Positions 1 through 24,296 of a stretch of 24,296 nt of DNA are shown one piece after another. The translations under genes and the position numbers were made by a program. The stretch is from a virus: IMG/VR virus record IMGVR_UViG_3300037245_003526, positions 1 through 24,296 of that record; one strand, given 5' to 3'. Under the pieces are notes generated by a model. That model had not been told where the DNA came from and ran no database searches. It saw only the letters and a program-made list of their open reading frames with translations. Positions within the stretch are counted from its first letter, which is position 1. Each line of letters begins with the position of its first letter.

Positions 1-1
1 T

Positions 2-58
2 GATAGAAGTTCATGTATTAAGAAAGCAAAAGCTTCTGCTAAAAAAGCTACAGCATAA
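2..58 (+). CDS. 3' end of an upstream gene cut by the window edge (...KKAKASAKKATA*)
   Basis: Frame is open from the window edge to TAA at 56-58. The stop lies 12 nt before the next ATG, with AAGAGG in between. Too short for any functional call. Confidence 0.3.
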   Translation, partial: DRSSCIKKAKASAKKATA

Positions 59-70
59 GAGGTAACCCAT

Positions 71-484
71 ATGAAAAACTCTCTGGTTGAAGACTATCTT
101 GGAATGATTCAGGATTCCGAGATAGTCTCAGAGCTTGGTGTAAAAGGGGACTATGTTTTAATCGCAATGCTATCTGCTCAAGGTTGGACAGCATGGAGAA
201 AAATTGGTACTGGAAATGACAAAGCTCGAAAAAAATGTGGTACTTTTAAAATAAGTAATCAGAGAGATGCATGTATAGCAACAAATAGGATAAAATTTTG
301 TAAAGAACGAATTACTCTCATCAAGAAAGAAAAAAAGAAATGTGATGAGAAAAGGGATCCTAAAAAGTGTAGAAAAAATGCTGATGATAGAGTAGATTAC
401 GAAGAAGGTAAAATTAAAAAATATAAAAAACGTCTTGAAAAATTAAAAAAGAAGGGAAGGGGATATAACCCAAAAACTTACTAA
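71..484 (+). CDS. hypothetical protein, Lys/Cys-rich basic C-terminal half
   Basis: 137-aa ORF with AAGAGG 6-7 nt upstream of the ATG. Tightly packed with neighbours. No motif recognised. Confidence 0.6.
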   Translation: MKNSLVEDYLGMIQDSEIVSELGVKGDYVLIAMLSAQGWTAWRKIGTGNDKARKKCGTFKISNQRDACIATNRIKFCKERITLIKKEKKKCDEKRDPKKCRKNADDRVDYEEGKIKKYKKRLEKLKKKGRGYNPKTY

Positions 485-524
485 CCGAATTTCTTTATAA
501 ATCGAAAAAGAAAGGAGATGTACC

Positions 525-1325
525 ATGCCGTTTAAAGGATTTAATGTCAAGTATCCGGAGTACACAATTGAGACTCCACAAACAGGATTAAGTTTTAATG
601 TAAGGACTTTAAATGTTCAAGAAGAGGAACGTTTAAAAGGCAGTTTAAACACACCAAATAGTATTGCTGAGCATTTAAATAAATGTATTTATGAGGCTAT
701 GACGAAGAAGCCAGCTCAGATTAAAACATTCGAAGACTTTTTAAGTAAGACTACTTTAAAAGATAGAGATGCTCTACTATATGGACTTTACCATATAACA
801 TATGAGGAAATTAGAAACTATGATGTAACATGTTCCTCATGCCGAAAAGAATATCCAGTAACTATACAAGCCTCTGATACTTTCAGCTTCAACCCTTATC
901 CTCAAAAGGACATTTTGAATAAAAGACATGATGTACCTCTTCCTATTACTAAGGGAGTTATAGCAGTAATAAAACAACCATGTCTTCTTGATGAGGTAAA
1001 AGCTACCAAAGAATTAGGATCTAGACCTGGTTCATCAATCGAGACTATTGCTGAAACTATGATAATTGACTCTTTTAAACAAGATGTTCAAGAAAGTAAA
1101 GAAGCAGATATATATTCAGATCGTGTTGATATACTTGATGCTTACTTAACTCTTCCATCAAGAGATAAAAGAGCAATTCATAAAGCATATGATGAAATGT
1201 TTGGTAAATTCGGAATTGAGTTGAAAATGAAAAGTCATTGTATTCAATGCGGTAATGCAGAAGACATTGACATAGATTTGGTAAACCAATTTTTTCGTAT
1301 GGCATACTCGTCCACAGCTGATTGA
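525..1325 (+). CDS. hypothetical protein of the baseplate module with two distant CxxC pairs (CSSC...CIQC, possible Zn ribbon)
   Basis: 266-aa ORF with AAAGGAG SD upstream. Sits directly upstream of the gp25-like gene. The ORF ends shortly after a T6 run, and coding appears to continue in the +1 frame (see next feature). Confidence 0.75.
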   Translation: MPFKGFNVKYPEYTIETPQTGLSFNVRTLNVQEEERLKGSLNTPNSIAEHLNKCIYEAMTKKPAQIKTFEDFLSKTTLKDRDALLYGLYHITYEEIRNYDVTCSSCRKEYPVTIQASDTFSFNPYPQKDILNKRHDVPLPITKGVIAVIKQPCLLDEVKATKELGSRPGSSIETIAETMIIDSFKQDVQESKEADIYSDRVDILDAYLTLPSRDKRAIHKAYDEMFGKFGIELKMKSHCIQCGNAEDIDIDLVNQFFRMAYSSTAD

Positions 1326-1488
1326 AGAATATAGACAGTTGCTGAGCGAGAATATATTCACATGTATAGAAGTCCTTCACCAAGGATATCTTGATATAAT
1401 GTATATGCCTGTAAAACGATTTTATGACATGCTTAAATGGAAATCAGATTTAGAGGACCAACGAGCAAAACTTATAAATAGTAAATAG
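1297..1488 (+). CDS. +1-frame coding continuation (VWHTRPQLIEEYRQLLSENIFTCIEVLHQGYLDIMYMPVKRFYDMLKWKSDLEDQRAKLINSK*). Possible frameshifted C-terminal extension of the 525..1325 product, or a homopolymer indel.
   Basis: The frame is open from 1285 to TAG at 1486-1488 in an AT-rich genome where stops are frequent. It reads like a helical protein. It has no ATG with a good SD before 1399. It ends 11 nt before the next gene's ATG, overlapping that gene's SD. The T6 run at 1290-1295 sits at the frame junction. Confidence 0.45.
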   Translation, partial: VWHTRPQLIEEYRQLLSENIFTCIEVLHQGYLDIMYMPVKRFYDMLKWKSDLEDQRAKLINSK

Positions 1489-1499
1489 GAGTATATATT

Positions 1500-1928
1500 A
1501 TGCCTTCAATGATAGATCTTTTTAATCAAAATGTAGTTGGTTCTAAAGGTTTCATCTCAGATTTTCTTCCTATAATATCCTCAAGTGGCGACTTTACTAG
1601 AGTAACAGAGCTTTCAGTTATAATATCTTCTTGGAATAATATATTATTAACACCTCTTAGAACTTATGTATATGATCCTGATTATGGTAGTGAATTATAT
1701 AAATATGTATTCGATCAAAATGATGATGAGACAGTTGATGATATAAAAGAAGAAGTAAGATATAGACTAACTAAATTTGATGATAGAGCAGTTATCACAA
1801 ATATTGAAGTAATCTTCATGAGAGATAGAAAAGGTTTCACAGTCAATATAGATTTCGTGTTTGGCGAGGAAGAGACTCGTATGAAGGTTAATATAGATGG
1901 TAATGTATACATAAGGTTTCTGGAGTAA
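1500..1928 (+). CDS. baseplate wedge protein, GPW/gp25-like
   Basis: 142 aa. The pattern IISSWNNILLTPLRTYVYDPDYGSELYKYVF...IKEEVRYRLTKFDDRAVITNIEV matches the GPW/gp25 signature (I..S...IL.T..G.R...P.fGs.l...lf ... EpR..v). Lies next to a baseplate-J-like gene. Confidence 0.8.
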   Translation: MPSMIDLFNQNVVGSKGFISDFLPIISSSGDFTRVTELSVIISSWNNILLTPLRTYVYDPDYGSELYKYVFDQNDDETVDDIKEEVRYRLTKFDDRAVITNIEVIFMRDRKGFTVNIDFVFGEEETRMKVNIDGNVYIRFLE

Positions 1929-1933
1929 ATATT

Positions 1934-2578
1934 ATGCAATTATGGTCTCGTCTCTATGATTATATTCATGAGTATCAACAACTAGTTTATGAATATTATG
2001 CTCATAGTGCTGTAGCATTTCAGACTACATACTGGAATATTAATAAAGATGTAACAGTATGGGATGATGAACAAATGTTTGGTGGTGCTTATGAAATGTT
2101 AGGTAGTTTATCTGGAGTTAAGTGGAACAAATATTTATTACTGCCTGTATATTTTTCAGAAGAAATAACAACAGCATTTGAGGGTACAGAGACTGGACTT
2201 ATAAAAGAGCAAGAAAGTAGTATTGTAATTCCTTCTGAATATGGTATAACCCCATATGCAGGAGATATAATAAAATTAGAACAAGAGTTTTTACGTCCAA
2301 CTAATGATAATTTTCCAATATTTGCTGTAACTGGAGTAGAACCTCATCCAAATACAGATAGAAGATTTTGGAAACTTAAAATAAAAGTAAATCAAAGTGA
2401 AACTGTAGATGATATTAACGATCAAACAGAGAATTCATATGCATTTTATGACTATGATAAAAAGATTCATACATTAGAAGAAGCTACAGATTTGACTAGA
2501 TTACTAATAAAAAATGAAACATTAAGGGAACGTTTAAAAAATATGTGGGATGAAAATTCAGGTCTTTATAATATTTAA
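1934..2578 (+). CDS. hypothetical protein (baseplate module by position)
   Basis: 214-aa ORF with a GGAG SD. Lies between the gp25-like and gp6/J-like genes with 5-11 nt gaps. Confidence 0.7.
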   Translation: MQLWSRLYDYIHEYQQLVYEYYAHSAVAFQTTYWNINKDVTVWDDEQMFGGAYEMLGSLSGVKWNKYLLLPVYFSEEITTAFEGTETGLIKEQESSIVIPSEYGITPYAGDIIKLEQEFLRPTNDNFPIFAVTGVEPHPNTDRRFWKLKIKVNQSETVDDINDQTENSYAFYDYDKKIHTLEEATDLTRLLIKNETLRERLKNMWDENSGLYNI

Positions 2579-2589
2579 AAGAGGCAATT

Positions 2590-5139
2590 ATGACTGACAA
2601 TACAGTATCTTCAGAAATATACCAAAGTCGAGATGCTACTAGAGATAAAATTATTGAACTTCTTCAGCGATACTTGGAGTTAGGTAATGTAGACTTGACA
2701 AAAACATCATTCCTATCATATGTTACGGATGTTATGTCTATACTTTCCTCAAATCTTATGTTTTACCAAGGTAATGTTTATAGAGAATTCTTTATGACAA
2801 AAGCTCAATTACCAGAGTCTATTTATAACTTAAGTTCTTTTATAGGTTATACTCCATCAGAAGCAAGTTATTCCTCTACAAATCTTCTTATAACAGTACC
2901 TCTACCTTTCAATGATACAAATATAACTTTTTCAATAGCAGATGGAAGAGATGGTAATTTTAAATTTCAAACATCCGATGGTATTAAATTTCTAACATAT
3001 TATACAACAACCGTAACTGTAATAAATAATAGTGATGTTACTATACAAATTGATCAAGATGGTAAACTTTATACCTTACCTGTTTATATTGATACAACTT
3101 CTGCTGATCAACAGTTTCAATTTGTACTACCTGTAAGACAATATAAAAGTACAAGATCTGAATTTATTATTGATCCTGATCTTCAACCAAATCAGTTTAC
3201 CAATATTGATGTTCCTATAGATGGTAAAGTTGCTGAAATGTCGGTGTATGTTAGGAACCCTGGAAGTGATGTAGACACCCTTGGTATGTTGTACGATGGC
3301 TCTTTTGATAGTCTATATTTAATGACTTCCTCTGATTATGGATATGTATCAAGAAACATATCTGAAGGTAAAAGATTATATTTTGGTAATGGAGTTATAG
3401 GACAACAACCTCTTCCTGGTTCTACAGTAATTGTATTCACTGACATAACAGAAGGGGAATCAGGTAACGTTATAGCTGGTTCTGTAACAACAGGTAGTAG
3501 AATATATACAATGGCTGGTGGTGCTTCAACAATAGTAAATTACACAGTAACAAATACTTCTCCTGCTACAGGTGGTAGTGATGAAGAGTCACTACAGGAA
3601 ATAAAACAAAATTCTATAGATAGTTTAACATCTCTAAATAGATTAGTTTCTGAAGGTGATTATGGTCATGTAAAAACTATAATTGAGGATGCTCCTATAG
3701 CTGAAAATTCTATAGCAGTATTAAAAAGATCTGATCTTAAAGTTAATGAAATTCAGTTATTCACTATTCTTAATTTCAATAATGAAATAGTTCCAACCAG
3801 AAATATATATTATTCAGTTCCCACTGGTACTACAGTAATTCCAAGAGATACTGTAATTACATTTGATGGAGTTGAATACATTACTATATTTGATATAGAA
3901 ATATCATCACTAAATACATATGCTGACTATGAATATAATCTACTACAACTACAAATTACACCTCTTTTAATACAAAGTTGGAGTAGTGCAAATCAAGATG
4001 CTTATAACTTTAACTCAAATGAATTATTAGTATCATATAATGATGCATCTGCAACTGTAACTTTTGAATTTTCATATTTTTCAGATGAAATAGATCGTAC
4101 TAATTGTTCTTGTGATTTAACAATTCTTTCTACAGATGATACTCGTGCTATGACAAATACTGCAAATGCAAATGGAGGAGTTTTTTCATACACATTTCCA
4201 AATTATACTGATATCCCGAAGGGAAGTCAGACGTATTATCTTACTGTAAGTAATTCAAACTTACCGATTCAACAATTAATATCACGATATTCTGCTTCCT
4301 TTATATTAAGACAGGATTTATCACCATTATATATGATGTCAAATACAGCGAATGATGGTACTACAACCATCATATATGATATACCAGGAATTAAAAAATC
4401 CTACTATGATAGTATTGATAAAATAGATTTTGAATCTGCTGTTATACAAGAATTTTTATCATCTATGGATTTAAAAGATTATAGAATGATGACTGATTTC
4501 ACTAATCTTAAATTCTGTAGTACTACTGGTAAGATGAATAATATGCTTTTAAATAAGAATAATAAGTTAGCAGTAAAAGACATGGGTTTAACTAGTATTC
4601 CTACATCTTTAACTACTGGGGACAGATATATTATAAGTGGTAATGAAGGAGGTACATGGACTGGTCATAGAGATGATATAGCAATTTGTACAGATTCTAC
4701 TGCTTCAACATGGACTTTTATAATGCCAAATGCTAATGATATTACATACGTTCAAAGTAAGAGTTCAAATTATATCTATACACAATATGGATGGAAAATA
4801 CCTCAATATGATATTCCTTTACAAATATCTATAGAACTATTTAGAATTCTTGATTCATCAATTACCGACGTTTCTTTAGTATATAATATACAAGCTGCTT
4901 TAGTTTCAGCATTTTCTAGTAGATTTGGTCCAAATTTAACTATTTATAGAACAGAAATAATAGAAGTTATTCAAGGAGTGACTGGGGTTTCCCATTGTAG
5001 ATTAATAGAACCAGAAAGTAGTGTTTTCTTTAATTTTGATCTTTTAGATTTTACAGAACAACAATTACTTGAATATGGTCCTGAATGGGTATATTTTGAA
5101 ATTGATGATATTACAATAAAAGTTCTTCCTGCGGAGTAG
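2590..5139 (+). CDS. baseplate J / T4 gp6-like baseplate wedge protein
   Basis: 849 aa. The internal motif SPATGGSDEESLQEIKQNS resembles the conserved GG.D.Es.e.lR segment of baseplate-J family proteins. Size and position after the gp25-like gene fit. Confidence 0.7.
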   Translation: MTDNTVSSEIYQSRDATRDKIIELLQRYLELGNVDLTKTSFLSYVTDVMSILSSNLMFYQGNVYREFFMTKAQLPESIYNLSSFIGYTPSEASYSSTNLLITVPLPFNDTNITFSIADGRDGNFKFQTSDGIKFLTYYTTTVTVINNSDVTIQIDQDGKLYTLPVYIDTTSADQQFQFVLPVRQYKSTRSEFIIDPDLQPNQFTNIDVPIDGKVAEMSVYVRNPGSDVDTLGMLYDGSFDSLYLMTSSDYGYVSRNISEGKRLYFGNGVIGQQPLPGSTVIVFTDITEGESGNVIAGSVTTGSRIYTMAGGASTIVNYTVTNTSPATGGSDEESLQEIKQNSIDSLTSLNRLVSEGDYGHVKTIIEDAPIAENSIAVLKRSDLKVNEIQLFTILNFNNEIVPTRNIYYSVPTGTTVIPRDTVITFDGVEYITIFDIEISSLNTYADYEYNLLQLQITPLLIQSWSSANQDAYNFNSNELLVSYNDASATVTFEFSYFSDEIDRTNCSCDLTILSTDDTRAMTNTANANGGVFSYTFPNYTDIPKGSQTYYLTVSNSNLPIQQLISRYSASFILRQDLSPLYMMSNTANDGTTTIIYDIPGIKKSYYDSIDKIDFESAVIQEFLSSMDLKDYRMMTDFTNLKFCSTTGKMNNMLLNKNNKLAVKDMGLTSIPTSLTTGDRYIISGNEGGTWTGHRDDIAICTDSTASTWTFIMPNANDITYVQSKSSNYIYTQYGWKIPQYDIPLQISIELFRILDSSITDVSLVYNIQAALVSAFSSRFGPNLTIYRTEIIEVIQGVTGVSHCRLIEPESSVFFNFDLLDFTEQQLLEYGPEWVYFEIDDITIKVLPAE

Positions 5140-5147
5140 TATAACCT

Positions 5148-6257
5148 ATGGAAATATTACTAGCTAAATCAAATATAGATTTTATCAGACTTAGAAAAAA
5201 AATTCATACAATAGTAGGAACTGAATTACCAGGTTTAACAGAACCATGTTATTATCCTTCCTTAAAAAAATACTATTATGAACTTCTTCATCTATGTAAA
5301 TTAAAAGAATCTGATATCAAAGATTATGTTAAAAGATTTTATATGGGAACACCAGCTGCTAAATGGAAACTTCAAAGAGATCCTATTACTAATTTATATA
5401 TTTTTTTAATGCATGTATTTCTTACAAAAAGACAAGTTAATACATACCGCTCTATAATGCTTCTACATCTAATAAGACAATATACAAATCTTATGAATAA
5501 ACAAATTCAGTTTTGTAATAAAGATGCATTTAAATATACTTTAGAAAATATAGCAAAAACTCATTTATTTGTAAGAGAGGGAACAATTCCAAATGCGTTA
5601 GTTTTCTTATCAAGAGAAATGGAAAAAGCTTATACCAAAGATATAATAAATAAAGATGTAAATAGAGTAATTCTATTTATAACTGTATGTAGAACAAGAG
5701 TATCACAAAGTATTAAAAGTTTTGCAGAATTATACTATCATGCTAGTAAGGAAGGTTTAGGAATAAGACAACCAAAAGAAGATGAAGAAGAAAGAGGTGA
5801 AGTACAACATCAACAATTAGAAAGATCTTCAAGAGTTATAAATAGTGTAGTTAGAAAGATAACTGTTTATAGAGTTGTTGATAAAAAAGCAGTTGAAATG
5901 GCCAAGAATCTTACTAAAATTAGATCAAGTCTAGCAACCATGATTTCAAGTAATATAACTGATGTAAAATATGCAGATGATTTAAGAACAATCCTAGAAT
6001 TATTTGTTAAAGATTTACAAAACGTATCCTACTTATGTGGAGATGAATTCTTCACTTATGTTAAGAGTCTTATGGCTATTAAAAGAACTAAATCAATAAT
6101 CTACTTTAAAAAACAAATTAATGATTTGTTATTATCACTTCTAAAAACATTAAAATATGAAAAAGAATATAATAAACTTACTAAACAAACCCAATCCTTA
6201 ATTAACCTATATTTAGCATTCTACTTAACAATAGTTTTTAGAAATACAATTTGTTAA
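5148..6257 (+). CDS. hypothetical protein, basic and predicted helical
   Basis: 369-aa ORF, last gene of the + strand block. Converges on the - strand block with a 22-nt gap. No motif recognised. Confidence 0.65.
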   Translation: MEILLAKSNIDFIRLRKKIHTIVGTELPGLTEPCYYPSLKKYYYELLHLCKLKESDIKDYVKRFYMGTPAAKWKLQRDPITNLYIFLMHVFLTKRQVNTYRSIMLLHLIRQYTNLMNKQIQFCNKDAFKYTLENIAKTHLFVREGTIPNALVFLSREMEKAYTKDIINKDVNRVILFITVCRTRVSQSIKSFAELYYHASKEGLGIRQPKEDEEERGEVQHQQLERSSRVINSVVRKITVYRVVDKKAVEMAKNLTKIRSSLATMISSNITDVKYADDLRTILELFVKDLQNVSYLCGDEFFTYVKSLMAIKRTKSIIYFKKQINDLLLSLLKTLKYEKEYNKLTKQTQSLINLYLAFYLTIVFRNTIC

Positions 6258-6279
6258 GATCCTACTACTGCACCTCCAA

Positions 6280-7500
6280 TTAGACCAGACCCACAGGTGG
6301 TGCAAAATCAACTGCCTTTTCCTGATCATCAACAGAAACTCTTCTAGGTGCAGGTTCAGCTACTTCAGGAGATTGTACTGTTTTTCCAGGATACTTAGGT
6401 GGTGGTGTAAAATTATCTGCGTCTTCACTAATTCTTAAATGTGATATAGATTGGTTGCTAGTCGATGCAGGACCTGGAACATTATACATTTTATAAAGAG
6501 TCCTTGTACTTATAGAATTATCCTTACCACCTAATACATTTAAATATGAATTCAATGTAGGTCTATTATCTCCAGCAGTACCAGCTTTTTCTTCTACTAA
6601 TATACTATTATATAAACTACCAAAATCAATTCGTACATCTACTATTGATAATGCTTGGTTCCATGCAATGCTTTGTTGATCTCCACCCTTTATAACAGAA
6701 ATACTATTTATAAAAGCAGCATTAATATCATAAATTCCATTTGCCCTTACCTTACAAAGAAATGGCCATTGATACCCTGAATTATCTGCAGACCCTCTTG
6801 GTAATCCTAGAATTAGAATAGCAGCTAATGGTCCAACAATATACTTTCTAGTCATGTCAGGATCGCCTGGACTTGGATTGTACAGTCTAATAGTCATAGT
6901 ATATGAAGGTTCAAAAGCACTATTCTTCCAAACCTTAGGAAAGTCAACTCTTGCTCCAGCTAAACCAGCACTAACTACATTTAACATTTTTTTAGCAAGA
7001 CCAGCACCTGCTGATCCTGCTGCCTGTCTAGCTTTTAAACTTTCTTGAAGTTCCTGTAATTTTTTATGTCCACCTAAAGCTGCTTTTCCTATAAGAGAAC
7101 CTTCTCCTAAAGCACCACCAATATTTTTTGCAGCTTCTGAAATAGTTGAAGCACCCATAAATTGTGATATTTCAGCTAAACCAGAAGAAGCCATCCGAGT
7201 AAATTTATCTAGAAAACTCTCACCATATTCATTACTGAATGTATCTGTTGGAAATGCGTCTGCTAGAAATGCTATTTTTAACTTTTTCTGATTAGTAGGT
7301 AATTCAAAACCATGGGTTTTTAATAGTTTATTATATAATTCCATTCCTTTAGTTGGATTAAGACCAAATAATTGTAATCCTTCCTTAAAATTTGGTAAGC
7401 ATGGGGTAATAGTAGCAGTTGGCATAGTATTTTTAACAACACCAGCAGTCGTATATGATACTGGAGGCATTCCAGGTATAAAATCTATTATTACAGACAT
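6280..7500 (-). CDS. hypothetical virion protein, possibly a tail-tube/baseplate junction protein (T4 gp48/gp54-like by position)
   Basis: 406-aa ORF with AAGGAG SD. Lies immediately downstream of the tape-measure-like gene, as gp48/gp54 follow gp29 in T4. Has a Gly/Ala-rich segment. The functional call rests on position only. Confidence 0.45.
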   Translation of the reverse strand: MSVIIDFIPGMPPVSYTTAGVVKNTMPTATITPCLPNFKEGLQLFGLNPTKGMELYNKLLKTHGFELPTNQKKLKIAFLADAFPTDTFSNEYGESFLDKFTRMASSGLAEISQFMGASTISEAAKNIGGALGEGSLIGKAALGGHKKLQELQESLKARQAAGSAGAGLAKKMLNVVSAGLAGARVDFPKVWKNSAFEPSYTMTIRLYNPSPGDPDMTRKYIVGPLAAILILGLPRGSADNSGYQWPFLCKVRANGIYDINAAFINSISVIKGGDQQSIAWNQALSIVDVRIDFGSLYNSILVEEKAGTAGDNRPTLNSYLNVLGGKDNSISTRTLYKMYNVPGPASTSNQSISHLRISEDADNFTPPPKYPGKTVQSPEVAEPAPRRVSVDDQEKAVDFAPPVGLV

Positions 7501-7513
7501 TAATTTTCTCCTT

Positions 7514-10500
7514 TTATGTTAACCTTCCTCTAAGAATTGAATCAACTGCTTCATCATAATATGGTCTTGGTCCAGATAAACCACCCGTACCACCACCATT
7601 ACTAACCTGAGCAGTTTTCTGAGAACTATCCACAAATGATGTTACTACACTACTAGCAGCCTGAGAACCTGAAATTACAGCTCCTGATAATTTATCAAAT
7701 CCTTCAGTTAATTGCTTGAATATTGCCATATCTTTATTAACACCCATTGCTGCAAGTGATTTTTTATCCATATGAAATTTACTTAATCTTTCTTTTGCCT
7801 CTGGCATTGTAGGAAGATAACCTTTTTTAGTAAGAATATTTTTCTTTTCAATCATTGCAGCAGTAACTTTATCAATTCCACCTTTAGCAGTAGATGTCAT
7901 ACCAGCAAAACCACCAGCAGCAAATTTACTATACGCTTTATTCATTTGCTCAAGAGTAGCCACGCCAGATGATTGAGCTTTCTCCTTAATATCTTTCCAA
8001 GCTAAAATTTTACTTTTGTTCTTTTTAACAAGTTCTGCAGCTTTCCATATTCCTGTACCAATAGAATTTTTAGTGTATTTACCACTAGTTAAAACCATTT
8101 CAGAAGCTCTGATAATATCATCAGGAAAATTCATAAGAACTGTATTTGTTAACATACCCAAAAGATTTATAGGAAATGGTAAATAAGCTGTTACTTTTTC
8201 AGTCATTGCTCCAGTGGTAACTAAAACTGATGTGATTTTCCTTTTGGCCTGTTCACTAAGTTGTACTCTAGCTTGTCGTTCTCTTTCTCTAAATTCATTT
8301 CCACCAACTTCAGCATATAATTTTTCTTCACTTTTAATCTTTCCTTCATTTATTTTTACTAAATATTTAAAGAATGTTTGTTCTCTTCTCATTCCATACC
8401 CATGCGGATCTTTTCCACGATATATACCTATATCACGTTTTTGCCTCATAAAATTAAGTCTAGCAGCATTAACAGTGACAAATCCATATCTAGCATACTC
8501 ATCCATATGCTCTTGCATAAATGTTCTCTGACCAATATTTATAGAATTTATAGTATCTTGATCTGATTCACCAATATGTTTTTGTCGTTTTTTCTGCAGG
8601 CTAGCAATACCCCTATGAATTCTTTCTTCATGTGCAGCTTTTACTTTTTCTTCTACAGGTCCTCGGGCAGCTTGCATAGTCCTAACACGAGTAACAGTAG
8701 CGGCTCTTAATCCTATATCTGCTTTTTCTCTTATAAATTTTTCTTTACCCCATTCTTTCTCTCGTGATTTTACTATAGCATCACCTATTGGTTTACCTAT
8801 TAAATAACCTAAACCTGCAGCTCCTGCAATTCCTAAAGCAGGACCAAGTGCTGCCATAAGTCCACCAGCAGGAATAGCTTTTAAAGCTGTAATTAAAAGA
8901 CCTCCTAGTCCCTTGGCCCCTCTTCCAAGAAGTTCAAATAAACCTCCACCTATTCCTTTAAACTTCATAAGCATTGGAAGTACCATACCCATTATAGGCA
9001 TTACTAATCTCATTAAAAAACTAGTAGTATCAGCAGTTTTTCTTCCTCGTCTTCTTAAATATCTATGAGATTTATCAGCAGTTCTATTTTGTTTTCGTAG
9101 AAGATCAATAATAGTATCAATCTTTTTATACACCTTCTGTGGAATTCTGCCAGGTCTAGCTGCTGGGAATAATTTTCTTTGTTTCTTTTCAGTATATTCG
9201 GCCTCAATTGTTTCTTCCGCTGCAGGTTTACCTTTCCATCCTATTCTTCCTAGCAAGCCTCTACCAGCAGCACCAGCTCTTTTTCCTCTTTCTCCCCATG
9301 CTTCTTTTGTTTCTTCCAATTCACTTGCCATAGTTCTTCTTCTAGTAAGTTGACGTGCCATTTCCTCTGGTAATACTTTTTGAGCTAATGCTCCTATTCC
9401 TTTTCCAGCAAGTCCAATAGTACCTTTATATGCAAGTGCAGCTACTCTACCAGCTATTGACCATGATTCCTTTCTTTCTATACCTTGTCTACTCATAGTT
9501 TTACCAGAGGTATATGCTAGTATACCAACCAAAGCATTAACAGCATCACTAGTATTTCTAGCTATAGCTGGTAAATATTCAGCAAGAAGATTTTGTTGAG
9601 AAAATGAAGATGCCATCATATCTCTGACCATTGATCCAGTAGGTCTTAAAGGTCCACCTCGTCTTCTAAACAAAAACCTAAATGGTGTCATAACCATTTT
9701 TTGTAAAGTTCTTAAACCATATATGAAAAATCTTTGAAATGGACCAAGTCTTGCAACCCAGTTTGCAAAAATAGTTCTGATAAATCCCATAGCACCGCCA
9801 ATAGGTGCAACAGCTTGTCTGGTACCAAATGTATTATCAGCAATTCTTTCAAGAGCAGGTCGCTTACCTGATACTTCTTCCATAGTATCTTTATAAGCAT
9901 CCATAGCTTCTTTAATAAACATCTTTCGATCAGCAATATTACTAATTCCTTTAGTCACAGTTCTCTTATTTACTTGATCGACAATGGTTGCTACAATATT
10001 TTTAACAGGAGTAATTACTTCAGCGGCATGTATTTCTGCCATACCCCCTTTTTTGACGAACCCTCCCTTGGCCATTTTAGGGATTTTTTCTTTTGGTTTC
10101 TTTTTTTCAAAAGAAAGGACACCTCTTAATTTTTCCCAACCTGCTCCAGCTAAACTCTTGAATCTGGATGTAACTGAAGATAAAGCTTTACCTAGTCCTT
10201 CTTTCATTCTACTAATCATATTTTTGAAAACAACTGTTTCCATCATTTTAGCAGTTGCATAACCAACTATTGGACTTATCTTACCTACAGTAGTAACTAT
10301 TAAAGCTTGTTTATTAACATTAATATCTTCACTAATTGCTTTAGCATATTCATTTACAGCTTGTGCTCCACCAAGACTAATATGTTTTACTCCCCTAGCT
10401 GTTTCAGCAGTAATATGCCTCATTCCAGAAGTAAGCGTACCGGTAGCATCAGCGAGATTTTTCAGTACCCTATCTATTGAGCTAATTGAACTTTTATTAG

Positions 10501-10642
10501 AGATTTTTTCATCAAGATATTTACTTGCTTTTCTAGCTTCTTTATTTGCCCTTTCGGTTACAACTTGCGAAACAGCGCTGATATTTTTAATCCTTTGATC
10601 TCCAGCTTTTAGCGCATCTCTATTATCTATTTTTTTAACCAC
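7514..10642 (-). CDS. tape measure-like protein
   Basis: 1042 aa with a GTG start 8 nt after GGAGGG. Long helical, charged regions plus Gly-rich hydrophobic stretches (GGLFELLGRGAKGLGGLLITALKAIPAGGLMAALGPALGIAGAAGLGYLIG) are typical of tape measure proteins. Confidence 0.7.
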   Translation of the reverse strand: MVKKIDNRDALKAGDQRIKNISAVSQVVTERANKEARKASKYLDEKISNKSSISSIDRVLKNLADATGTLTSGMRHITAETARGVKHISLGGAQAVNEYAKAISEDINVNKQALIVTTVGKISPIVGYATAKMMETVVFKNMISRMKEGLGKALSSVTSRFKSLAGAGWEKLRGVLSFEKKKPKEKIPKMAKGGFVKKGGMAEIHAAEVITPVKNIVATIVDQVNKRTVTKGISNIADRKMFIKEAMDAYKDTMEEVSGKRPALERIADNTFGTRQAVAPIGGAMGFIRTIFANWVARLGPFQRFFIYGLRTLQKMVMTPFRFLFRRRGGPLRPTGSMVRDMMASSFSQQNLLAEYLPAIARNTSDAVNALVGILAYTSGKTMSRQGIERKESWSIAGRVAALAYKGTIGLAGKGIGALAQKVLPEEMARQLTRRRTMASELEETKEAWGERGKRAGAAGRGLLGRIGWKGKPAAEETIEAEYTEKKQRKLFPAARPGRIPQKVYKKIDTIIDLLRKQNRTADKSHRYLRRRGRKTADTTSFLMRLVMPIMGMVLPMLMKFKGIGGGLFELLGRGAKGLGGLLITALKAIPAGGLMAALGPALGIAGAAGLGYLIGKPIGDAIVKSREKEWGKEKFIREKADIGLRAATVTRVRTMQAARGPVEEKVKAAHEERIHRGIASLQKKRQKHIGESDQDTINSINIGQRTFMQEHMDEYARYGFVTVNAARLNFMRQKRDIGIYRGKDPHGYGMRREQTFFKYLVKINEGKIKSEEKLYAEVGGNEFRERERQARVQLSEQAKRKITSVLVTTGAMTEKVTAYLPFPINLLGMLTNTVLMNFPDDIIRASEMVLTSGKYTKNSIGTGIWKAAELVKKNKSKILAWKDIKEKAQSSGVATLEQMNKAYSKFAAGGFAGMTSTAKGGIDKVTAAMIEKKNILTKKGYLPTMPEAKERLSKFHMDKKSLAAMGVNKDMAIFKQLTEGFDKLSGAVISGSQAASSVVTSFVDSSQKTAQVSNGGGTGGLSGPRPYYDEAVDSILRGRLT

Positions 10643-11586
10643 TATCTAATCCCTCCAAAAGCTTTGTAAATATTTGACATCTTTCCTGGATTAACAAGTT
10701 CTGAATACATACAAATTACTTCACTTGGATAAATTAATTCTTGAATGCATAAGCTTTTATCATTTTTAACTTTTAAACCTTCTTTATATGCGTCCTTCAT
10801 AGGTCTATATATTTGTATAAAATTTCGTATTGAAGAAATAAATCCATCTAAATTTATAAAATATAATTTAATCATAGTCATATATTGTATTAATAATTCC
10901 TGAAATTTATCAAACTCTAAACCAGTTCTGTTATTAAATAATCTAACTAATAAGTCTGTGTATTTTGTAATTGATGAATTTAAACTACCTACTGATGTAT
11001 TTTTATATTCAAATTCCTTAAATAAAAATGAATAAAAAATTTTCACTTCTTTATTAATATCCCCTGAAATATCGAACAATTTCTTAAAAAATGTTGAATA
11101 ATATAACGTTAATTCTTTGTCAAATATTCTTTGATATCTTTTCTTCAAGTGCGTAGAAGCCATATGCATAGATTCATGTACTAAAAGTCCAGCTAATAAT
11201 TTATTAGATGCAAAACCAAAAGACATATTATTATCCATTAATAAAAATATTTGATCTGCTTTTGTTGTATAAAATCCCATTATACTTTTAGAACCCATAG
11301 GAGCAAAAATCTTAAATATTGATAAAGAAAATATTCCTTTATTTAACCATGCTGGAACCACTTTATTATTATCTACAAGACTTCTAATTTTGTCTGAAAT
11401 TTTATTAGTTCTTTTATCTTTTACCATAGCTAAACAAAAACGATCTTTAAGACCTTGAGATGTGTATATTTTCATTCCATCTATATTAGCTACATGATAT
11501 GTATTCCAAGGAACAGTCCATATCTCCTCGATATATTGTTTATTACAATTATCAATAAACTCTTTGGTTAAAACATTATCATTCAT
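10642..11586 (-). CDS. putative Zn-metallopeptidase-like protein (HExxH motif)
   Basis: 314 aa. LLVHESMHMASTH contains HESMH, an HExxH motif. The stop overlaps the tape-measure GTG start (TAGTG), indicating translational coupling. Confidence 0.5.
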   Translation of the reverse strand: MNDNVLTKEFIDNCNKQYIEEIWTVPWNTYHVANIDGMKIYTSQGLKDRFCLAMVKDKRTNKISDKIRSLVDNNKVVPAWLNKGIFSLSIFKIFAPMGSKSIMGFYTTKADQIFLLMDNNMSFGFASNKLLAGLLVHESMHMASTHLKKRYQRIFDKELTLYYSTFFKKLFDISGDINKEVKIFYSFLFKEFEYKNTSVGSLNSSITKYTDLLVRLFNNRTGLEFDKFQELLIQYMTMIKLYFINLDGFISSIRNFIQIYRPMKDAYKEGLKVKNDKSLCIQELIYPSEVICMYSELVNPGKMSNIYKAFGGIR

Positions 11587-11597
11587 TTAATAACTCC

Positions 11598-13247
11598 TTA
11601 ACGAGAATCAAGTCCAAAAAATTCTAAAGTATTTATAAATCCTTTAGCTGAATCATCCCCTTCTCTTTGTGCTTTCTTAACCTGTGTAAGTATTGCTTCA
11701 TTGGTAATTCCTGTTGGTGTATCATCATTTAAACTCATAATATCTTTAAATAGACCTTCATATTTATTAGTAGTTCCTACCATAAGAGGTGGATCATATT
11801 TACGAACAAAAAATGCTAAAGCAGTTGCAAGTGCTAAGTCATCGTGACATCCAATATCCGCTTCTACTCTTCCAGATGGTTTACTTATAAGACCAATTAA
11901 TTCTAATACAAGTCTTTGAGATTTGACACATTCTGGAAACTCAGTAATTAATGAATATAGAGCATCAATCATTAATGGTCGTGATCTTCCTGTAGTCTGA
12001 AGTCCATTAATCTTTTTAGTTGATCTAGTTTCTCTATATACCATATGTCTGAATTCACTATTACACATTTCTTCTACTACTTGGTTTCCATATGAATTTG
12101 ATTCTATAACAAGGAGACCAGGATATTGAGCAGCTACAACTTTTACTACTTTAACAAAATCTAATACTTTACATTTACCTTGGTATTCAAAAACTTGCTC
12201 TAAATTTACATAATCCCAAACAGTAATCGCCGACTTATCATCCCCGTGTTCCGGAGCCGTATCAATTCCTGCTATGTAAAATACATCTTCAACTGGTTTA
12301 CTAAATCTCCATGCTTCACCATTAAATAACTTAATTTTTTCAATGATTGGTTCTTGAATATCTTGTAATACTTGATTAGTTTTTTCATCAAAGAATGATC
12401 CAGAAGTTGCTAGAAATTTCAGTTCTAACTCCTGTTGAATTTTCTTTGAATCATGTTCAAATAGTTGGCATTGTGTATTATACCATTCAGGATCATCAGC
12501 TAATTCTGAAACATCTTTCCAATGAATTACGAAATCTTTAAAAATATCATCTCCACCTATTGCTCTTTGATATTTTTCATAAAACCATTTTCCAGGACCA
12601 ACAGTTTTATTTGGAGTAGAAAGAATTACTGTTCCATAAGGTACATCTTTCTTTCTTGCATGCATCTGATTTGTTGATAATGCTGAAACCATACTTGTCC
12701 ATGCCTCATCAAGAAACTTGATAAAAGCTGCCTCATCAATTACTAAGAATGTAATTGCTTTACCACGAAGAGTTTTTTCTGGAGCATTTGGATTGACAGG
12801 TGATGCATATACTTTTGAACCATTTGTTAGTATAAAAGACTGTTCAGTTTTCTTATCAAATTTAATATTAAACCATTCAGGAATCTTTTCAATCATTGAT
12901 CTAATTGCTCTAGCAAAGTCAGTTGCTTCCTTACCATCTTTTGAAATAATACCTATTACAACATTATCAAAGAATATACTTAACCAAACTGAATATGCTT
13001 GAATTATTGTTGAGATTCCTATCTGTCTTGACTTTAATACTAATACATAATGTAATTCATTTATAGTTCGTACTAGTCTAGATTGTGGTTCATATGGTTG
13101 TAATAGTACATCTTCACCTGGCATTTCAATGAAAATATATCTTGAACAAAAATAGTCAAATGAGTTCTTACATTCCATATATTCAAGTAATCGCTTCTGC
13201 GCTAAATCTTTCAGTTTTTCATTTTTTTCGTCATATTTTGCAACCAT
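11598..13247 (-). CDS. terL: terminase large subunit
   Basis: 549 aa. ATPase motifs are VLKSRQIGISTI (deviant Walker A) and ITFLVIDEAAF (Walker B). The RNase-H-like nuclease half has IAGIDTAPEHGDDKSAITVW and GCHDDLALATALA. AAGGAG SD upstream. Confidence 0.9.
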   Translation of the reverse strand: MVAKYDEKNEKLKDLAQKRLLEYMECKNSFDYFCSRYIFIEMPGEDVLLQPYEPQSRLVRTINELHYVLVLKSRQIGISTIIQAYSVWLSIFFDNVVIGIISKDGKEATDFARAIRSMIEKIPEWFNIKFDKKTEQSFILTNGSKVYASPVNPNAPEKTLRGKAITFLVIDEAAFIKFLDEAWTSMVSALSTNQMHARKKDVPYGTVILSTPNKTVGPGKWFYEKYQRAIGGDDIFKDFVIHWKDVSELADDPEWYNTQCQLFEHDSKKIQQELELKFLATSGSFFDEKTNQVLQDIQEPIIEKIKLFNGEAWRFSKPVEDVFYIAGIDTAPEHGDDKSAITVWDYVNLEQVFEYQGKCKVLDFVKVVKVVAAQYPGLLVIESNSYGNQVVEEMCNSEFRHMVYRETRSTKKINGLQTTGRSRPLMIDALYSLITEFPECVKSQRLVLELIGLISKPSGRVEADIGCHDDLALATALAFFVRKYDPPLMVGTTNKYEGLFKDIMSLNDDTPTGITNEAILTQVKKAQREGDDSAKGFINTLEFFGLDSR

Positions 13248-13312
13248 ATAGGCGCTCCTTTTATATTTTGTTCTAGTAAAATTCCAATCAGTTTAAAAAA
13301 ATCTTACTATAT

Positions 13313-13341
13313 ATATAACTAAGTGAAAGATATGTTTGCAA
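13313..13341 (-). promoter_or_regulatory. candidate sigma70-type promoter for the terminase operon
   Basis: The minus strand reads TTGCAA (13341->13336), a 17-nt spacer, then TTATAT (13318->13313), about 65 nt upstream of the terL ATG. Hexamer match only, in an AT-rich background. Confidence 0.25.
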
Positions 13342-13586
13342 GTTTGTTTATATCTTTTGTAGTTTTATATTAATCCTAAAAAGGGGTCGACACATGATTA
13401 TTCTTTTGAAGGAAATTGGCTATTGTGCAGGGATGATTTCATCAGTTTTTGTTAATGCTAAGAAGCAGGAGACTTCTCATTATGACTACAATTGGACTAT
13501 GTTGTGACAAAAATGATTTACAACCTAAGGGAGGTGTTATTTTCGTTTTAGAAGAAAATAAGATTAAAAAAACTTTAACCACGGAT

Positions 13587-13669
13587 TCACTGGATTGCAA
13601 TAGGTTAAGTAAAAACATCTTATTTTTAGCGGGATCAAGCTTATTATTTAACCTATTGCAATCCAGTGA
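13587..13669. repeat. perfect 22-bp inverted repeat (TCACTGGATTGCAATAGGTTAA / TTAACCTATTGCAATCCAGTGA) with a 39-nt spacer
   Basis: Arms at 13587-13608 and 13648-13669 are exact reverse complements. They lie in the 490-bp non-coding gap upstream of terL. Confidence 0.85.
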
Positions 13670-13739
13670 GTTTAGCTTAAATTTAATTATAAACAGAAAT
13701 GAGATATTCCCAATTCTGGGATATTTTATTGTACAAATT

Positions 13740-14972
13740 TTATACTGTTCTATTTGTTTTAACAAGCTCTAAAGCAGCAGTTGCTTCCCATCCTGCCTCA
13801 GTTCTATGTAATTTAATGTCAGTAGAAAGTAATATATATTTTTTTCCAATTGGTTTATGCTCTAAGGTTTTTATACCTAATAATATTGAAGCACCTACAT
13901 TTAATAATGGTTCAATTAAAATATTTTTTTCTATGTTAATTCTAGATCTTGTCATATCATAAATACTTTTAGCCATCATTGATTTAGCAAATACTTCTGA
14001 TTCACCAAATCCTCCATGAGCAATATAATAACGAATTCTTTCTAAATCTTTATGAATAGGAATTTCACTTCCATCACTGCATCCATTTTCTTGAGAAATA
14101 GTTTCTAAATCAAGTTCAATTGTTTCACTTAATTTATCGTCAGGAAGAACTATATGTTTTAAAGTTTTTCCATAATAACTAAATTTAGCATTACCTGTAT
14201 AAGAAGTGTGAATATTATCATATGTTAAAACTTTACTTTTATCTTCTTCTTTAAGTACTGGATTATCACTAGTAGTCATATGCTCTATAATCATTGATGG
14301 TTGTTTTAATATTTCTTCTGCTAAATTTCTTATAAAAATAGTATTATCATATCTACAAAATATTCCAGAGACACCCTCAAAAATACCAAATGTACTATCT
14401 ATATAATTGATAGCATCGTAAAGTGTTGTTGGTGGAATACATACTTGTTTTATAATATCTATACTATCTCCAGTTCCCCATTCAGTTTCCTCTACATTAG
14501 GAGCATATGTACTTATCATGTCGTCTATAATTTGTTTAGGAGTCATGGGACTCATATGAACTCCATAAACTTTATTTACCATAGTAGTCATCGTAATAAA
14601 TGGTATTCTAGTAACAGTTTGAATTCTCATAATAGTTCGATCTTCTTGACTTCCTGTTGCCATCTCAGTAGTCACGGGTACTTCAAATTCTGAAGAAATC
14701 ATAAGAAGATCAAGTTCAGTATTTTCTTTAATAGTTTCATCTTGACCCAATAAATCCAACTTCAAAGTAATTGTATCTTGACCATATAATTTATCTTTGA
14801 TTATTACGTGAGGTGGAATAAAAATTTCTAGAGTGACAGCGGTCCATGCTGATACTAATGAAGTCTCTATTCGAATTTCTTCAAGAAATTTAGAGTATAA
14901 TGTATCTTGATTATTATTAATAGAAAGAGTTATATCATAACTCCTAGTTGGTTGAAGTAATTTATCTACCAA
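13740..14972 (-). CDS. hypothetical protein (possible tail/baseplate hub-type structural protein; weak)
   Basis: 410-aa ORF with a TTG start 8 nt after AGGAGG. It overlaps the upstream 68-aa ORF by 11 nt. No diagnostic motif; the structural role is guessed from context only. Confidence 0.6.
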   Translation of the reverse strand: MVDKLLQPTRSYDITLSINNNQDTLYSKFLEEIRIETSLVSAWTAVTLEIFIPPHVIIKDKLYGQDTITLKLDLLGQDETIKENTELDLLMISSEFEVPVTTEMATGSQEDRTIMRIQTVTRIPFITMTTMVNKVYGVHMSPMTPKQIIDDMISTYAPNVEETEWGTGDSIDIIKQVCIPPTTLYDAINYIDSTFGIFEGVSGIFCRYDNTIFIRNLAEEILKQPSMIIEHMTTSDNPVLKEEDKSKVLTYDNIHTSYTGNAKFSYYGKTLKHIVLPDDKLSETIELDLETISQENGCSDGSEIPIHKDLERIRYYIAHGGFGESEVFAKSMMAKSIYDMTRSRINIEKNILIEPLLNVGASILLGIKTLEHKPIGKKYILLSTDIKLHRTEAGWEATAALELVKTNRTV

Positions 14973-15168
14973 TTTTTAAACCTCCTAAGTTAGGTCCGCT
15001 AAAATTACTAGCTATTTCAGCAGCACATTCCATCTGATTTTTTTTAGATCCAGCAACACTAATAGTACGATCTTTAAAATCAAAATCATCAATTTTGCAA
15101 CCATGTTTTTCCAAAATAATACTAATAATACTTAGAAAAAATGATTCTACATCTAGTGGTTTGTTCAT
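14962..15168 (-). CDS. hypothetical small protein
   Basis: 68-aa ORF with AAAGGAAAT upstream. Translationally coupled to the next gene. Confidence 0.55.
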   Translation of the reverse strand: MNKPLDVESFFLSIISIILEKHGCKIDDFDFKDRTISVAGSKKNQMECAAEIASNFSGPNLGGLKIGR

Positions 15169-15202
15169 AATATTTCCTTTATTTTTTGTTCCAAAAAAAA
15201 GA

Positions 15203-15237
15203 CAAAAAAAAATAAGAAGCTAAATACACTCCTTATT
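15203..15237 (-). terminator. intrinsic terminator (bidirectional-looking)
   Basis: On the minus strand, AATAAGGAG-(9-nt loop)-CTTCTTATT forms an 8/9-bp stem (15237->15211) followed by a run of 9 T. It lies 11 nt after the stop of the 15248..15541 gene. The plus strand also shows a T run after the stem. Confidence 0.55.
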
Positions 15238-15247
15238 TTTTTCAACA

Positions 15248-15541
15248 TTAAGTTGTCATAGAAAATCTAGTCAATGAGTGGAGATTTTCAATTGTTTTTC
15301 CCATTATTTCAGAAAGTTTAATATTTAAAAAATCATCCTTTATAAGTTCCTTTTTTTGCTCCTCTGATAATTTTGCCTCATCAATTTTAGCTTCTAAAGA
15401 CCATGTATCGAATGGGATTAATATTTCCTCTTTATCAAATATCACTCTAATATCACATTCAAGACCAAATGTTAATTTTTCAGAATATCCATACATTCCG
15501 TTTGTTGTTTCTTCAGCAAAACATTCTATTTGTAACTTCAT
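15248..15541 (-). CDS. hypothetical acidic protein
   Basis: 97-aa ORF with a GGAGGGG SD. Followed by a terminator. Confidence 0.65.
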   Translation of the reverse strand: MKLQIECFAEETTNGMYGYSEKLTFGLECDIRVIFDKEEILIPFDTWSLEAKIDEAKLSEEQKKELIKDDFLNIKLSEIMGKTIENLHSLTRFSMTT

Positions 15542-15550
15542 AATCCCCTC

Positions 15551-15718
15551 CTAATCTAAATCTTCTGGATTTGCTCCATACTCAACAAGAACTTTTTTCA
15601 CTGATGACATACTAACATTTGATGTTTCAGATATACATTCACAATCTATTTCATTATAAATATCTTTTAACATCCTTCTAACTAATTTATTTAGTTCATT
15701 AGGAAGGCGGTTTTCCAT
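15551..15718 (-). CDS. small hypothetical protein, possible helix-turn-helix (MENRLPNELNKLVRRMLKDIYNEIDCECISETSNVSMSSVKKVLVEYGANPEDLD*)
   Basis: 55-aa ORF absent from the supplied ORF track, found by reading the gap. A strong AGGAGG lies 8 nt upstream of the ATG at 15718. The stop abuts the SD of the next gene. ISETSNVSMSSVKKVL looks HTH-like. Confidence 0.5.
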   Translation of the reverse strand: MENRLPNELNKLVRRMLKDIYNEIDCECISETSNVSMSSVKKVLVEYGANPEDLD

Positions 15719-15839
15719 ATTTAAACCTCCTATCGACTACATTACTTTTTCTCCTTTCCTTATCAGCAAGATAGTCCCATTTAAATGGATCTTTAGGATT
15801 TCGTCTATCAGTTTGACCTTCTCTTCTTTCTGGTTGCAT
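15696..15839 (-). CDS. very small basic hypothetical protein (MQPERREGQTDRRNPKDPFKWDYLADKERRKSNVVDRRFKYGKPPS*)
   Basis: 47-aa ORF absent from the track. AAGGGG SD precedes the ATG at 15839, directly after the ligase stop. It overlaps the next small ORF by 23 nt. Confidence 0.3.
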
Positions 15840-15850
15840 ATTTAAACCCC

Positions 15851-17047
15851 TTATTCATAATTTCTAACTGCTTCTCCTACAGGTTGTTGAGGAACCATAT
15901 CATCACTATATTCAGCAAATTTTACAGTTAATGGTTCTCCTATATAACTATTAAGATTACGATACATTTCTTGACGTTTTTCAACTGTACCTTTAGGACG
16001 AACATCAAATGTTAATCCTCCTTCAGTAACACATCTGAATACTATACATCCTTCATCAGTGCCTGTTCCTTCTTTTCCTCCAACGATATCAAATTCAGCA
16101 GTTTTAAATCCCTTAACTTTTTCAAGATCCTTAGAGTTATACTCAAACATATAGTGACCATCTTTGTTTCTTAACATTCCTCCTTCGAATCCCATAGAAA
16201 CCCATTTATCATGCCGAAGTTTTGCTTCTTTATATGAATTGACAGTTATGGTTTTTACCAGACGAATAGTTGGGGATGTACGTTCATTAATCAACATTTC
16301 ATTTAGAATACTAAGTCTTTCAGAAAAATGTAAAGTAGTATTAGGATAATCATAAATCCAATATTCAAGCTTATGTGCATCTGGTTTAAGGTCTTTTGTA
16401 TATGAACCTATCTTTTGTAAAGACCAATCATGATTATATAACTCACCATGAACCATCTCATTAACATTAAGAATATCATTAAGTTTATCAGTGAAATGTT
16501 CAAGAGTATGAAATAAATGACCTCCTCGTGAATGATAACAAATACCTTCTTCCATATCTTCATTTACCGGATGAAGTAAACCTTTATGTATTGCCCATGA
16601 TATATATTCATGGGAATATTGTTTAAATGAAGGTTCGGAAGCATATTTTCTAGCCATGCAACACACTCCATTTAACTTTGGTTGCATATAACATGGAAAT
16701 TTAATCTTACCTTTTTTAACACCTTTAGCTAATTGAGGAAGAATAATCCTTGGAACATAATTTTTTACATCAATTTGAAATTCATAATTAGCATCTCTTT
16801 TTGTATTAAACTCAGAAACCGCCATATTAACTGCTTGTTTAAAAGGAGTTGTTTCATTTGATTTTCCTATGTTCTTTCCTTTTTTAACATGATTAATATT
16901 TTCTCTAATCTTTCCACCTATTTGACCAGATTCCCTAATCAAAAAAGCAGTTTTATCATCCTGTTCCTCAACTTTAACTTTCCATTTTTGAACCTTTCCT
17001 GTTGAACTTATACCAAATAACATTGGTTGTTCAGCTGCTCTATTCAT
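15851..17047 (-). CDS. ATP-dependent DNA ligase
   Basis: Nucleotidyltransferase motifs occur in order: QPKLNGVC (motif I, KxNG instead of KxDG), HGELY (III), EGGMLRN (IV), LEKVKGFKTAEFDIV (V). A C-terminal OB-like tail follows. The N-terminal domain carries GKNIGKSNETTPFKQA. Start placed at 17047 (MNRAAEQP) because it forms an ATGA overlap with the upstream stop and follows AAAGGGGG. The ORF track's longer start is 17077. Confidence 0.85.
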   Translation of the reverse strand: MNRAAEQPMLFGISSTGKVQKWKVKVEEQDDKTAFLIRESGQIGGKIRENINHVKKGKNIGKSNETTPFKQAVNMAVSEFNTKRDANYEFQIDVKNYVPRIILPQLAKGVKKGKIKFPCYMQPKLNGVCCMARKYASEPSFKQYSHEYISWAIHKGLLHPVNEDMEEGICYHSRGGHLFHTLEHFTDKLNDILNVNEMVHGELYNHDWSLQKIGSYTKDLKPDAHKLEYWIYDYPNTTLHFSERLSILNEMLINERTSPTIRLVKTITVNSYKEAKLRHDKWVSMGFEGGMLRNKDGHYMFEYNSKDLEKVKGFKTAEFDIVGGKEGTGTDEGCIVFRCVTEGGLTFDVRPKGTVEKRQEMYRNLNSYIGEPLTVKFAEYSDDMVPQQPVGEAVRNYE

Positions 17048-17361
17048 TTGACCCCCTTTATTTTTTTTACTTTCCAACCAGAAGTTTTAAATTTCTTAAT
17101 AACCTTTTGACATTCTTCATAAACATCACCATGATAATATCTTGCTGCTCCAGTTATATTACTTTTTATAAAAAATTTATTTTTTTGTACATCATAAAGT
17201 AAAGCATCAGTATAAAAATCTATCCTTTTATCTCTAATGTACATCTTAGGTTTAGGTTCAATAGGTAATTCAATCTCTTTTGTAATTATGTATCTCAAAT
17301 TTTCTTTACTACCTACATCCTCTGAATAACATTTAATTTCAATATTACATTTATACAACAT
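17044..17361 (-). CDS. hypothetical protein
   Basis: 105-aa ORF with AAGGAGGTG SD. Its stop overlaps the ligase start. Confidence 0.65.
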   Translation of the reverse strand: MLYKCNIEIKCYSEDVGSKENLRYIITKEIELPIEPKPKMYIRDKRIDFYTDALLYDVQKNKFFIKSNITGAARYYHGDVYEECQKVIKKFKTSGWKVKKIKGVK

Positions 17362-17377
17362 TTATATAAACACCTCC

Positions 17378-18820
17378 TTAGAAATATGAGTTCATTATAT
17401 TTTTCATTTCCTCTATCTTTGGATTAAGTTTTCCAGCAAATAAAAGTGTATAAAATCTAATCATATCACCTTCTATCTTTGATAGAGGAATCCCTGTCAA
17501 TCTTTTTCCTGAATAAATATTACAGAAATTAACTCTGGATGTTCTTCCTACGAAAAAACTCATTATATCGTATGGTAATATTTTTGTAGTAAATCCAAAA
17601 AAGTTTTCAACACTTTGTTGAATATTTATAAAACCAAGTTCATTATTAACATTTTTAATTTTATATGTTGTAGCATTTGCTGGTTGACTTACTGGATAAA
17701 ATTCAAGTAAACTGAATAAATCACTGTATTCATTCTTAAATACTTTTTTCAAAATTGAGTGTATATAAACAGATAAAATAGCAGAATACTCTGGTGAAAC
17801 TGTTGAAAAATAACTGTATGGAATATCTGTCATTTCTGATAAAAGTGGAAATATTAAACAATCACTTAGAGGTGAGATATATTCAATAGAAGTGATACGA
17901 TTATGAAAATCATTAACTCTTTTATCATTTGCATCATCTTCTATAATAAAACGACTTTCTGATTCAATAGCTTCATGAATTTGTTCATATGCTATAACCT
18001 TTAATTTACCTAATGTATCATTAAAGGAATATGTTTTTAAATTATCTCTATCTGAACTATGAATATCTTCTGTAGAAATCTCATCATCATAAATCATAAC
18101 TCTTTTATAAACAGATCGTAAGAACCATTTAACTGATTCATCTACTACACCAACAAAATATGTAATTGGATTTTTCTGTTCTTCACATAATACCACAATT
18201 GAATTCATTATGAAGTTGAATATTTCATCAGCATGAGTATCTATAGTTTTACAATGCATATTCTTTAAATACTCCCACATATATGCATCAGTAAGATTAT
18301 ATCTATATGTTTTAGTCTTAACAACATTCAAAATTTTACTTACAATTTGTTTTTCGATAATTTCATCAATAATTATATTATAAAGTTTTTTATTAATCTT
18401 TTTAGGAAGTTTTAAATCACTATTAAATAAAACTGAAAATATTTTAAGATAATTTGAAGTTCTTATAATGCTTTTAATCTCATTTGGCTCAAATAGAATA
18501 GTTCCTTTTTTAACTTTCTTTCTATTTACAAAAGTCTCATAATCAATTTGTAAATTATCAATGTATTCATCAACGAATTCCTTAAGTTTATTAATATTAT
18601 CAACCATATCTTTAAGTTCTAATGATCCTAAATTAAGAAATATATCTATAAACCATTCATCAAATGATTCTCCAATTTGAATGGATAGTCTTTCTATGAA
18701 ATCAGTAATTATGAAAAATTTGTTTGTTATTGTGGATGAATCTAAATTAAGAGTTTTAACCATCTCATCATCCTTGAAAATGTTCCATTTTTTAGTTTGC
18801 TGCTTTTCGAATTTTAGCAT
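17378..18820 (-). CDS. hypothetical protein (480 aa, acidic)
   Basis: Long uninterrupted ORF with an AAAGGAAGGA SD. No motif recognised. Confidence 0.7.
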   Translation of the reverse strand: MLKFEKQQTKKWNIFKDDEMVKTLNLDSSTITNKFFIITDFIERLSIQIGESFDEWFIDIFLNLGSLELKDMVDNINKLKEFVDEYIDNLQIDYETFVNRKKVKKGTILFEPNEIKSIIRTSNYLKIFSVLFNSDLKLPKKINKKLYNIIIDEIIEKQIVSKILNVVKTKTYRYNLTDAYMWEYLKNMHCKTIDTHADEIFNFIMNSIVVLCEEQKNPITYFVGVVDESVKWFLRSVYKRVMIYDDEISTEDIHSSDRDNLKTYSFNDTLGKLKVIAYEQIHEAIESESRFIIEDDANDKRVNDFHNRITSIEYISPLSDCLIFPLLSEMTDIPYSYFSTVSPEYSAILSVYIHSILKKVFKNEYSDLFSLLEFYPVSQPANATTYKIKNVNNELGFINIQQSVENFFGFTTKILPYDIMSFFVGRTSRVNFCNIYSGKRLTGIPLSKIEGDMIRFYTLLFAGKLNPKIEEMKNIMNSYF

Positions 18821-18910
18821 AGAATTCCTTCCTTTTTGTGGAAATTTCGTATTCCATTATAAACCAAGTTGTTATATATATTCATTTATGAGTAAAACTC
18901 TTCGAGAAGA

Positions 18911-18945
18911 GTAGTGCGACTAAGAACTCATCCTAGTCGCACTAC
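18911..18945 (-). terminator. GC-rich 12-bp perfect hairpin, probable terminator of the DUF932-like gene
   Basis: GTAGTGCGACTA-(11 nt)-TAGTCGCACTAC lies 25 nt after the stop at 18970. On the minus strand it is followed by TCTTCTCGAAGAGTTTTA, which itself contains the 14-bp palindrome CTCTTCGAGAAGAG (18898-18911). The T tract is weak. Confidence 0.45.
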
Positions 18946-18969
18946 CGGGTTATCTACTATAAATATTAA

Positions 18970-20121
18970 CTATCCATTTATAGCAGCGAGGGCATTTATC
19001 ATTTGCTCAGGAATGACCAACACACGCTCAACAACATCTTCCAGGATTGTCTTTGCATTTATGTTTTTCTCAAGGGTTGTGAATTTTGCAAGAGCATTAA
19101 ACAAACCCCAGCTGGTAATATTTGCACGCTGTCCTTCTTCTCCAAACGCTTCTGTAATAATAACAGAAATATCTTCACGTCTTTTCTTCCCAGCTTTCTT
19201 TTCGATAAGGTCCAGAAGTTTCATCATATCATCTTCAGTAACAGGACTTTGAATATTCGCAGTAATCATGTCACCAATATTCTGTGTGAAAACAGTAACA
19301 TATTCACCCATTGCTGAACTCAAAATAGTGGAGGCACCTTCGATGTGAATCTGACGAATGTAACCAAGTTTGTTCTTTGAACCGAATCTTACATCCCCAT
19401 CATCACCGCTACTGAAATACATCCCGAATGTAATATCCGCTGCCTTGGTTCCGTCATAACTATTTCTGACACTTATCATCGGAAATACATCTCCAACCTG
19501 GGCAACGTTCTGGGCATTTGAAATAATTATTTCATGTCTCATTGTGGCAAAATTTGCGGAGAGATAGTTCTCTTCACTAAATACCGGAGAACCAACTTCG
19601 GATAAAGACTCCTTTATTCTGTCAATCAGAGCAGCATTACCCTCAAACTTATAAAAATTGGATATTGGACCAACATATTTCCATACAGAATCAGCTGCAA
19701 TACTCTTTGTAAATATTGCAATATGAGGAATAAGGGTATCTGCTATTGGGTTATGTTCCCCACCCATTGTTACAAGATTCATATAAGCAACTTCACTGCG
19801 GGTATCAACATAATGAAAACAACCAGGAGATAATGTAACCAAACCCATATCAGTTGCTCTATCTGCAAAGTCCTTACGTACAGGATCTGCTGGTGCTTCC
19901 TGGGTATCTTCCCCGGCGTCTGTATCATCAGTTGTGTCAGTTGCTTCAGTTGCTTCAGGAGTAAGATCTCCCTCAGTCTCAGATCCGATATCATTAGCTG
20001 CAAGAGCTTCCTCAAGATTTTCAAGATTTTCAATATCAAGATCACCATTTGCTGCTACGTCTGTGTCTACATTTTCTGTACCTTCAGTTGCTACGTTTTC
20101 TGCTGCATTTTGATCAATCAT
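18970..20121 (-). CDS. DUF932/DUF945-like (phage/plasmid-like) protein with an ~80-aa acidic low-complexity N-terminal extension
   Basis: 383 aa. VRNSYDGTKAADITFG resembles the conserved NSHDGS..A core of the DUF932 family. The N-terminus is D/E/T-rich (TEATEATDTTDDTDAGEDTQEA). GC content is visibly higher than in neighbouring genes. Confidence 0.6.
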   Translation of the reverse strand: MIDQNAAENVATEGTENVDTDVAANGDLDIENLENLEEALAANDIGSETEGDLTPEATEATDTTDDTDAGEDTQEAPADPVRKDFADRATDMGLVTLSPGCFHYVDTRSEVAYMNLVTMGGEHNPIADTLIPHIAIFTKSIAADSVWKYVGPISNFYKFEGNAALIDRIKESLSEVGSPVFSEENYLSANFATMRHEIIISNAQNVAQVGDVFPMISVRNSYDGTKAADITFGMYFSSGDDGDVRFGSKNKLGYIRQIHIEGASTILSSAMGEYVTVFTQNIGDMITANIQSPVTEDDMMKLLDLIEKKAGKKRREDISVIITEAFGEEGQRANITSWGLFNALAKFTTLEKNINAKTILEDVVERVLVIPEQMINALAAING

Positions 20122-20201
20122 TTTTTTTCCTTTCAGATTTCATTTAAGTTAATTAATTAATTACTTCCTTTCGTTACTTCTCTAAAAAATTTACTACCTT
20201 T

Positions 20202-20576
20202 CTAATACCCTCCTTCTCCCTTAATAATTGTTATATTTTCAGGTACACTTCCTTCCTCTATTCCCTCATGACAAAGTGTAATCTCTGCACCTCCTCCTCC
20301 ATCACCTTCATCTGATGCTTGGAAGATTAATACTGTACCACCTCCTTCAATAATTTGTTTACATTGTTCATATTCTTCATTTTTATCAAAATAGTTTTCT
20401 TTCCATAATTCATCAAGCTGAGTAATAGTTTTTGCAACTTCTGAACCATGATCACTATATTCTACTTCATATACTGTAGTAATTGTTATAGGAACACTTT
20501 TAGCATTAGGATCCTTAATACCTAAAATAAATGAAGCACTTGATGAATTAGTTACAAAGTCTCCCTTGATTTTCAT
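20202..20576 (-). CDS. small acidic protein, TNSSS-leader paralog 1 (MKIKGDFVTNSSSASF...)
   Basis: 124-aa ORF. The GGAGGG SD lies inside the end of the upstream lipoprotein gene. The N-terminal 16 aa are shared with the 21809..22198 and 23525..23884 products. Confidence 0.8.
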   Translation of the reverse strand: MKIKGDFVTNSSSASFILGIKDPNAKSVPITITTVYEVEYSDHGSEVAKTITQLDELWKENYFDKNEEYEQCKQIIEGGGTVLIFQASDEGDGGGGAEITLCHEGIEEGSVPENITIIKGEGGY

Positions 20577-20579
20577 TTA

Positions 20580-21164
20580 TCACCCTCCACAAGATATAGA
20601 TTTATAATCACCCCATTCATCTTCTACTGCTACATAATAAAGTTTTCTACCAATATAAAGTATAACCTTACTATCACCTTCTTTCCTTTCACAGTCCAAT
20701 AATAAATCATTTGAAAATTTAAATGATTCAAACTCATCTGATTGATCCCCACTTGAAGGAGCCGTATAATTATCAGTACCTATCAAACGAGCATACCATT
20801 CAGGGTCCAACTTATCAAACTTGGCACCATCATATGTTTTAATATTACTTTCAGCAGTATATGAATGGGTAAGTACAGTATCATTTGTAGATATAATTAT
20901 ATCCTTAATATCTATAAATGCCATAGCTGATTCTGATGGTTTAACTTTTCTCTGTCTTATTGCTTCTCTAACAAAATTTAGACGATCAGTTCTACCACTA
21001 CCCTTTGAATATCCCCATACATCAGCACATTTATCATATAATATTTTTTCTTTCATTGTCATTTTTTCAAAGGTTAGATTATACTTTTCCTCACCTTCAA
21101 TAGAATCACATCCAGTAAATAATAACAACAACATAAGGGGAATAAAAAGCATTATGTATTTCAT
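20580..21164 (-). CDS. putative lipoprotein
   Basis: 194 aa. The N-terminus MKYIMLFIPLMLLLLFTGCDS gives a signal peptide plus lipobox (FTG|C). Confidence 0.75.
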   Translation of the reverse strand: MKYIMLFIPLMLLLLFTGCDSIEGEEKYNLTFEKMTMKEKILYDKCADVWGYSKGSGRTDRLNFVREAIRQRKVKPSESAMAFIDIKDIIISTNDTVLTHSYTAESNIKTYDGAKFDKLDPEWYARLIGTDNYTAPSSGDQSDEFESFKFSNDLLLDCERKEGDSKVILYIGRKLYYVAVEDEWGDYKSISCGG

Positions 21165-21191
21165 AAATCATTTCCTTTCACTTTTCAAGGT

Positions 21192-21809
21192 TTATTTAAT
21201 TCTTTCAGCAATAAATCTAAGATAAATATCTCTACCATCAAATTCAAAATTTTCATCAAGATGCATTAATCTAAATCTTCCTTCATAGGTAAAGAAAAAG
21301 TTAGCTCGTTCTTTTGTCCATATTGAAGCATGTGGGCAAGATGGTTCATTAAGGAGTTCATAGGTGAGAGTTATGTTATGCTTTAAAAAATCAATATCTA
21401 ATACTTTCTCATTTAAAAGCATGTTTGCTAAAATTTTATAATTAGGAACAATTATATCAAGTATCCCTCCTATTTTTAAAGCAGTACTCATTTGATAGAT
21501 AGCAGATAAGACATCACTCTCAGGGATATGTTCAAGAAATCTATATGCAACTATCTTATCAACTTGAAAATTAATTCCATTTAAAACTTTAAACACATCA
21601 TCATCAAGATATATAATTCTGCTTTTATCTCTTGGTTCATCCTCTATTGACCATCTAGTTACCATATCCCTAAGATCTGCTAATCTTTCCCCAGTAAAAT
21701 AACCAGTATCAATATTAATAAGAAAATATGGATTCTTCAACTCCAAAGGTAATAGTTTACCTGCTCCTAAATTTAAAATAACTTCTTCTCTCATTCTACC
21801 CCCTTTCAT
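21192..21809 (-). CDS. class I SAM-dependent methyltransferase (substrate unknown)
   Basis: VILNLGAG (motif I), INID (acidic end of beta-2), DKIVAYRFLEHI and LKIGGILDIIVPN match the Methyltransf_11/23-type fold. No DPPY/NPPY or PCQ/ENV DNA-methyltransferase motifs were seen. The first ATG overlaps the upstream stop (TAATG). An alternative start at 21794 (MREEV) follows AAGGGGG. Confidence 0.75.
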   Translation of the reverse strand: MKGGRMREEVILNLGAGKLLPLELKNPYFLINIDTGYFTGERLADLRDMVTRWSIEDEPRDKSRIIYLDDDVFKVLNGINFQVDKIVAYRFLEHIPESDVLSAIYQMSTALKIGGILDIIVPNYKILANMLLNEKVLDIDFLKHNITLTYELLNEPSCPHASIWTKERANFFFTYEGRFRLMHLDENFEFDGRDIYLRFIAERIK

Positions 21810-22198
21810 TAACCATTATAACCACAATATGTTTGAGATGTTACTTCATCAATTGTTATGATAATTCCTTTTTCCTTTAGTTGTTTTACCACTCTTTCTT
21901 TTAACTGAGAAACAGTTTCATCATCCTTCATTTGAAAAGGGGATATTCCAATTTGAATACAATCACCATCATAATCATGATAATTAATTAGATCATTTCC
22001 CTTGCATACTAATTCTCCCAATTCATACATTTCTAGAGTCTCAGTAGTTAAGGCAGGATTTTCCGGATTGTCTTCGTTATGAAGAATAACCAATTCTTTA
22101 TCATATTCTTTTTTAAATTGGTAATCCTCCTTCAATATACCCCACGCTACAAAAGATGTAGATGAACTATTTGTTACAAAATCTGCTTTTAATTTCAT
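21809..22198 (-). CDS. small acidic protein, TNSSS-leader paralog 2 (MKLKADFVTNSSSTSF...)
   Basis: The ORF track starts at 22213 (MKGNNMKLK...). I place the start at 22198 because AAAGGA lies 6 nt upstream and the two paralogs start exactly at MK.K.DF. Confidence 0.8.
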   Translation of the reverse strand: MKLKADFVTNSSSTSFVAWGILKEDYQFKKEYDKELVILHNEDNPENPALTTETLEMYELGELVCKGNDLINYHDYDGDCIQIGISPFQMKDDETVSQLKERVVKQLKEKGIIITIDEVTSQTYCGYNG

Positions 22199-22238
22199 AT
22201 TATTTCCTTTCATTTTTTTAGTAAATAGACGGAATAAT

Positions 22239-22268
22239 GGGGGCAGATCCTAGCCTGGACCCACCCCC
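22239..22268 (-). other. GC-rich RNA hairpin between tRNA-Ile and the next ORF
   Basis: The minus strand reads GGGGGTGGGTCC-AGGCTA-GGATCTGCCCCC, a 12-bp stem including 3 G:U pairs. Those pairs become A/C mismatches on the plus strand, so the fold is strand-specific. No clear U tract follows (AUUAUUCC). Confidence 0.6.
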
Positions 22269-22279
22269 TCTCTTAGTAT

Positions 22280-22352
22280 TCATAACAATGGGAATCGAAC
22301 CCATGTTCTCATGTTTATCAGACATGTGCTTAACCAATTAAGCTATGTTATA
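22280..22352 (-). tRNA. tRNA-Ile (anticodon GAT)
   Basis: Cloverleaf drawn by eye. Acceptor TATAACA/TGTTATG (U1:G72 wobble), D-arm GCTT-AATTGGTT-AAGC, anticodon arm CATGT-CTGATAA-ACATG, variable AGAAC, T-arm ATGGG-TTCGATT-CCCAT, discriminator A. CCA is not encoded. Confidence 0.9.
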
Positions 22353-22353
22353 T

Positions 22354-22461
22354 TGGTGCAGTTACGTTAATAACCGCAGGGTTACATCAAAAATGCTTTT
22401 CATTGAGTACCAATCTAAATATGACAAATATCCCTTTGCTCTACCGCTGAGCTACACGCCA
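22354..22461 (-). ncRNA. tRNA-like RNA: canonical tRNA 5' acceptor strand and D-arm, then non-tRNA sequence ending in a 7-bp hairpin plus ACCA
   Basis: The minus strand from 22461 reads TGGCGTG TA GCTC AGCGGTA GAGC A AAGGG... No T-arm and no matching acceptor 3' strand follow. The RNA ends GCGGTTA-TTAACG-TAACTGC-ACCA (22377->22354), 1 nt before the tRNA-Ile 5' end. Confidence 0.5.
22402..22413. repeat. direct repeat copy 1 (ATTGAGTACCAA)
   Basis: 11/12 identical to 22554-22565. On the minus strand it contains a D-loop-like TTGGTAC box that starts exactly 60 nt before the encoded CCA end at 22354. Confidence 0.7.
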
Positions 22462-22471
22462 GTAATTAAAA

Positions 22472-22499
22472 AATTATATAAACTTTAATTTATATAATT
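22472..22499 (-). other. A/T-only perfect 11-bp hairpin in the linker between tRNA 3' and 5' fragments
   Basis: AATTATATAAA-(6 nt)-TTTATATAATT. On the minus strand it is followed by TTTTAATTAC and then the acceptor 5' strand. Confidence 0.7.
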
Positions 22500-22505
22500 A
22501 TGTAA

Positions 22506-22533
22506 TGGCTGGCGTGACGGGATTTGAACCCGT
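22506..22533 (-). ncRNA. tRNA 3' fragment: T-arm, acceptor 3' strand, discriminator G and encoded CCA
   Basis: The minus strand reads ACGGG-TTCAAAT-CCCGT CACGCCA G CCA. No complementary acceptor 5' strand or D-arm lies upstream of it. Its complement, TGGCGTG, lies 44 nt downstream instead. Confidence 0.6.
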
Positions 22534-22553
22534 GCATAGAGAAAAATTATATG

Positions 22554-22565
22554 ATTAAGTACCAA
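22554..22565. repeat. direct repeat copy 2 (ATTAAGTACCAA)
   Basis: 11/12 identical to 22402-22413, offset 152 bp. The minus-strand TTGGTAC box starts exactly 60 nt before the encoded CCA end at 22506. Confidence 0.7.
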
Positions 22566-22634
22566 CTATTGGGCAACAATGCATTTATAAGCTTGTTGGT
22601 TCGTAATTTAAAATAAGGATAATCTATCTGTGGA

Positions 22635-22652
22635 TCCAACATAATTGTTGGA
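22635..22652 (-). other. 7-bp perfect hairpin (TCCAACA-TAAT-TGTTGGA) in the non-coding leader upstream of the tRNA fragments
   Basis: Exact inverted repeat. It is enclosed by a longer-range complementary pair TTGGTTC (22596-22602) / GAACCAA (22684-22690). Each of those heptamers sits next to a copy of TATAAGCTTG. Confidence 0.5.
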
Positions 22653-22721
22653 CAGAAATAATGAGGAATATAAGTATAAGCTTGAACCAATTTCAATAAT
22701 ATGTTCTCATCAATTAAGTAA

Positions 22722-23510
22722 TTATCCCTTAATTGCGCCATGTATGTAACTAAATATTTCTTTACCAACCTGACGAGATTCAACTTCAGTTCCATTTGCT
22801 CTTTGCCTTGACCTCTTTATTGCTCGAGCAAGTTTATCAATCCTGGCAAGAATTGCTGATTTCTGAGATGGGGAAACCATACCGCACCATCTGTGTGTTG
22901 AATATTCACCAATTGCACTATTCTCAACCCACTCTTTTATCTGGGCAGGATGATGATCAGTGGCATCGTACATAACCTTACTTTGCTGAGTTTTTTCAGT
23001 TTTCTGATCCTTAACCATATTATCATCCTGAAATACTCCTTCACCAATATCAGGAGCTTCTACCCATTTTATTCCAGGAGGAAGTGTAGGAATCTTGCTA
23101 TAAACATCCCTGAGTGTACTCAACTCATACTCCATTTCAAGAAGAAATGTAACTGGAACATTTTCTGCTATTGTAATTCCATCCACAGCTATGTCCGATT
23201 TAGCAAGACAGTTTCCACTTTCCTTTTGAAGCTTGGCATCCCAGAATTTTATGAAGCTCTCGGACATATAGTCAAGTTTATCCTGAACTGTTGTGGTGAT
23301 TTCCTGATGTTCTTCAGTATTCTCTTTTTGTCTGGCATCATCAAACATCCTTAAACTACGATGCTGACCATGAAAATGAGAGACTCTCTTTAAAAATGTT
23401 TGCTCAGTCTCAGTTTTGATTTTTTCTTTTGCTCCTTTGAGACTTCCTACCACTGCCAAAATTTCGTGTAAAACTGGTTTTTTCTTAGACATTTTAAATT
23501 TTCCTTTCAT
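22722..23510 (-). CDS. hypothetical protein (262 aa), higher GC than neighbours
   Basis: Uninterrupted ORF. The first ATG has no SD. An alternative start at 23492 (MSKKKP) lies 9 nt after AAAGGA. No motif I can name. Confidence 0.75.
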   Translation of the reverse strand: MKGKFKMSKKKPVLHEILAVVGSLKGAKEKIKTETEQTFLKRVSHFHGQHRSLRMFDDARQKENTEEHQEITTTVQDKLDYMSESFIKFWDAKLQKESGNCLAKSDIAVDGITIAENVPVTFLLEMEYELSTLRDVYSKIPTLPPGIKWVEAPDIGEGVFQDDNMVKDQKTEKTQQSKVMYDATDHHPAQIKEWVENSAIGEYSTHRWCGMVSPSQKSAILARIDKLARAIKRSRQRANGTEVESRQVGKEIFSYIHGAIKG

Positions 23511-23524
23511 TAAATTAAAGTTGA

Positions 23525-23884
23525 TTAATCATGCTGAATTTCTATTCCTACTACTTTAAAACCATAAGCATCTTGATATTCAGATACAAAAGTATCAAGA
23601 GCTAGATACTTCATATAATCTGGTATATCTTCATAACCATTGTACATGGACGTCCATTCCTCTATAATAAAAGTATTTGGTTTTGAGTCCTCTTTAATAT
23701 CTGATCCATCCCAAAACCTCATATTTTTAGAAAATCCATGCCAATTATCGTTACCCTTAAACCATTCAATAAACTTACCGAATTGGTTTTTAAACTCTTC
23801 AATACCCGTATCTTCTTTTGTCTCCACTGTTAAAACAAAAGATGCAGAAGAACTATTTGTAATGAAGTCTGCTTTTGCTTTCAT
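23525..23884 (-). CDS. small acidic protein, TNSSS-leader paralog 3 (MKAKADFITNSSSASF...)
   Basis: 119-aa ORF with a strong AAGGAGGGAGGTG SD. Shares its N-terminal 16 aa with the other two paralogs. Confidence 0.8.
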   Translation of the reverse strand: MKAKADFITNSSSASFVLTVETKEDTGIEEFKNQFGKFIEWFKGNDNWHGFSKNMRFWDGSDIKEDSKPNTFIIEEWTSMYNGYEDIPDYMKYLALDTFVSEYQDAYGFKVVGIEIQHD

Positions 23885-23897
23885 ATCACCTCCCTCC

Positions 23898-24296
23898 TTA
23901 ATGATTGTTTTCCGCTATTATTATTAAATTGGGTGTTTCTATATTTATACCCGCCATATCCATAGCTCCAGAAAATTTTGTTCCAGAGATTTCACCATCA
24001 TTATCACCAATACCAATTGCAAAAACTGAATTAAAACCCTCTGCTTTTAATTCAATTATATTTTCTATAATATTATCATCAAAAGCTTCATCTAATGTTT
24101 TTATATTTGGAAACATCCAATGCTTCTTTTCACCTGGTTTATCTTCTCTTATACTCATATCAAGTTGTCGTATAAGGTCCCAAATATTGAATGAATAATC
24201 CCATAATTGATTATTAACCTTATCTTCAATTGTAGTTTTATTATTAATAAGAGCTTTATATAAATTAATCTTATCACCCTTAAATATAAAGATATA
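23898..24296 (-). CDS. hypothetical protein, N-terminus outside the window
   Basis: The ORF track starts at M (24158), but the same frame stays open to the window edge (...YIFIFKGDKINLYKALINNKTTIEDKVNNQLWDYSFNIWDLIRQLD-MSIRED...). The gene is therefore probably longer and truncated by the window. Confidence 0.65.
   Translation of the reverse strand, partial: YIFIFKGDKINLYKALINNKTTIEDKVNNQLWDYSFNIWDLIRQLDMSIREDKPGEKKHWMFPNIKTLDEAFDDNIIENIIELKAEGFNSVFAIGIGDNDGEISGTKFSGAMDMAGINIETPNLIIIAENNH

Follow-up and report, generated by a model that had tools for sequence, protein, structure and literature searches.

A long hairpin with mirrored arm changes and a probable antisense mini-gene in the variable slot upstream of terL of a T4-like phage

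PeSL cassettes (promoter-early stem-loops) of T4-type phages carry small orphan ORFs that one close relative may have and another lack (Arbiol et al. 2010, PMC2839356; Comeau et al. 2014, PMC4122927); these ORFs are flanked by an AT-rich tract that follows the stop codon of the preceding gene, by a terminating or attenuating stem-loop and by a promoter (PMC2839356; PMC4122927). They consist of repeated motifs of ~100 bp with near-consensus sigma-70 promoters, which an SD and a start codon follow directly on the same strand (PMC2839356; PMC4122927). A few of them lie within virion modules, and they have been proposed to keep early ORFan expression out of late virion genes (PMC2839356; PMC4122927). 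Among described systems, the PeSL cassette comes closest as a concept to the slot upstream of the large terminase gene (terL) that we analysed here; membership of our slot in that group is not established.

Two further kinds of system bear on a hairpin in such a position. Phage hairpins for RNase III processing or retroregulation are exemplified by lambda sib and the T7 R sites, and known RNase III sites usually have internal loops; T4-type phages are not known to depend on RNase III. Pac or cos sites combined with a small terminase gene (terS) upstream of terL are found as T4 gene 16, P22 gene 3 and SPP1 pacL/pacR, and T4-type phages themselves use headful packaging with no strict pac site.

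The slot lies in a window of 24,296 nt (the whole stretch of viral DNA analysed, IMG/VR record IMGVR_UViG_3300037245_003526) from a T4-like myovirus with baseplate hub and wedge genes, an ATP-dependent DNA ligase, a tRNA-Ile and a gp17-type TerL. A TerL identical to that of the window (P0001) is found on a JGI contig of 244,552 nt and, therefore, the window phage is a jumbo phage. Its terL (13247..11598, minus strand) matches PHROG 2 (E = 5e-39) and is preceded by a gene for 410 amino acids (14972..13740, minus strand); all genes around the gap between the two are on the minus strand. The initial annotation had pointed to a gap of ~490 bp upstream of terL, and this is real: with 492 nt (13248-13739) it is the widest of the window, whose remaining gaps measure 27-194 nt. 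The accompanying statement that gaps elsewhere are 0-30 nt went too far, since gaps of 40-194 nt occur in the window as well. To our minds, the gap is ordinary phage genome plasticity plus one conserved structural element, and neither a pac site nor a lost small terminase gene.

Our view of plasticity comes from relatives. We gathered 22 loci, 17 of which carry a close relative of the window's TerL or of the 410-aa gene, and took the distance from the stop codon of the upstream gene to the ATG of terL as slot length. In five lineages (L003/L010; L004; L006/L012/L017/L018; L009; L011) with TerL ~70% identical to the window's, the slot has a length of 32-63 nt; elsewhere it measures 181 nt (L001), 374 nt (L015), 375 nt (L005), 412 nt (L002), 456 nt (L007), 492 nt (this window), 724 nt (L016), 815 nt (L008) and at least 920 nt (L014). 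Given slot lengths so different among lineages, a family-wide pac site or origin at this place is unlikely. The long gaps have only two features in common, a block of 70-80 nt adjoining terL and a hairpin after the upstream stop codon, and apart from the 70-80 nt next to terL the long-gap relatives hold unrelated sequence. L014, for instance, has 36-nt repeats arrayed over at least 800 nt, L016 has three hairpin repeats together with an antisense zinc-ribbon ORF, and L008 (TerL 88% identical) has two intact antisense ORFs with good SDs for a zinc-ribbon protein (88 aa) and a second protein of 68 aa, so that the orphan-ORF content varies among relatives. The slot is hypervariable and, because the short-gap loci have neither the terL-side block nor the short hairpin, it is also optional; when filled, it carries a terminator that faces antisense.

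In the window, this terminator is a short G+C hairpin (TCCCA-ATTC-TGGGA, 13708..13721) located just past the stop codon of the 410-aa gene and best read in the plus (antisense) direction. A scan for terminators assigned it to the plus strand, with TATTTTATTG as its tail; the T-rich tail on the plus strand, TATTTTATTGTACAAATT (13722..13739), is on the minus strand the A-rich tract that follows the 410-aa stop codon. This tract after the upstream stop is kept as TAAAA..ACAAYAAAAA in relatives, and its antisense side reads TTTTTRTTGTA in all eight long-gap loci (the window plus seven relatives) that have the hairpin at the same position, each with a different stem sequence (seven of the eight stems are clear, the one in L001 is weak). 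Having a G+C stem, a short loop and a U tract and being kept in relatives, the short hairpin is an ordinary Rho-independent (intrinsic) terminator in plus-strand direction. As in Rho-independent terminators of convergent genes, it lies between convergent units and is flanked by an A tract and, on the opposite side, by a T tract.

When held against the PeSL cassettes, the slot is similar in being variable (32 to at least 920 nt among relatives) and filled with orphans, and in that its stem-loop overlaps the -35 element of a sigma-70-like match. The latter (TTGGGA-16-TATAAT, 13686..13713, minus strand) agrees with the consensus at 10/12 positions and overlaps the short hairpin. Unlike PeSLs, however, we saw no repeated motif in the window's 24 kb, the promoter match is at chance level, the cassette is antisense with no ORF after TTGGGA-16-TATAAT on the strand of the latter, and a long hairpin of 22-30 bp with a loop of 31-39 nt (see below) has no PeSL counterpart. 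We also considered TTGGGA-16-TATAAT as the promoter of a hairpin sRNA and rejected it: promoter-like matches are no commoner in the region than in shuffles, and neither L022 nor L008 retains the -10 element.

Base composition gives the gap a strand asymmetry of its own. GC skew is negative in 20 out of 20 minus-strand genes (-0.12 to -0.44) and positive in all six plus-strand genes; over 13394-13586 it amounts to +0.28 and over 13327-13700 to +0.21, compared with a maximum of 0.09 for 374-nt windows in minus-strand territory. The two mirror-image ORFs of 107 aa noticed initially are present as open frames at 13449..13772 (plus strand) and 13765..13442 (minus strand), and a first-order Markov null gives a probability of ~5e-5 to 3e-4 that both strands stay open for at least 107 codons. 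Open frames that are improbably long on both strands suggest present or former coding. Shadow ORFs of about 107 codons are common opposite real genes within the window. As for the minus-strand frame, we rejected the idea that it continues the 410-aa gene by a +1 shift, as there is no slippery site, its codon score is poor and the frame is interrupted in L008.

Within the plus-strand frame lies P0121 (13482..13772, 96 aa), an ORF called by the gene caller of the source, with CAGGAG 10 nt before its ATG and a tail that crosses both the long hairpin and the terminator to overlap the 410-aa gene by 33 nt. Its codon score of 0.37-0.43 across 13479-13570 compares with 0.24-0.49 for real genes in the window; from 13569 onward it is -0.13 to -0.25, and -0.54 for the last 33 codons. 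Hence, judged by codon usage, P0121 looks coding-like for ~30 codons only (about 13482-13580). Upstream, a plus-strand ORF of 37 aa (13394..13507) has AAAGGGG at 13380-13386 and a codon score of 0.06, and its status is uncertain. In local DNA alignment, the P0121 region and the 68-aa antisense ORF of L008 score 37 compared with 23.2 +/- 3.4 for shuffled sequence (2/500 shuffles reach this score), and both ORFs start in the context ATGACTA. Replacements in this alignment are conservative (I/L, F/Y, V/M), and the opposite frame of L008 contains a stop. At the protein level, a search among 1.84 billion representatives returned no other homologue of P0121, the search with the 68-aa ORF of L008 returned only itself, Pfam and PHROGs had no match for any ORF of the gap, and BLASTP between the antisense ORFs of the window, L008 and L016 was not significant (E of 0.02-0.09 in two single comparisons and no alignment in the third). 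A promoter scan gave no convincing plus-strand promoter for the gap unit. From composition and alignment together, a plus-strand mini-gene in the gap is probable. The earlier view that the gap lacks a credible ORF is weakened by composition, by the antisense terminator and by the homology with the L008 ORF.

The alignment with L008 also bears on AAGGGAGGTG (13527..13536, plus strand), which the initial annotation had singled out as a strong SD-like motif with no start codon at normal spacing. Our reading of the sequence agrees that there is no ATG, GTG or TTG 5-10 nt downstream of 13527-13536. In P0121 the motif is read as Lys-Gly-Gly-Val codons, and its counterpart in L008 is GAAGGAGGTG (Glu-Gly-Gly-Asp), both encoding x-Gly-Gly-x. 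L008 has an ATG 8 nt after the motif, where the window has GTT (13545-13547). Since AAGGGAGGTG aligns with the Gly-Gly-coding GAAGGAGGTG of L008, the orphan SD can be explained as probable coding sequence for a Gly-Gly motif and may be, at most, a former internal start signal.

Downstream of these codons is the most conspicuous element of the gap. Repeat search confirmed the exact arms of 22 bp described before, which are TCACTGGATTGCAATAGGTTAA (arm 1, 13587..13608) and TTAACCTATTGCAATCCAGTGA (arm 2, 13648..13669), as well as the spacer of 39 nt between them (13609..13647), which is A/T-rich and partly pairs at its edges. The 22-nt arms extend to 29 nt at 93% complementarity and, in the full hairpin folded as plus-strand RNA (13583..13673), G-U pairs lengthen the stem to 30 contiguous bp. 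Fold energies are -43.9 kcal/mol for the plus strand (z = -9.2) and -41.0 kcal/mol for the minus strand (z = -8.7); the arm sequence is single-copy in the window and 0/100 shuffles give a match. An A7 (plus) or T7 (minus) run at 13566..13572, which on the plus strand is within Lys-Lys codons of P0121, provides minus-strand RNA with a U7 tract 14 nt past the stem that is reached via a weak basal helix; on plus-strand RNA no U tract follows the stem. With its 39-nt loop (canonical loops have 3-8 nt), a U7 tract that is 14 nt off the stem instead of adjoining it and no U tract on the plus side, the long repeat is unlike the Rho-independent terminators of convergent genes and not a canonical terminator.

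Nor does the long hairpin belong to a curated RNA family: Rfam 15 gave no match at gathering score, and its E-value mode gave microRNA-precursor and other models at 12-23 bits, far below gathering. No match of the region was found by blastn against 50,697 phage genomes, exact arm searches had 0 matches in IMG/VR and 0 in JGI metagenomes, and a degenerate two-arm pattern had 0 matches in IMG/VR. Three matches from a genome scan with a 19-mer of the arm (~4 are expected by chance) were dismissed as coincidence with no repeat at the sites concerned; they fall on the C-terminal codons (NWIAIGY-stop) of tail-fibre genes of prophages in MAGs of Melainabacteria and Fusobacterium, and such a tail-fibre end is not in the window.

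A relative of the hairpin was found through a search with the 410-aa protein, which returned P0124 (83% identical) on L022, a 2.5-kb ENA scaffold (sample ERZ23498475) that ends 185 nt into the gap. L022 has the short terminator hairpin too, and its inverted repeat begins 71 nt past the stop codon, exactly as in the window. Its arms (2383-2421/2435-2473) are 39 nt long and 90% complementary, with 30 bp of perfect pairing around a 31-nt loop (2444-2473 and 2383-2412 are the stretches homologous to the window's arms), and fold at -51.1 (minus) and -55.4 kcal/mol (plus) with z = -12 and -11. In both genomes, plus-strand RNA is more stable than minus-strand RNA by 3-4 kcal/mol, which may be taken as a weak hint at the acting strand. 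From window to L022 the arm changes are CAC to CGC, ATTGCAAT to ATAACAAT and AGG to AGGG, all of them mirrored on the opposite arm, so the core differs by three base-pair substitutions (A-U to G-C, U-A to A-U, G-C to A-U) plus insertion of one G-C pair, and by zero one-sided changes. We relied here on arm-by-arm alignment, since MAFFT misaligned the 3' arms of window and L022 (their loops are unequal) and thereby spoiled RNAalifold. The arms are better conserved than the loop, which has little in common between the two genomes, and than the 5' flank. The initial annotation had suggested aligning related phages for conservation of the arms and compensatory changes, and in this comparison L022 keeps the hairpin, every arm difference is mirrored, and base pairing is retained through two-sided changes in the two sequences concerned (window, L022). 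L008 shares GGTTAAA(G/T)TT and a T-rich run after the stem with both; its counterpart of the repeat is a weak one of 7 bp (CCGGGCA/TGCCCGG) that is marginal, as 15/300 shuffles reach it. In ~157 kb of related sequence there are no other perfect hairpins of at least 13 bp with a loop of more than 7 nt. Judged from these sequences, the hairpin appears to be lineage-specific yet conserved.

What is being conserved need not be a protein. The frame through the arms stops in the loop in L022 and in the first arm of the weak repeat in L008 and is open to 13772 in the window; with reading frames through the repeat differing in this way, the constraint is on pairing, therefore, and not on protein. This speaks to an alternative according to which the region is plainly coding, with P0121 as a genuine protein of small size, perhaps of the membrane, and a repeat that is incidental. 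Its open frame is indeed improbably long, an SD and an ATG are present with a start context as in L008, its first 30 codons are coding-like, the gene caller accepted it, and the homologous ORF of L008 stops right inside the first arm of its weak repeat. Yet codon scores turn negative from 13569 onward, the tail runs over a terminator and a convergent gene, homologues are missing from the searches above, and the frame through the repeat is a different one in L022 and L008. A variant sees the repeat as stimulator of recoding, given that A7 (13566-13572) and a hairpin 11-15 nt later resemble a -1 frameshift cassette, whose -1 frame would end at TAG (13601-13603) within arm 1 for a predicted product of 40 aa; against it, U AAA AAA departs from the canonical slippery heptamer, the spacer is long and the arrangement is not conserved in L008. 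We regard the coding alternative, including its variant, as improbable.

Mirrored changes may, on the other hand, result from mutation alone. Quasi-palindromes are known to be corrected via template switching, a mutational mechanism first described in T4, and a functionless palindrome that arose in an ancestor of window and L022 (by inverted duplication or MITE-like insertion) could maintain itself, with intrastrand template switching keeping it perfect. In accordance with such an origin, the 22- and 30-bp arms are free of mismatches and of G-U pairs despite ~15% of arm positions differing between the genomes, the slot is hypervariable and apparently dispensable, and P0121 across the repeat resembles read-through into non-coding sequence. 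The element (~83 bp) is also similar to MITE- or REP-like palindromes in its perfect terminal inverted repeats (exact 22-nt arms) and intergenic location. In contrast to these, it is single-copy in the window, has no target-site duplication, and sits at an orthologous position in two genomes with mirrored substitutions instead of decay; multiple copies were not seen in the window, IMG/VR or JGI metagenomes. Moreover, the offset of 71 nt has been retained despite 17% divergence of the neighbouring protein, the arms are conserved above the loop and the 5' flank, the flanks show no target-site duplication and the window no second copy, and the arms have no matches in IMG/VR or JGI metagenomes, the matches in genomes being unrelated coding sequences. 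On balance, a functionless palindrome seems unlikely to us, albeit less so than the coding alternative.

Direct action of the repeat as DNA, in the form of a cruciform or hairpin, would be yet another option: a pac-like site that replaces the small terminase, a site for replication or recombination, or the target of a site-specific protein. The repeat is directly upstream of terL, the position of gene 16 (terS) in T4-type phages, and nothing nearby is recognisable as a terS-like gene; the perfectly symmetrical arms fit a constraint at the DNA level, and the slot attracts structured DNA (the 36-nt repeat array of L014, the three hairpin repeats of L016). The previous statement that a small terminase is missing has thus been upheld, with no terS-like ORF in the gap and none in the slot of relatives; a terS gene would be expected to span about 100-250 aa and to lie on the strand of terL, and the minus-strand ORF there (13765..13442) lacks both SD and ATG, scores -0.16 in codon usage and matches neither PHROGs nor Pfam. 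A packaging site, however, which the initial annotation had proposed along with an origin, an operator and a structured RNA, is hard to reconcile with a slot of 32-63 nt in five lineages whose TerL is ~70% identical, with unrelated sequence in the other long gaps, and with a gp17-like TerL, which implies headful packaging with no strict site. Pac or cos sites would be expected to be conserved among phages that share a terminase, and the hairpin is in the window and L022 only. Compared with pac/cos and terS systems, the element shares a location immediately upstream of terL and differs in that the window has no terS ORF and no repeated binding boxes and that relatives with closely related TerL lack it. 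Against a replication origin, there are no iterons or other direct-repeat family, no AT-rich unwinding region and no GC drop (0.29-0.31, equal to the flanks), and GC skew flips only locally and then returns. An operator is unlikely with 22-bp arms that are 39 nt apart and a poorly conserved spacer, and the difference of this spacer in length (39 versus 31 nt) and sequence speaks against DNA-level action in general. To action of the repeat as DNA we assign a low probability, similar to that of the coding alternative. Among the four candidate roles just mentioned, the structured RNA (or, more broadly, a structured nucleic-acid element) is the sole one to have gained support, and it did so via the mirrored changes of L022.

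What the sequences show, namely the anatomy and strand asymmetry of the gap, a terminator facing antisense and a hairpin conserved through mirrored changes, may be accommodated by a small plus-strand transcription unit, opposite to its neighbours and inserted between two late virion genes. Along the plus strand, the order would be one or two mini-ORFs (13394.., 13482..), the long hairpin (13583-13673) and the terminator (13708-13721) with its T tail, and terL would be served by a promoter and leader block of its own (13326-13248). The 22-bp inverted repeat would then be an RNA stem-loop placed where two convergent units meet, for which we envisage three actions that may coexist. It could form or protect the 3' end of plus-strand mRNA; it could be processed as double-stranded RNA, by RNase III for instance; or, together with the basal helix and the minus-strand U7, it could damp late read-through into the cassette and the terL leader, in which case the U7 arrangement may represent a non-canonical terminator or a pause ahead of the terL promoter block. 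The reading we tentatively prefer, and consider quite possible, is a hairpin at the RNA level that forms, protects or processes transcript ends and so insulates terL from the cassette and vice versa. Action as RNA is our inference, and so is the choice among the three actions. Mismatch-free arms with no G-U pair in the core are also to be expected from arm-to-arm template switching or from a constraint at the DNA level, which counts against an RNA role, as does the fact that the element is carried by two genomes only (window, L022) and the mini-ORFs are orphans.

As for RNase III, its substrates are expected to contain an uninterrupted RNA duplex of about 20 bp or more, and the stem of 22-30 bp obtained in silico is predicted to be long enough. 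Similar to lambda sib and the T7 R sites, it comprises at least two helical turns, is in the 3' region of a small gene and would be formed by read-through transcripts; these sites differ in usually having internal loops. More speculative still, and very improbable in our opinion, is that the hairpin is a lineage-specific cis element linking an antisense early cassette to terminase expression or use, be it as a retroregulatory or RNase III switch or as an RNA or DNA signal that partly replaces recognition by the small terminase.

More generally, a gap that seems non-coding in an uncultivated jumbo phage became readable once the composition of its strands, the direction of its terminator and a few relatives were considered together; what emerged is a probable antisense mini-cassette that had been hidden in a slot whose content is quite different in relatives. 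The perfect hairpin of 22-30 bp with its mirrored changes is the standout feature and makes for a concrete and inexpensive experimental target. Should it control terL or packaging, T4-like phages with no adjacent small terminase would be shown to possess a new regulatory device; if not, the hairpin would be a clean case of a palindrome held perfect by template switching.

The block next to terL (13248..13326, minus strand), finally, is conserved and consists of the box TATATATATA (13308-13317), AGAACAAAATATAAAAGGAG and the SD GGAG (13255-13258). It is 86% identical to that of L008 over 73 nt, and box and leader of terL are kept in eight of the nine long-gap loci. We rejected pairing of CACCUCCCUU as an anti-SD with the terL SD, as it amounts to merely 4-6 bp by inspection. 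Across the long gaps, the box takes the form (T/A)ATATATATA(A/G) at ~55-60 nt before the ATG and is followed by the leader AGAACAAAWAWAAAAGGAG; these features suggest that the 70-80 nt are terL's own promoter and leader. Within the window, TATATATA occurs only upstream of terL and of a 480-aa gene, and the terL box is one mismatch away from the T4 late consensus TATAAATA.

In a relative represented by a Logan contig (SRR22808017, locus L014; TerL 73% identical), the slot next to terL is occupied by a repeat array (positions 1-810) that immediately precedes the terL promoter block and extends to the contig end over at least 800 nt. It comprises some 22 repeats of 36 nt, in which the cores TGGTTAACT and TGGATTTCT alternate every 18 nt, and all of its frames are interrupted by stops. 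The array looks like a set of iterons for protein binding, of a centromere, pac or origin-like kind, placed in this slot. The gap of a second relative (L016) also carries repeats (2451-2672), here a 45-nt unit present three times with a hairpin in each copy (ATATCACAACA..TGTTGTGATAT), one of them a 14-bp perfect hairpin; an antisense 65-aa ORF runs through these hairpin repeats and a NUMOD3 homing-endonuclease gene (4651-5706) directly follows terL.

Small zinc-ribbon ORFs (CxxC...CxxC), antisense on the minus strand and with a good SD, sit in the slot of both L016 (58 aa, 2699-2875) and another relative, L008 (88 aa, 3567-3833). The two can be aligned end to end, albeit without significance (E = 0.038), and the window has no such zinc-ribbon gene.

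On the plus strand of the window (13566-13603), an A7 run precedes the inverted repeat, with the 30-bp hairpin beginning 11-15 nt after the run. If the frame moved by -1, or if one A were added, the plus-strand ORF in the slot would end after 40 aa at a TAG (13601-13603) within the first arm, and the homologous ORF of L008 likewise stops within the first arm of its own repeat. Slippage could account for this A7 and early-stop arrangement, as could a genuine frameshift mutation or a sequencing error in the homopolymer.

Both window arms spell HWIAIG-stop when read in one frame, and a 19-mer taken from the arm (ACTGGATTGCAATAGGTTA) is identical to the final codons (NWIAIGY-stop) of prophage tail-fibre genes in three MAGs, two from Melainabacteria and one from Fusobacterium (L019 3089-3107, L020 7014-7032, L021 1191-1209). 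The number of ACTGGATTGCAATAGGTTA matches equals chance expectation, and beyond the 19-mer these three tail-fibre loci are without similarity to the window arm.

Elsewhere in the window, a permuted tRNA-like element (22415-22553, minus strand) adjoins tRNA-Ile (22280-22352, minus strand), its order being T-arm and acceptor 3' strand first, followed by acceptor 5' strand and D-arm. It aligns over the full Rfam model of YrlA, a Y RNA-like tRNA mimic (RF02553), with 33.4 bits (E = 2e-5) against a gathering score of 69, and contains an inserted 49-nt AT-rich hairpin (22455-22516) at a point that spans just 2 nt in the model. The neighbouring proteins yielded no Ro60/TROVE gene. The element may be a phage-borne Y-RNA-like RNA. 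An 82-aa ORF (22547-22795, minus strand) overlapping its 5' side has a non-coding codon score (-0.09; real genes, 0.24-0.49) and is probably not a gene.

As a candidate late-promoter motif we consider TATATATA, which occurs at only two sites in the window, both intergenic (13308-13317 and 18873-18880), compared with about five expected by our own estimate from base composition alone. Each site lies ahead of a virion-module gene, terL and a 480-aa gene (17378..18820) respectively, at a distance of roughly 55-60 nt from the gene start. An exact T4-type TATAAATA is found upstream of the window gene at 1500.

What the first reader, a model, noticed from the sequence alone, without database searches (positions are those of the whole stretch)
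20202..23884. Accessory operon built around three divergent small acidic paralogs sharing an N-terminal MK.K.DF[VI]TNSSS.SF leader
Three ORFs of 119-129 aa begin with nearly the same 16 residues: MKIKGDFVTNSSSASF, MKLKADFVTNSSSTSF and MKAKADFITNSSSASF. After that I cannot align them by eye. They are interleaved on one strand with a SAM methyltransferase, a lipoprotein, an RNA cluster and two compositionally foreign genes. Several junctions are translationally coupled (TAATG; an SD inside the upstream gene). A conserved N-terminal leader on otherwise diverged small proteins recalls the capsid-targeting sequence shared by T4 internal proteins (IPI/IPII/IPIII, Alt), which are packaged and injected; IPI* is an anti-restriction factor. 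By analogy, these could be a polymorphic set of virion-packaged, co-injected anti-defence proteins. Alternatively the Ser-rich loop is a modification or catalytic site of a fold I do not recognise. I cannot assign the motif to any family from memory.
Basis: partly seen in the sequence, partly recalled or inferred. Interest (0 to 1): 0.75.

Follow-up and report, generated by a model that had tools for sequence, protein, structure and literature searches.

The report
Radical-SAM enzyme with tagged small proteins
The three small acidic phage proteins share a flexible 16-residue N-terminal tag. The tag marks a very large, unnamed protein family whose genes nearly always sit beside a radical-SAM peptide-modifying enzyme, both in phages and in bacterial NLR-like immune operons, so it is most likely that enzyme's recognition and modification site rather than a capsid-packaging signal.

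Summary
The three ORFs lie on the minus strand and begin with M-K-x-K-x-D-F-[VI]-T-N-S-S-S-x-S-F. Beyond that, even profile-profile comparison aligns nothing. A fourth paralog is cut by the window end. A fifth paralog, a membrane protein and a 339-aa radical SAM (rSAM) gene lie just beyond it.

The tag defines a family of about 7,800 clusters at 50% identity, with no match in Pfam, NCBIfam or PADLOC, or (three window paralogs) PHROGs. It always sits at residue 1, on small acidic proteins that occur in arrays of 2-7.

- Of 81 tag-seeded viral loci, 58 carry an rSAM gene on the same strand.
- Of 78 rSAM-seeded loci, 54 carry tag genes.
- In plasmids, the same seven records hold both.
- In bacteria the tag protein sits in a conserved cassette: Avs2-like STAND NTPase, tag-less paralog, tag protein, rSAM/SPASM.

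AlphaFold2 places the invariant tag outside the folded domain.

Best reading (confidence 0.6): the tag is the docking and modification site of the co-encoded rSAM maturase. The chemistry and the phage function, possibly anti-immunity, are only inferred. The capsid-targeting analogy is not supported.

The parts
20202..20576 (-). Paralog 1 (124 aa, pI 4.3, net charge -14). Own C-terminal motif LCHEG...IIxGEGGY.
20529..20576 (-). N-terminal tag of paralog 1: MKIKGDFVTNSSSASF.
20580..21164 (-). 194-aa predicted lipoprotein (signal peptide plus LFTGC lipobox). Starts 3 nt upstream of paralog 1. Homologues in 10 related loci. Not shown to belong to the tag system.
21192..21809 (-). 205-aa weak class-I methyltransferase-like protein (LNLGAG motif). 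Overlaps the paralog 2 stop codon (TAATG). Syntenic in 17 loci but not general to the family.
21809..22198 (-). Paralog 2 (129 aa, pI 4.5). Own motifs MKDDET..FK and IEExWxDG-type C-terminus. AF2 pLDDT 88, with residues 1-12 below 50.
22151..22198 (-). N-terminal tag of paralog 2: MKLKADFVTNSSSTSF.
22280..22352 (-). tRNA-Ile (anticodon GAU), interleaved in the operon.
22415..22553 (-). Sub-threshold YrlA-like (Y RNA-like) element: T-arm, a split stem with a 49-nt insert, then a D-arm. 33.4 bits against a gathering score of 69, E 1.6e-5. A bystander, not part of the tag system.
22722..23510 (-). 262-aa DUF7873 protein (Pfam E 7e-70). Interleaved. Found in only 4 of the related loci, so not a core component.
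23525..23884 (-). Paralog 3 (119 aa, pI 4.5). Own motif EWTSMYN...DIPxYM. AF2 pLDDT 76, with residues 1-10 below 50.
23837..23884 (-). N-terminal tag of paralog 3: MKAKADFITNSSSASF.
23898..24296 (-). Paralog 4, C-terminal 132 of 147 aa (...GDNDGEISG...ENNH). Its tag, MKIKSDFITNSSSTNY, starts 45 nt beyond the window end. Further on in the same direction, outside the window, lie paralog 5 (window-equivalent 24325-24693), a 183-aa membrane protein (24683-25234) and the 339-aa radical SAM gene (25238-26257).

Best explanation
The three ORFs, with two more paralogs just upstream, belong to a very large, unnamed family of small acidic proteins. What the members share is a flexible N-terminal tag, M-K-x-K-x-D-F-[VI]-T-N-S-S-S-x-S-[FY], attached to otherwise unrelated or unalignably diverged domains. 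The tag is the handle by which a co-encoded radical SAM enzyme of the peptide-maturase (SPASM/twitch) class recognises these proteins. Most likely the enzyme also modifies them covalently within the invariant D-F-x-T-N-S-S-S stretch. The arrangement is one enzyme serving many tagged substrates, as in RiPP and protein-maturation systems.

Shown: the tag and its position at residue 1; the size of the family; tight two-way genomic linkage to rSAM genes in phages, plasmids and bacterial chromosomes; the predicted disorder of the tag.

Inferred: that the proteins are substrates rather than partners; which residue is modified and how; and that the matured proteins act in phage-host conflict. The last point rests on the bacterial version being an accessory module of Avs2-like STAND immune operons, and on the phage versions being diversified acidic paralogs.
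For: (1) Source phage. On contig L114 (100% identical over the 787-nt overlap) the gene order is rSAM (339 aa), 183-aa membrane protein, paralog 5, paralog 4, paralog 3. The window then continues with DUF7873, tRNA, paralog 2 and so on, all on one strand.

(2) Tag-seeded search. The pattern DF[VI]TNSSS hits 410 stretches in IMG/VR. The 81 loci analysed (79 from that search plus L001 and L002) hold 238 tag ORFs, and in 214 the Met lies exactly 5 residues before the Asp. Sixty-one loci have 2-7 copies; in the multi-copy loci all copies lie on one strand.
- 45 loci carry a 'type 1' rSAM on the same strand, 40-60% identical to the source phage's enzyme, usually directly upstream of the first tag gene.
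- 13 others carry an unrelated 'type 2' rSAM, in 12 of them directly downstream of a tag gene.
- Together that is 58 of 81. About half of the remainder are contigs cut close to the tag gene.

(3) Reverse search. There are 232 rSAM relatives in IMG/VR. Of 78 loci fetched, 54 have tag ORFs within 5 kb. All 112 are on the rSAM strand, and none appears in shuffled translations.

(4) Plasmids. The seven PLSDB records with a close rSAM homologue are the same seven that hold a tag protein.

(5) Bacteria. In 23 of 32 genome loci the order is STAND NTPase, then tag protein, then rSAM, with a small upstream protein detected in most. In L088 and L112 the neighbouring genes overlap.

(6) Enzyme class. The rSAM has CX3CX2C plus five further conserved Cys. 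The bacterial versions, and about 19% of the phage ones, have a full SPASM motif. Its closest solved relatives are peptide maturases: SuiB (E 2e-13), PqqE and SkfB. The nearest NCBIfam models are MftC, WgkB and GeoRSP, all far below their cut-offs.

(7) Structure. AF2 leaves the invariant residues 1-10/12 below pLDDT 50, while the rest of paralog 2 is mostly above 90. The most conserved segment is therefore not part of the monomer fold.

(8) Varied bodies. The tag also heads Zn-ribbon proteins and a 458-aa BspA-type LRR protein.

(9) Selection acts on the protein, not the DNA.
Against: - There is no biochemical evidence. Linkage cannot separate 'substrate' from 'obligate partner or regulator of the rSAM'.
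- About 30% of loci show no rSAM within the flank. That includes a fairly close relative (L001/L002, a 147-kb contig) with three paralogs and no rSAM within 10 kb.
- About 30% of rSAM-seeded loci show no tag gene within 5 kb.
- The tag lacks the Cys or Trp residues used by the best-known SPASM cross-linkers, and no known rSAM chemistry is assigned to a TNSSS motif.
- Two unrelated rSAM families linked to one tag is unusual if both must recognise it.
- The anti-defence role in the phage is entirely inferential.
Confidence: 0.6

Rival explanations
1. Capsid-targeting or packaging leader. The tag directs the paralogs into the prohead, as the T4 CTS does for IPI-III and Alt, and they are injected as anti-defence proteins.
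For: The start is superficially like the T4 CTS (MK...[DE]F[IV]; the T4 sequence is from my own memory). The genes lie between baseplate and terminase modules in about 30 loci. The proteins are small, acidic and diversified.
Against: The tag occurs on single-copy proteins in non-viral bacterial STAND operons and on Agrobacterium plasmids. No conserved protease site follows it. Its consistent partner is an rSAM gene, not head or protease genes. It is invariant across very different phage types and genome sizes.
Confidence: 0.07
2. The tag is a protein-protein docking strand, not a substrate site. It would insert into the rSAM, into the tag-less paralog or into the STAND protein as an added beta-strand, or drive hetero-oligomerisation or amyloid-like signalling of the kind known for NLR-associated motifs. 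The small proteins would then be regulatory or adaptor subunits.
For: AF2 gives low confidence for a highly conserved terminal segment, which is typical of segments that fold on binding. The bacterial cassette encodes a tag-less paralog next to the tagged one (hhalign 95.9%, E 6e-9) with overlapping genes, which suggests a complex. In the KpAvs2 operon the accessory protein Avap2 physically binds Avs2 (PMC11564622).
Against: Invariant polar residues (D, T, N, S, S, S) and a fixed distance from Met1 are more typical of an enzyme recognition or core site than of a beta-zipper. The linkage is to the rSAM in phages that have no STAND gene nearby. SPASM/twitch rSAMs of this clade are peptide modifiers.
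Confidence: 0.2
3. The tag is the catalytic or ligand-binding loop of a small enzyme or nucleotide-sponge fold shared by all paralogs. One example would be a phage SAM-lyase-like, ferredoxin-like protein.
Confidence: 0.05
4. The similarity is a DNA-level feature, such as a recombination or cassette-shuffling site or a translation-initiation element, rather than a protein feature.
For: The similarity sits exactly at gene starts, in tandem arrays.
Against: Synonymous codon turnover includes TCN/AGY serine switches. The peptide is conserved across phages, bacteria and archaeal MAG contigs at 30-40% overall identity.
Confidence: 0.01

Closest known systems
KpAvs2 operon with Avap1 (radical SAM) and Avap2 (Bechon et al. 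2024, Nat Commun, PMC11564622)
   Same: An Avs2-type STAND NTPase is encoded with a radical SAM protein and small accessory protein(s). The accessory is required for defence and binds Avs2. The rSAM is judged not viperin-like, and its role is unknown. The bacterial cassettes found here have the same theme: an Avs2-like NTPase module (PADLOC E 2e-24) plus rSAM plus small proteins.
   Different: Here there are two small proteins, one tagged and one tag-less paralog. Neither matches DUF6375/PF19902 by hmmscan. The effector domains differ (SMEK, or MBL plus protease, against Mrr). The paper does not describe phage-borne rSAM plus tag arrays.
FxsA (FxSxx-COOH) / FxsB rSAM-SPASM peptide systems linked to STAND (AP-ATPase) conflict systems (Kaur et al. 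2020, eLife, PMC7159879)
   Same: A rapidly diverging small protein carries one conserved short motif. It is encoded with an rSAM-SPASM gene and a STAND NTPase in a conflict system, and is predicted to be rSAM-modified.
   Different: That motif is C-terminal and is released by a zincin peptidase. Here the motif is at the extreme N-terminus of a folded protein, no peptidase is conserved, and the family is mainly viral.
RiPP-type rSAM/SPASM maturases: SuiB (streptide), PqqE, SkfB, MftC
   Same: These are the closest solved or curated relatives of the rSAM. The substrate gene is adjacent, and the substrate carries a conserved recognition or core motif.
   Different: All scores are far below the family cut-offs. 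No RRE/PqqD-like domain was identified. The substrates here are 90-230-aa folded proteins in arrays of up to seven, not short peptides. Most phage enzymes lack the second auxiliary-cluster motif.
Anaerobic sulfatase-maturating enzymes (anSME/AtsB), from general knowledge
   Same: An rSAM/SPASM enzyme that acts on a Ser in a short motif of a full-length protein.
   Different: The (C/S)-x-(P/A)-x-R motif is absent from the tag, and there is no sulfatase fold.
T4 internal proteins IPI/II/III and Alt with a capsid-targeting sequence (general knowledge)
   Same: A shared short N-terminal leader on otherwise unrelated small phage proteins, encoded in a plastic region.
   Different: There is no protease site. 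The tag also occurs in bacterial non-viral operons, and it is linked to an rSAM. See the membership test.

Membership tests
T4-type capsid-targeted internal proteins | An N-terminal leader of about 10 aa that ends in a prohead-protease site ([LI]-x-E, cleaved after Glu) | tested here: not met
   Position-by-position frequencies in 181 distinct members show no conserved Glu or other cleavage motif in residues 1-24.
T4-type capsid-targeted internal proteins | Confined to virion-forming elements | tested here: not met
   The tag protein occurs in STAND-rSAM cassettes on the Tissierella and Desulforhopalus chromosomes and on Agrobacterium pAt plasmids, with no structural genes nearby.
T4-type capsid-targeted internal proteins | Present in the capsid and processed | not testable with these tools
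   Needs virion mass spectrometry.
rSAM/SPASM maturase with ribosomal substrate(s) | An rSAM core CX3CX2C plus auxiliary-cluster cysteines | tested here: met
   Pfam Radical_SAM E 2e-16 and SPASM. C56/C60/C63 and five further conserved Cys; a full CX3CX5CX3C in bacterial and about 19% of phage versions.
rSAM/SPASM maturase with ribosomal substrate(s) | Substrate gene(s) adjacent and co-oriented with the enzyme gene | tested here: met
   58 of 81 tag-seeded loci, 54 of 78 rSAM-seeded loci, 112 of 112 on the same strand, and 7 of 7 plasmids.
rSAM/SPASM maturase with ribosomal substrate(s) | A conserved recognition or core motif on otherwise variable substrates | tested here: met
   The tag is invariant while the bodies do not align, even by hhalign.
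rSAM/SPASM maturase with ribosomal substrate(s) | An enzyme-dependent covalent modification of the motif | not testable with these tools
   Needs co-expression and MS/MS.
Avs2-Avap1-Avap2 defence operon | An Avs2-type STAND NTPase in the operon | tested here: inconclusive
   Bacterial cassettes: PADLOC Avs2 E 2e-24; NCBIfam Avs2 55 bits against a cut-off of 1000, so only the NTPase module is similar. No STAND gene is seen in the phage window.
Avs2-Avap1-Avap2 defence operon | The accessory protein is related to DUF6375 (PF19902) | tested here: not met
   hmmscan of 14 tagged, 14 tag-less and 150 diverse members gives no PF19902 hit at E<=1-10. An HHpred-level test was not possible.
Avs2-Avap1-Avap2 defence operon | Sequence homology to K. 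pneumoniae Avap1 and Avap2 | not testable with these tools
   The sequences are not held; no supplement text is available.
FxsA/FxsB (FxSxx-COOH) system | A C-terminal FxSxx motif released by an adjacent zincin peptidase | tested here: not met
   The motif is N-terminal. No conserved peptidase appears among the co-occurring gene clusters.
Sulfatase/anSME | A (C/S)-x-(P/A)-x-R motif | tested here: not met
   The tag consensus has neither Pro nor Arg in that register.
Any curated protein family (Pfam-A, NCBIfam, PHROGs, PADLOC, PDB sequences) | A significant profile match for the tag proteins | tested here: not met
   PHROGs was scanned only with the three window paralogs; PADLOC only with paralog 2 and the L088 tag protein; NCBIfam only with the three window paralogs and the L088 tag protein. 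NCBI and UniRef call the bacterial members 'hypothetical protein'.

The most novel reading that the evidence does not exclude
The tag is the site of a previously undescribed radical-SAM post-translational modification on folded proteins. The bacterial tagged and tag-less pair would be a regulatory or accessory module of Avs2-like NLR immune sensors. Phages would have captured the enzyme and expanded the tagged proteins into arrays of matured mimics or decoys that silence or divert STAND immunity. That would be a modification-dependent anti-defence strategy, widespread in large uncultured phages and also seen on contigs binned with Asgard and Thermoplasmatales MAGs.
Probability: 0.2. Interest if true: 0.9.

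Novelty: new variant of a known kind. Interest (0 to 1): 0.75.

Why it matters
The tag unifies about 7,800 sequence clusters of 'hypothetical' small proteins under one testable idea, and it points to an unassigned radical-SAM chemistry on a D-F-x-T-N-S-S-S motif.

It also gives a concrete hypothesis for a radical SAM accessory of the kind reported, with unknown role, in the KpAvs2 operon: the enzyme matures a small partner protein. Homology between the two rSAMs is untested.

The finding further suggests that many large phages carry the same enzyme-substrate module in expanded form, possibly as counter-immunity.

Cultivable entry points exist:
- The A. tumefaciens Ach5 pAt cassette (Ach5_RS23265 to RS23250).
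- Tissierella praeacuta DSM 18095.

Tried and rejected
- Family scans of the paralogs gave nothing: Pfam, PHROGs, NCBIfam; PADLOC on paralog 2 only.
- Pfam on 150 diverse members, and on the bacterial tagged and tag-less sets, gave no consistent family and no DUF6375.
- PDB sequence profile search with the tag family found nothing.
  - afdb50 was unavailable.
- GenBank phages: megablast of the window and tblastn of paralog 2 found no match.
- tblastn of the rSAM finds only a 29%-identical enzyme in cultured Pseudotevenvirus and Klebsiella T4-like phages. In the one neighbourhood examined (Lw1) the adjacent genes lack the tag. So no cultured phage model was found.
- Literature searches for the motif strings, DUF7873, and SMEK with radical SAM found nothing specific.
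- The paper's supplement with the Avap sequences is not held.
- The promoter/terminator scan was uninformative: promoter-like sites were near the shuffle level and there were no terminators.
- The idea of a DNA-level repeat was rejected by codon analysis.

Full report
**Observation**

The window is part of an AT-rich (about 30% GC) T4-like myovirus genome. It carries T4_baseplate, gp25, a T4-type large terminase and a DNA ligase. A protein 100% identical to paralog 1 lies on a 244,552-bp contig. The terminase is at most 30% identical to that of any GenBank phage.

The three ORFs are real, on the minus strand, at 20202-20576, 21809-22198 and 23525-23884. They share M-K-x-K-x-D-F-[VI]-T-N-S-S-S-[AT]-S-F. 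Little else aligns by BLASTP or by profile-profile comparison of their subfamilies, which matches only the first 18-47 columns. All are acidic, with pI 4.3-4.7. Synonymous codon turnover, including TCN/AGY serine switches, shows that selection acts on the peptide and not on the DNA.

**The cluster is larger than reported**

The reading frame ending at 23898 stays open to the window edge. It matches a 147-188-aa subfamily.

A Logan contig (L114) overlaps the last 787 nt of the window at 100% identity. It shows the rest of the cluster in gene order: a 339-aa radical SAM protein, a 183-aa membrane protein, paralog 5 (122 aa, TTG start), paralog 4 (147 aa), then paralog 3. No further copies occur elsewhere in the window.

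**The family**

Each paralog has its own subfamily of homologues. Each subfamily keeps the tag and has its own C-terminal motifs.

- A profile search of 1.84 billion cluster representatives returns 7,773 hits at E<=1e-3 and 918 at E<=1e-10.
- The pattern DF[VI]TNSSS matches 410 stretches in IMG/VR.
- The 81 loci analysed (79 from that search plus L001 and L002) hold 238 tag ORFs.
  - In 214 of them the Met lies exactly five residues before the Asp.
  - Sixty-one loci carry 2-7 copies; in the multi-copy loci all copies lie on one strand.
  - Lengths are mostly 90-230 aa and the median net charge is -10.
- The tag also heads Zn-ribbon proteins and a 458-aa BspA-type LRR protein.
- No Pfam, PHROG (three window paralogs only), NCBIfam, PADLOC or PDB-sequence match exists. 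NCBI and UniRef name the bacterial members 'hypothetical protein'.

**Structure**

AlphaFold2 gives a confident model for paralog 2 (pLDDT 88, with 102 residues at 90 or above) and a moderate one for paralog 3 (pLDDT 76). In both, the secondary-structure order is beta-alpha-beta-beta-alpha-beta. In both, the invariant residues 1-10/12 fall below pLDDT 50, and the fold starts at about residue 14.

**What travels with the tag**

- *Viral loci, seeded by the tag.* Clustering all ORFs of the 81 loci shows that the only gene family shared broadly besides the tag family is a radical SAM protein (45 loci). It is always on the same strand, 40-60% identical to the source phage's enzyme, and usually ends 20-50 nt before the first tag gene. 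Thirteen other loci carry an unrelated second rSAM type on the same strand, in 12 of them directly after a tag gene. That makes 58 of 81. About half of the remainder are contigs cut close to the tag gene.
- *Viral loci, seeded by the rSAM.* The rSAM has 232 relatives in IMG/VR. Of the 78 loci fetched, 54 carry tag ORFs within 5 kb. All 112 lie on the rSAM strand, and none appears in shuffled translations.
- *Plasmids.* In PLSDB the seven plasmids with a close rSAM homologue are the same seven that hold a tag protein.

**The enzyme**

The enzyme has CX3CX2C and five further conserved Cys. Bacterial versions and about 19% of phage versions have a full SPASM motif. Its nearest solved relatives are the peptide maturases SuiB, PqqE and SkfB. 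Its nearest curated models are MftC, WgkB and GeoRSP, all far below their cut-offs.

**Bacterial context**

In one-genome-per-species bacterial and archaeal contigs, a single-copy 131-139-aa subfamily (ending ...IDATNxxW) sits in a conserved cassette in 23 of 32 loci. The order is STAND NTPase, then a 125-142-aa protein, then the tag protein, then rSAM/SPASM; in L088 and L112 the neighbouring genes overlap.

- Examples include Tissierella praeacuta DSM 18095, a Desulforhopalus chromosome, and A. tumefaciens Ach5 pAt.
- The NTPase module resembles Avs2 (PADLOC E 2e-24). It carries an N-terminal SMEK domain, or is preceded by an MBL protein (PADLOC Avs1a/LmuA models) and a trypsin-like protease.
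- The upstream small protein is a tag-less paralog of the tag protein (hhalign 95.9%, E 6e-9 over 83 columns).

**Comparison with the literature**

Bechon et al. 2024 (PMC11564622) describe a KpAvs2 operon with a radical SAM accessory (Avap1) and a small accessory (Avap2, with an HHpred hit to DUF6375). Avap2 binds Avs2 and is needed for defence; the roles of both are unknown. I could not obtain those sequences. hmmscan finds no DUF6375 in my sets. So whether the two systems are the same is open.

Kaur et al. 2020 (PMC7159879) give a precedent for a motif-bearing small protein, an rSAM-SPASM and a STAND NTPase in conflict systems. There the motif is C-terminal (FxSxx) and is released by a peptidase.

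**Interpretation**

The simplest account of four facts is that the tag is the recognition and modification site of the co-encoded rSAM maturase. The four facts are:

- an invariant, disordered tag anchored at residue 1;
- its presence on unrelated protein bodies;
- arrays of paralogs served by a single enzyme gene;
- two-way linkage to peptide-maturase-type rSAMs in viruses, plasmids and chromosomes.

I put this at 0.6. The main rival, at 0.2, is that the tag is a docking strand that makes these proteins adaptors or regulators rather than substrates. The capsid-targeting analogy is at about 0.07. It fails on the bacterial non-viral occurrences and on the absence of a protease site. A catalytic-loop reading (0.05) and a DNA-level explanation (0.01) are unlikely.

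The chemistry is unknown. Ser, Thr or Asn C-H abstraction leading to oxidation or a cross-link is a guess. So is the role in the phage. The link to Avs2-like operons, the acidity and the paralog diversification make a counter-immunity role attractive, but it is unproven.

**Weak points**

- About 30% of loci in either direction lack the partner gene within the fetched flank.
- One related 147-kb contig has three paralogs and no rSAM within 10 kb.
- No cultured phage with the module was found.

Noticed in passing
window 22415-22553 (-): A sub-threshold YrlA (Y RNA-like) match next to the tRNA-Ile: 33.4 bits against a gathering score of 69, E 1.6e-5. It has a tRNA-like T-arm, a stem split by a 49-nt insert, and a D-arm, which reads like a 'permuted' tRNA. 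The 82-aa ORF at 22547-22795 overlaps it and the end of the DUF7873 gene, and is probably not a gene.
   Followed up: partly
window 23898-24296 (-), continuing beyond the window end: A fourth tag paralog is cut by the window end. The ORF listing reports only its last 86 codons, counted from an internal ATG. Paralog 5, a 183-aa membrane protein and the rSAM gene follow at window-equivalent 24325-26257 (L114).
   Followed up: yes
L052 13274-14320 and the equivalent genes in L024, L026, L027, L032, L039, L042, L061, L069, L074, L076, L077: A second, unrelated radical SAM family (about 348 aa, CNLKCEYC) lies directly downstream of a tag gene, in loci that lack the type 1 enzyme. Two different rSAM families are therefore linked to one tag.
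   Followed up: partly
L088 5576-6004; L112 5640-6017; L115 5348-5713: In the bacterial cassettes, the small protein just upstream of the tag protein is a tag-less paralog of it (hhalign 95.9%). The genes overlap by a few nucleotides, which suggests a heteromeric pair.
   Followed up: partly
L082, L100 (Promethearchaeota MAG contigs); L083 (Thermoplasmatales MAG contig): Arrays of 3-6 tag paralogs occur on contigs binned with Asgard and Thermoplasmatales archaea; L100 also has an rSAM gene in the middle of the array. These may be archaeal viruses or mis-binned phage contigs.
   Followed up: no
L062, L064, L073, L075 (CxxC proteins); L057/L058 8001-9377 (458 aa): The tag is fused directly to Zn-ribbon (CxxC...CxxC) proteins and to a BspA-type leucine-rich-repeat protein. 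In this clade the tag has Arg at position 4 and reads SSSSS.
   Followed up: partly
L194 (Escherichia phage Lw1 gp161); also Klebsiella phage Miro and about 170 other cultured T4-like phages: A 29%-identical rSAM/SPASM homologue is present in cultured Pseudotevenvirus and Klebsiella T4-like phages. In the one neighbourhood examined (Lw1), the small downstream genes do not carry the tag. They may be a different substrate set.
   Followed up: partly
window 18970-20121 (-): A 383-aa protein with a very acidic N-terminal region of about 100 aa and a weak DUF932 match (E 9e-4). Its local GC is about 0.40 against about 0.30 for the window. It is syntenic with the tag genes in 17 loci.
   Followed up: no
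L114 1131-1985; L001 3216-4097 and L001 1-2516: A FolE2-type GTP cyclohydrolase I (GCHY-1) lies a few kb upstream of the rSAM, which may relate to 7-deazaguanine metabolism. In the 147-kb relative, an RNA polymerase Rpb2-domain protein (RNAP beta-subunit family; domains 3, 6 and 7; at least 1001 aa, running off the locus start) lies in the same region.
   Followed up: no

What the first reader, a model, noticed from the sequence alone, without database searches (positions are those of the whole stretch)
22437..22541. tRNA halves in permuted order: T-arm/acceptor-3'/CCA lies upstream of the matching acceptor-5'/D-arm
On the transcribed (minus) strand the order is as follows. First comes ACGGG-TTCAAAT-CCCGT CACGCCA G CCA (22533->22506). 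Next is a 44-nt A/T-only linker with a perfect 11-bp hairpin. Last is TGGCGTG TA GCTC-AGCGGTA-GAGC A (22461->22437). The two acceptor strands are perfectly complementary over 7 bp, or 8 bp counting the flanking C:G. I found no acceptor 5' strand upstream of the 3' fragment and no T-arm downstream of the 5' fragment. This is the topology of circularly permuted tRNA genes (described in the red alga Cyanidioschyzon merolae) and of two-piece tmRNA genes; I do not know of it in phages. In a linear transcript the acceptor strands plus linker would form one long hairpin flanked by T and D hairpins. The caveat is that I cannot draw a convincing anticodon arm. AAGGG (22436->22432) pairs with CTCT (22541->22538) over only 4 bp, leaving a 3-nt variable loop. 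Alternatively it pairs with CCCT (22381->22378) 50 nt downstream. A rearranged pseudogene therefore remains possible.
Basis: seen in the sequence. Interest (0 to 1): 0.7.

Follow-up and report, generated by a model that had tools for sequence, protein, structure and literature searches.

The report
Phage tRNA-mimic RNA beside DUF7873
The apparent "back-to-front tRNA" is a conserved, unannotated phage non-coding RNA that copies the elbow and acceptor end of a tRNA but has a long stem instead of an anticodon arm; it lies just downstream of an uncharacterised protein gene (DUF7873) in 79 of the 91 phage and metagenome loci searched, so it is a functional tRNA mimic and not a broken gene.

Summary
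On the minus strand, T-arm, acceptor-3' strand, G and CCA (22533-22506) lie 44 nt upstream of the complementary acceptor-5' strand and D-arm (22461-22438).

It is not a decaying pseudogene, a decoding permuted tRNA or a tmRNA. The flanks pair into a long stem where the anticodon arm would be. This is the architecture of bacterial YrlA-type Y RNAs, the only notable Rfam hit (33 bits, below the 69-bit threshold).

The same module lies 100-900 nt downstream of a DUF7873 gene, on the same strand, in 79 of 91 loci. These include cultured Klebsiella, Ralstonia, Rhizobium, Vibrio and Gordonia phages.
- All seven acceptor pairs covary (99.8% paired).
- The 15:48 tertiary pair covaries.
- U8, A14 and G18G19 are invariant.
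- CCA follows the discriminator in 64 of 80.

It differs from YrlA. There is no Ro60 gene from about 10 kb upstream (close relatives) to 22 kb downstream (window), no GNCGAA motif, and a different conserved stem motif. One contig carries a near-canonical YrlA with Ro60 and, next to it, DUF7873 with its own RNA.

Most likely this is a YrlA-like tRNA mimic partnered with DUF7873, probably nicked by RNase P to expose a CCA end (inferred). I rate it a new variant of a known kind.

The parts
22722..23510 (-). DUF7873 gene (262-aa ORF). Relatives start at the internal MSKKKP, giving 256 aa. It is the conserved upstream neighbour and presumed protein partner of the RNA.
   Evidence: Pfam PF25283, E = 6.6e-70. 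63 homologues. 2553 clusters at 50% identity. The AF2 model has pLDDT 91.6 and no informative structural match.
22586..22607 (-). Conserved leader motif ATTACGAACCAACAAGCTTATA. It is the window's version of the family-wide hairpin with a CnACAGCTTTA loop.
   Evidence: Nearly invariant among the five close relatives. In other loci the hairpin stem changes in step between loci on reading (ATTGCC/GGCAAT, CTTGCC/GGCAAG, ATGCC/GGCAT, GACC/GGTC; not counted formally) around a conserved loop.
22538..22583 (-). 5' strand of the long closing stem. It includes the invariant AATAGTTGGTAC (22570-22559) and UCUCU (22542-22538), which sits in the position of the anticodon-stem 3' strand.
   Evidence: MFE and constrained folds. 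Compensatory changes in relatives. The four closing pairs nearest the junction are 80-88% paired, with many pair types.
22534..22537 (-). Variable-loop equivalent AUGC. C22534 is position 48, the Levitt partner of G15.
   Evidence: 15:48 is G:C in 62, A:U in 15 and other in 2 of 80 family members.
22517..22533 (-). T-arm: ACGGG / TTCAAAT / CCCGT.
   Evidence: Sequence. The T stem is 99.8% paired, with 4 of 5 pairs covarying. Relatives show ACGGG/CCCGT changing to ATGGG/CCCAT and GTGGG/CCCAC.
22506..22516 (-). Acceptor 3' strand CACGCCA (22516-22510), discriminator G (22509), encoded CCA (22508-22506).
   Evidence: Sequence. CCA follows the discriminator in 64 of 80 family members.
22462..22505 (-). 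44-nt linker with its own hairpin (arms 22499-22489 and 22482-22472). It stacks on the acceptor stem in the primary transcript. Predicted to be removed after RNase P cleavage between 22462 and 22461.
   Evidence: Fold. The hairpin is kept through compensatory and wobble changes in L110-L112. Linker length ranges from 4 to 80 nt across the family. Cleavage is inferred.
22455..22461 (-). Acceptor 5' strand TGGCGTG.
   Evidence: 7/7 complementary to 22516-22510. All 7 pairs covary across 80 sequences and are 99.8% paired. A67:U6 changes to G:C in L111 and L112.
22437..22454 (-). U8-A9, D-arm GCUC / AGCGGUA / GAGC, and A26.
   Evidence: Sequence. The D stem is 96.9% paired. U8, A14 and G18G19 are invariant in 80/80. 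The 25-nt 5' half is identical to phage tRNA-Asn(GTT) genes.
22383..22436 (-). 3' strand of the long closing stem. It includes AGGGA (22435-22431) and the conserved GGTACTCAATGAAAAG (22411-22396; helix with a bulged U plus a GAAAA internal loop).
   Evidence: Folds. TCAATGAAA is invariant in relatives, while the adjacent GUAC helix covaries. The same motif TACTCAAYGAAAG is seen in many other loci.
22280..22352 (-). Ordinary tRNA (Ile, GAT) 30 nt downstream, on the same strand and probably in the same transcript. It is context, not part of the mimic.
   Evidence: ARAGORN and Rfam tRNA, 68.4 bits. In many loci a tRNA gene follows the RNA.

Best explanation
Window 22383-22583 (minus strand), probably with a leader starting near 22607, encodes a structured non-coding RNA of about 200-225 nt. 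It belongs to a large, previously undescribed phage family of tRNA mimics.

The RNA folds as a four-way junction. It has a true T-arm, a true D-arm and a 7-bp acceptor stem followed by discriminator and CCA. In place of the anticodon arm, its own 5' and 3' ends pair into a long imperfect stem that carries a conserved internal-loop motif.

This is the architecture of YrlA-type bacterial Y RNAs. The RNA is genetically coupled to DUF7873, the gene just upstream on the same strand, and not to Ro60. It most likely forms a ribonucleoprotein with DUF7873 (inferred by analogy with Ro60 and YrlA, which show the same gene-RNA adjacency).

The acceptor stem is closed only by a dispensable linker that varies from 4 to 80 nt. 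CCA is encoded, and U is the commonest nucleotide at -1. From this I infer that host RNase P cuts at the 5' end of the acceptor-5' strand (between 22462 and 22461) and that 3' exonucleases trim the linker back to CCA (22506). The product would be a nicked, two-piece, L-shaped tRNA look-alike with a free CCA end and no anticodon.

Shown here: the sequence, the fold, family-wide conservation and covariation, and the linkage to DUF7873.

Inferred: transcription as one RNA, RNase P processing, binding to DUF7873, and the downstream role. My guess for that role is engaging or decoying tRNA-binding host factors in tRNA or RNA quality control or repair.
For: 1. Architecture. The MFE fold is a four-way junction, z = -6.1. 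Rfam's only notable hit is YrlA, across the full model, at 33.4 bits and E = 1.5e-5.

2. Family. Model R1, built without the window, finds the module on the same strand just downstream of DUF7873 in 79 of 91 loci. Four of the 12 misses have no downstream sequence to search. An independent regex and pairing scan found the same elements.

3. Covariation.
- Acceptor stem: 99.8% paired, 7 of 7 pairs with double changes.
- T stem: 99.8% paired. D stem: 96.9% paired.
- Covariation score 0.826, against 0.208 for shuffles (0 of 500 reach it) and 0.17 or less for slid registers.

4. Tertiary fold. The 15:48 pair switches from G:C to A:U (62 and 15 cases, 2 exceptions; Fisher p = 2.5e-14, not corrected for shared ancestry). 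U8, A14 and G18G19 are invariant. Chen et al. used the same signature for YrlA (PMC4201824).

5. Close relatives. Loci with 99, 87, 72 and 70% DUF7873 identity keep the element, with compensatory changes in the T stem, acceptor stem, linker hairpin and long stem.

6. CCA follows the discriminator in 64 of 80 (chance about 1 in 64 each). U is at -1 in 39 of 80, and TAT precedes +1 in 30 of 80.

7. Precedent. M. smegmatis YrlA has a 7-bp acceptor stem, is cleaved by RNase P, and receives CCA in vivo (PMC4201824).

8. Neighbourhood theme. The loci sit in tRNA clusters. Among large neighbouring ORFs there are three CCA-adding enzymes, one RtcB and one Ro60.

9. Cultured phages carry it in unannotated gaps: phiRSL1, Klebsiella vB_KpM_FBKp24, Rhizobium RHph_TM30, Vibrio D472 and Gordonia GodonK.
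Against: - No expression data. Transcript ends, RNase P cleavage and DUF7873 binding are all untested.
- The promoter-like site at 22696-22667 is no better than chance, and no terminator was found. The RNA could be part of the DUF7873 mRNA and downstream tRNA transcript.
- In members with long linkers the CCA is base-paired inside an extended hairpin. That is less favourable for RNase P.
- 16 of 80 members lack CCA.
- DUF7873 has no recognisable RNA-binding fold or any informative structural match.
- Alignment A5 was fitted to the model, and relatedness among sequences inflates shuffle-based significance.
- Six of eight protein-agnostic hits with this topology lack DUF7873. The topology alone is therefore not specific to DUF7873.
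Confidence: 0.75

Rival explanations
1. It is a canonical Ro60-dependent YrlA Y RNA. Its Ro60 partner would be encoded elsewhere in the phage or by the host, and DUF7873 would be only a bystander neighbour.
For: The best Rfam hit is YrlA. The topology is the same, and so is the Levitt-pair covariation. In L037 a Ro60 gene directly abuts DUF7873. Phage Ro60 with Y RNAs is established (PMC4201824, PMC12135203).
Against: - The score of 33.4 bits is well under the 69-bit gathering score.
- The GNCGAAN0-1G Ro60-contact motif is absent. The aligned residues are CAUAUAAUUUUU.
- No TROVE or Ro60 hit appears among the window ORFs scanned by Pfam, which lie downstream (7 of 11 ORFs of 90 aa or more upstream of position 17000, and 10 ORFs beyond it; the ORFs at 23898-24158, 71-484, 1500-1928, 13442-13765 and 15248-15541 were not scanned), or in 10 kb upstream in close relatives.
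- Only 1 of 49 large neighbouring ORFs across the family is Ro60.
- L037 has its own near-canonical YrlA (60.7 bits, with a CCGAAUG motif) in addition to the DUF7873-type RNA. The two are distinct.
- The DUF7873 linkage holds in 79 of 91 loci.
Confidence: 0.1
2. It is a cis-acting processing and stability element and not a trans-acting RNA. A tRNA-like 'punctuation' mark would direct RNase P to separate the DUF7873 mRNA from the downstream tRNA genes and leave a structured, protected mRNA 3' end.
For: The module always lies downstream of DUF7873 on the same strand (median about 165 nt from the stop codon to the T-arm). It is often followed by tRNA genes. No convincing promoter of its own was found. 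The encoded RCCA and the U at -1 fit RNase P recognition.
Against: A simple RNase P site would need no conserved long stem with a sequence-specific internal loop. It would also need no conserved upstream hairpin loop and no D-arm with an intact set of tertiary contacts. Two tandem modules occur in phiRSL1, FBKp24 and GodonK. An ordinary tRNA could serve as punctuation.
Confidence: 0.1
3. It is a true circularly permuted tRNA gene. The ends would be joined, by circularisation or trans-ligation, to create an anticodon loop, yielding a decoding tRNA-Asn-like molecule.
For: The order 3' half, CCA, linker, 5' half matches permuted tRNA genes. The 5' half is identical to phage tRNA-Asn genes and the discriminator is G. 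A ligase gene lies in the window (15851-17077), and RtcB neighbours one family member.
Against: - No anticodon loop can be drawn. The flanks form a stem about 45 nt long on each strand, with conserved internal loops and no 7-nt loop.
- No bulge-helix-bulge motif was seen in the folds (by inspection; no motif search was run).
- Nothing resembling a conserved anticodon is seen at the junction in the loci I read (by inspection, not counted).
- Acceptor and D-arm identities differ between loci (Asn-, Glu- and Leu-like, read) while the long-stem motif stays constant. That points to one shared non-decoding function.
Confidence: 0.03
4. It is a rearranged or decaying tRNA remnant: a tandem duplication of tRNA-Asn that lost the outer halves, or an ordinary junction between two tRNA genes.
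For: Tandem tRNAs are a known source of false YrlA-like hits (PMC4201824). The halves resemble tRNA-Asn. 72 of 80 generic pattern hits in viral contigs were exactly such tandem junctions.
Against: - Neither flanking half of a tRNA exists.
- The two acceptor strands are mutually complementary, unlike the 72 tandem junctions (0-6 of 7 pairs).
- The arrangement is conserved with compensatory substitutions, from 99% relatives down to DUF7873 homologues of about 31% identity in the loci used for the pair counts (about 25% in the weakest phage match, where the module was not found).
Confidence: 0.02
5. It is a two-piece (permuted) tmRNA.
For: The gene order is permuted, with an encoded CCA. There is a weak partial Rfam tmRNA_permuted hit of 15.5 bits.
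Against: ARAGORN reports no tmRNA. 15.5 bits is far below the 47-bit threshold. Position 3:70 is G:C, not G:U. A full D-arm is present. Only about 85 nt separate the D-arm from the next tRNA, and most of that pairs with the 5' strand, leaving no room for a tag frame or pseudoknots.
Confidence: 0.01

Closest known systems
YrlA-type bacterial and phage Y RNAs (Rfam RF02553; Chen et al. 2014, PMC4201824)
   Same: - The order of elements is the same: 5' stem strand, variable-loop equivalent, T-arm, acceptor-like stem-loop, D-arm, 3' stem strand.
- The tRNA tertiary-contact nucleotides are conserved, and the 15:48 Levitt pair shows the same G:C to A:U covariation.
- The RNA gene sits next to its partner protein gene on the same strand.
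- The M. smegmatis member has a 7-bp acceptor stem, is cut by RNase P and carries CCA.
- YrlA also occurs in phages.
   Different: - The neighbour is DUF7873 (about 250 aa, alpha/beta, no HEAT ring or vWA domain), not Ro60.
- There is no GNCGAAN0-1G motif. The stem instead carries AGTWRTTGGTA / TACTCAAYGAAAG, which is a different motif.
- CCA is genome-encoded in 80% of members.
- The linker is long and variable.
- An extra upstream hairpin and hexamer repeats are present.
- The Rfam score is half the gathering threshold.
- Both types coexist as separate genes in contig L037.
Circularly permuted tRNA genes (Cyanidioschyzon merolae and other algae); comparison from my own knowledge
   Same: The 3' half with the T-arm and acceptor strand lies upstream of the 5' half with the acceptor strand and D-arm. 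A removable intervening sequence joins the acceptor ends and is processed by RNase P and 3' end-processing enzymes.
   Different: Those genes yield complete decoding tRNAs. Their termini form a bulge-helix-bulge motif, are ligated into a circle and recreate an anticodon (or other) loop. Here there is no anticodon, no bulge-helix-bulge motif was seen in the folds (by inspection), and the ends form a long conserved stem.
Two-piece tmRNA from permuted ssrA genes (alpha-proteobacteria, cyanobacteria); comparison from my own knowledge
   Same: The gene order is permuted, with an encoded CCA upstream of the 5' acceptor strand. Excision of the intervening segment gives two base-paired RNA pieces, and a long helix replaces the anticodon stem.
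   Different: There is no tag reading frame, no pseudoknots and no G3:U70 alanine identity. A full D-arm is present. The element is not detected by ARAGORN or by the Rfam tmRNA models.
Thermus phage phiLo Ro60 with Yrl1/Yrl2 (PMC12135203)
   Same: A phage-encoded Y-like RNA lies beside its protein partner and is proposed to hijack host RNA-metabolism enzymes.
   Different: Those RNAs were identified by a CGAA motif in a stem-bulge-stem structure and bind Ro60. No DUF7873 is reported there.

Membership tests
YrlA (RF02553) Y RNA | tRNA-like module in the order T-arm, acceptor-like stem-loop, D-arm, closed by pairing of the RNA's 5' and 3' ends | tested here: met
   cmscan aligns the full model 1-114. 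The MFE is a four-way junction. Helices are supported by covariation.
YrlA (RF02553) Y RNA | Conserved tRNA tertiary-interaction nucleotides, including a covarying 15:48 Levitt pair | tested here: met
   G15:C48 in 62, A15:U48 in 15, exceptions in 2. U8, A14 and G18G19 in 80/80. The window has G15 and C48.
YrlA (RF02553) Y RNA | Reaches Rfam's curated gathering score (69 bits) | tested here: not met
   33.4 bits in the window. 30.1 bits in L005. 30.7 bits for the DUF7873-type RNA of L037, against 60.7 bits for that contig's Ro60-linked element.
YrlA (RF02553) Y RNA | GNCGAAN0-1G motif near the 5' end (presumed Ro60 contact; PMC4201824) | tested here: not met
   The model positions holding the motif align to CAUAUAAUUUUU. 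The nearest look-alike, TACGAACC at about 22605-22598, lacks both G's.
YrlA (RF02553) Y RNA | Encoded within about 4 kb of a Ro60/Rsr (TROVE) gene on the same strand | tested here: not met
   No TROVE or vWA_Ro60 hit among the 20 window ORFs scanned, including all ORFs of 90 aa or more between 17044 and 23884. None within 10 kb upstream in L109 and L111. Only L037 among 49 large neighbouring ORFs across the family.
YrlA (RF02553) Y RNA | Bound by Ro60 in vivo | not testable with these tools
   Needs immunoprecipitation.
Circularly permuted tRNA gene | 3' half (T-arm, acceptor-3') upstream of 5' half (acceptor-5', D-arm), with complementary acceptor strands joined by an intervening sequence | tested here: met
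   7/7 pairs.
Circularly permuted tRNA gene | Termini recreate a standard loop (an anticodon arm of 5 bp plus a 7-nt loop) through a bulge-helix-bulge junction, giving a complete decoding tRNA | tested here: not met
   The flanks form a stem about 45 nt long on each strand, with internal loops and no terminal 7-nt loop. No anticodon-like triplet is seen at the junction in the loci I read (by inspection).
Circularly permuted tRNA gene | Circular RNA intermediate or joined mature species | not testable with these tools
   Needs RT-PCR with outward-facing primers or RNA-seq.
Two-piece (permuted) tmRNA | Detected by tmRNA models, with a tag reading frame and pseudoknots | tested here: not met
   ARAGORN finds none. 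Rfam tmRNA_permuted gives 15.5 bits against 47, and tmRNA gives 15.1 against 47.
Two-piece (permuted) tmRNA | G3:U70 alanine identity pair in the acceptor stem | tested here: not met
   The window has G3:C70 (TGGCGTG / CACGCCA). The third acceptor pair is U:G in 2 of 80 family sequences and G:U in none (column pair 34:141).
DUF7873-linked tRNA-mimic RNA (family defined here) | Module lies 100-900 nt downstream of a DUF7873 gene on the same strand | tested here: met
   In the window, 188 nt separate the stop codon from the T-arm. 79 of 91 loci fit.
DUF7873-linked tRNA-mimic RNA (family defined here) | Scores well above tandem-tRNA junctions with model R1, which was built without the window | tested here: met
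   60.3 bits. Tandem junctions score 37 bits or less.
DUF7873-linked tRNA-mimic RNA (family defined here) | Discriminator plus CCA encoded after the acceptor 3' strand | tested here: met
   G-CCA at 22509-22506. 64 of 80 in the family.
DUF7873-linked tRNA-mimic RNA (family defined here) | Long closing stem with the motif pair AGTWRTTGGTA / TACTCAAYGAAAG | tested here: met
   AATAGTTGGTAC at 22570-22559 and GGTACTCAATGAAAAG at 22411-22396. The motif is present in many but not all loci, so it defines a subgroup and not the whole family.

The most novel reading that the evidence does not exclude
DUF7873 and this RNA would form a new, widespread phage ribonucleoprotein. In it the RNA is cut by host RNase P into a two-piece, anticodon-less tRNA look-alike with a genuine, possibly aminoacylatable, CCA end. 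The particle would act as a decoy or adaptor for host factors that recognise the tRNA elbow and acceptor end. Candidates are defence toxins that modify or cleave tRNA 3' ends, CCA-adding or repair enzymes, EF-Tu and aminoacyl-tRNA synthetases. That would make it a Ro60-independent counterpart of Y RNPs used in phage-host conflict.
Probability: 0.15. Interest if true: 0.85.

Novelty: new variant of a known kind. Interest (0 to 1): 0.62.

Why it matters
**Scale and annotation.** A highly structured RNA sits unannotated in many phage genomes. DUF7873 forms 2553 clusters at 50% identity, matches 157 IMG/VR contigs, and occurs in 70 records of cultured phages infecting Klebsiella, Vibrio, Rhizobium, Ralstonia, Gordonia, Serratia, Arthrobacter and cyanobacteria. 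In at least one genome part of the RNA is annotated as a suppressor tRNA, apparently wrongly.

**Biology.** Y-RNA-like tRNA mimicry is not restricted to Ro60 systems. The finding also gives the DUF7873 family its first functional lead, an RNA partner.

**Testability.** The encoded CCA and the RNase P-friendly context suggest a naturally nicked tRNA mimic. That bears on how phages manipulate or protect the tRNA pool, which is currently a central theme in phage defence and counter-defence. Several carrier phages are in culture, so the predictions can be tested directly.

**Annotation pipelines.** A covariance model for this family would prevent false tRNA calls and fill the gaps that follow DUF7873 genes.

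Tried and rejected
- **Near-identical DNA in cultured phages.** blastn of 1.4 kb found only a 60-nt tRNA match. An exact 28-mer of the 3' half is absent from IMG/VR. The exact DUF7873 protein is not on record, so the source contig could not be extended directly. The 99% relative L109 was used instead.
- **Integration-site (att) duplication.** I considered this for the split tRNA and rejected it. The halves are 44 nt apart, and their order is the opposite of attL/attR remnants.
- **Intron-containing tRNA or direct-repeat recombination.** I considered the TTGGTACTYAAT repeat that flanks the element. It turned out to be the two strands of a conserved, partly palindromic helix.
- **The 82-aa ORF 22547-22795 overlapping the RNA's 5' strand.** It has no Pfam or PHROG hit and is not called in relatives. 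I treat it as spurious.
- **Conserved protein neighbours other than DUF7873.** BLAST clustering found none shared by more than about 10 loci.
- **Promoter and terminator scan.** Nothing above chance.
- **Complete-genome check.** I did not check a complete carrier genome for the absence of any TROVE gene.
Full report
**1. Observation**

Read on the minus strand, the window contains these elements in order:
- T-arm ACGGG-TTCAAAT-CCCGT (22533-22517)
- CACGCCA (22516-22510), G (22509), CCA (22508-22506)
- a 44-nt A/T-rich linker (22505-22462) with an 11-bp hairpin (22499-22489 / 22482-22472)
- TGGCGTG (22461-22455), TA, and D-arm GCTC-AGCGGTA-GAGC (22452-22438)

The only slip is that the linker contains two C and one G, so it is not strictly A/T-only.

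ARAGORN and Rfam at gathering thresholds see only the ordinary tRNA-Ile(GAT) at 22352-22280. The 25-nt 5' half is identical to the 5' half of tRNA-Asn(GTT) genes in four IMG/VR contigs. With the G discriminator, the module looks Asn-derived.

**2. What the local fold shows**

The 161 nt around the element fold into a four-way junction (-45.5 kcal/mol, z = -6.1, 0 of 200 shuffles as stable). It has four arms:
- the T hairpin
- one long hairpin made of the acceptor stem plus the linker
- the D hairpin
- a closing stem formed by the sequences 5' of the T-arm and 3' of the D-arm

The closing stem begins with UCUCU/AGGGA in the position of the anticodon stem. It then continues for about 45 nt on each strand, to roughly 22583 and 22383. 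There is no 7-nt loop, so there is no anticodon.

In Rfam's permissive mode the only notable hit is YrlA, the bacterial Y-RNA-like family. It aligns over the whole model at 33.4 bits, E = 1.5e-5, against a gathering score of 69.

YrlA RNAs are Ro60-bound tRNA mimics whose order of elements is exactly stem-5', T-arm, acceptor-like hairpin, D-arm, stem-3' (PMC4201824). That explains the 'permuted' appearance without any permutation of a tRNA gene.

**3. It is a conserved family tied to DUF7873**

The gene immediately upstream on the same strand (22722-23510) is a clear member of Pfam DUF7873 (E = 6.6e-70).
- A 41%-identical homologue in IMG/VR contig L005 is followed about 130 nt later by the same arrangement with a completely different acceptor sequence, still perfectly paired (CGTCGGC / GCCGACG).
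- I collected DUF7873 loci from IMG/VR (157 relatives, 80 kept), from MAG contigs (19) and from cultured phages (70 records).
- A simple regex-plus-pairing scan and then covariance model R1, built from 28 short-linker members without the window, find the module on the same strand just downstream of DUF7873 in 79 of 91 non-duplicate loci.
- Four of the 12 misses have fewer than 200 nt of downstream sequence. Two more have modules that the regex scan detected.
- The window scores 60.3 bits. Real tandem-tRNA junctions, the known false positive for this topology, score 37 bits or less.

**4. Covariation**

On the 80-sequence alignment A5:

| Helix | Cells paired | Pairs with changes on both sides |
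|---|---|---|
| Acceptor stem | 99.8% | 7 of 7 |
| T stem | 99.8% | 4 of 5 |
| D stem | 96.9% | 4 of 4 |
| Closing helix, four pairs nearest the junction | 80-88% | 4 of 4 |

The covariation score is 0.826. Column shuffles give 0.208 (0 of 500 reach the observed value), and sliding the register gives 0.17 or less.

The tertiary Levitt pair covaries: G15:C48 in 62 sequences, A15:U48 in 15, and two exceptions. U8, A14 and G18G19 are invariant. So the RNA is under selection to adopt the tRNA L-shape.

Two caveats apply. A5 was fitted to the model, and the statistics are not corrected for phylogeny. The independent regex result and the close-relative comparison point the same way.

**5. Close relatives**

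Contigs whose DUF7873 is 99, 87, 72 and 70% identical (L109-L112) all keep the element (59-63 bits). The five-way alignment shows compensatory changes:
- T stem: ACGGG/CCCGT changes to ATGGG/CCCAT and to GTGGG/CCCAC.
- Acceptor stem: A67:U6 changes to G:C.
- Linker hairpin: AATTATATAAA/TTTATATAATT changes to AAGTTTATAAA/TTTATAAACTT.
- GUAC helix of the long stem: it also changes in step.

Meanwhile AATAGTTGG, TCAATGAAA and ATTAYGAACCAACAAGCT stay invariant. This refutes the pseudogene fallback.

**6. Features beyond the core**

*Encoded CCA and the -1 position.* CCA follows the discriminator in 64 of 80 members, and CCT in 9. U is the commonest nucleotide at -1, and 'TAT' precedes +1 in 30 of 80.

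*Linkers.* They fall into two styles:
- short and unstructured (NCCA, an A-rich run, then TAT)
- long hairpins that stack on the acceptor stem, sometimes pairing the CCA

*Long-stem motif.* Many members share AGTWRTTGGTA on the 5' strand and TACTCAAYGAAAG on the 3' strand. This forms a helix with a bulged U next to a purine-rich internal loop.

*Upstream hairpin and repeats.* A small hairpin has a stem that changes in step between loci on reading (not counted formally) and a conserved CnACAGCTTTA loop. Directly after the DUF7873 stop codon come runs of hexamer-periodic repeats (CAGCTT/TAGCCT, GAGACT and TATACT types), often preceded by TTTGGG. I could not explain these repeats. They could be protein-binding sites.

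*Downstream genes.* Ordinary tRNA genes frequently follow.

**7. Relation to Ro60 and YrlA**

The window has no TROVE or Ro60 hit among the 20 ORFs I scanned. Its close relatives have none in the 10 kb upstream. The Ro60-contact motif GNCGAAN0-1G is absent.

Among 49 neighbouring ORFs of at least 380 aa across the family, Pfam finds three CCA-adding enzymes (L031, L038, L043), one RtcB (L105) and one Ro60 (L037).

L037 is the most informative contig. It carries, in order:
- a near-canonical YrlA (60.7 bits, closed 4-nt acceptor loop, CCGAAUG motif)
- a Ro60 gene
- DUF7873, overlapping the Ro60 stop codon
- the DUF7873-type RNA, which scores 30.7 bits on the YrlA model

The two RNA types are therefore distinct but probably work in related pathways.

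A protein-agnostic DNA pattern scan of IMG/VR returned 80 loci:
- 72 were tandem tRNAs with non-complementary acceptor strands, and none had DUF7873.
- 8 had 7/7 complementary strands. Of these, 2 lie next to DUF7873, 1 next to Ro60, and 2 next to DUF2828/DUF7788 proteins. For 3 the neighbour is unknown.

So the topology recurs with several partner proteins, and DUF7873 is one hitherto unrecognised partner class.

**8. DUF7873 itself**

It is a single-domain protein of about 250 aa, with 2553 clusters at 50% identity. It is confidently modelled (pLDDT 91.6) as long helices packed on beta-sheets. It has no informative match in the PDB or BFVD, no PHROG family and no literature. It is not a HEAT-repeat ring.

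**9. Mechanism I consider most likely**

*Shown:* a conserved L-shaped tRNA mimic lacking an anticodon, encoded next to DUF7873.

*Inferred:*
- It is transcribed with or just after DUF7873.
- Host RNase P recognises the T-arm, the 7-bp acceptor stem and RCCA, and cuts between 22462 and 22461.
- Exonucleases trim the linker to CCA at 22506, with CCA-adding enzyme as a back-up.
- The two pieces stay paired through the acceptor stem and the long stem.
- DUF7873 binds the conserved stem loop and/or the leader repeats.

The precedent is M. smegmatis YrlA, which is cleaved by RNase P and carries CCA in vivo (PMC4201824). The biological role is unknown. The genomic company (tRNA clusters, CCA-adding enzyme, RtcB, Ro60) points to tRNA or RNA quality control, or to decoying factors that read the tRNA elbow and 3' end.

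**10. Cultured carriers and annotation**

- phiRSL1 (ORF270), Klebsiella phage vB_KpM_FBKp24 (gp365) and Gordonia phage GodonK (gp204) each have two tandem modules.
- Rhizobium phage RHph_TM30 and Vibrio phage D472 have one.
- All sit in unannotated gaps.
- In FBKp24, part of the second module (T-arm and acceptor 3' strand) is annotated as the 3' half of a 'tRNA-Sup-TTA'. On reading the sequence, that looks like a false call.

**11. Verdict**

This is a new variant of the YrlA kind of tRNA-mimic RNA, with a new protein partner, an encoded CCA and its own stem motif. I found no description of it in the searchable literature. That library is incomplete, so prior description elsewhere cannot be excluded.

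Noticed in passing
window 22280-22352 (minus); L109 10235-10307; L110 1782-1854; L111 11179-11250; L112 2442-2516: The ordinary tRNA just downstream has the same body in close relatives but a different anticodon triplet. The window reads CT-GAT-AA (Ile). The 99%- and 87%-identical relatives read CT-ACA-AA ('Cys' with an unusual A34). L111 has an odd loop, and L112 reads GAG. A three-base anticodon swap between near-identical phages is unexplained.
   Followed up: partly
window about 22721-22608 (minus); the same position in most DUF7873 loci: Right after the DUF7873 stop codon there are runs of hexamer-periodic repeats. They are often preceded by TTTGGG and end in a small hairpin whose loop repeats the motif (CnACAGCTTTA). 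Examples are CAGCGT-TAGCCT-CAGCTT, GAGACT x3 and CTTATA x2-3; the window has AGCTTATACTTATATTCC and GATTATCCTTATTTTAAATTA. CAGCTT occurs in 25 of 70 intergenic regions and in 0 of 70 control regions. Possibly a protein-binding array; function unknown.
   Followed up: partly
window 20202-20576, 21809-22213, 23525-23884 (all minus): Three small paralogous proteins (119-134 aa) share an N-terminal motif, K(A/G)DF(V/I)TNSSS(A/T)SF. They have no Pfam or PHROG hit. Homologues sit near DUF7873 in other contigs as well: clusters 4 (8 loci) and 16 (5 loci), with examples in L007, L009, L010 and L013.
   Followed up: no
L233 (Klebsiella phage vB_KpM_FBKp24, NC_061421.1) 4004-4148: The GenBank 'tRNA-Sup-TTA' (ARAGORN 'tRNA-Stop') call uses the T-arm and acceptor 3' strand of the second tRNA-mimic module as its 3' half. 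The true complementary acceptor 5' strand (AGGCAGA) and D-arm lie downstream of the CCA. The suppressor tRNA is probably a mis-annotation.
   Followed up: partly
L106 (phiRSL1) from 3886 and from 4104; L233 3848-3931 and 4049-4148; L234 (GodonK) 3847-3923 and 3999-4074: Three large phages (122-307 kb) carry two tandem modules after DUF7873. In phiRSL1 and FBKp24 the first has a class-II-like D-arm (TGGCGRAAYTGGTAGACGC, Leu/Tyr-like) and the second a class-I D-arm. The first phiRSL1 module lacks CCA.
   Followed up: partly
L037 (IMGVR_UViG_3300017963_000201) 435-3942: One contig carries a near-canonical YrlA (60.7 bits), a Ro60 homologue (1401-3005), DUF7873 (2995-3756, overlapping the Ro60 stop codon) and the DUF7873-type RNA (3866-3942). 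The arrangement looks like a composite operon of two tRNA-mimic RNPs.
   Followed up: yes
L125 848-2275 (minus) and L151 5422-7140 (minus): Two further phage contigs have a closed YrlA-like module next to proteins with Pfam DUF2828 hits (L125 strong, plus DUF7788; L151 weak, E = 7e-4, below the curated cut-off), not Ro60 or DUF7873. These may be another partner class for tRNA-mimic RNAs.
   Followed up: partly
L109 1916-2770 and 6322-7341; L111 229-4132 and 8612-9610 (upstream context of the window's lineage): Close relatives encode a FolE2-type GTP cyclohydrolase (PF02649), a radical-SAM protein and a large protein with RNA polymerase beta (Rpb2) domains. This suggests 7-deazaguanine-type nucleotide modification genes and a phage multisubunit RNA polymerase.
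   Followed up: no
window 22547-22795 (minus): [quoted passage not shown] It has no family hit and is not called in relatives, so it is probably not a gene.
   Followed up: yes

What the first reader, a model, noticed from the sequence alone, without database searches (positions are those of the whole stretch)
22402..22565. An 11/12 direct repeat with a 152-bp offset brackets the permuted tRNA unit, each copy exactly 60 nt from an encoded CCA
ATTGAGTACCAA (22402-22413) and ATTAAGTACCAA (22554-22565) flank the 3'-half/linker/5'-half unit. On the minus strand each copy contains a D-loop-like TTGGTAC box that begins exactly 60 nt before a CCA end (22506 and 22354). That is close to the G18-to-A76 distance of a tRNA. 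A second short box, TCATAT, lies on opposite sides of the repeat in the two copies, as expected for a circular permutation. Three readings fit. The repeat could be the crossover or att-like core of a small circular intermediate. It could be a target-site duplication of a 140-bp insertion. Or the locus could be two tandem tRNA-sized units that decayed. Recombination between the repeats would give a 152-nt circle that reads as a colinear tRNA with an extended anticodon arm.
Basis: seen in the sequence. Interest (0 to 1): 0.5.

Follow-up and report, generated by a model that had tools for sequence, protein, structure and literature searches.

The report
Helix arms of a phage tRNA-mimic
The two "repeat" copies are the paired strands of a stem that closes a ~200-nt phage RNA built like a tRNA with its halves in swapped order; this RNA sits next to one uncharacterised gene (DUF7873) in many phages and is not annotated in any record or library checked.

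Summary
The repeat is real: 11/12 identity, 152-nt offset. But 11/12 repeats this close are common in this AT-rich window (74 seen, ~47 expected), and the copies are not recombination sites.

On the minus strand, 5'-UUGGUACU (22565-22558) pairs with GGUAC(U)CAA-3' (22411-22403). This stem closes a conserved non-coding RNA. Its core is a tRNA in permuted order: T arm, acceptor 3' strand, G73-CCA, a 44-nt linker, acceptor 5' strand, D arm.

A covariance model finds this RNA on the same strand downstream of the DUF7873 gene in 72 of 75 sources, then 16 of 19 more, including cultured Vibrio, Klebsiella, Rhizobium and Gordonia phages. All 24 modelled base pairs covary. Across 51 relatives the two 12-mers share a median of 4/12 bases, yet the stem keeps 7-8 of 8 pairs.

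The nearest known family is the Ro60-associated Y-RNA-like YrlA. Rfam scores are 30-49 bits against a cut-off of 69. No Ro60 gene or Ro60-binding motif was found, and N73-CCA is encoded in 67 of 76 copies.

Best reading: a tRNA-mimic RNA, probably partnered with DUF7873 and probably cut by RNase P. This is a new variant of a known kind. The att-site, target-duplication and decayed-tandem readings are not supported.

The parts
22722..23510 (-). DUF7873 gene (PF25283), the invariably linked upstream gene and candidate protein partner
   Evidence: Pfam E = 6.6e-70. There are 63 homologues. The RNA lies downstream on the same strand in 72/75 and 16/19 sources. The AlphaFold model has pLDDT 90 and no informative structural neighbour.
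22667..22696 (-). Sigma-70-like promoter match (TTGAAA-18-TATATT) between the DUF7873 stop and the RNA; weak evidence only
   Evidence: 10/12 match, but 2 sites found against 3.4 expected in shuffles.
22574..22598 (-). 5' hairpin H1 (CAACAAGC / GC.AUUGUUG, loop UUAUAAAU); family-wide counterpart has stem TTGNCC/GGNCAA and loop CnnCAGCTTTA just after the DUF7873 stop
   Evidence: Present in the unconstrained MFE fold. The motif is seen in most 5' flanks. It was read by eye and not formally counted.
22558..22565 (-).
   Evidence: 8 pairs, all with changes on both sides: 87% paired on the MAFFT alignment and 90% on the CM alignment; for the whole 24-pair structure, slid controls give 36-47%. Also formed in the MFE fold.
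22543..22557 (-). Inner 5' strand with AAUC and the first TCATAT box; pairs imperfectly with 22412-22432
   Evidence: MFE fold. The Rfam YrlA alignment pairs AUAUAA with UCAUAU. L082 keeps GAAU/AUUC pairing without the TCATAT repeat.
22534..22542 (-). Anticodon-stem-like 3' strand (UCUC, 22542-22539) and variable loop (UAUGC, 22538-22534)
   Evidence: A 4-5 bp stem with compensatory changes is visible across relatives. It is weak in the window (3 of 4 pairs).
22517..22533 (-). T arm ACGGG-UUCAAAU-CCCGU
   Evidence: 99.7% of cells paired across 76 copies.
22506..22516 (-). Acceptor 3' strand CACGCCA (22516-22510), discriminator G73 (22509) and encoded CCA (22508-22506)
   Evidence: Acceptor stem 99.1% paired, with all 7 pairs showing changes on both sides. 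N73-CCA is present in 67/76 copies.
22462..22505 (-). 44-nt AU-rich linker closing the acceptor stem; contains a 12-bp hairpin. Predicted to be removed by RNase P and 3' trimming (inferred)
   Evidence: Fold. Linker length is 7-147 nt in relatives, and the base before the acceptor 5' strand is U in 41/76.
22455..22461 (-). Acceptor 5' strand UGGCGUG
22438..22452 (-). D arm GCUC-AGCGGUA-GAGC
   Evidence: 98.7% paired across 76 copies.
22412..22437 (-). Anticodon-stem-like 5' strand (AAGG, 22436-22433), an open anticodon-loop-like stretch, and the inner 3' strand with the second TCATAT box
   Evidence: Relatives carry a semi-conserved UAUUAG...UGA stretch here.
22403..22411 (-).
   Evidence: The bulged base is U in 44/51 relatives.
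22396..22402 (-). Conserved 3' motif UGAAAAG (family consensus YGAAAG) directly after the closing helix
22280..22352 (-). Ordinary tRNA-Ile(GAU) following the element; many relatives also have a tRNA here
   Evidence: ARAGORN and Rfam 68.4 bits. tRNAs follow the RNA in many loci.

Best explanation
The two 12-mers are the two strands of the stem that closes a ~200-nt structured non-coding RNA on the minus strand (about 22600-22390). They are not a DNA repeat with a function of its own.

The RNA core is a complete tRNA-like body in circularly permuted order. It runs anticodon-stem 3' strand, variable loop, T arm, acceptor 3' strand, G73-CCA, a 44-nt linker, acceptor 5' strand, D arm, anticodon-stem 5' strand. 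So the acceptor end is closed and the anticodon end is open. The open end continues into an imperfect helix, then into the conserved closing helix UUGGUACU / GGUAC(U)CAA. That helix has a bulged U and conserved flanks: AGUAR-like on the 5' side and YGAAAG on the 3' side.

The copies look alike because the helix is built around self-complementary GUAC, between conserved UUGGUA and UAC-U-CAA. This topology matches bacterial and phage Y-RNA-like YrlA tRNA mimics.

Inferred, not shown:
- The RNA is made from the DUF7873/tRNA transcription unit.
- DUF7873, always encoded just upstream, binds the conserved bulged stem, as Ro60 binds the bulged terminal stem of Y RNAs.
- The tRNA-like module engages host tRNA enzymes.
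- RNase P cuts before the acceptor 5' strand and 3' trimming exposes the encoded CCA. This would give a two-piece RNA with a tRNA-type end, as reported for M. smegmatis YrlA.
For: Structure, shown:
- On a MAFFT alignment of 24 relatives, the closing, T, acceptor and D helices are 87-99% paired. 22 of 24 pairs change on both sides, and slid controls give 36-46%.
- On 76 covariance-model hits, 96.5% of cells are paired and all 24 pairs covary.
- An unconstrained MFE fold of 22610-22385 gives the same helices, with z = -3.5.

Repeat versus helix:
- In 51 relatives the 12-mers share a median of 4/12 bases, but the helix keeps 7-8 of 8 pairs in 41. The bulge is U in 44.
- L082 (70% identical DUF7873) has 6/12 direct identity with pairing kept through a G-C to G-U change.

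Linkage:
- One hit lies downstream of DUF7873 on the same strand in 72/75 sources and 16/19 further sources.
- There is a single copy in the window, at 118 bits.
- In an independent pattern scan, none of 103 ordinary tandem-tRNA junctions had DUF7873.

Similarity to YrlA:
- Matches to Rfam RF02553, full-length in all but one (L036), score 33.4 bits for the window and 30-49 bits for 12 relatives.
- In L114, two units of the same permuted layout (found by R1 and by YrlA sub-threshold matches) follow a helical+vWA protein and score similarly, 32-37 bits.

tRNA-type end:
- The acceptor stem is 7 bp. N73-CCA is present in 67/76 copies, and U precedes the 5' strand in 41/76.
Against: - No expression, end-mapping or binding data exist. 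Every step after 'conserved structure linked to DUF7873' is inference.
- Rfam YrlA scores are well below the gathering score (33 versus 69 bits).
- The Ro60-binding GNCGAAN0-1G motif is absent from the 5' strand, and no TROVE/Ro60 gene was found. Membership of the Y RNA family in the strict sense is therefore not established.
- The DUF7873 model matches no known RNA-binding fold. Gene adjacency alone does not prove a complex.
- The anticodon-like stem is weak in the window itself (3 of 4 pairs).
- Alignment A3 was fitted to the model, so its counts lean towards the structure. A2 was not fitted.
Confidence: 0.75

Rival explanations
1. It is a genuine permuted or two-piece tRNA-type adaptor. One route is that the ends are cut and ligated, for example by RtcB or another RNA ligase, through a circular intermediate into a colinear tRNA, as in Cyanidioschyzon merolae. 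The other is that the RNase P-processed two-piece molecule is aminoacylated and used, as with two-piece tmRNA.
For: - The tRNA body is complete: 7-bp acceptor, D arm, 4-5 bp anticodon-like stem, AGGUC-type variable loop and T arm.
- N73-CCA is encoded in 67/76 copies, with leader-like linkers ending in U.
- The break lies just 3' of an anticodon-loop-like 7-mer, the canonical intron position.
- In L082 that 7-mer reads AUGUUUG (GUU). Acceptor U1:A72 with G73 resembles tRNA-Asn as I recall it (the tRNA-Asn comparison is from my own knowledge).
- RtcB lies 5 kb upstream in one relative, L087.
Against: - There is no bulge-helix-bulge motif and no splicing endonuclease. RtcB is absent from the window's close relatives.
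- The anticodon-like stretch is a semi-conserved UAUUAG motif, not a varied set of anticodons.
- The closing helix, bulged U and flanking motifs are more conserved than a discarded intron-like segment should be.
- ARAGORN and the Rfam tRNA and tmRNA models do not call it.
- There is no G3:U70 pair. No tag reading frame was noticed, though none was specifically searched for.
- Five copies lack CCA and have a long closed acceptor hairpin instead.
Confidence: 0.1
2. It is a cis-acting processing or stability element of the DUF7873/tRNA operon. A tRNA-shaped 3' UTR would recruit RNase P or RNase E to define and protect the DUF7873 mRNA 3' end and release the downstream tRNA. It would have no function of its own in trans.
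For: - It always lies directly downstream of DUF7873 on the same strand and inside tRNA clusters.
- The linkers look like tRNA trailer and leader sequence.
- A conserved hairpin follows the stop codon.
Against: - A simple tRNA or hairpin would do that job.
- The conserved bulged closing helix, the AGUAR/YGAAAG flanks and the permuted order held across phages of Actinobacteria, Proteobacteria and Cyanobacteria go beyond what a processing signal needs.
- The same topology occurs after an unrelated helical+vWA gene in L114.
Confidence: 0.1
3. One reading: the 12-mers are an att-like crossover core of a small circle, or a target-site duplication of a ~140-bp insertion.
For: An 11/12 direct repeat brackets the unit exactly.
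Against: - 11/12 repeats at this spacing are at chance frequency (74 versus ~47).
- The repeat is lost in relatives while complementarity is kept.
- The unit is present at the same position in 72/75 and 16/19 DUF7873 sources from unrelated phages.
- No integrase or transposase was found among the window ORFs scanned.
Confidence: 0.02
4. Two tandem tRNA genes that decayed, leaving non-functional halves.
For: The layout (3' half, spacer, 5' half) is what a tandem duplication followed by loss of the outer halves would leave. Tandem tRNA junctions are very common in phage contigs (103 of 130 pattern matches).
Against: - The acceptor strands of the two halves are complementary and covary (99.1% paired, all 7 pairs with double changes). 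Ordinary tandem junctions are not complementary.
- The flanks are conserved and paired.
- This may be the ancient origin but not the present state.
Confidence: 0.03

Closest known systems
YrlA / Y RNA-like RNAs (Rfam RF02553; Chen et al. 2014, PMC4201824)
   Same: - The topology is the same. The 5' and 3' ends form a long bulged stem. The other end is a tRNA-like domain read as T arm, closed acceptor stem, D arm.
- It is the only Rfam family with consistent matches (30-49 bits; full-length in all but L036) across the family.
- M. smegmatis YrlA is cut by RNase P and receives CCA.
- YrlA-like RNAs also occur in phages.
   Different: - Scores are below the gathering score of 69 bits.
- No Ro60/TROVE gene was found within 4 kb, in the window, or within +/-10 kb in 4 relatives.
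- There is no GNCGAAN0-1G motif on the 5' strand. Instead a YGAAAG sits on the 3' strand, outside a helix with a bulged U.
- The acceptor stem is a full 7 bp with encoded N73-CCA and linkers of 7-147 nt.
- The linked gene is DUF7873.
Phage Ro60-Yrl ribonucleoproteins (Thermus phage phiLo, PMC12135203)
   Same: A phage-encoded structured RNA lies next to its phage-encoded protein partner. The stem-bulge-stem module is proposed as the protein-binding site.
   Different: The partner there is a Ro60 ring protein and the RNAs carry the CGAA motif. Here the neighbour is DUF7873, which shows no detectable similarity to the one helical+vWA protein it was compared with. It was not compared with Ro60/TROVE itself.
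Permuted tRNA genes of Cyanidioschyzon merolae (Soma et al. 2007; from my own knowledge)
   Same: The 3' half is encoded upstream of the 5' half. The acceptor ends are joined by an intervening sequence, and the break lies next to the anticodon loop.
   Different: Those are eukaryotic and matured by the splicing endonuclease at a bulge-helix-bulge motif, through a circular RNA, into a working tRNA. Here there is no BHB motif, no such enzyme and no evidence of a colinear product. The flanks are conserved as if functional.
Two-piece (circularly permuted) tmRNA of alpha-proteobacteria and cyanobacteria (Keiler et al. 2000; from my own knowledge)
   Same: The gene is permuted, with the T arm, acceptor 3' strand and CCA upstream of the acceptor 5' strand. 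An intervening segment is excised to give two base-paired pieces with a tRNA-type CCA end.
   Different: - Rfam tmRNA_permuted scores 15.5 bits against a cut-off of 47, and ARAGORN finds no tmRNA.
- The D arm is canonical.
- The third acceptor pair is G3:C70, not G3:U70.
- No tag reading frame or pseudoknots were noticed.

Membership tests
YrlA (Rfam RF02553, Y RNA-like) | Reaches the Rfam gathering score (69 bits) | tested here: not met
   The window scores 33.4 bits (E = 1.6e-5, full-length). None of 20 relatives reaches it; they score 32-49 bits. Two YrlA-like units next to a helical+vWA protein in L114 also score only 32-37 bits, so the cut-off is conservative for phage copies.
YrlA (Rfam RF02553, Y RNA-like) | tRNA-like domain in the order T arm, closed acceptor stem, D arm, with the RNA ends forming a stem | tested here: met
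YrlA (Rfam RF02553, Y RNA-like) | Encoded within about 4 kb of, and on the same strand as, a Ro60 (TROVE) gene (criterion of Chen et al. 2014) | tested here: not met
   No TROVE hit in 20 window ORFs scanned with Pfam, which include every ORF of 300 aa or more except the ligase. None within +/-10 kb in L082, L083, L087, L088 or L089. Complete genomes were not scanned, so a distant or host Ro60 is not excluded.
YrlA (Rfam RF02553, Y RNA-like) | GNCGAAN0-1G Ro60-binding motif on the 5' strand of the terminal stem | tested here: not met
   The window's 5' strand reads CAAUAGUUGGUACUUAAUCAUAUAA, with no such motif. A YGAAAG motif lies on the 3' strand instead.
YrlA (Rfam RF02553, Y RNA-like) | Bound by Ro60 in vivo | not testable with these tools
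   Needs co-immunoprecipitation.
Permuted tRNA gene (C. merolae type) | 3' half upstream of 5' half, with complementary acceptor strands | tested here: met
Permuted tRNA gene (C. merolae type) | Leader and trailer form a bulge-helix-bulge motif at the junction | tested here: not met
   The closing helix has one single-base bulge (U in 44/51). The pattern of 3-nt bulge, 4 bp, 3-nt bulge is absent.
Permuted tRNA gene (C. merolae type) | Circular intermediate and a colinear mature tRNA | not testable with these tools
   Needs circular RT-PCR or RNA-seq.
Two-piece tmRNA | Recognised by tmRNA models; G3:U70 pair; tag reading frame | tested here: not met
   ARAGORN finds none. tmRNA_permuted scores 15.5 bits against 47. 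The third acceptor pair is G3:C70. No tag reading frame was noticed on reading the sequence; none was searched for.
Canonical tRNA gene | Colinear cloverleaf called by ARAGORN or Rfam tRNA | tested here: not met
   Only tRNA-Ile at 22280-22352 is called. The permuted units are not called in relatives.
att core or target-site duplication | Direct repeat conserved at element boundaries; empty sites or junctions; recombinase nearby | tested here: not met
   Median 4/12 identity in relatives. Chance frequency. The element is present in 72/75 and 16/19 sources searched. No integrase was found in the ORFs scanned.

The most novel reading that the evidence does not exclude
These would be the first permuted tRNA-type genes in bacteriophages. 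After RNase P and 3' processing, the RNA is a two-piece, CCA-ended, possibly aminoacylated adaptor. Alternatively it is ligated into a colinear tRNA. DUF7873 would be its dedicated processing or loading factor, giving phages a tRNA-based activity beyond the normal decoding set.
Probability: 0.1. Interest if true: 0.9.

Novelty: new variant of a known kind. Interest (0 to 1): 0.6.

Why it matters
tRNA-mimicking Y-like RNAs have so far been found by looking next to Ro60 genes; Chen et al. searched only TROVE-containing genomes. This element suggests the same RNA design is used without a nearby Ro60 gene. It is tied instead to an uncharacterised protein family, DUF7873, found in at least 70 cultured phage records of Vibrio, Klebsiella/Serratia, Rhizobium, Ralstonia, Gordonia, Arthrobacter and cyanobacteria, and in many metagenomic phages.

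The RNA was unannotated in the four cultured-phage records read. In one of them (Klebsiella phage FBKp24) it probably underlies a doubtful suppressor-tRNA call.

The conserved encoded CCA and tRNA-like linker make a clear, testable prediction: RNase P cleavage to a two-piece RNA. Because cultured carriers exist, the RNA-protein pairing and its role can be tested directly. Possible roles are hijacking tRNA enzymes or exoribonucleases, or acting as a decoy against tRNA-directed defences.

Tried and rejected
- BLASTN of the locus against cultured phages found only generic tRNA similarity.
- An exact 26-mer of the 3' half found nothing in IMG/VR.
- The downstream ORF has no relatives in IMG/VR.
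- I tested whether RtcB is generally linked. It lies near DUF7873 in L087 only; the 377-aa protein of L083 is not RtcB.
- I tested whether the L114 helical+vWA protein is a recognisable Ro60. There is no TROVE Pfam hit and no PDB sequence hit, so I call it Ro60-like in domain layout only. It is unrelated to DUF7873.
- A sigma-70 promoter reading of TTGGTA...TATAAT inside the repeat was rejected, because the spacing is 8 nt. The scan's promoter matches are at chance level.
- A terminator reading of the linker hairpin was rejected. Most relatives have linkers of 10-20 nt, and the scan finds no terminator.
- The Microcoleus phage record is partial, so it could not serve as a whole-genome test for absence of Ro60.
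- Literature searches for DUF7873, DUF2828, permuted tRNA in phages and tRNA-like phage RNAs found no description of this element.
Full report
**1. The observation.** The window is a ~31% GC phage fragment. It carries a large terminase, baseplate genes and a DNA ligase. On the minus strand each TTGGTAC starts 60 nt before a CCA.

Between the copies, the minus strand reads as follows:
- T arm ACGGG-UUCAAAU-CCCGU
- acceptor 3' strand CACGCCA, then G73 and CCA (ending at 22506)
- a 44-nt AU-rich linker
- acceptor 5' strand UGGCGUG
- D arm GCUC-AGCGGUA-GAGC

ARAGORN and Rfam call only the ordinary tRNA-Ile(GAU) just downstream, at 22352-22280. So the description is accurate.

As a repeat, however, it is not remarkable. 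The window contains 74 direct 11/12 pairs within 300 nt, against about 47 in dinucleotide-preserving shuffles. The second CCA (gcaCCAata) is not a tRNA end.

**2. What it is.** The gene directly upstream (22722-23510, minus strand) belongs to Pfam DUF7873 (E = 7e-70).
- The first distant relative found through this gene (L001, 41% identity, much higher GC) has the same permuted layout right after its DUF7873 gene.
- With an alignment of 31 homologues I fetched 80 viral loci.
- Most carry, 50-500 nt downstream on the same strand, a T arm, a 7-nt acceptor 3' strand, N73-CCA, a linker, a complementary 7-nt acceptor 5' strand and a D arm. ARAGORN does not call any of them.
- A covariance model built from 24 of them finds one hit downstream of DUF7873, on the same strand, in 72 of 75 sources.
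- It finds the same in 16 of 19 further sources, from MAG contigs and other metagenomic assemblies.
- The window has a single copy: 22583-22380, minus strand, 118 bits.
- DUF7873 occurs in 70 cultured phage records, including Vibrio, Rhizobium, Klebsiella/Serratia, Gordonia, Arthrobacter, Ralstonia phiRSL1 and cyanophages.
- In the three complete cultured-phage records whose DNA I read and searched, the RNA is there but unannotated. In two (Rhizobium RHph_TM30, Gordonia Phendrix) the gene sits inside a tRNA cluster; in Klebsiella FBKp24 only one doubtful tRNA call is nearby.

**3. The repeat explained.** The 5' copy and the 3' copy are the two strands of one helix. UUGGUACU (22565-22558) pairs with GGUAC(U)CAA (22411-22403), leaving U22406 bulged.
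- On a MAFFT alignment that I did not fit to any structure, this 8-bp closing helix is 87% paired, and all 8 pairs show changes on both sides. The acceptor, T and D helices are 97-99% paired. Sliding the partners by 1-3 columns drops pairing for the whole 24-pair structure to 36-46%.
- On the 76 model hits, 96.5% of cells are paired and all 24 pairs covary.
- An unconstrained MFE fold of 22610-22385 gives the same helices, plus a 5' hairpin (z = -3.5).
- The two strands look alike because the helix is built around self-complementary GUAC, between the family's conserved UUGGUA (5' strand) and UAC-U-CAA (3' strand).
- In relatives the likeness vanishes while pairing stays. L082 (70% identical DUF7873) has TTGGTACC / CTGGTATTCAA, which is 6/12 direct identity with pairing kept through a G-C to G-U change. 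It has no CCA 60 nt after the second copy.
- Over 51 full-length members the 12-mers share a median of 4/12 bases. Only the window and its 99% relative L083 reach 11/12. Yet 41 keep 7-8 of 8 helix pairs, and the bulged base is U in 44.
- The TCATAT boxes are likewise the two strands of the next, imperfect helix. AUAU is self-complementary. Both the MFE fold and the Rfam alignment pair them.
- The first 60-nt distance is just the length of closing helix, inner strand, T arm, acceptor strand and G73-CCA.

**4. Anatomy.** Reading 5' to 3' on the minus strand:
- a hairpin just after the DUF7873 stop; its loop motif recurs across the family (CnnCAGCTTTA; AAGCTTATA in the window)
- an AGUAR-like stretch
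- the closing helix 5' strand
- an inner strand
- a 4-5 bp anticodon-like stem strand
- an AGGUC-type variable loop
- the T arm
- the acceptor stem, closed by N73-CCA and the linker
- the D arm
- the anticodon-like stem 5' strand
- an open, anticodon-loop-like stretch, semi-conserved as UAUUAG...UGA
- the inner strand
- the closing helix 3' strand with the bulged U
- the YGAAAG motif

The RNA is therefore a tRNA whose acceptor end is closed and whose anticodon end is open and extended. N73-CCA is encoded in 67 of 76 copies (N73: U 32, G 25, A 14, C 5). The base before the acceptor 5' strand is U in 41 of 76. Linkers range from 7 to 147 nt. Five copies that lack CCA instead extend the acceptor stem into a long closed hairpin.

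**5. Comparison with known families.** The only Rfam family that matches is YrlA (RF02553), the Ro60-associated Y-RNA-like tRNA mimic. The matches are full-length in all but one locus (L036) but below threshold: 33.4 bits for the window, 30.1 for L001, and 32-49 for 11 of 12 other loci, against a gathering score of 69. None of 20 members reaches any gathering score at this site.

YrlA has the same topology, and M. smegmatis YrlA is cleaved by RNase P and receives CCA (PMC4201824). But the features that define a Y RNA are not met:
- No TROVE/Ro60 gene is found in the window or within +/-10 kb of five relatives.
- The GNCGAAN0-1G motif is absent from the 5' strand.

Chen et al. searched only TROVE-containing genomes, so Ro60-less relatives would have been missed by design.

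An independent pattern scan of viral contigs was informative.
- 103 of 130 matches were ordinary tandem tRNA junctions with non-complementary acceptor strands, and none had DUF7873.
- Of the five matches with fully complementary (7/7) acceptor strands, L105 and L207 had DUF7873 upstream.
- One (L193) shows an ordinary colinear tRNA after its D arm and had too little upstream sequence to judge. One (L196) had no large neighbouring ORF.
- One (L114) lay downstream of a 484-aa DUF2828+vWA protein, together with a second YrlA-like match in the same locus. That protein has the helical+vWA layout of Ro60, though I could not show TROVE homology. It is unrelated to DUF7873.

DUF7873 thus occupies the genomic position that a Ro60-like gene occupies elsewhere. 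Permuted tRNA genes of C. merolae and two-piece tmRNA share the permuted gene order. Their other defining features (BHB motif; tmRNA models, G3:U70, tag ORF) are not met.

**6. Mechanism.**
- Shown: a conserved, covarying structure, and near-obligate linkage to DUF7873.
- Inferred: the RNA is transcribed with the DUF7873/tRNA cluster. DUF7873 binds the conserved bulged closing helix and its flanks, as Ro60 binds the bulged terminal stem of Y RNAs. The tRNA-like module recruits host tRNA enzymes. The 7-bp acceptor, N73-CCA, U at -1 and AU-rich linker predict RNase P cleavage and 3' trimming to a two-piece RNA.
- The DUF7873 model is confident (pLDDT 90) but matches no known fold or family, so its activity is unknown.

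**7. Rivals.**
- A true permuted or two-piece tRNA adaptor is not excluded (about 0.1). The conserved flanks, the semi-conserved UAUUAG stretch and the lack of BHB or ligase linkage argue against it.
- A purely cis-acting processing element is possible (about 0.1).

**8. Verdict.** The underlying object is a widespread phage RNA family that I found unannotated in the cultured-phage records I read. It is a YrlA-like tRNA mimic with an encoded CCA, linked to DUF7873 instead of Ro60. That makes it a new variant of a known kind, and it can be tested in cultured phages.

Noticed in passing
window 22280-22352 (-); L083 10229-10300; L082 ~11178-11249: The tRNA after the element keeps its body but changes its anticodon loop between close relatives. 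The window has CUGAUAA (GAU, Ile). The 99%-identical L083 has CUACAAA (ACA). L082 has a 6-nt loop, UUUGGU. This looks like anticodon switching or decay in a phage tRNA.
   Followed up: partly
window ~22239-22268 (-): A strong hairpin follows tRNA-Ile (GGGGUGGGUCC-aggcua-GGAUCUGCCCC). It is conserved in L082 with a compensatory change (GGACC/GGUUC) and the same AGGCUA loop. There is no U-run, so it is not a classic terminator.
   Followed up: partly
window 22574-22598 (-) and the 5' flanks of most L002-L081 units: A hairpin lies right after the DUF7873 stop codon, with a conserved loop motif (CnnCAGCTTTA; stem TTGNCC/GGNCAA with covariation such as ATGCC/GGCAT). In Klebsiella phage FBKp24 a 'promoter' is annotated in the equivalent stretch just after the DUF7873 stop (L086 3293-3324); I did not check whether it carries this motif. 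Its role is unknown: operator, promoter or part of the RNA.
   Followed up: partly
L086 3509-3588 (Klebsiella phage vB_KpM_FBKp24, NC_061421.1): The annotated 'tRNA-Sup-TTA' overlaps the 3' half of a permuted unit (model hit at 3544-3662). A second permuted unit with a class-II-type D arm lies at ~3355-3425. The suppressor tRNA call is probably an artefact of the permuted RNA.
   Followed up: partly
L085 566-1094 (Gordonia phage Phendrix, NC_070764.1): Rfam finds a full-length tmRNA (89 bits) in a stretch with no annotated feature, between tRNA-Asn and tRNA-Arg. The same phage has two tandem permuted units (3366-3449 and 3518-3592), each with only a 7-nt N-CCA-NNN loop.
   Followed up: no
L114 4644-6098 and 6323-6933: A 484-aa DUF2828+DUF7788/vWA protein (helical+vWA, the domain layout of Ro60) is followed by two YrlA-like RNAs, inside a cluster of more than 20 tRNAs. 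This is probably a phage Ro60-like/Y RNA module that Pfam TROVE does not detect.
   Followed up: partly
window 22547-22795 (-): This 82-aa ORF overlaps the end of DUF7873, the 5' hairpin and the closing helix. It has no family hit and is probably spurious.
   Followed up: partly
L082 3278-4132 and 8612-9610; L083 1916-2770 and 6322-7341; L087 4738-5862: Close relatives carry FolE2-type GTP cyclohydrolase I and a radical-SAM gene a few kb upstream of DUF7873, possibly for 7-deazaguanine synthesis. L087 has RtcB there instead. L082 also encodes an RNA polymerase beta-like subunit.
   Followed up: no
L049 3572-3666, L067, L071, L086 ~3355-3425: Some permuted units have class-II-type D arms (UGGCGGAAUUGGUAGACGC) instead of the usual UAGCUCAGUGGUAGAGC. 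So the permuted design has been built on, or converted to, different tRNA bodies.
   Followed up: no
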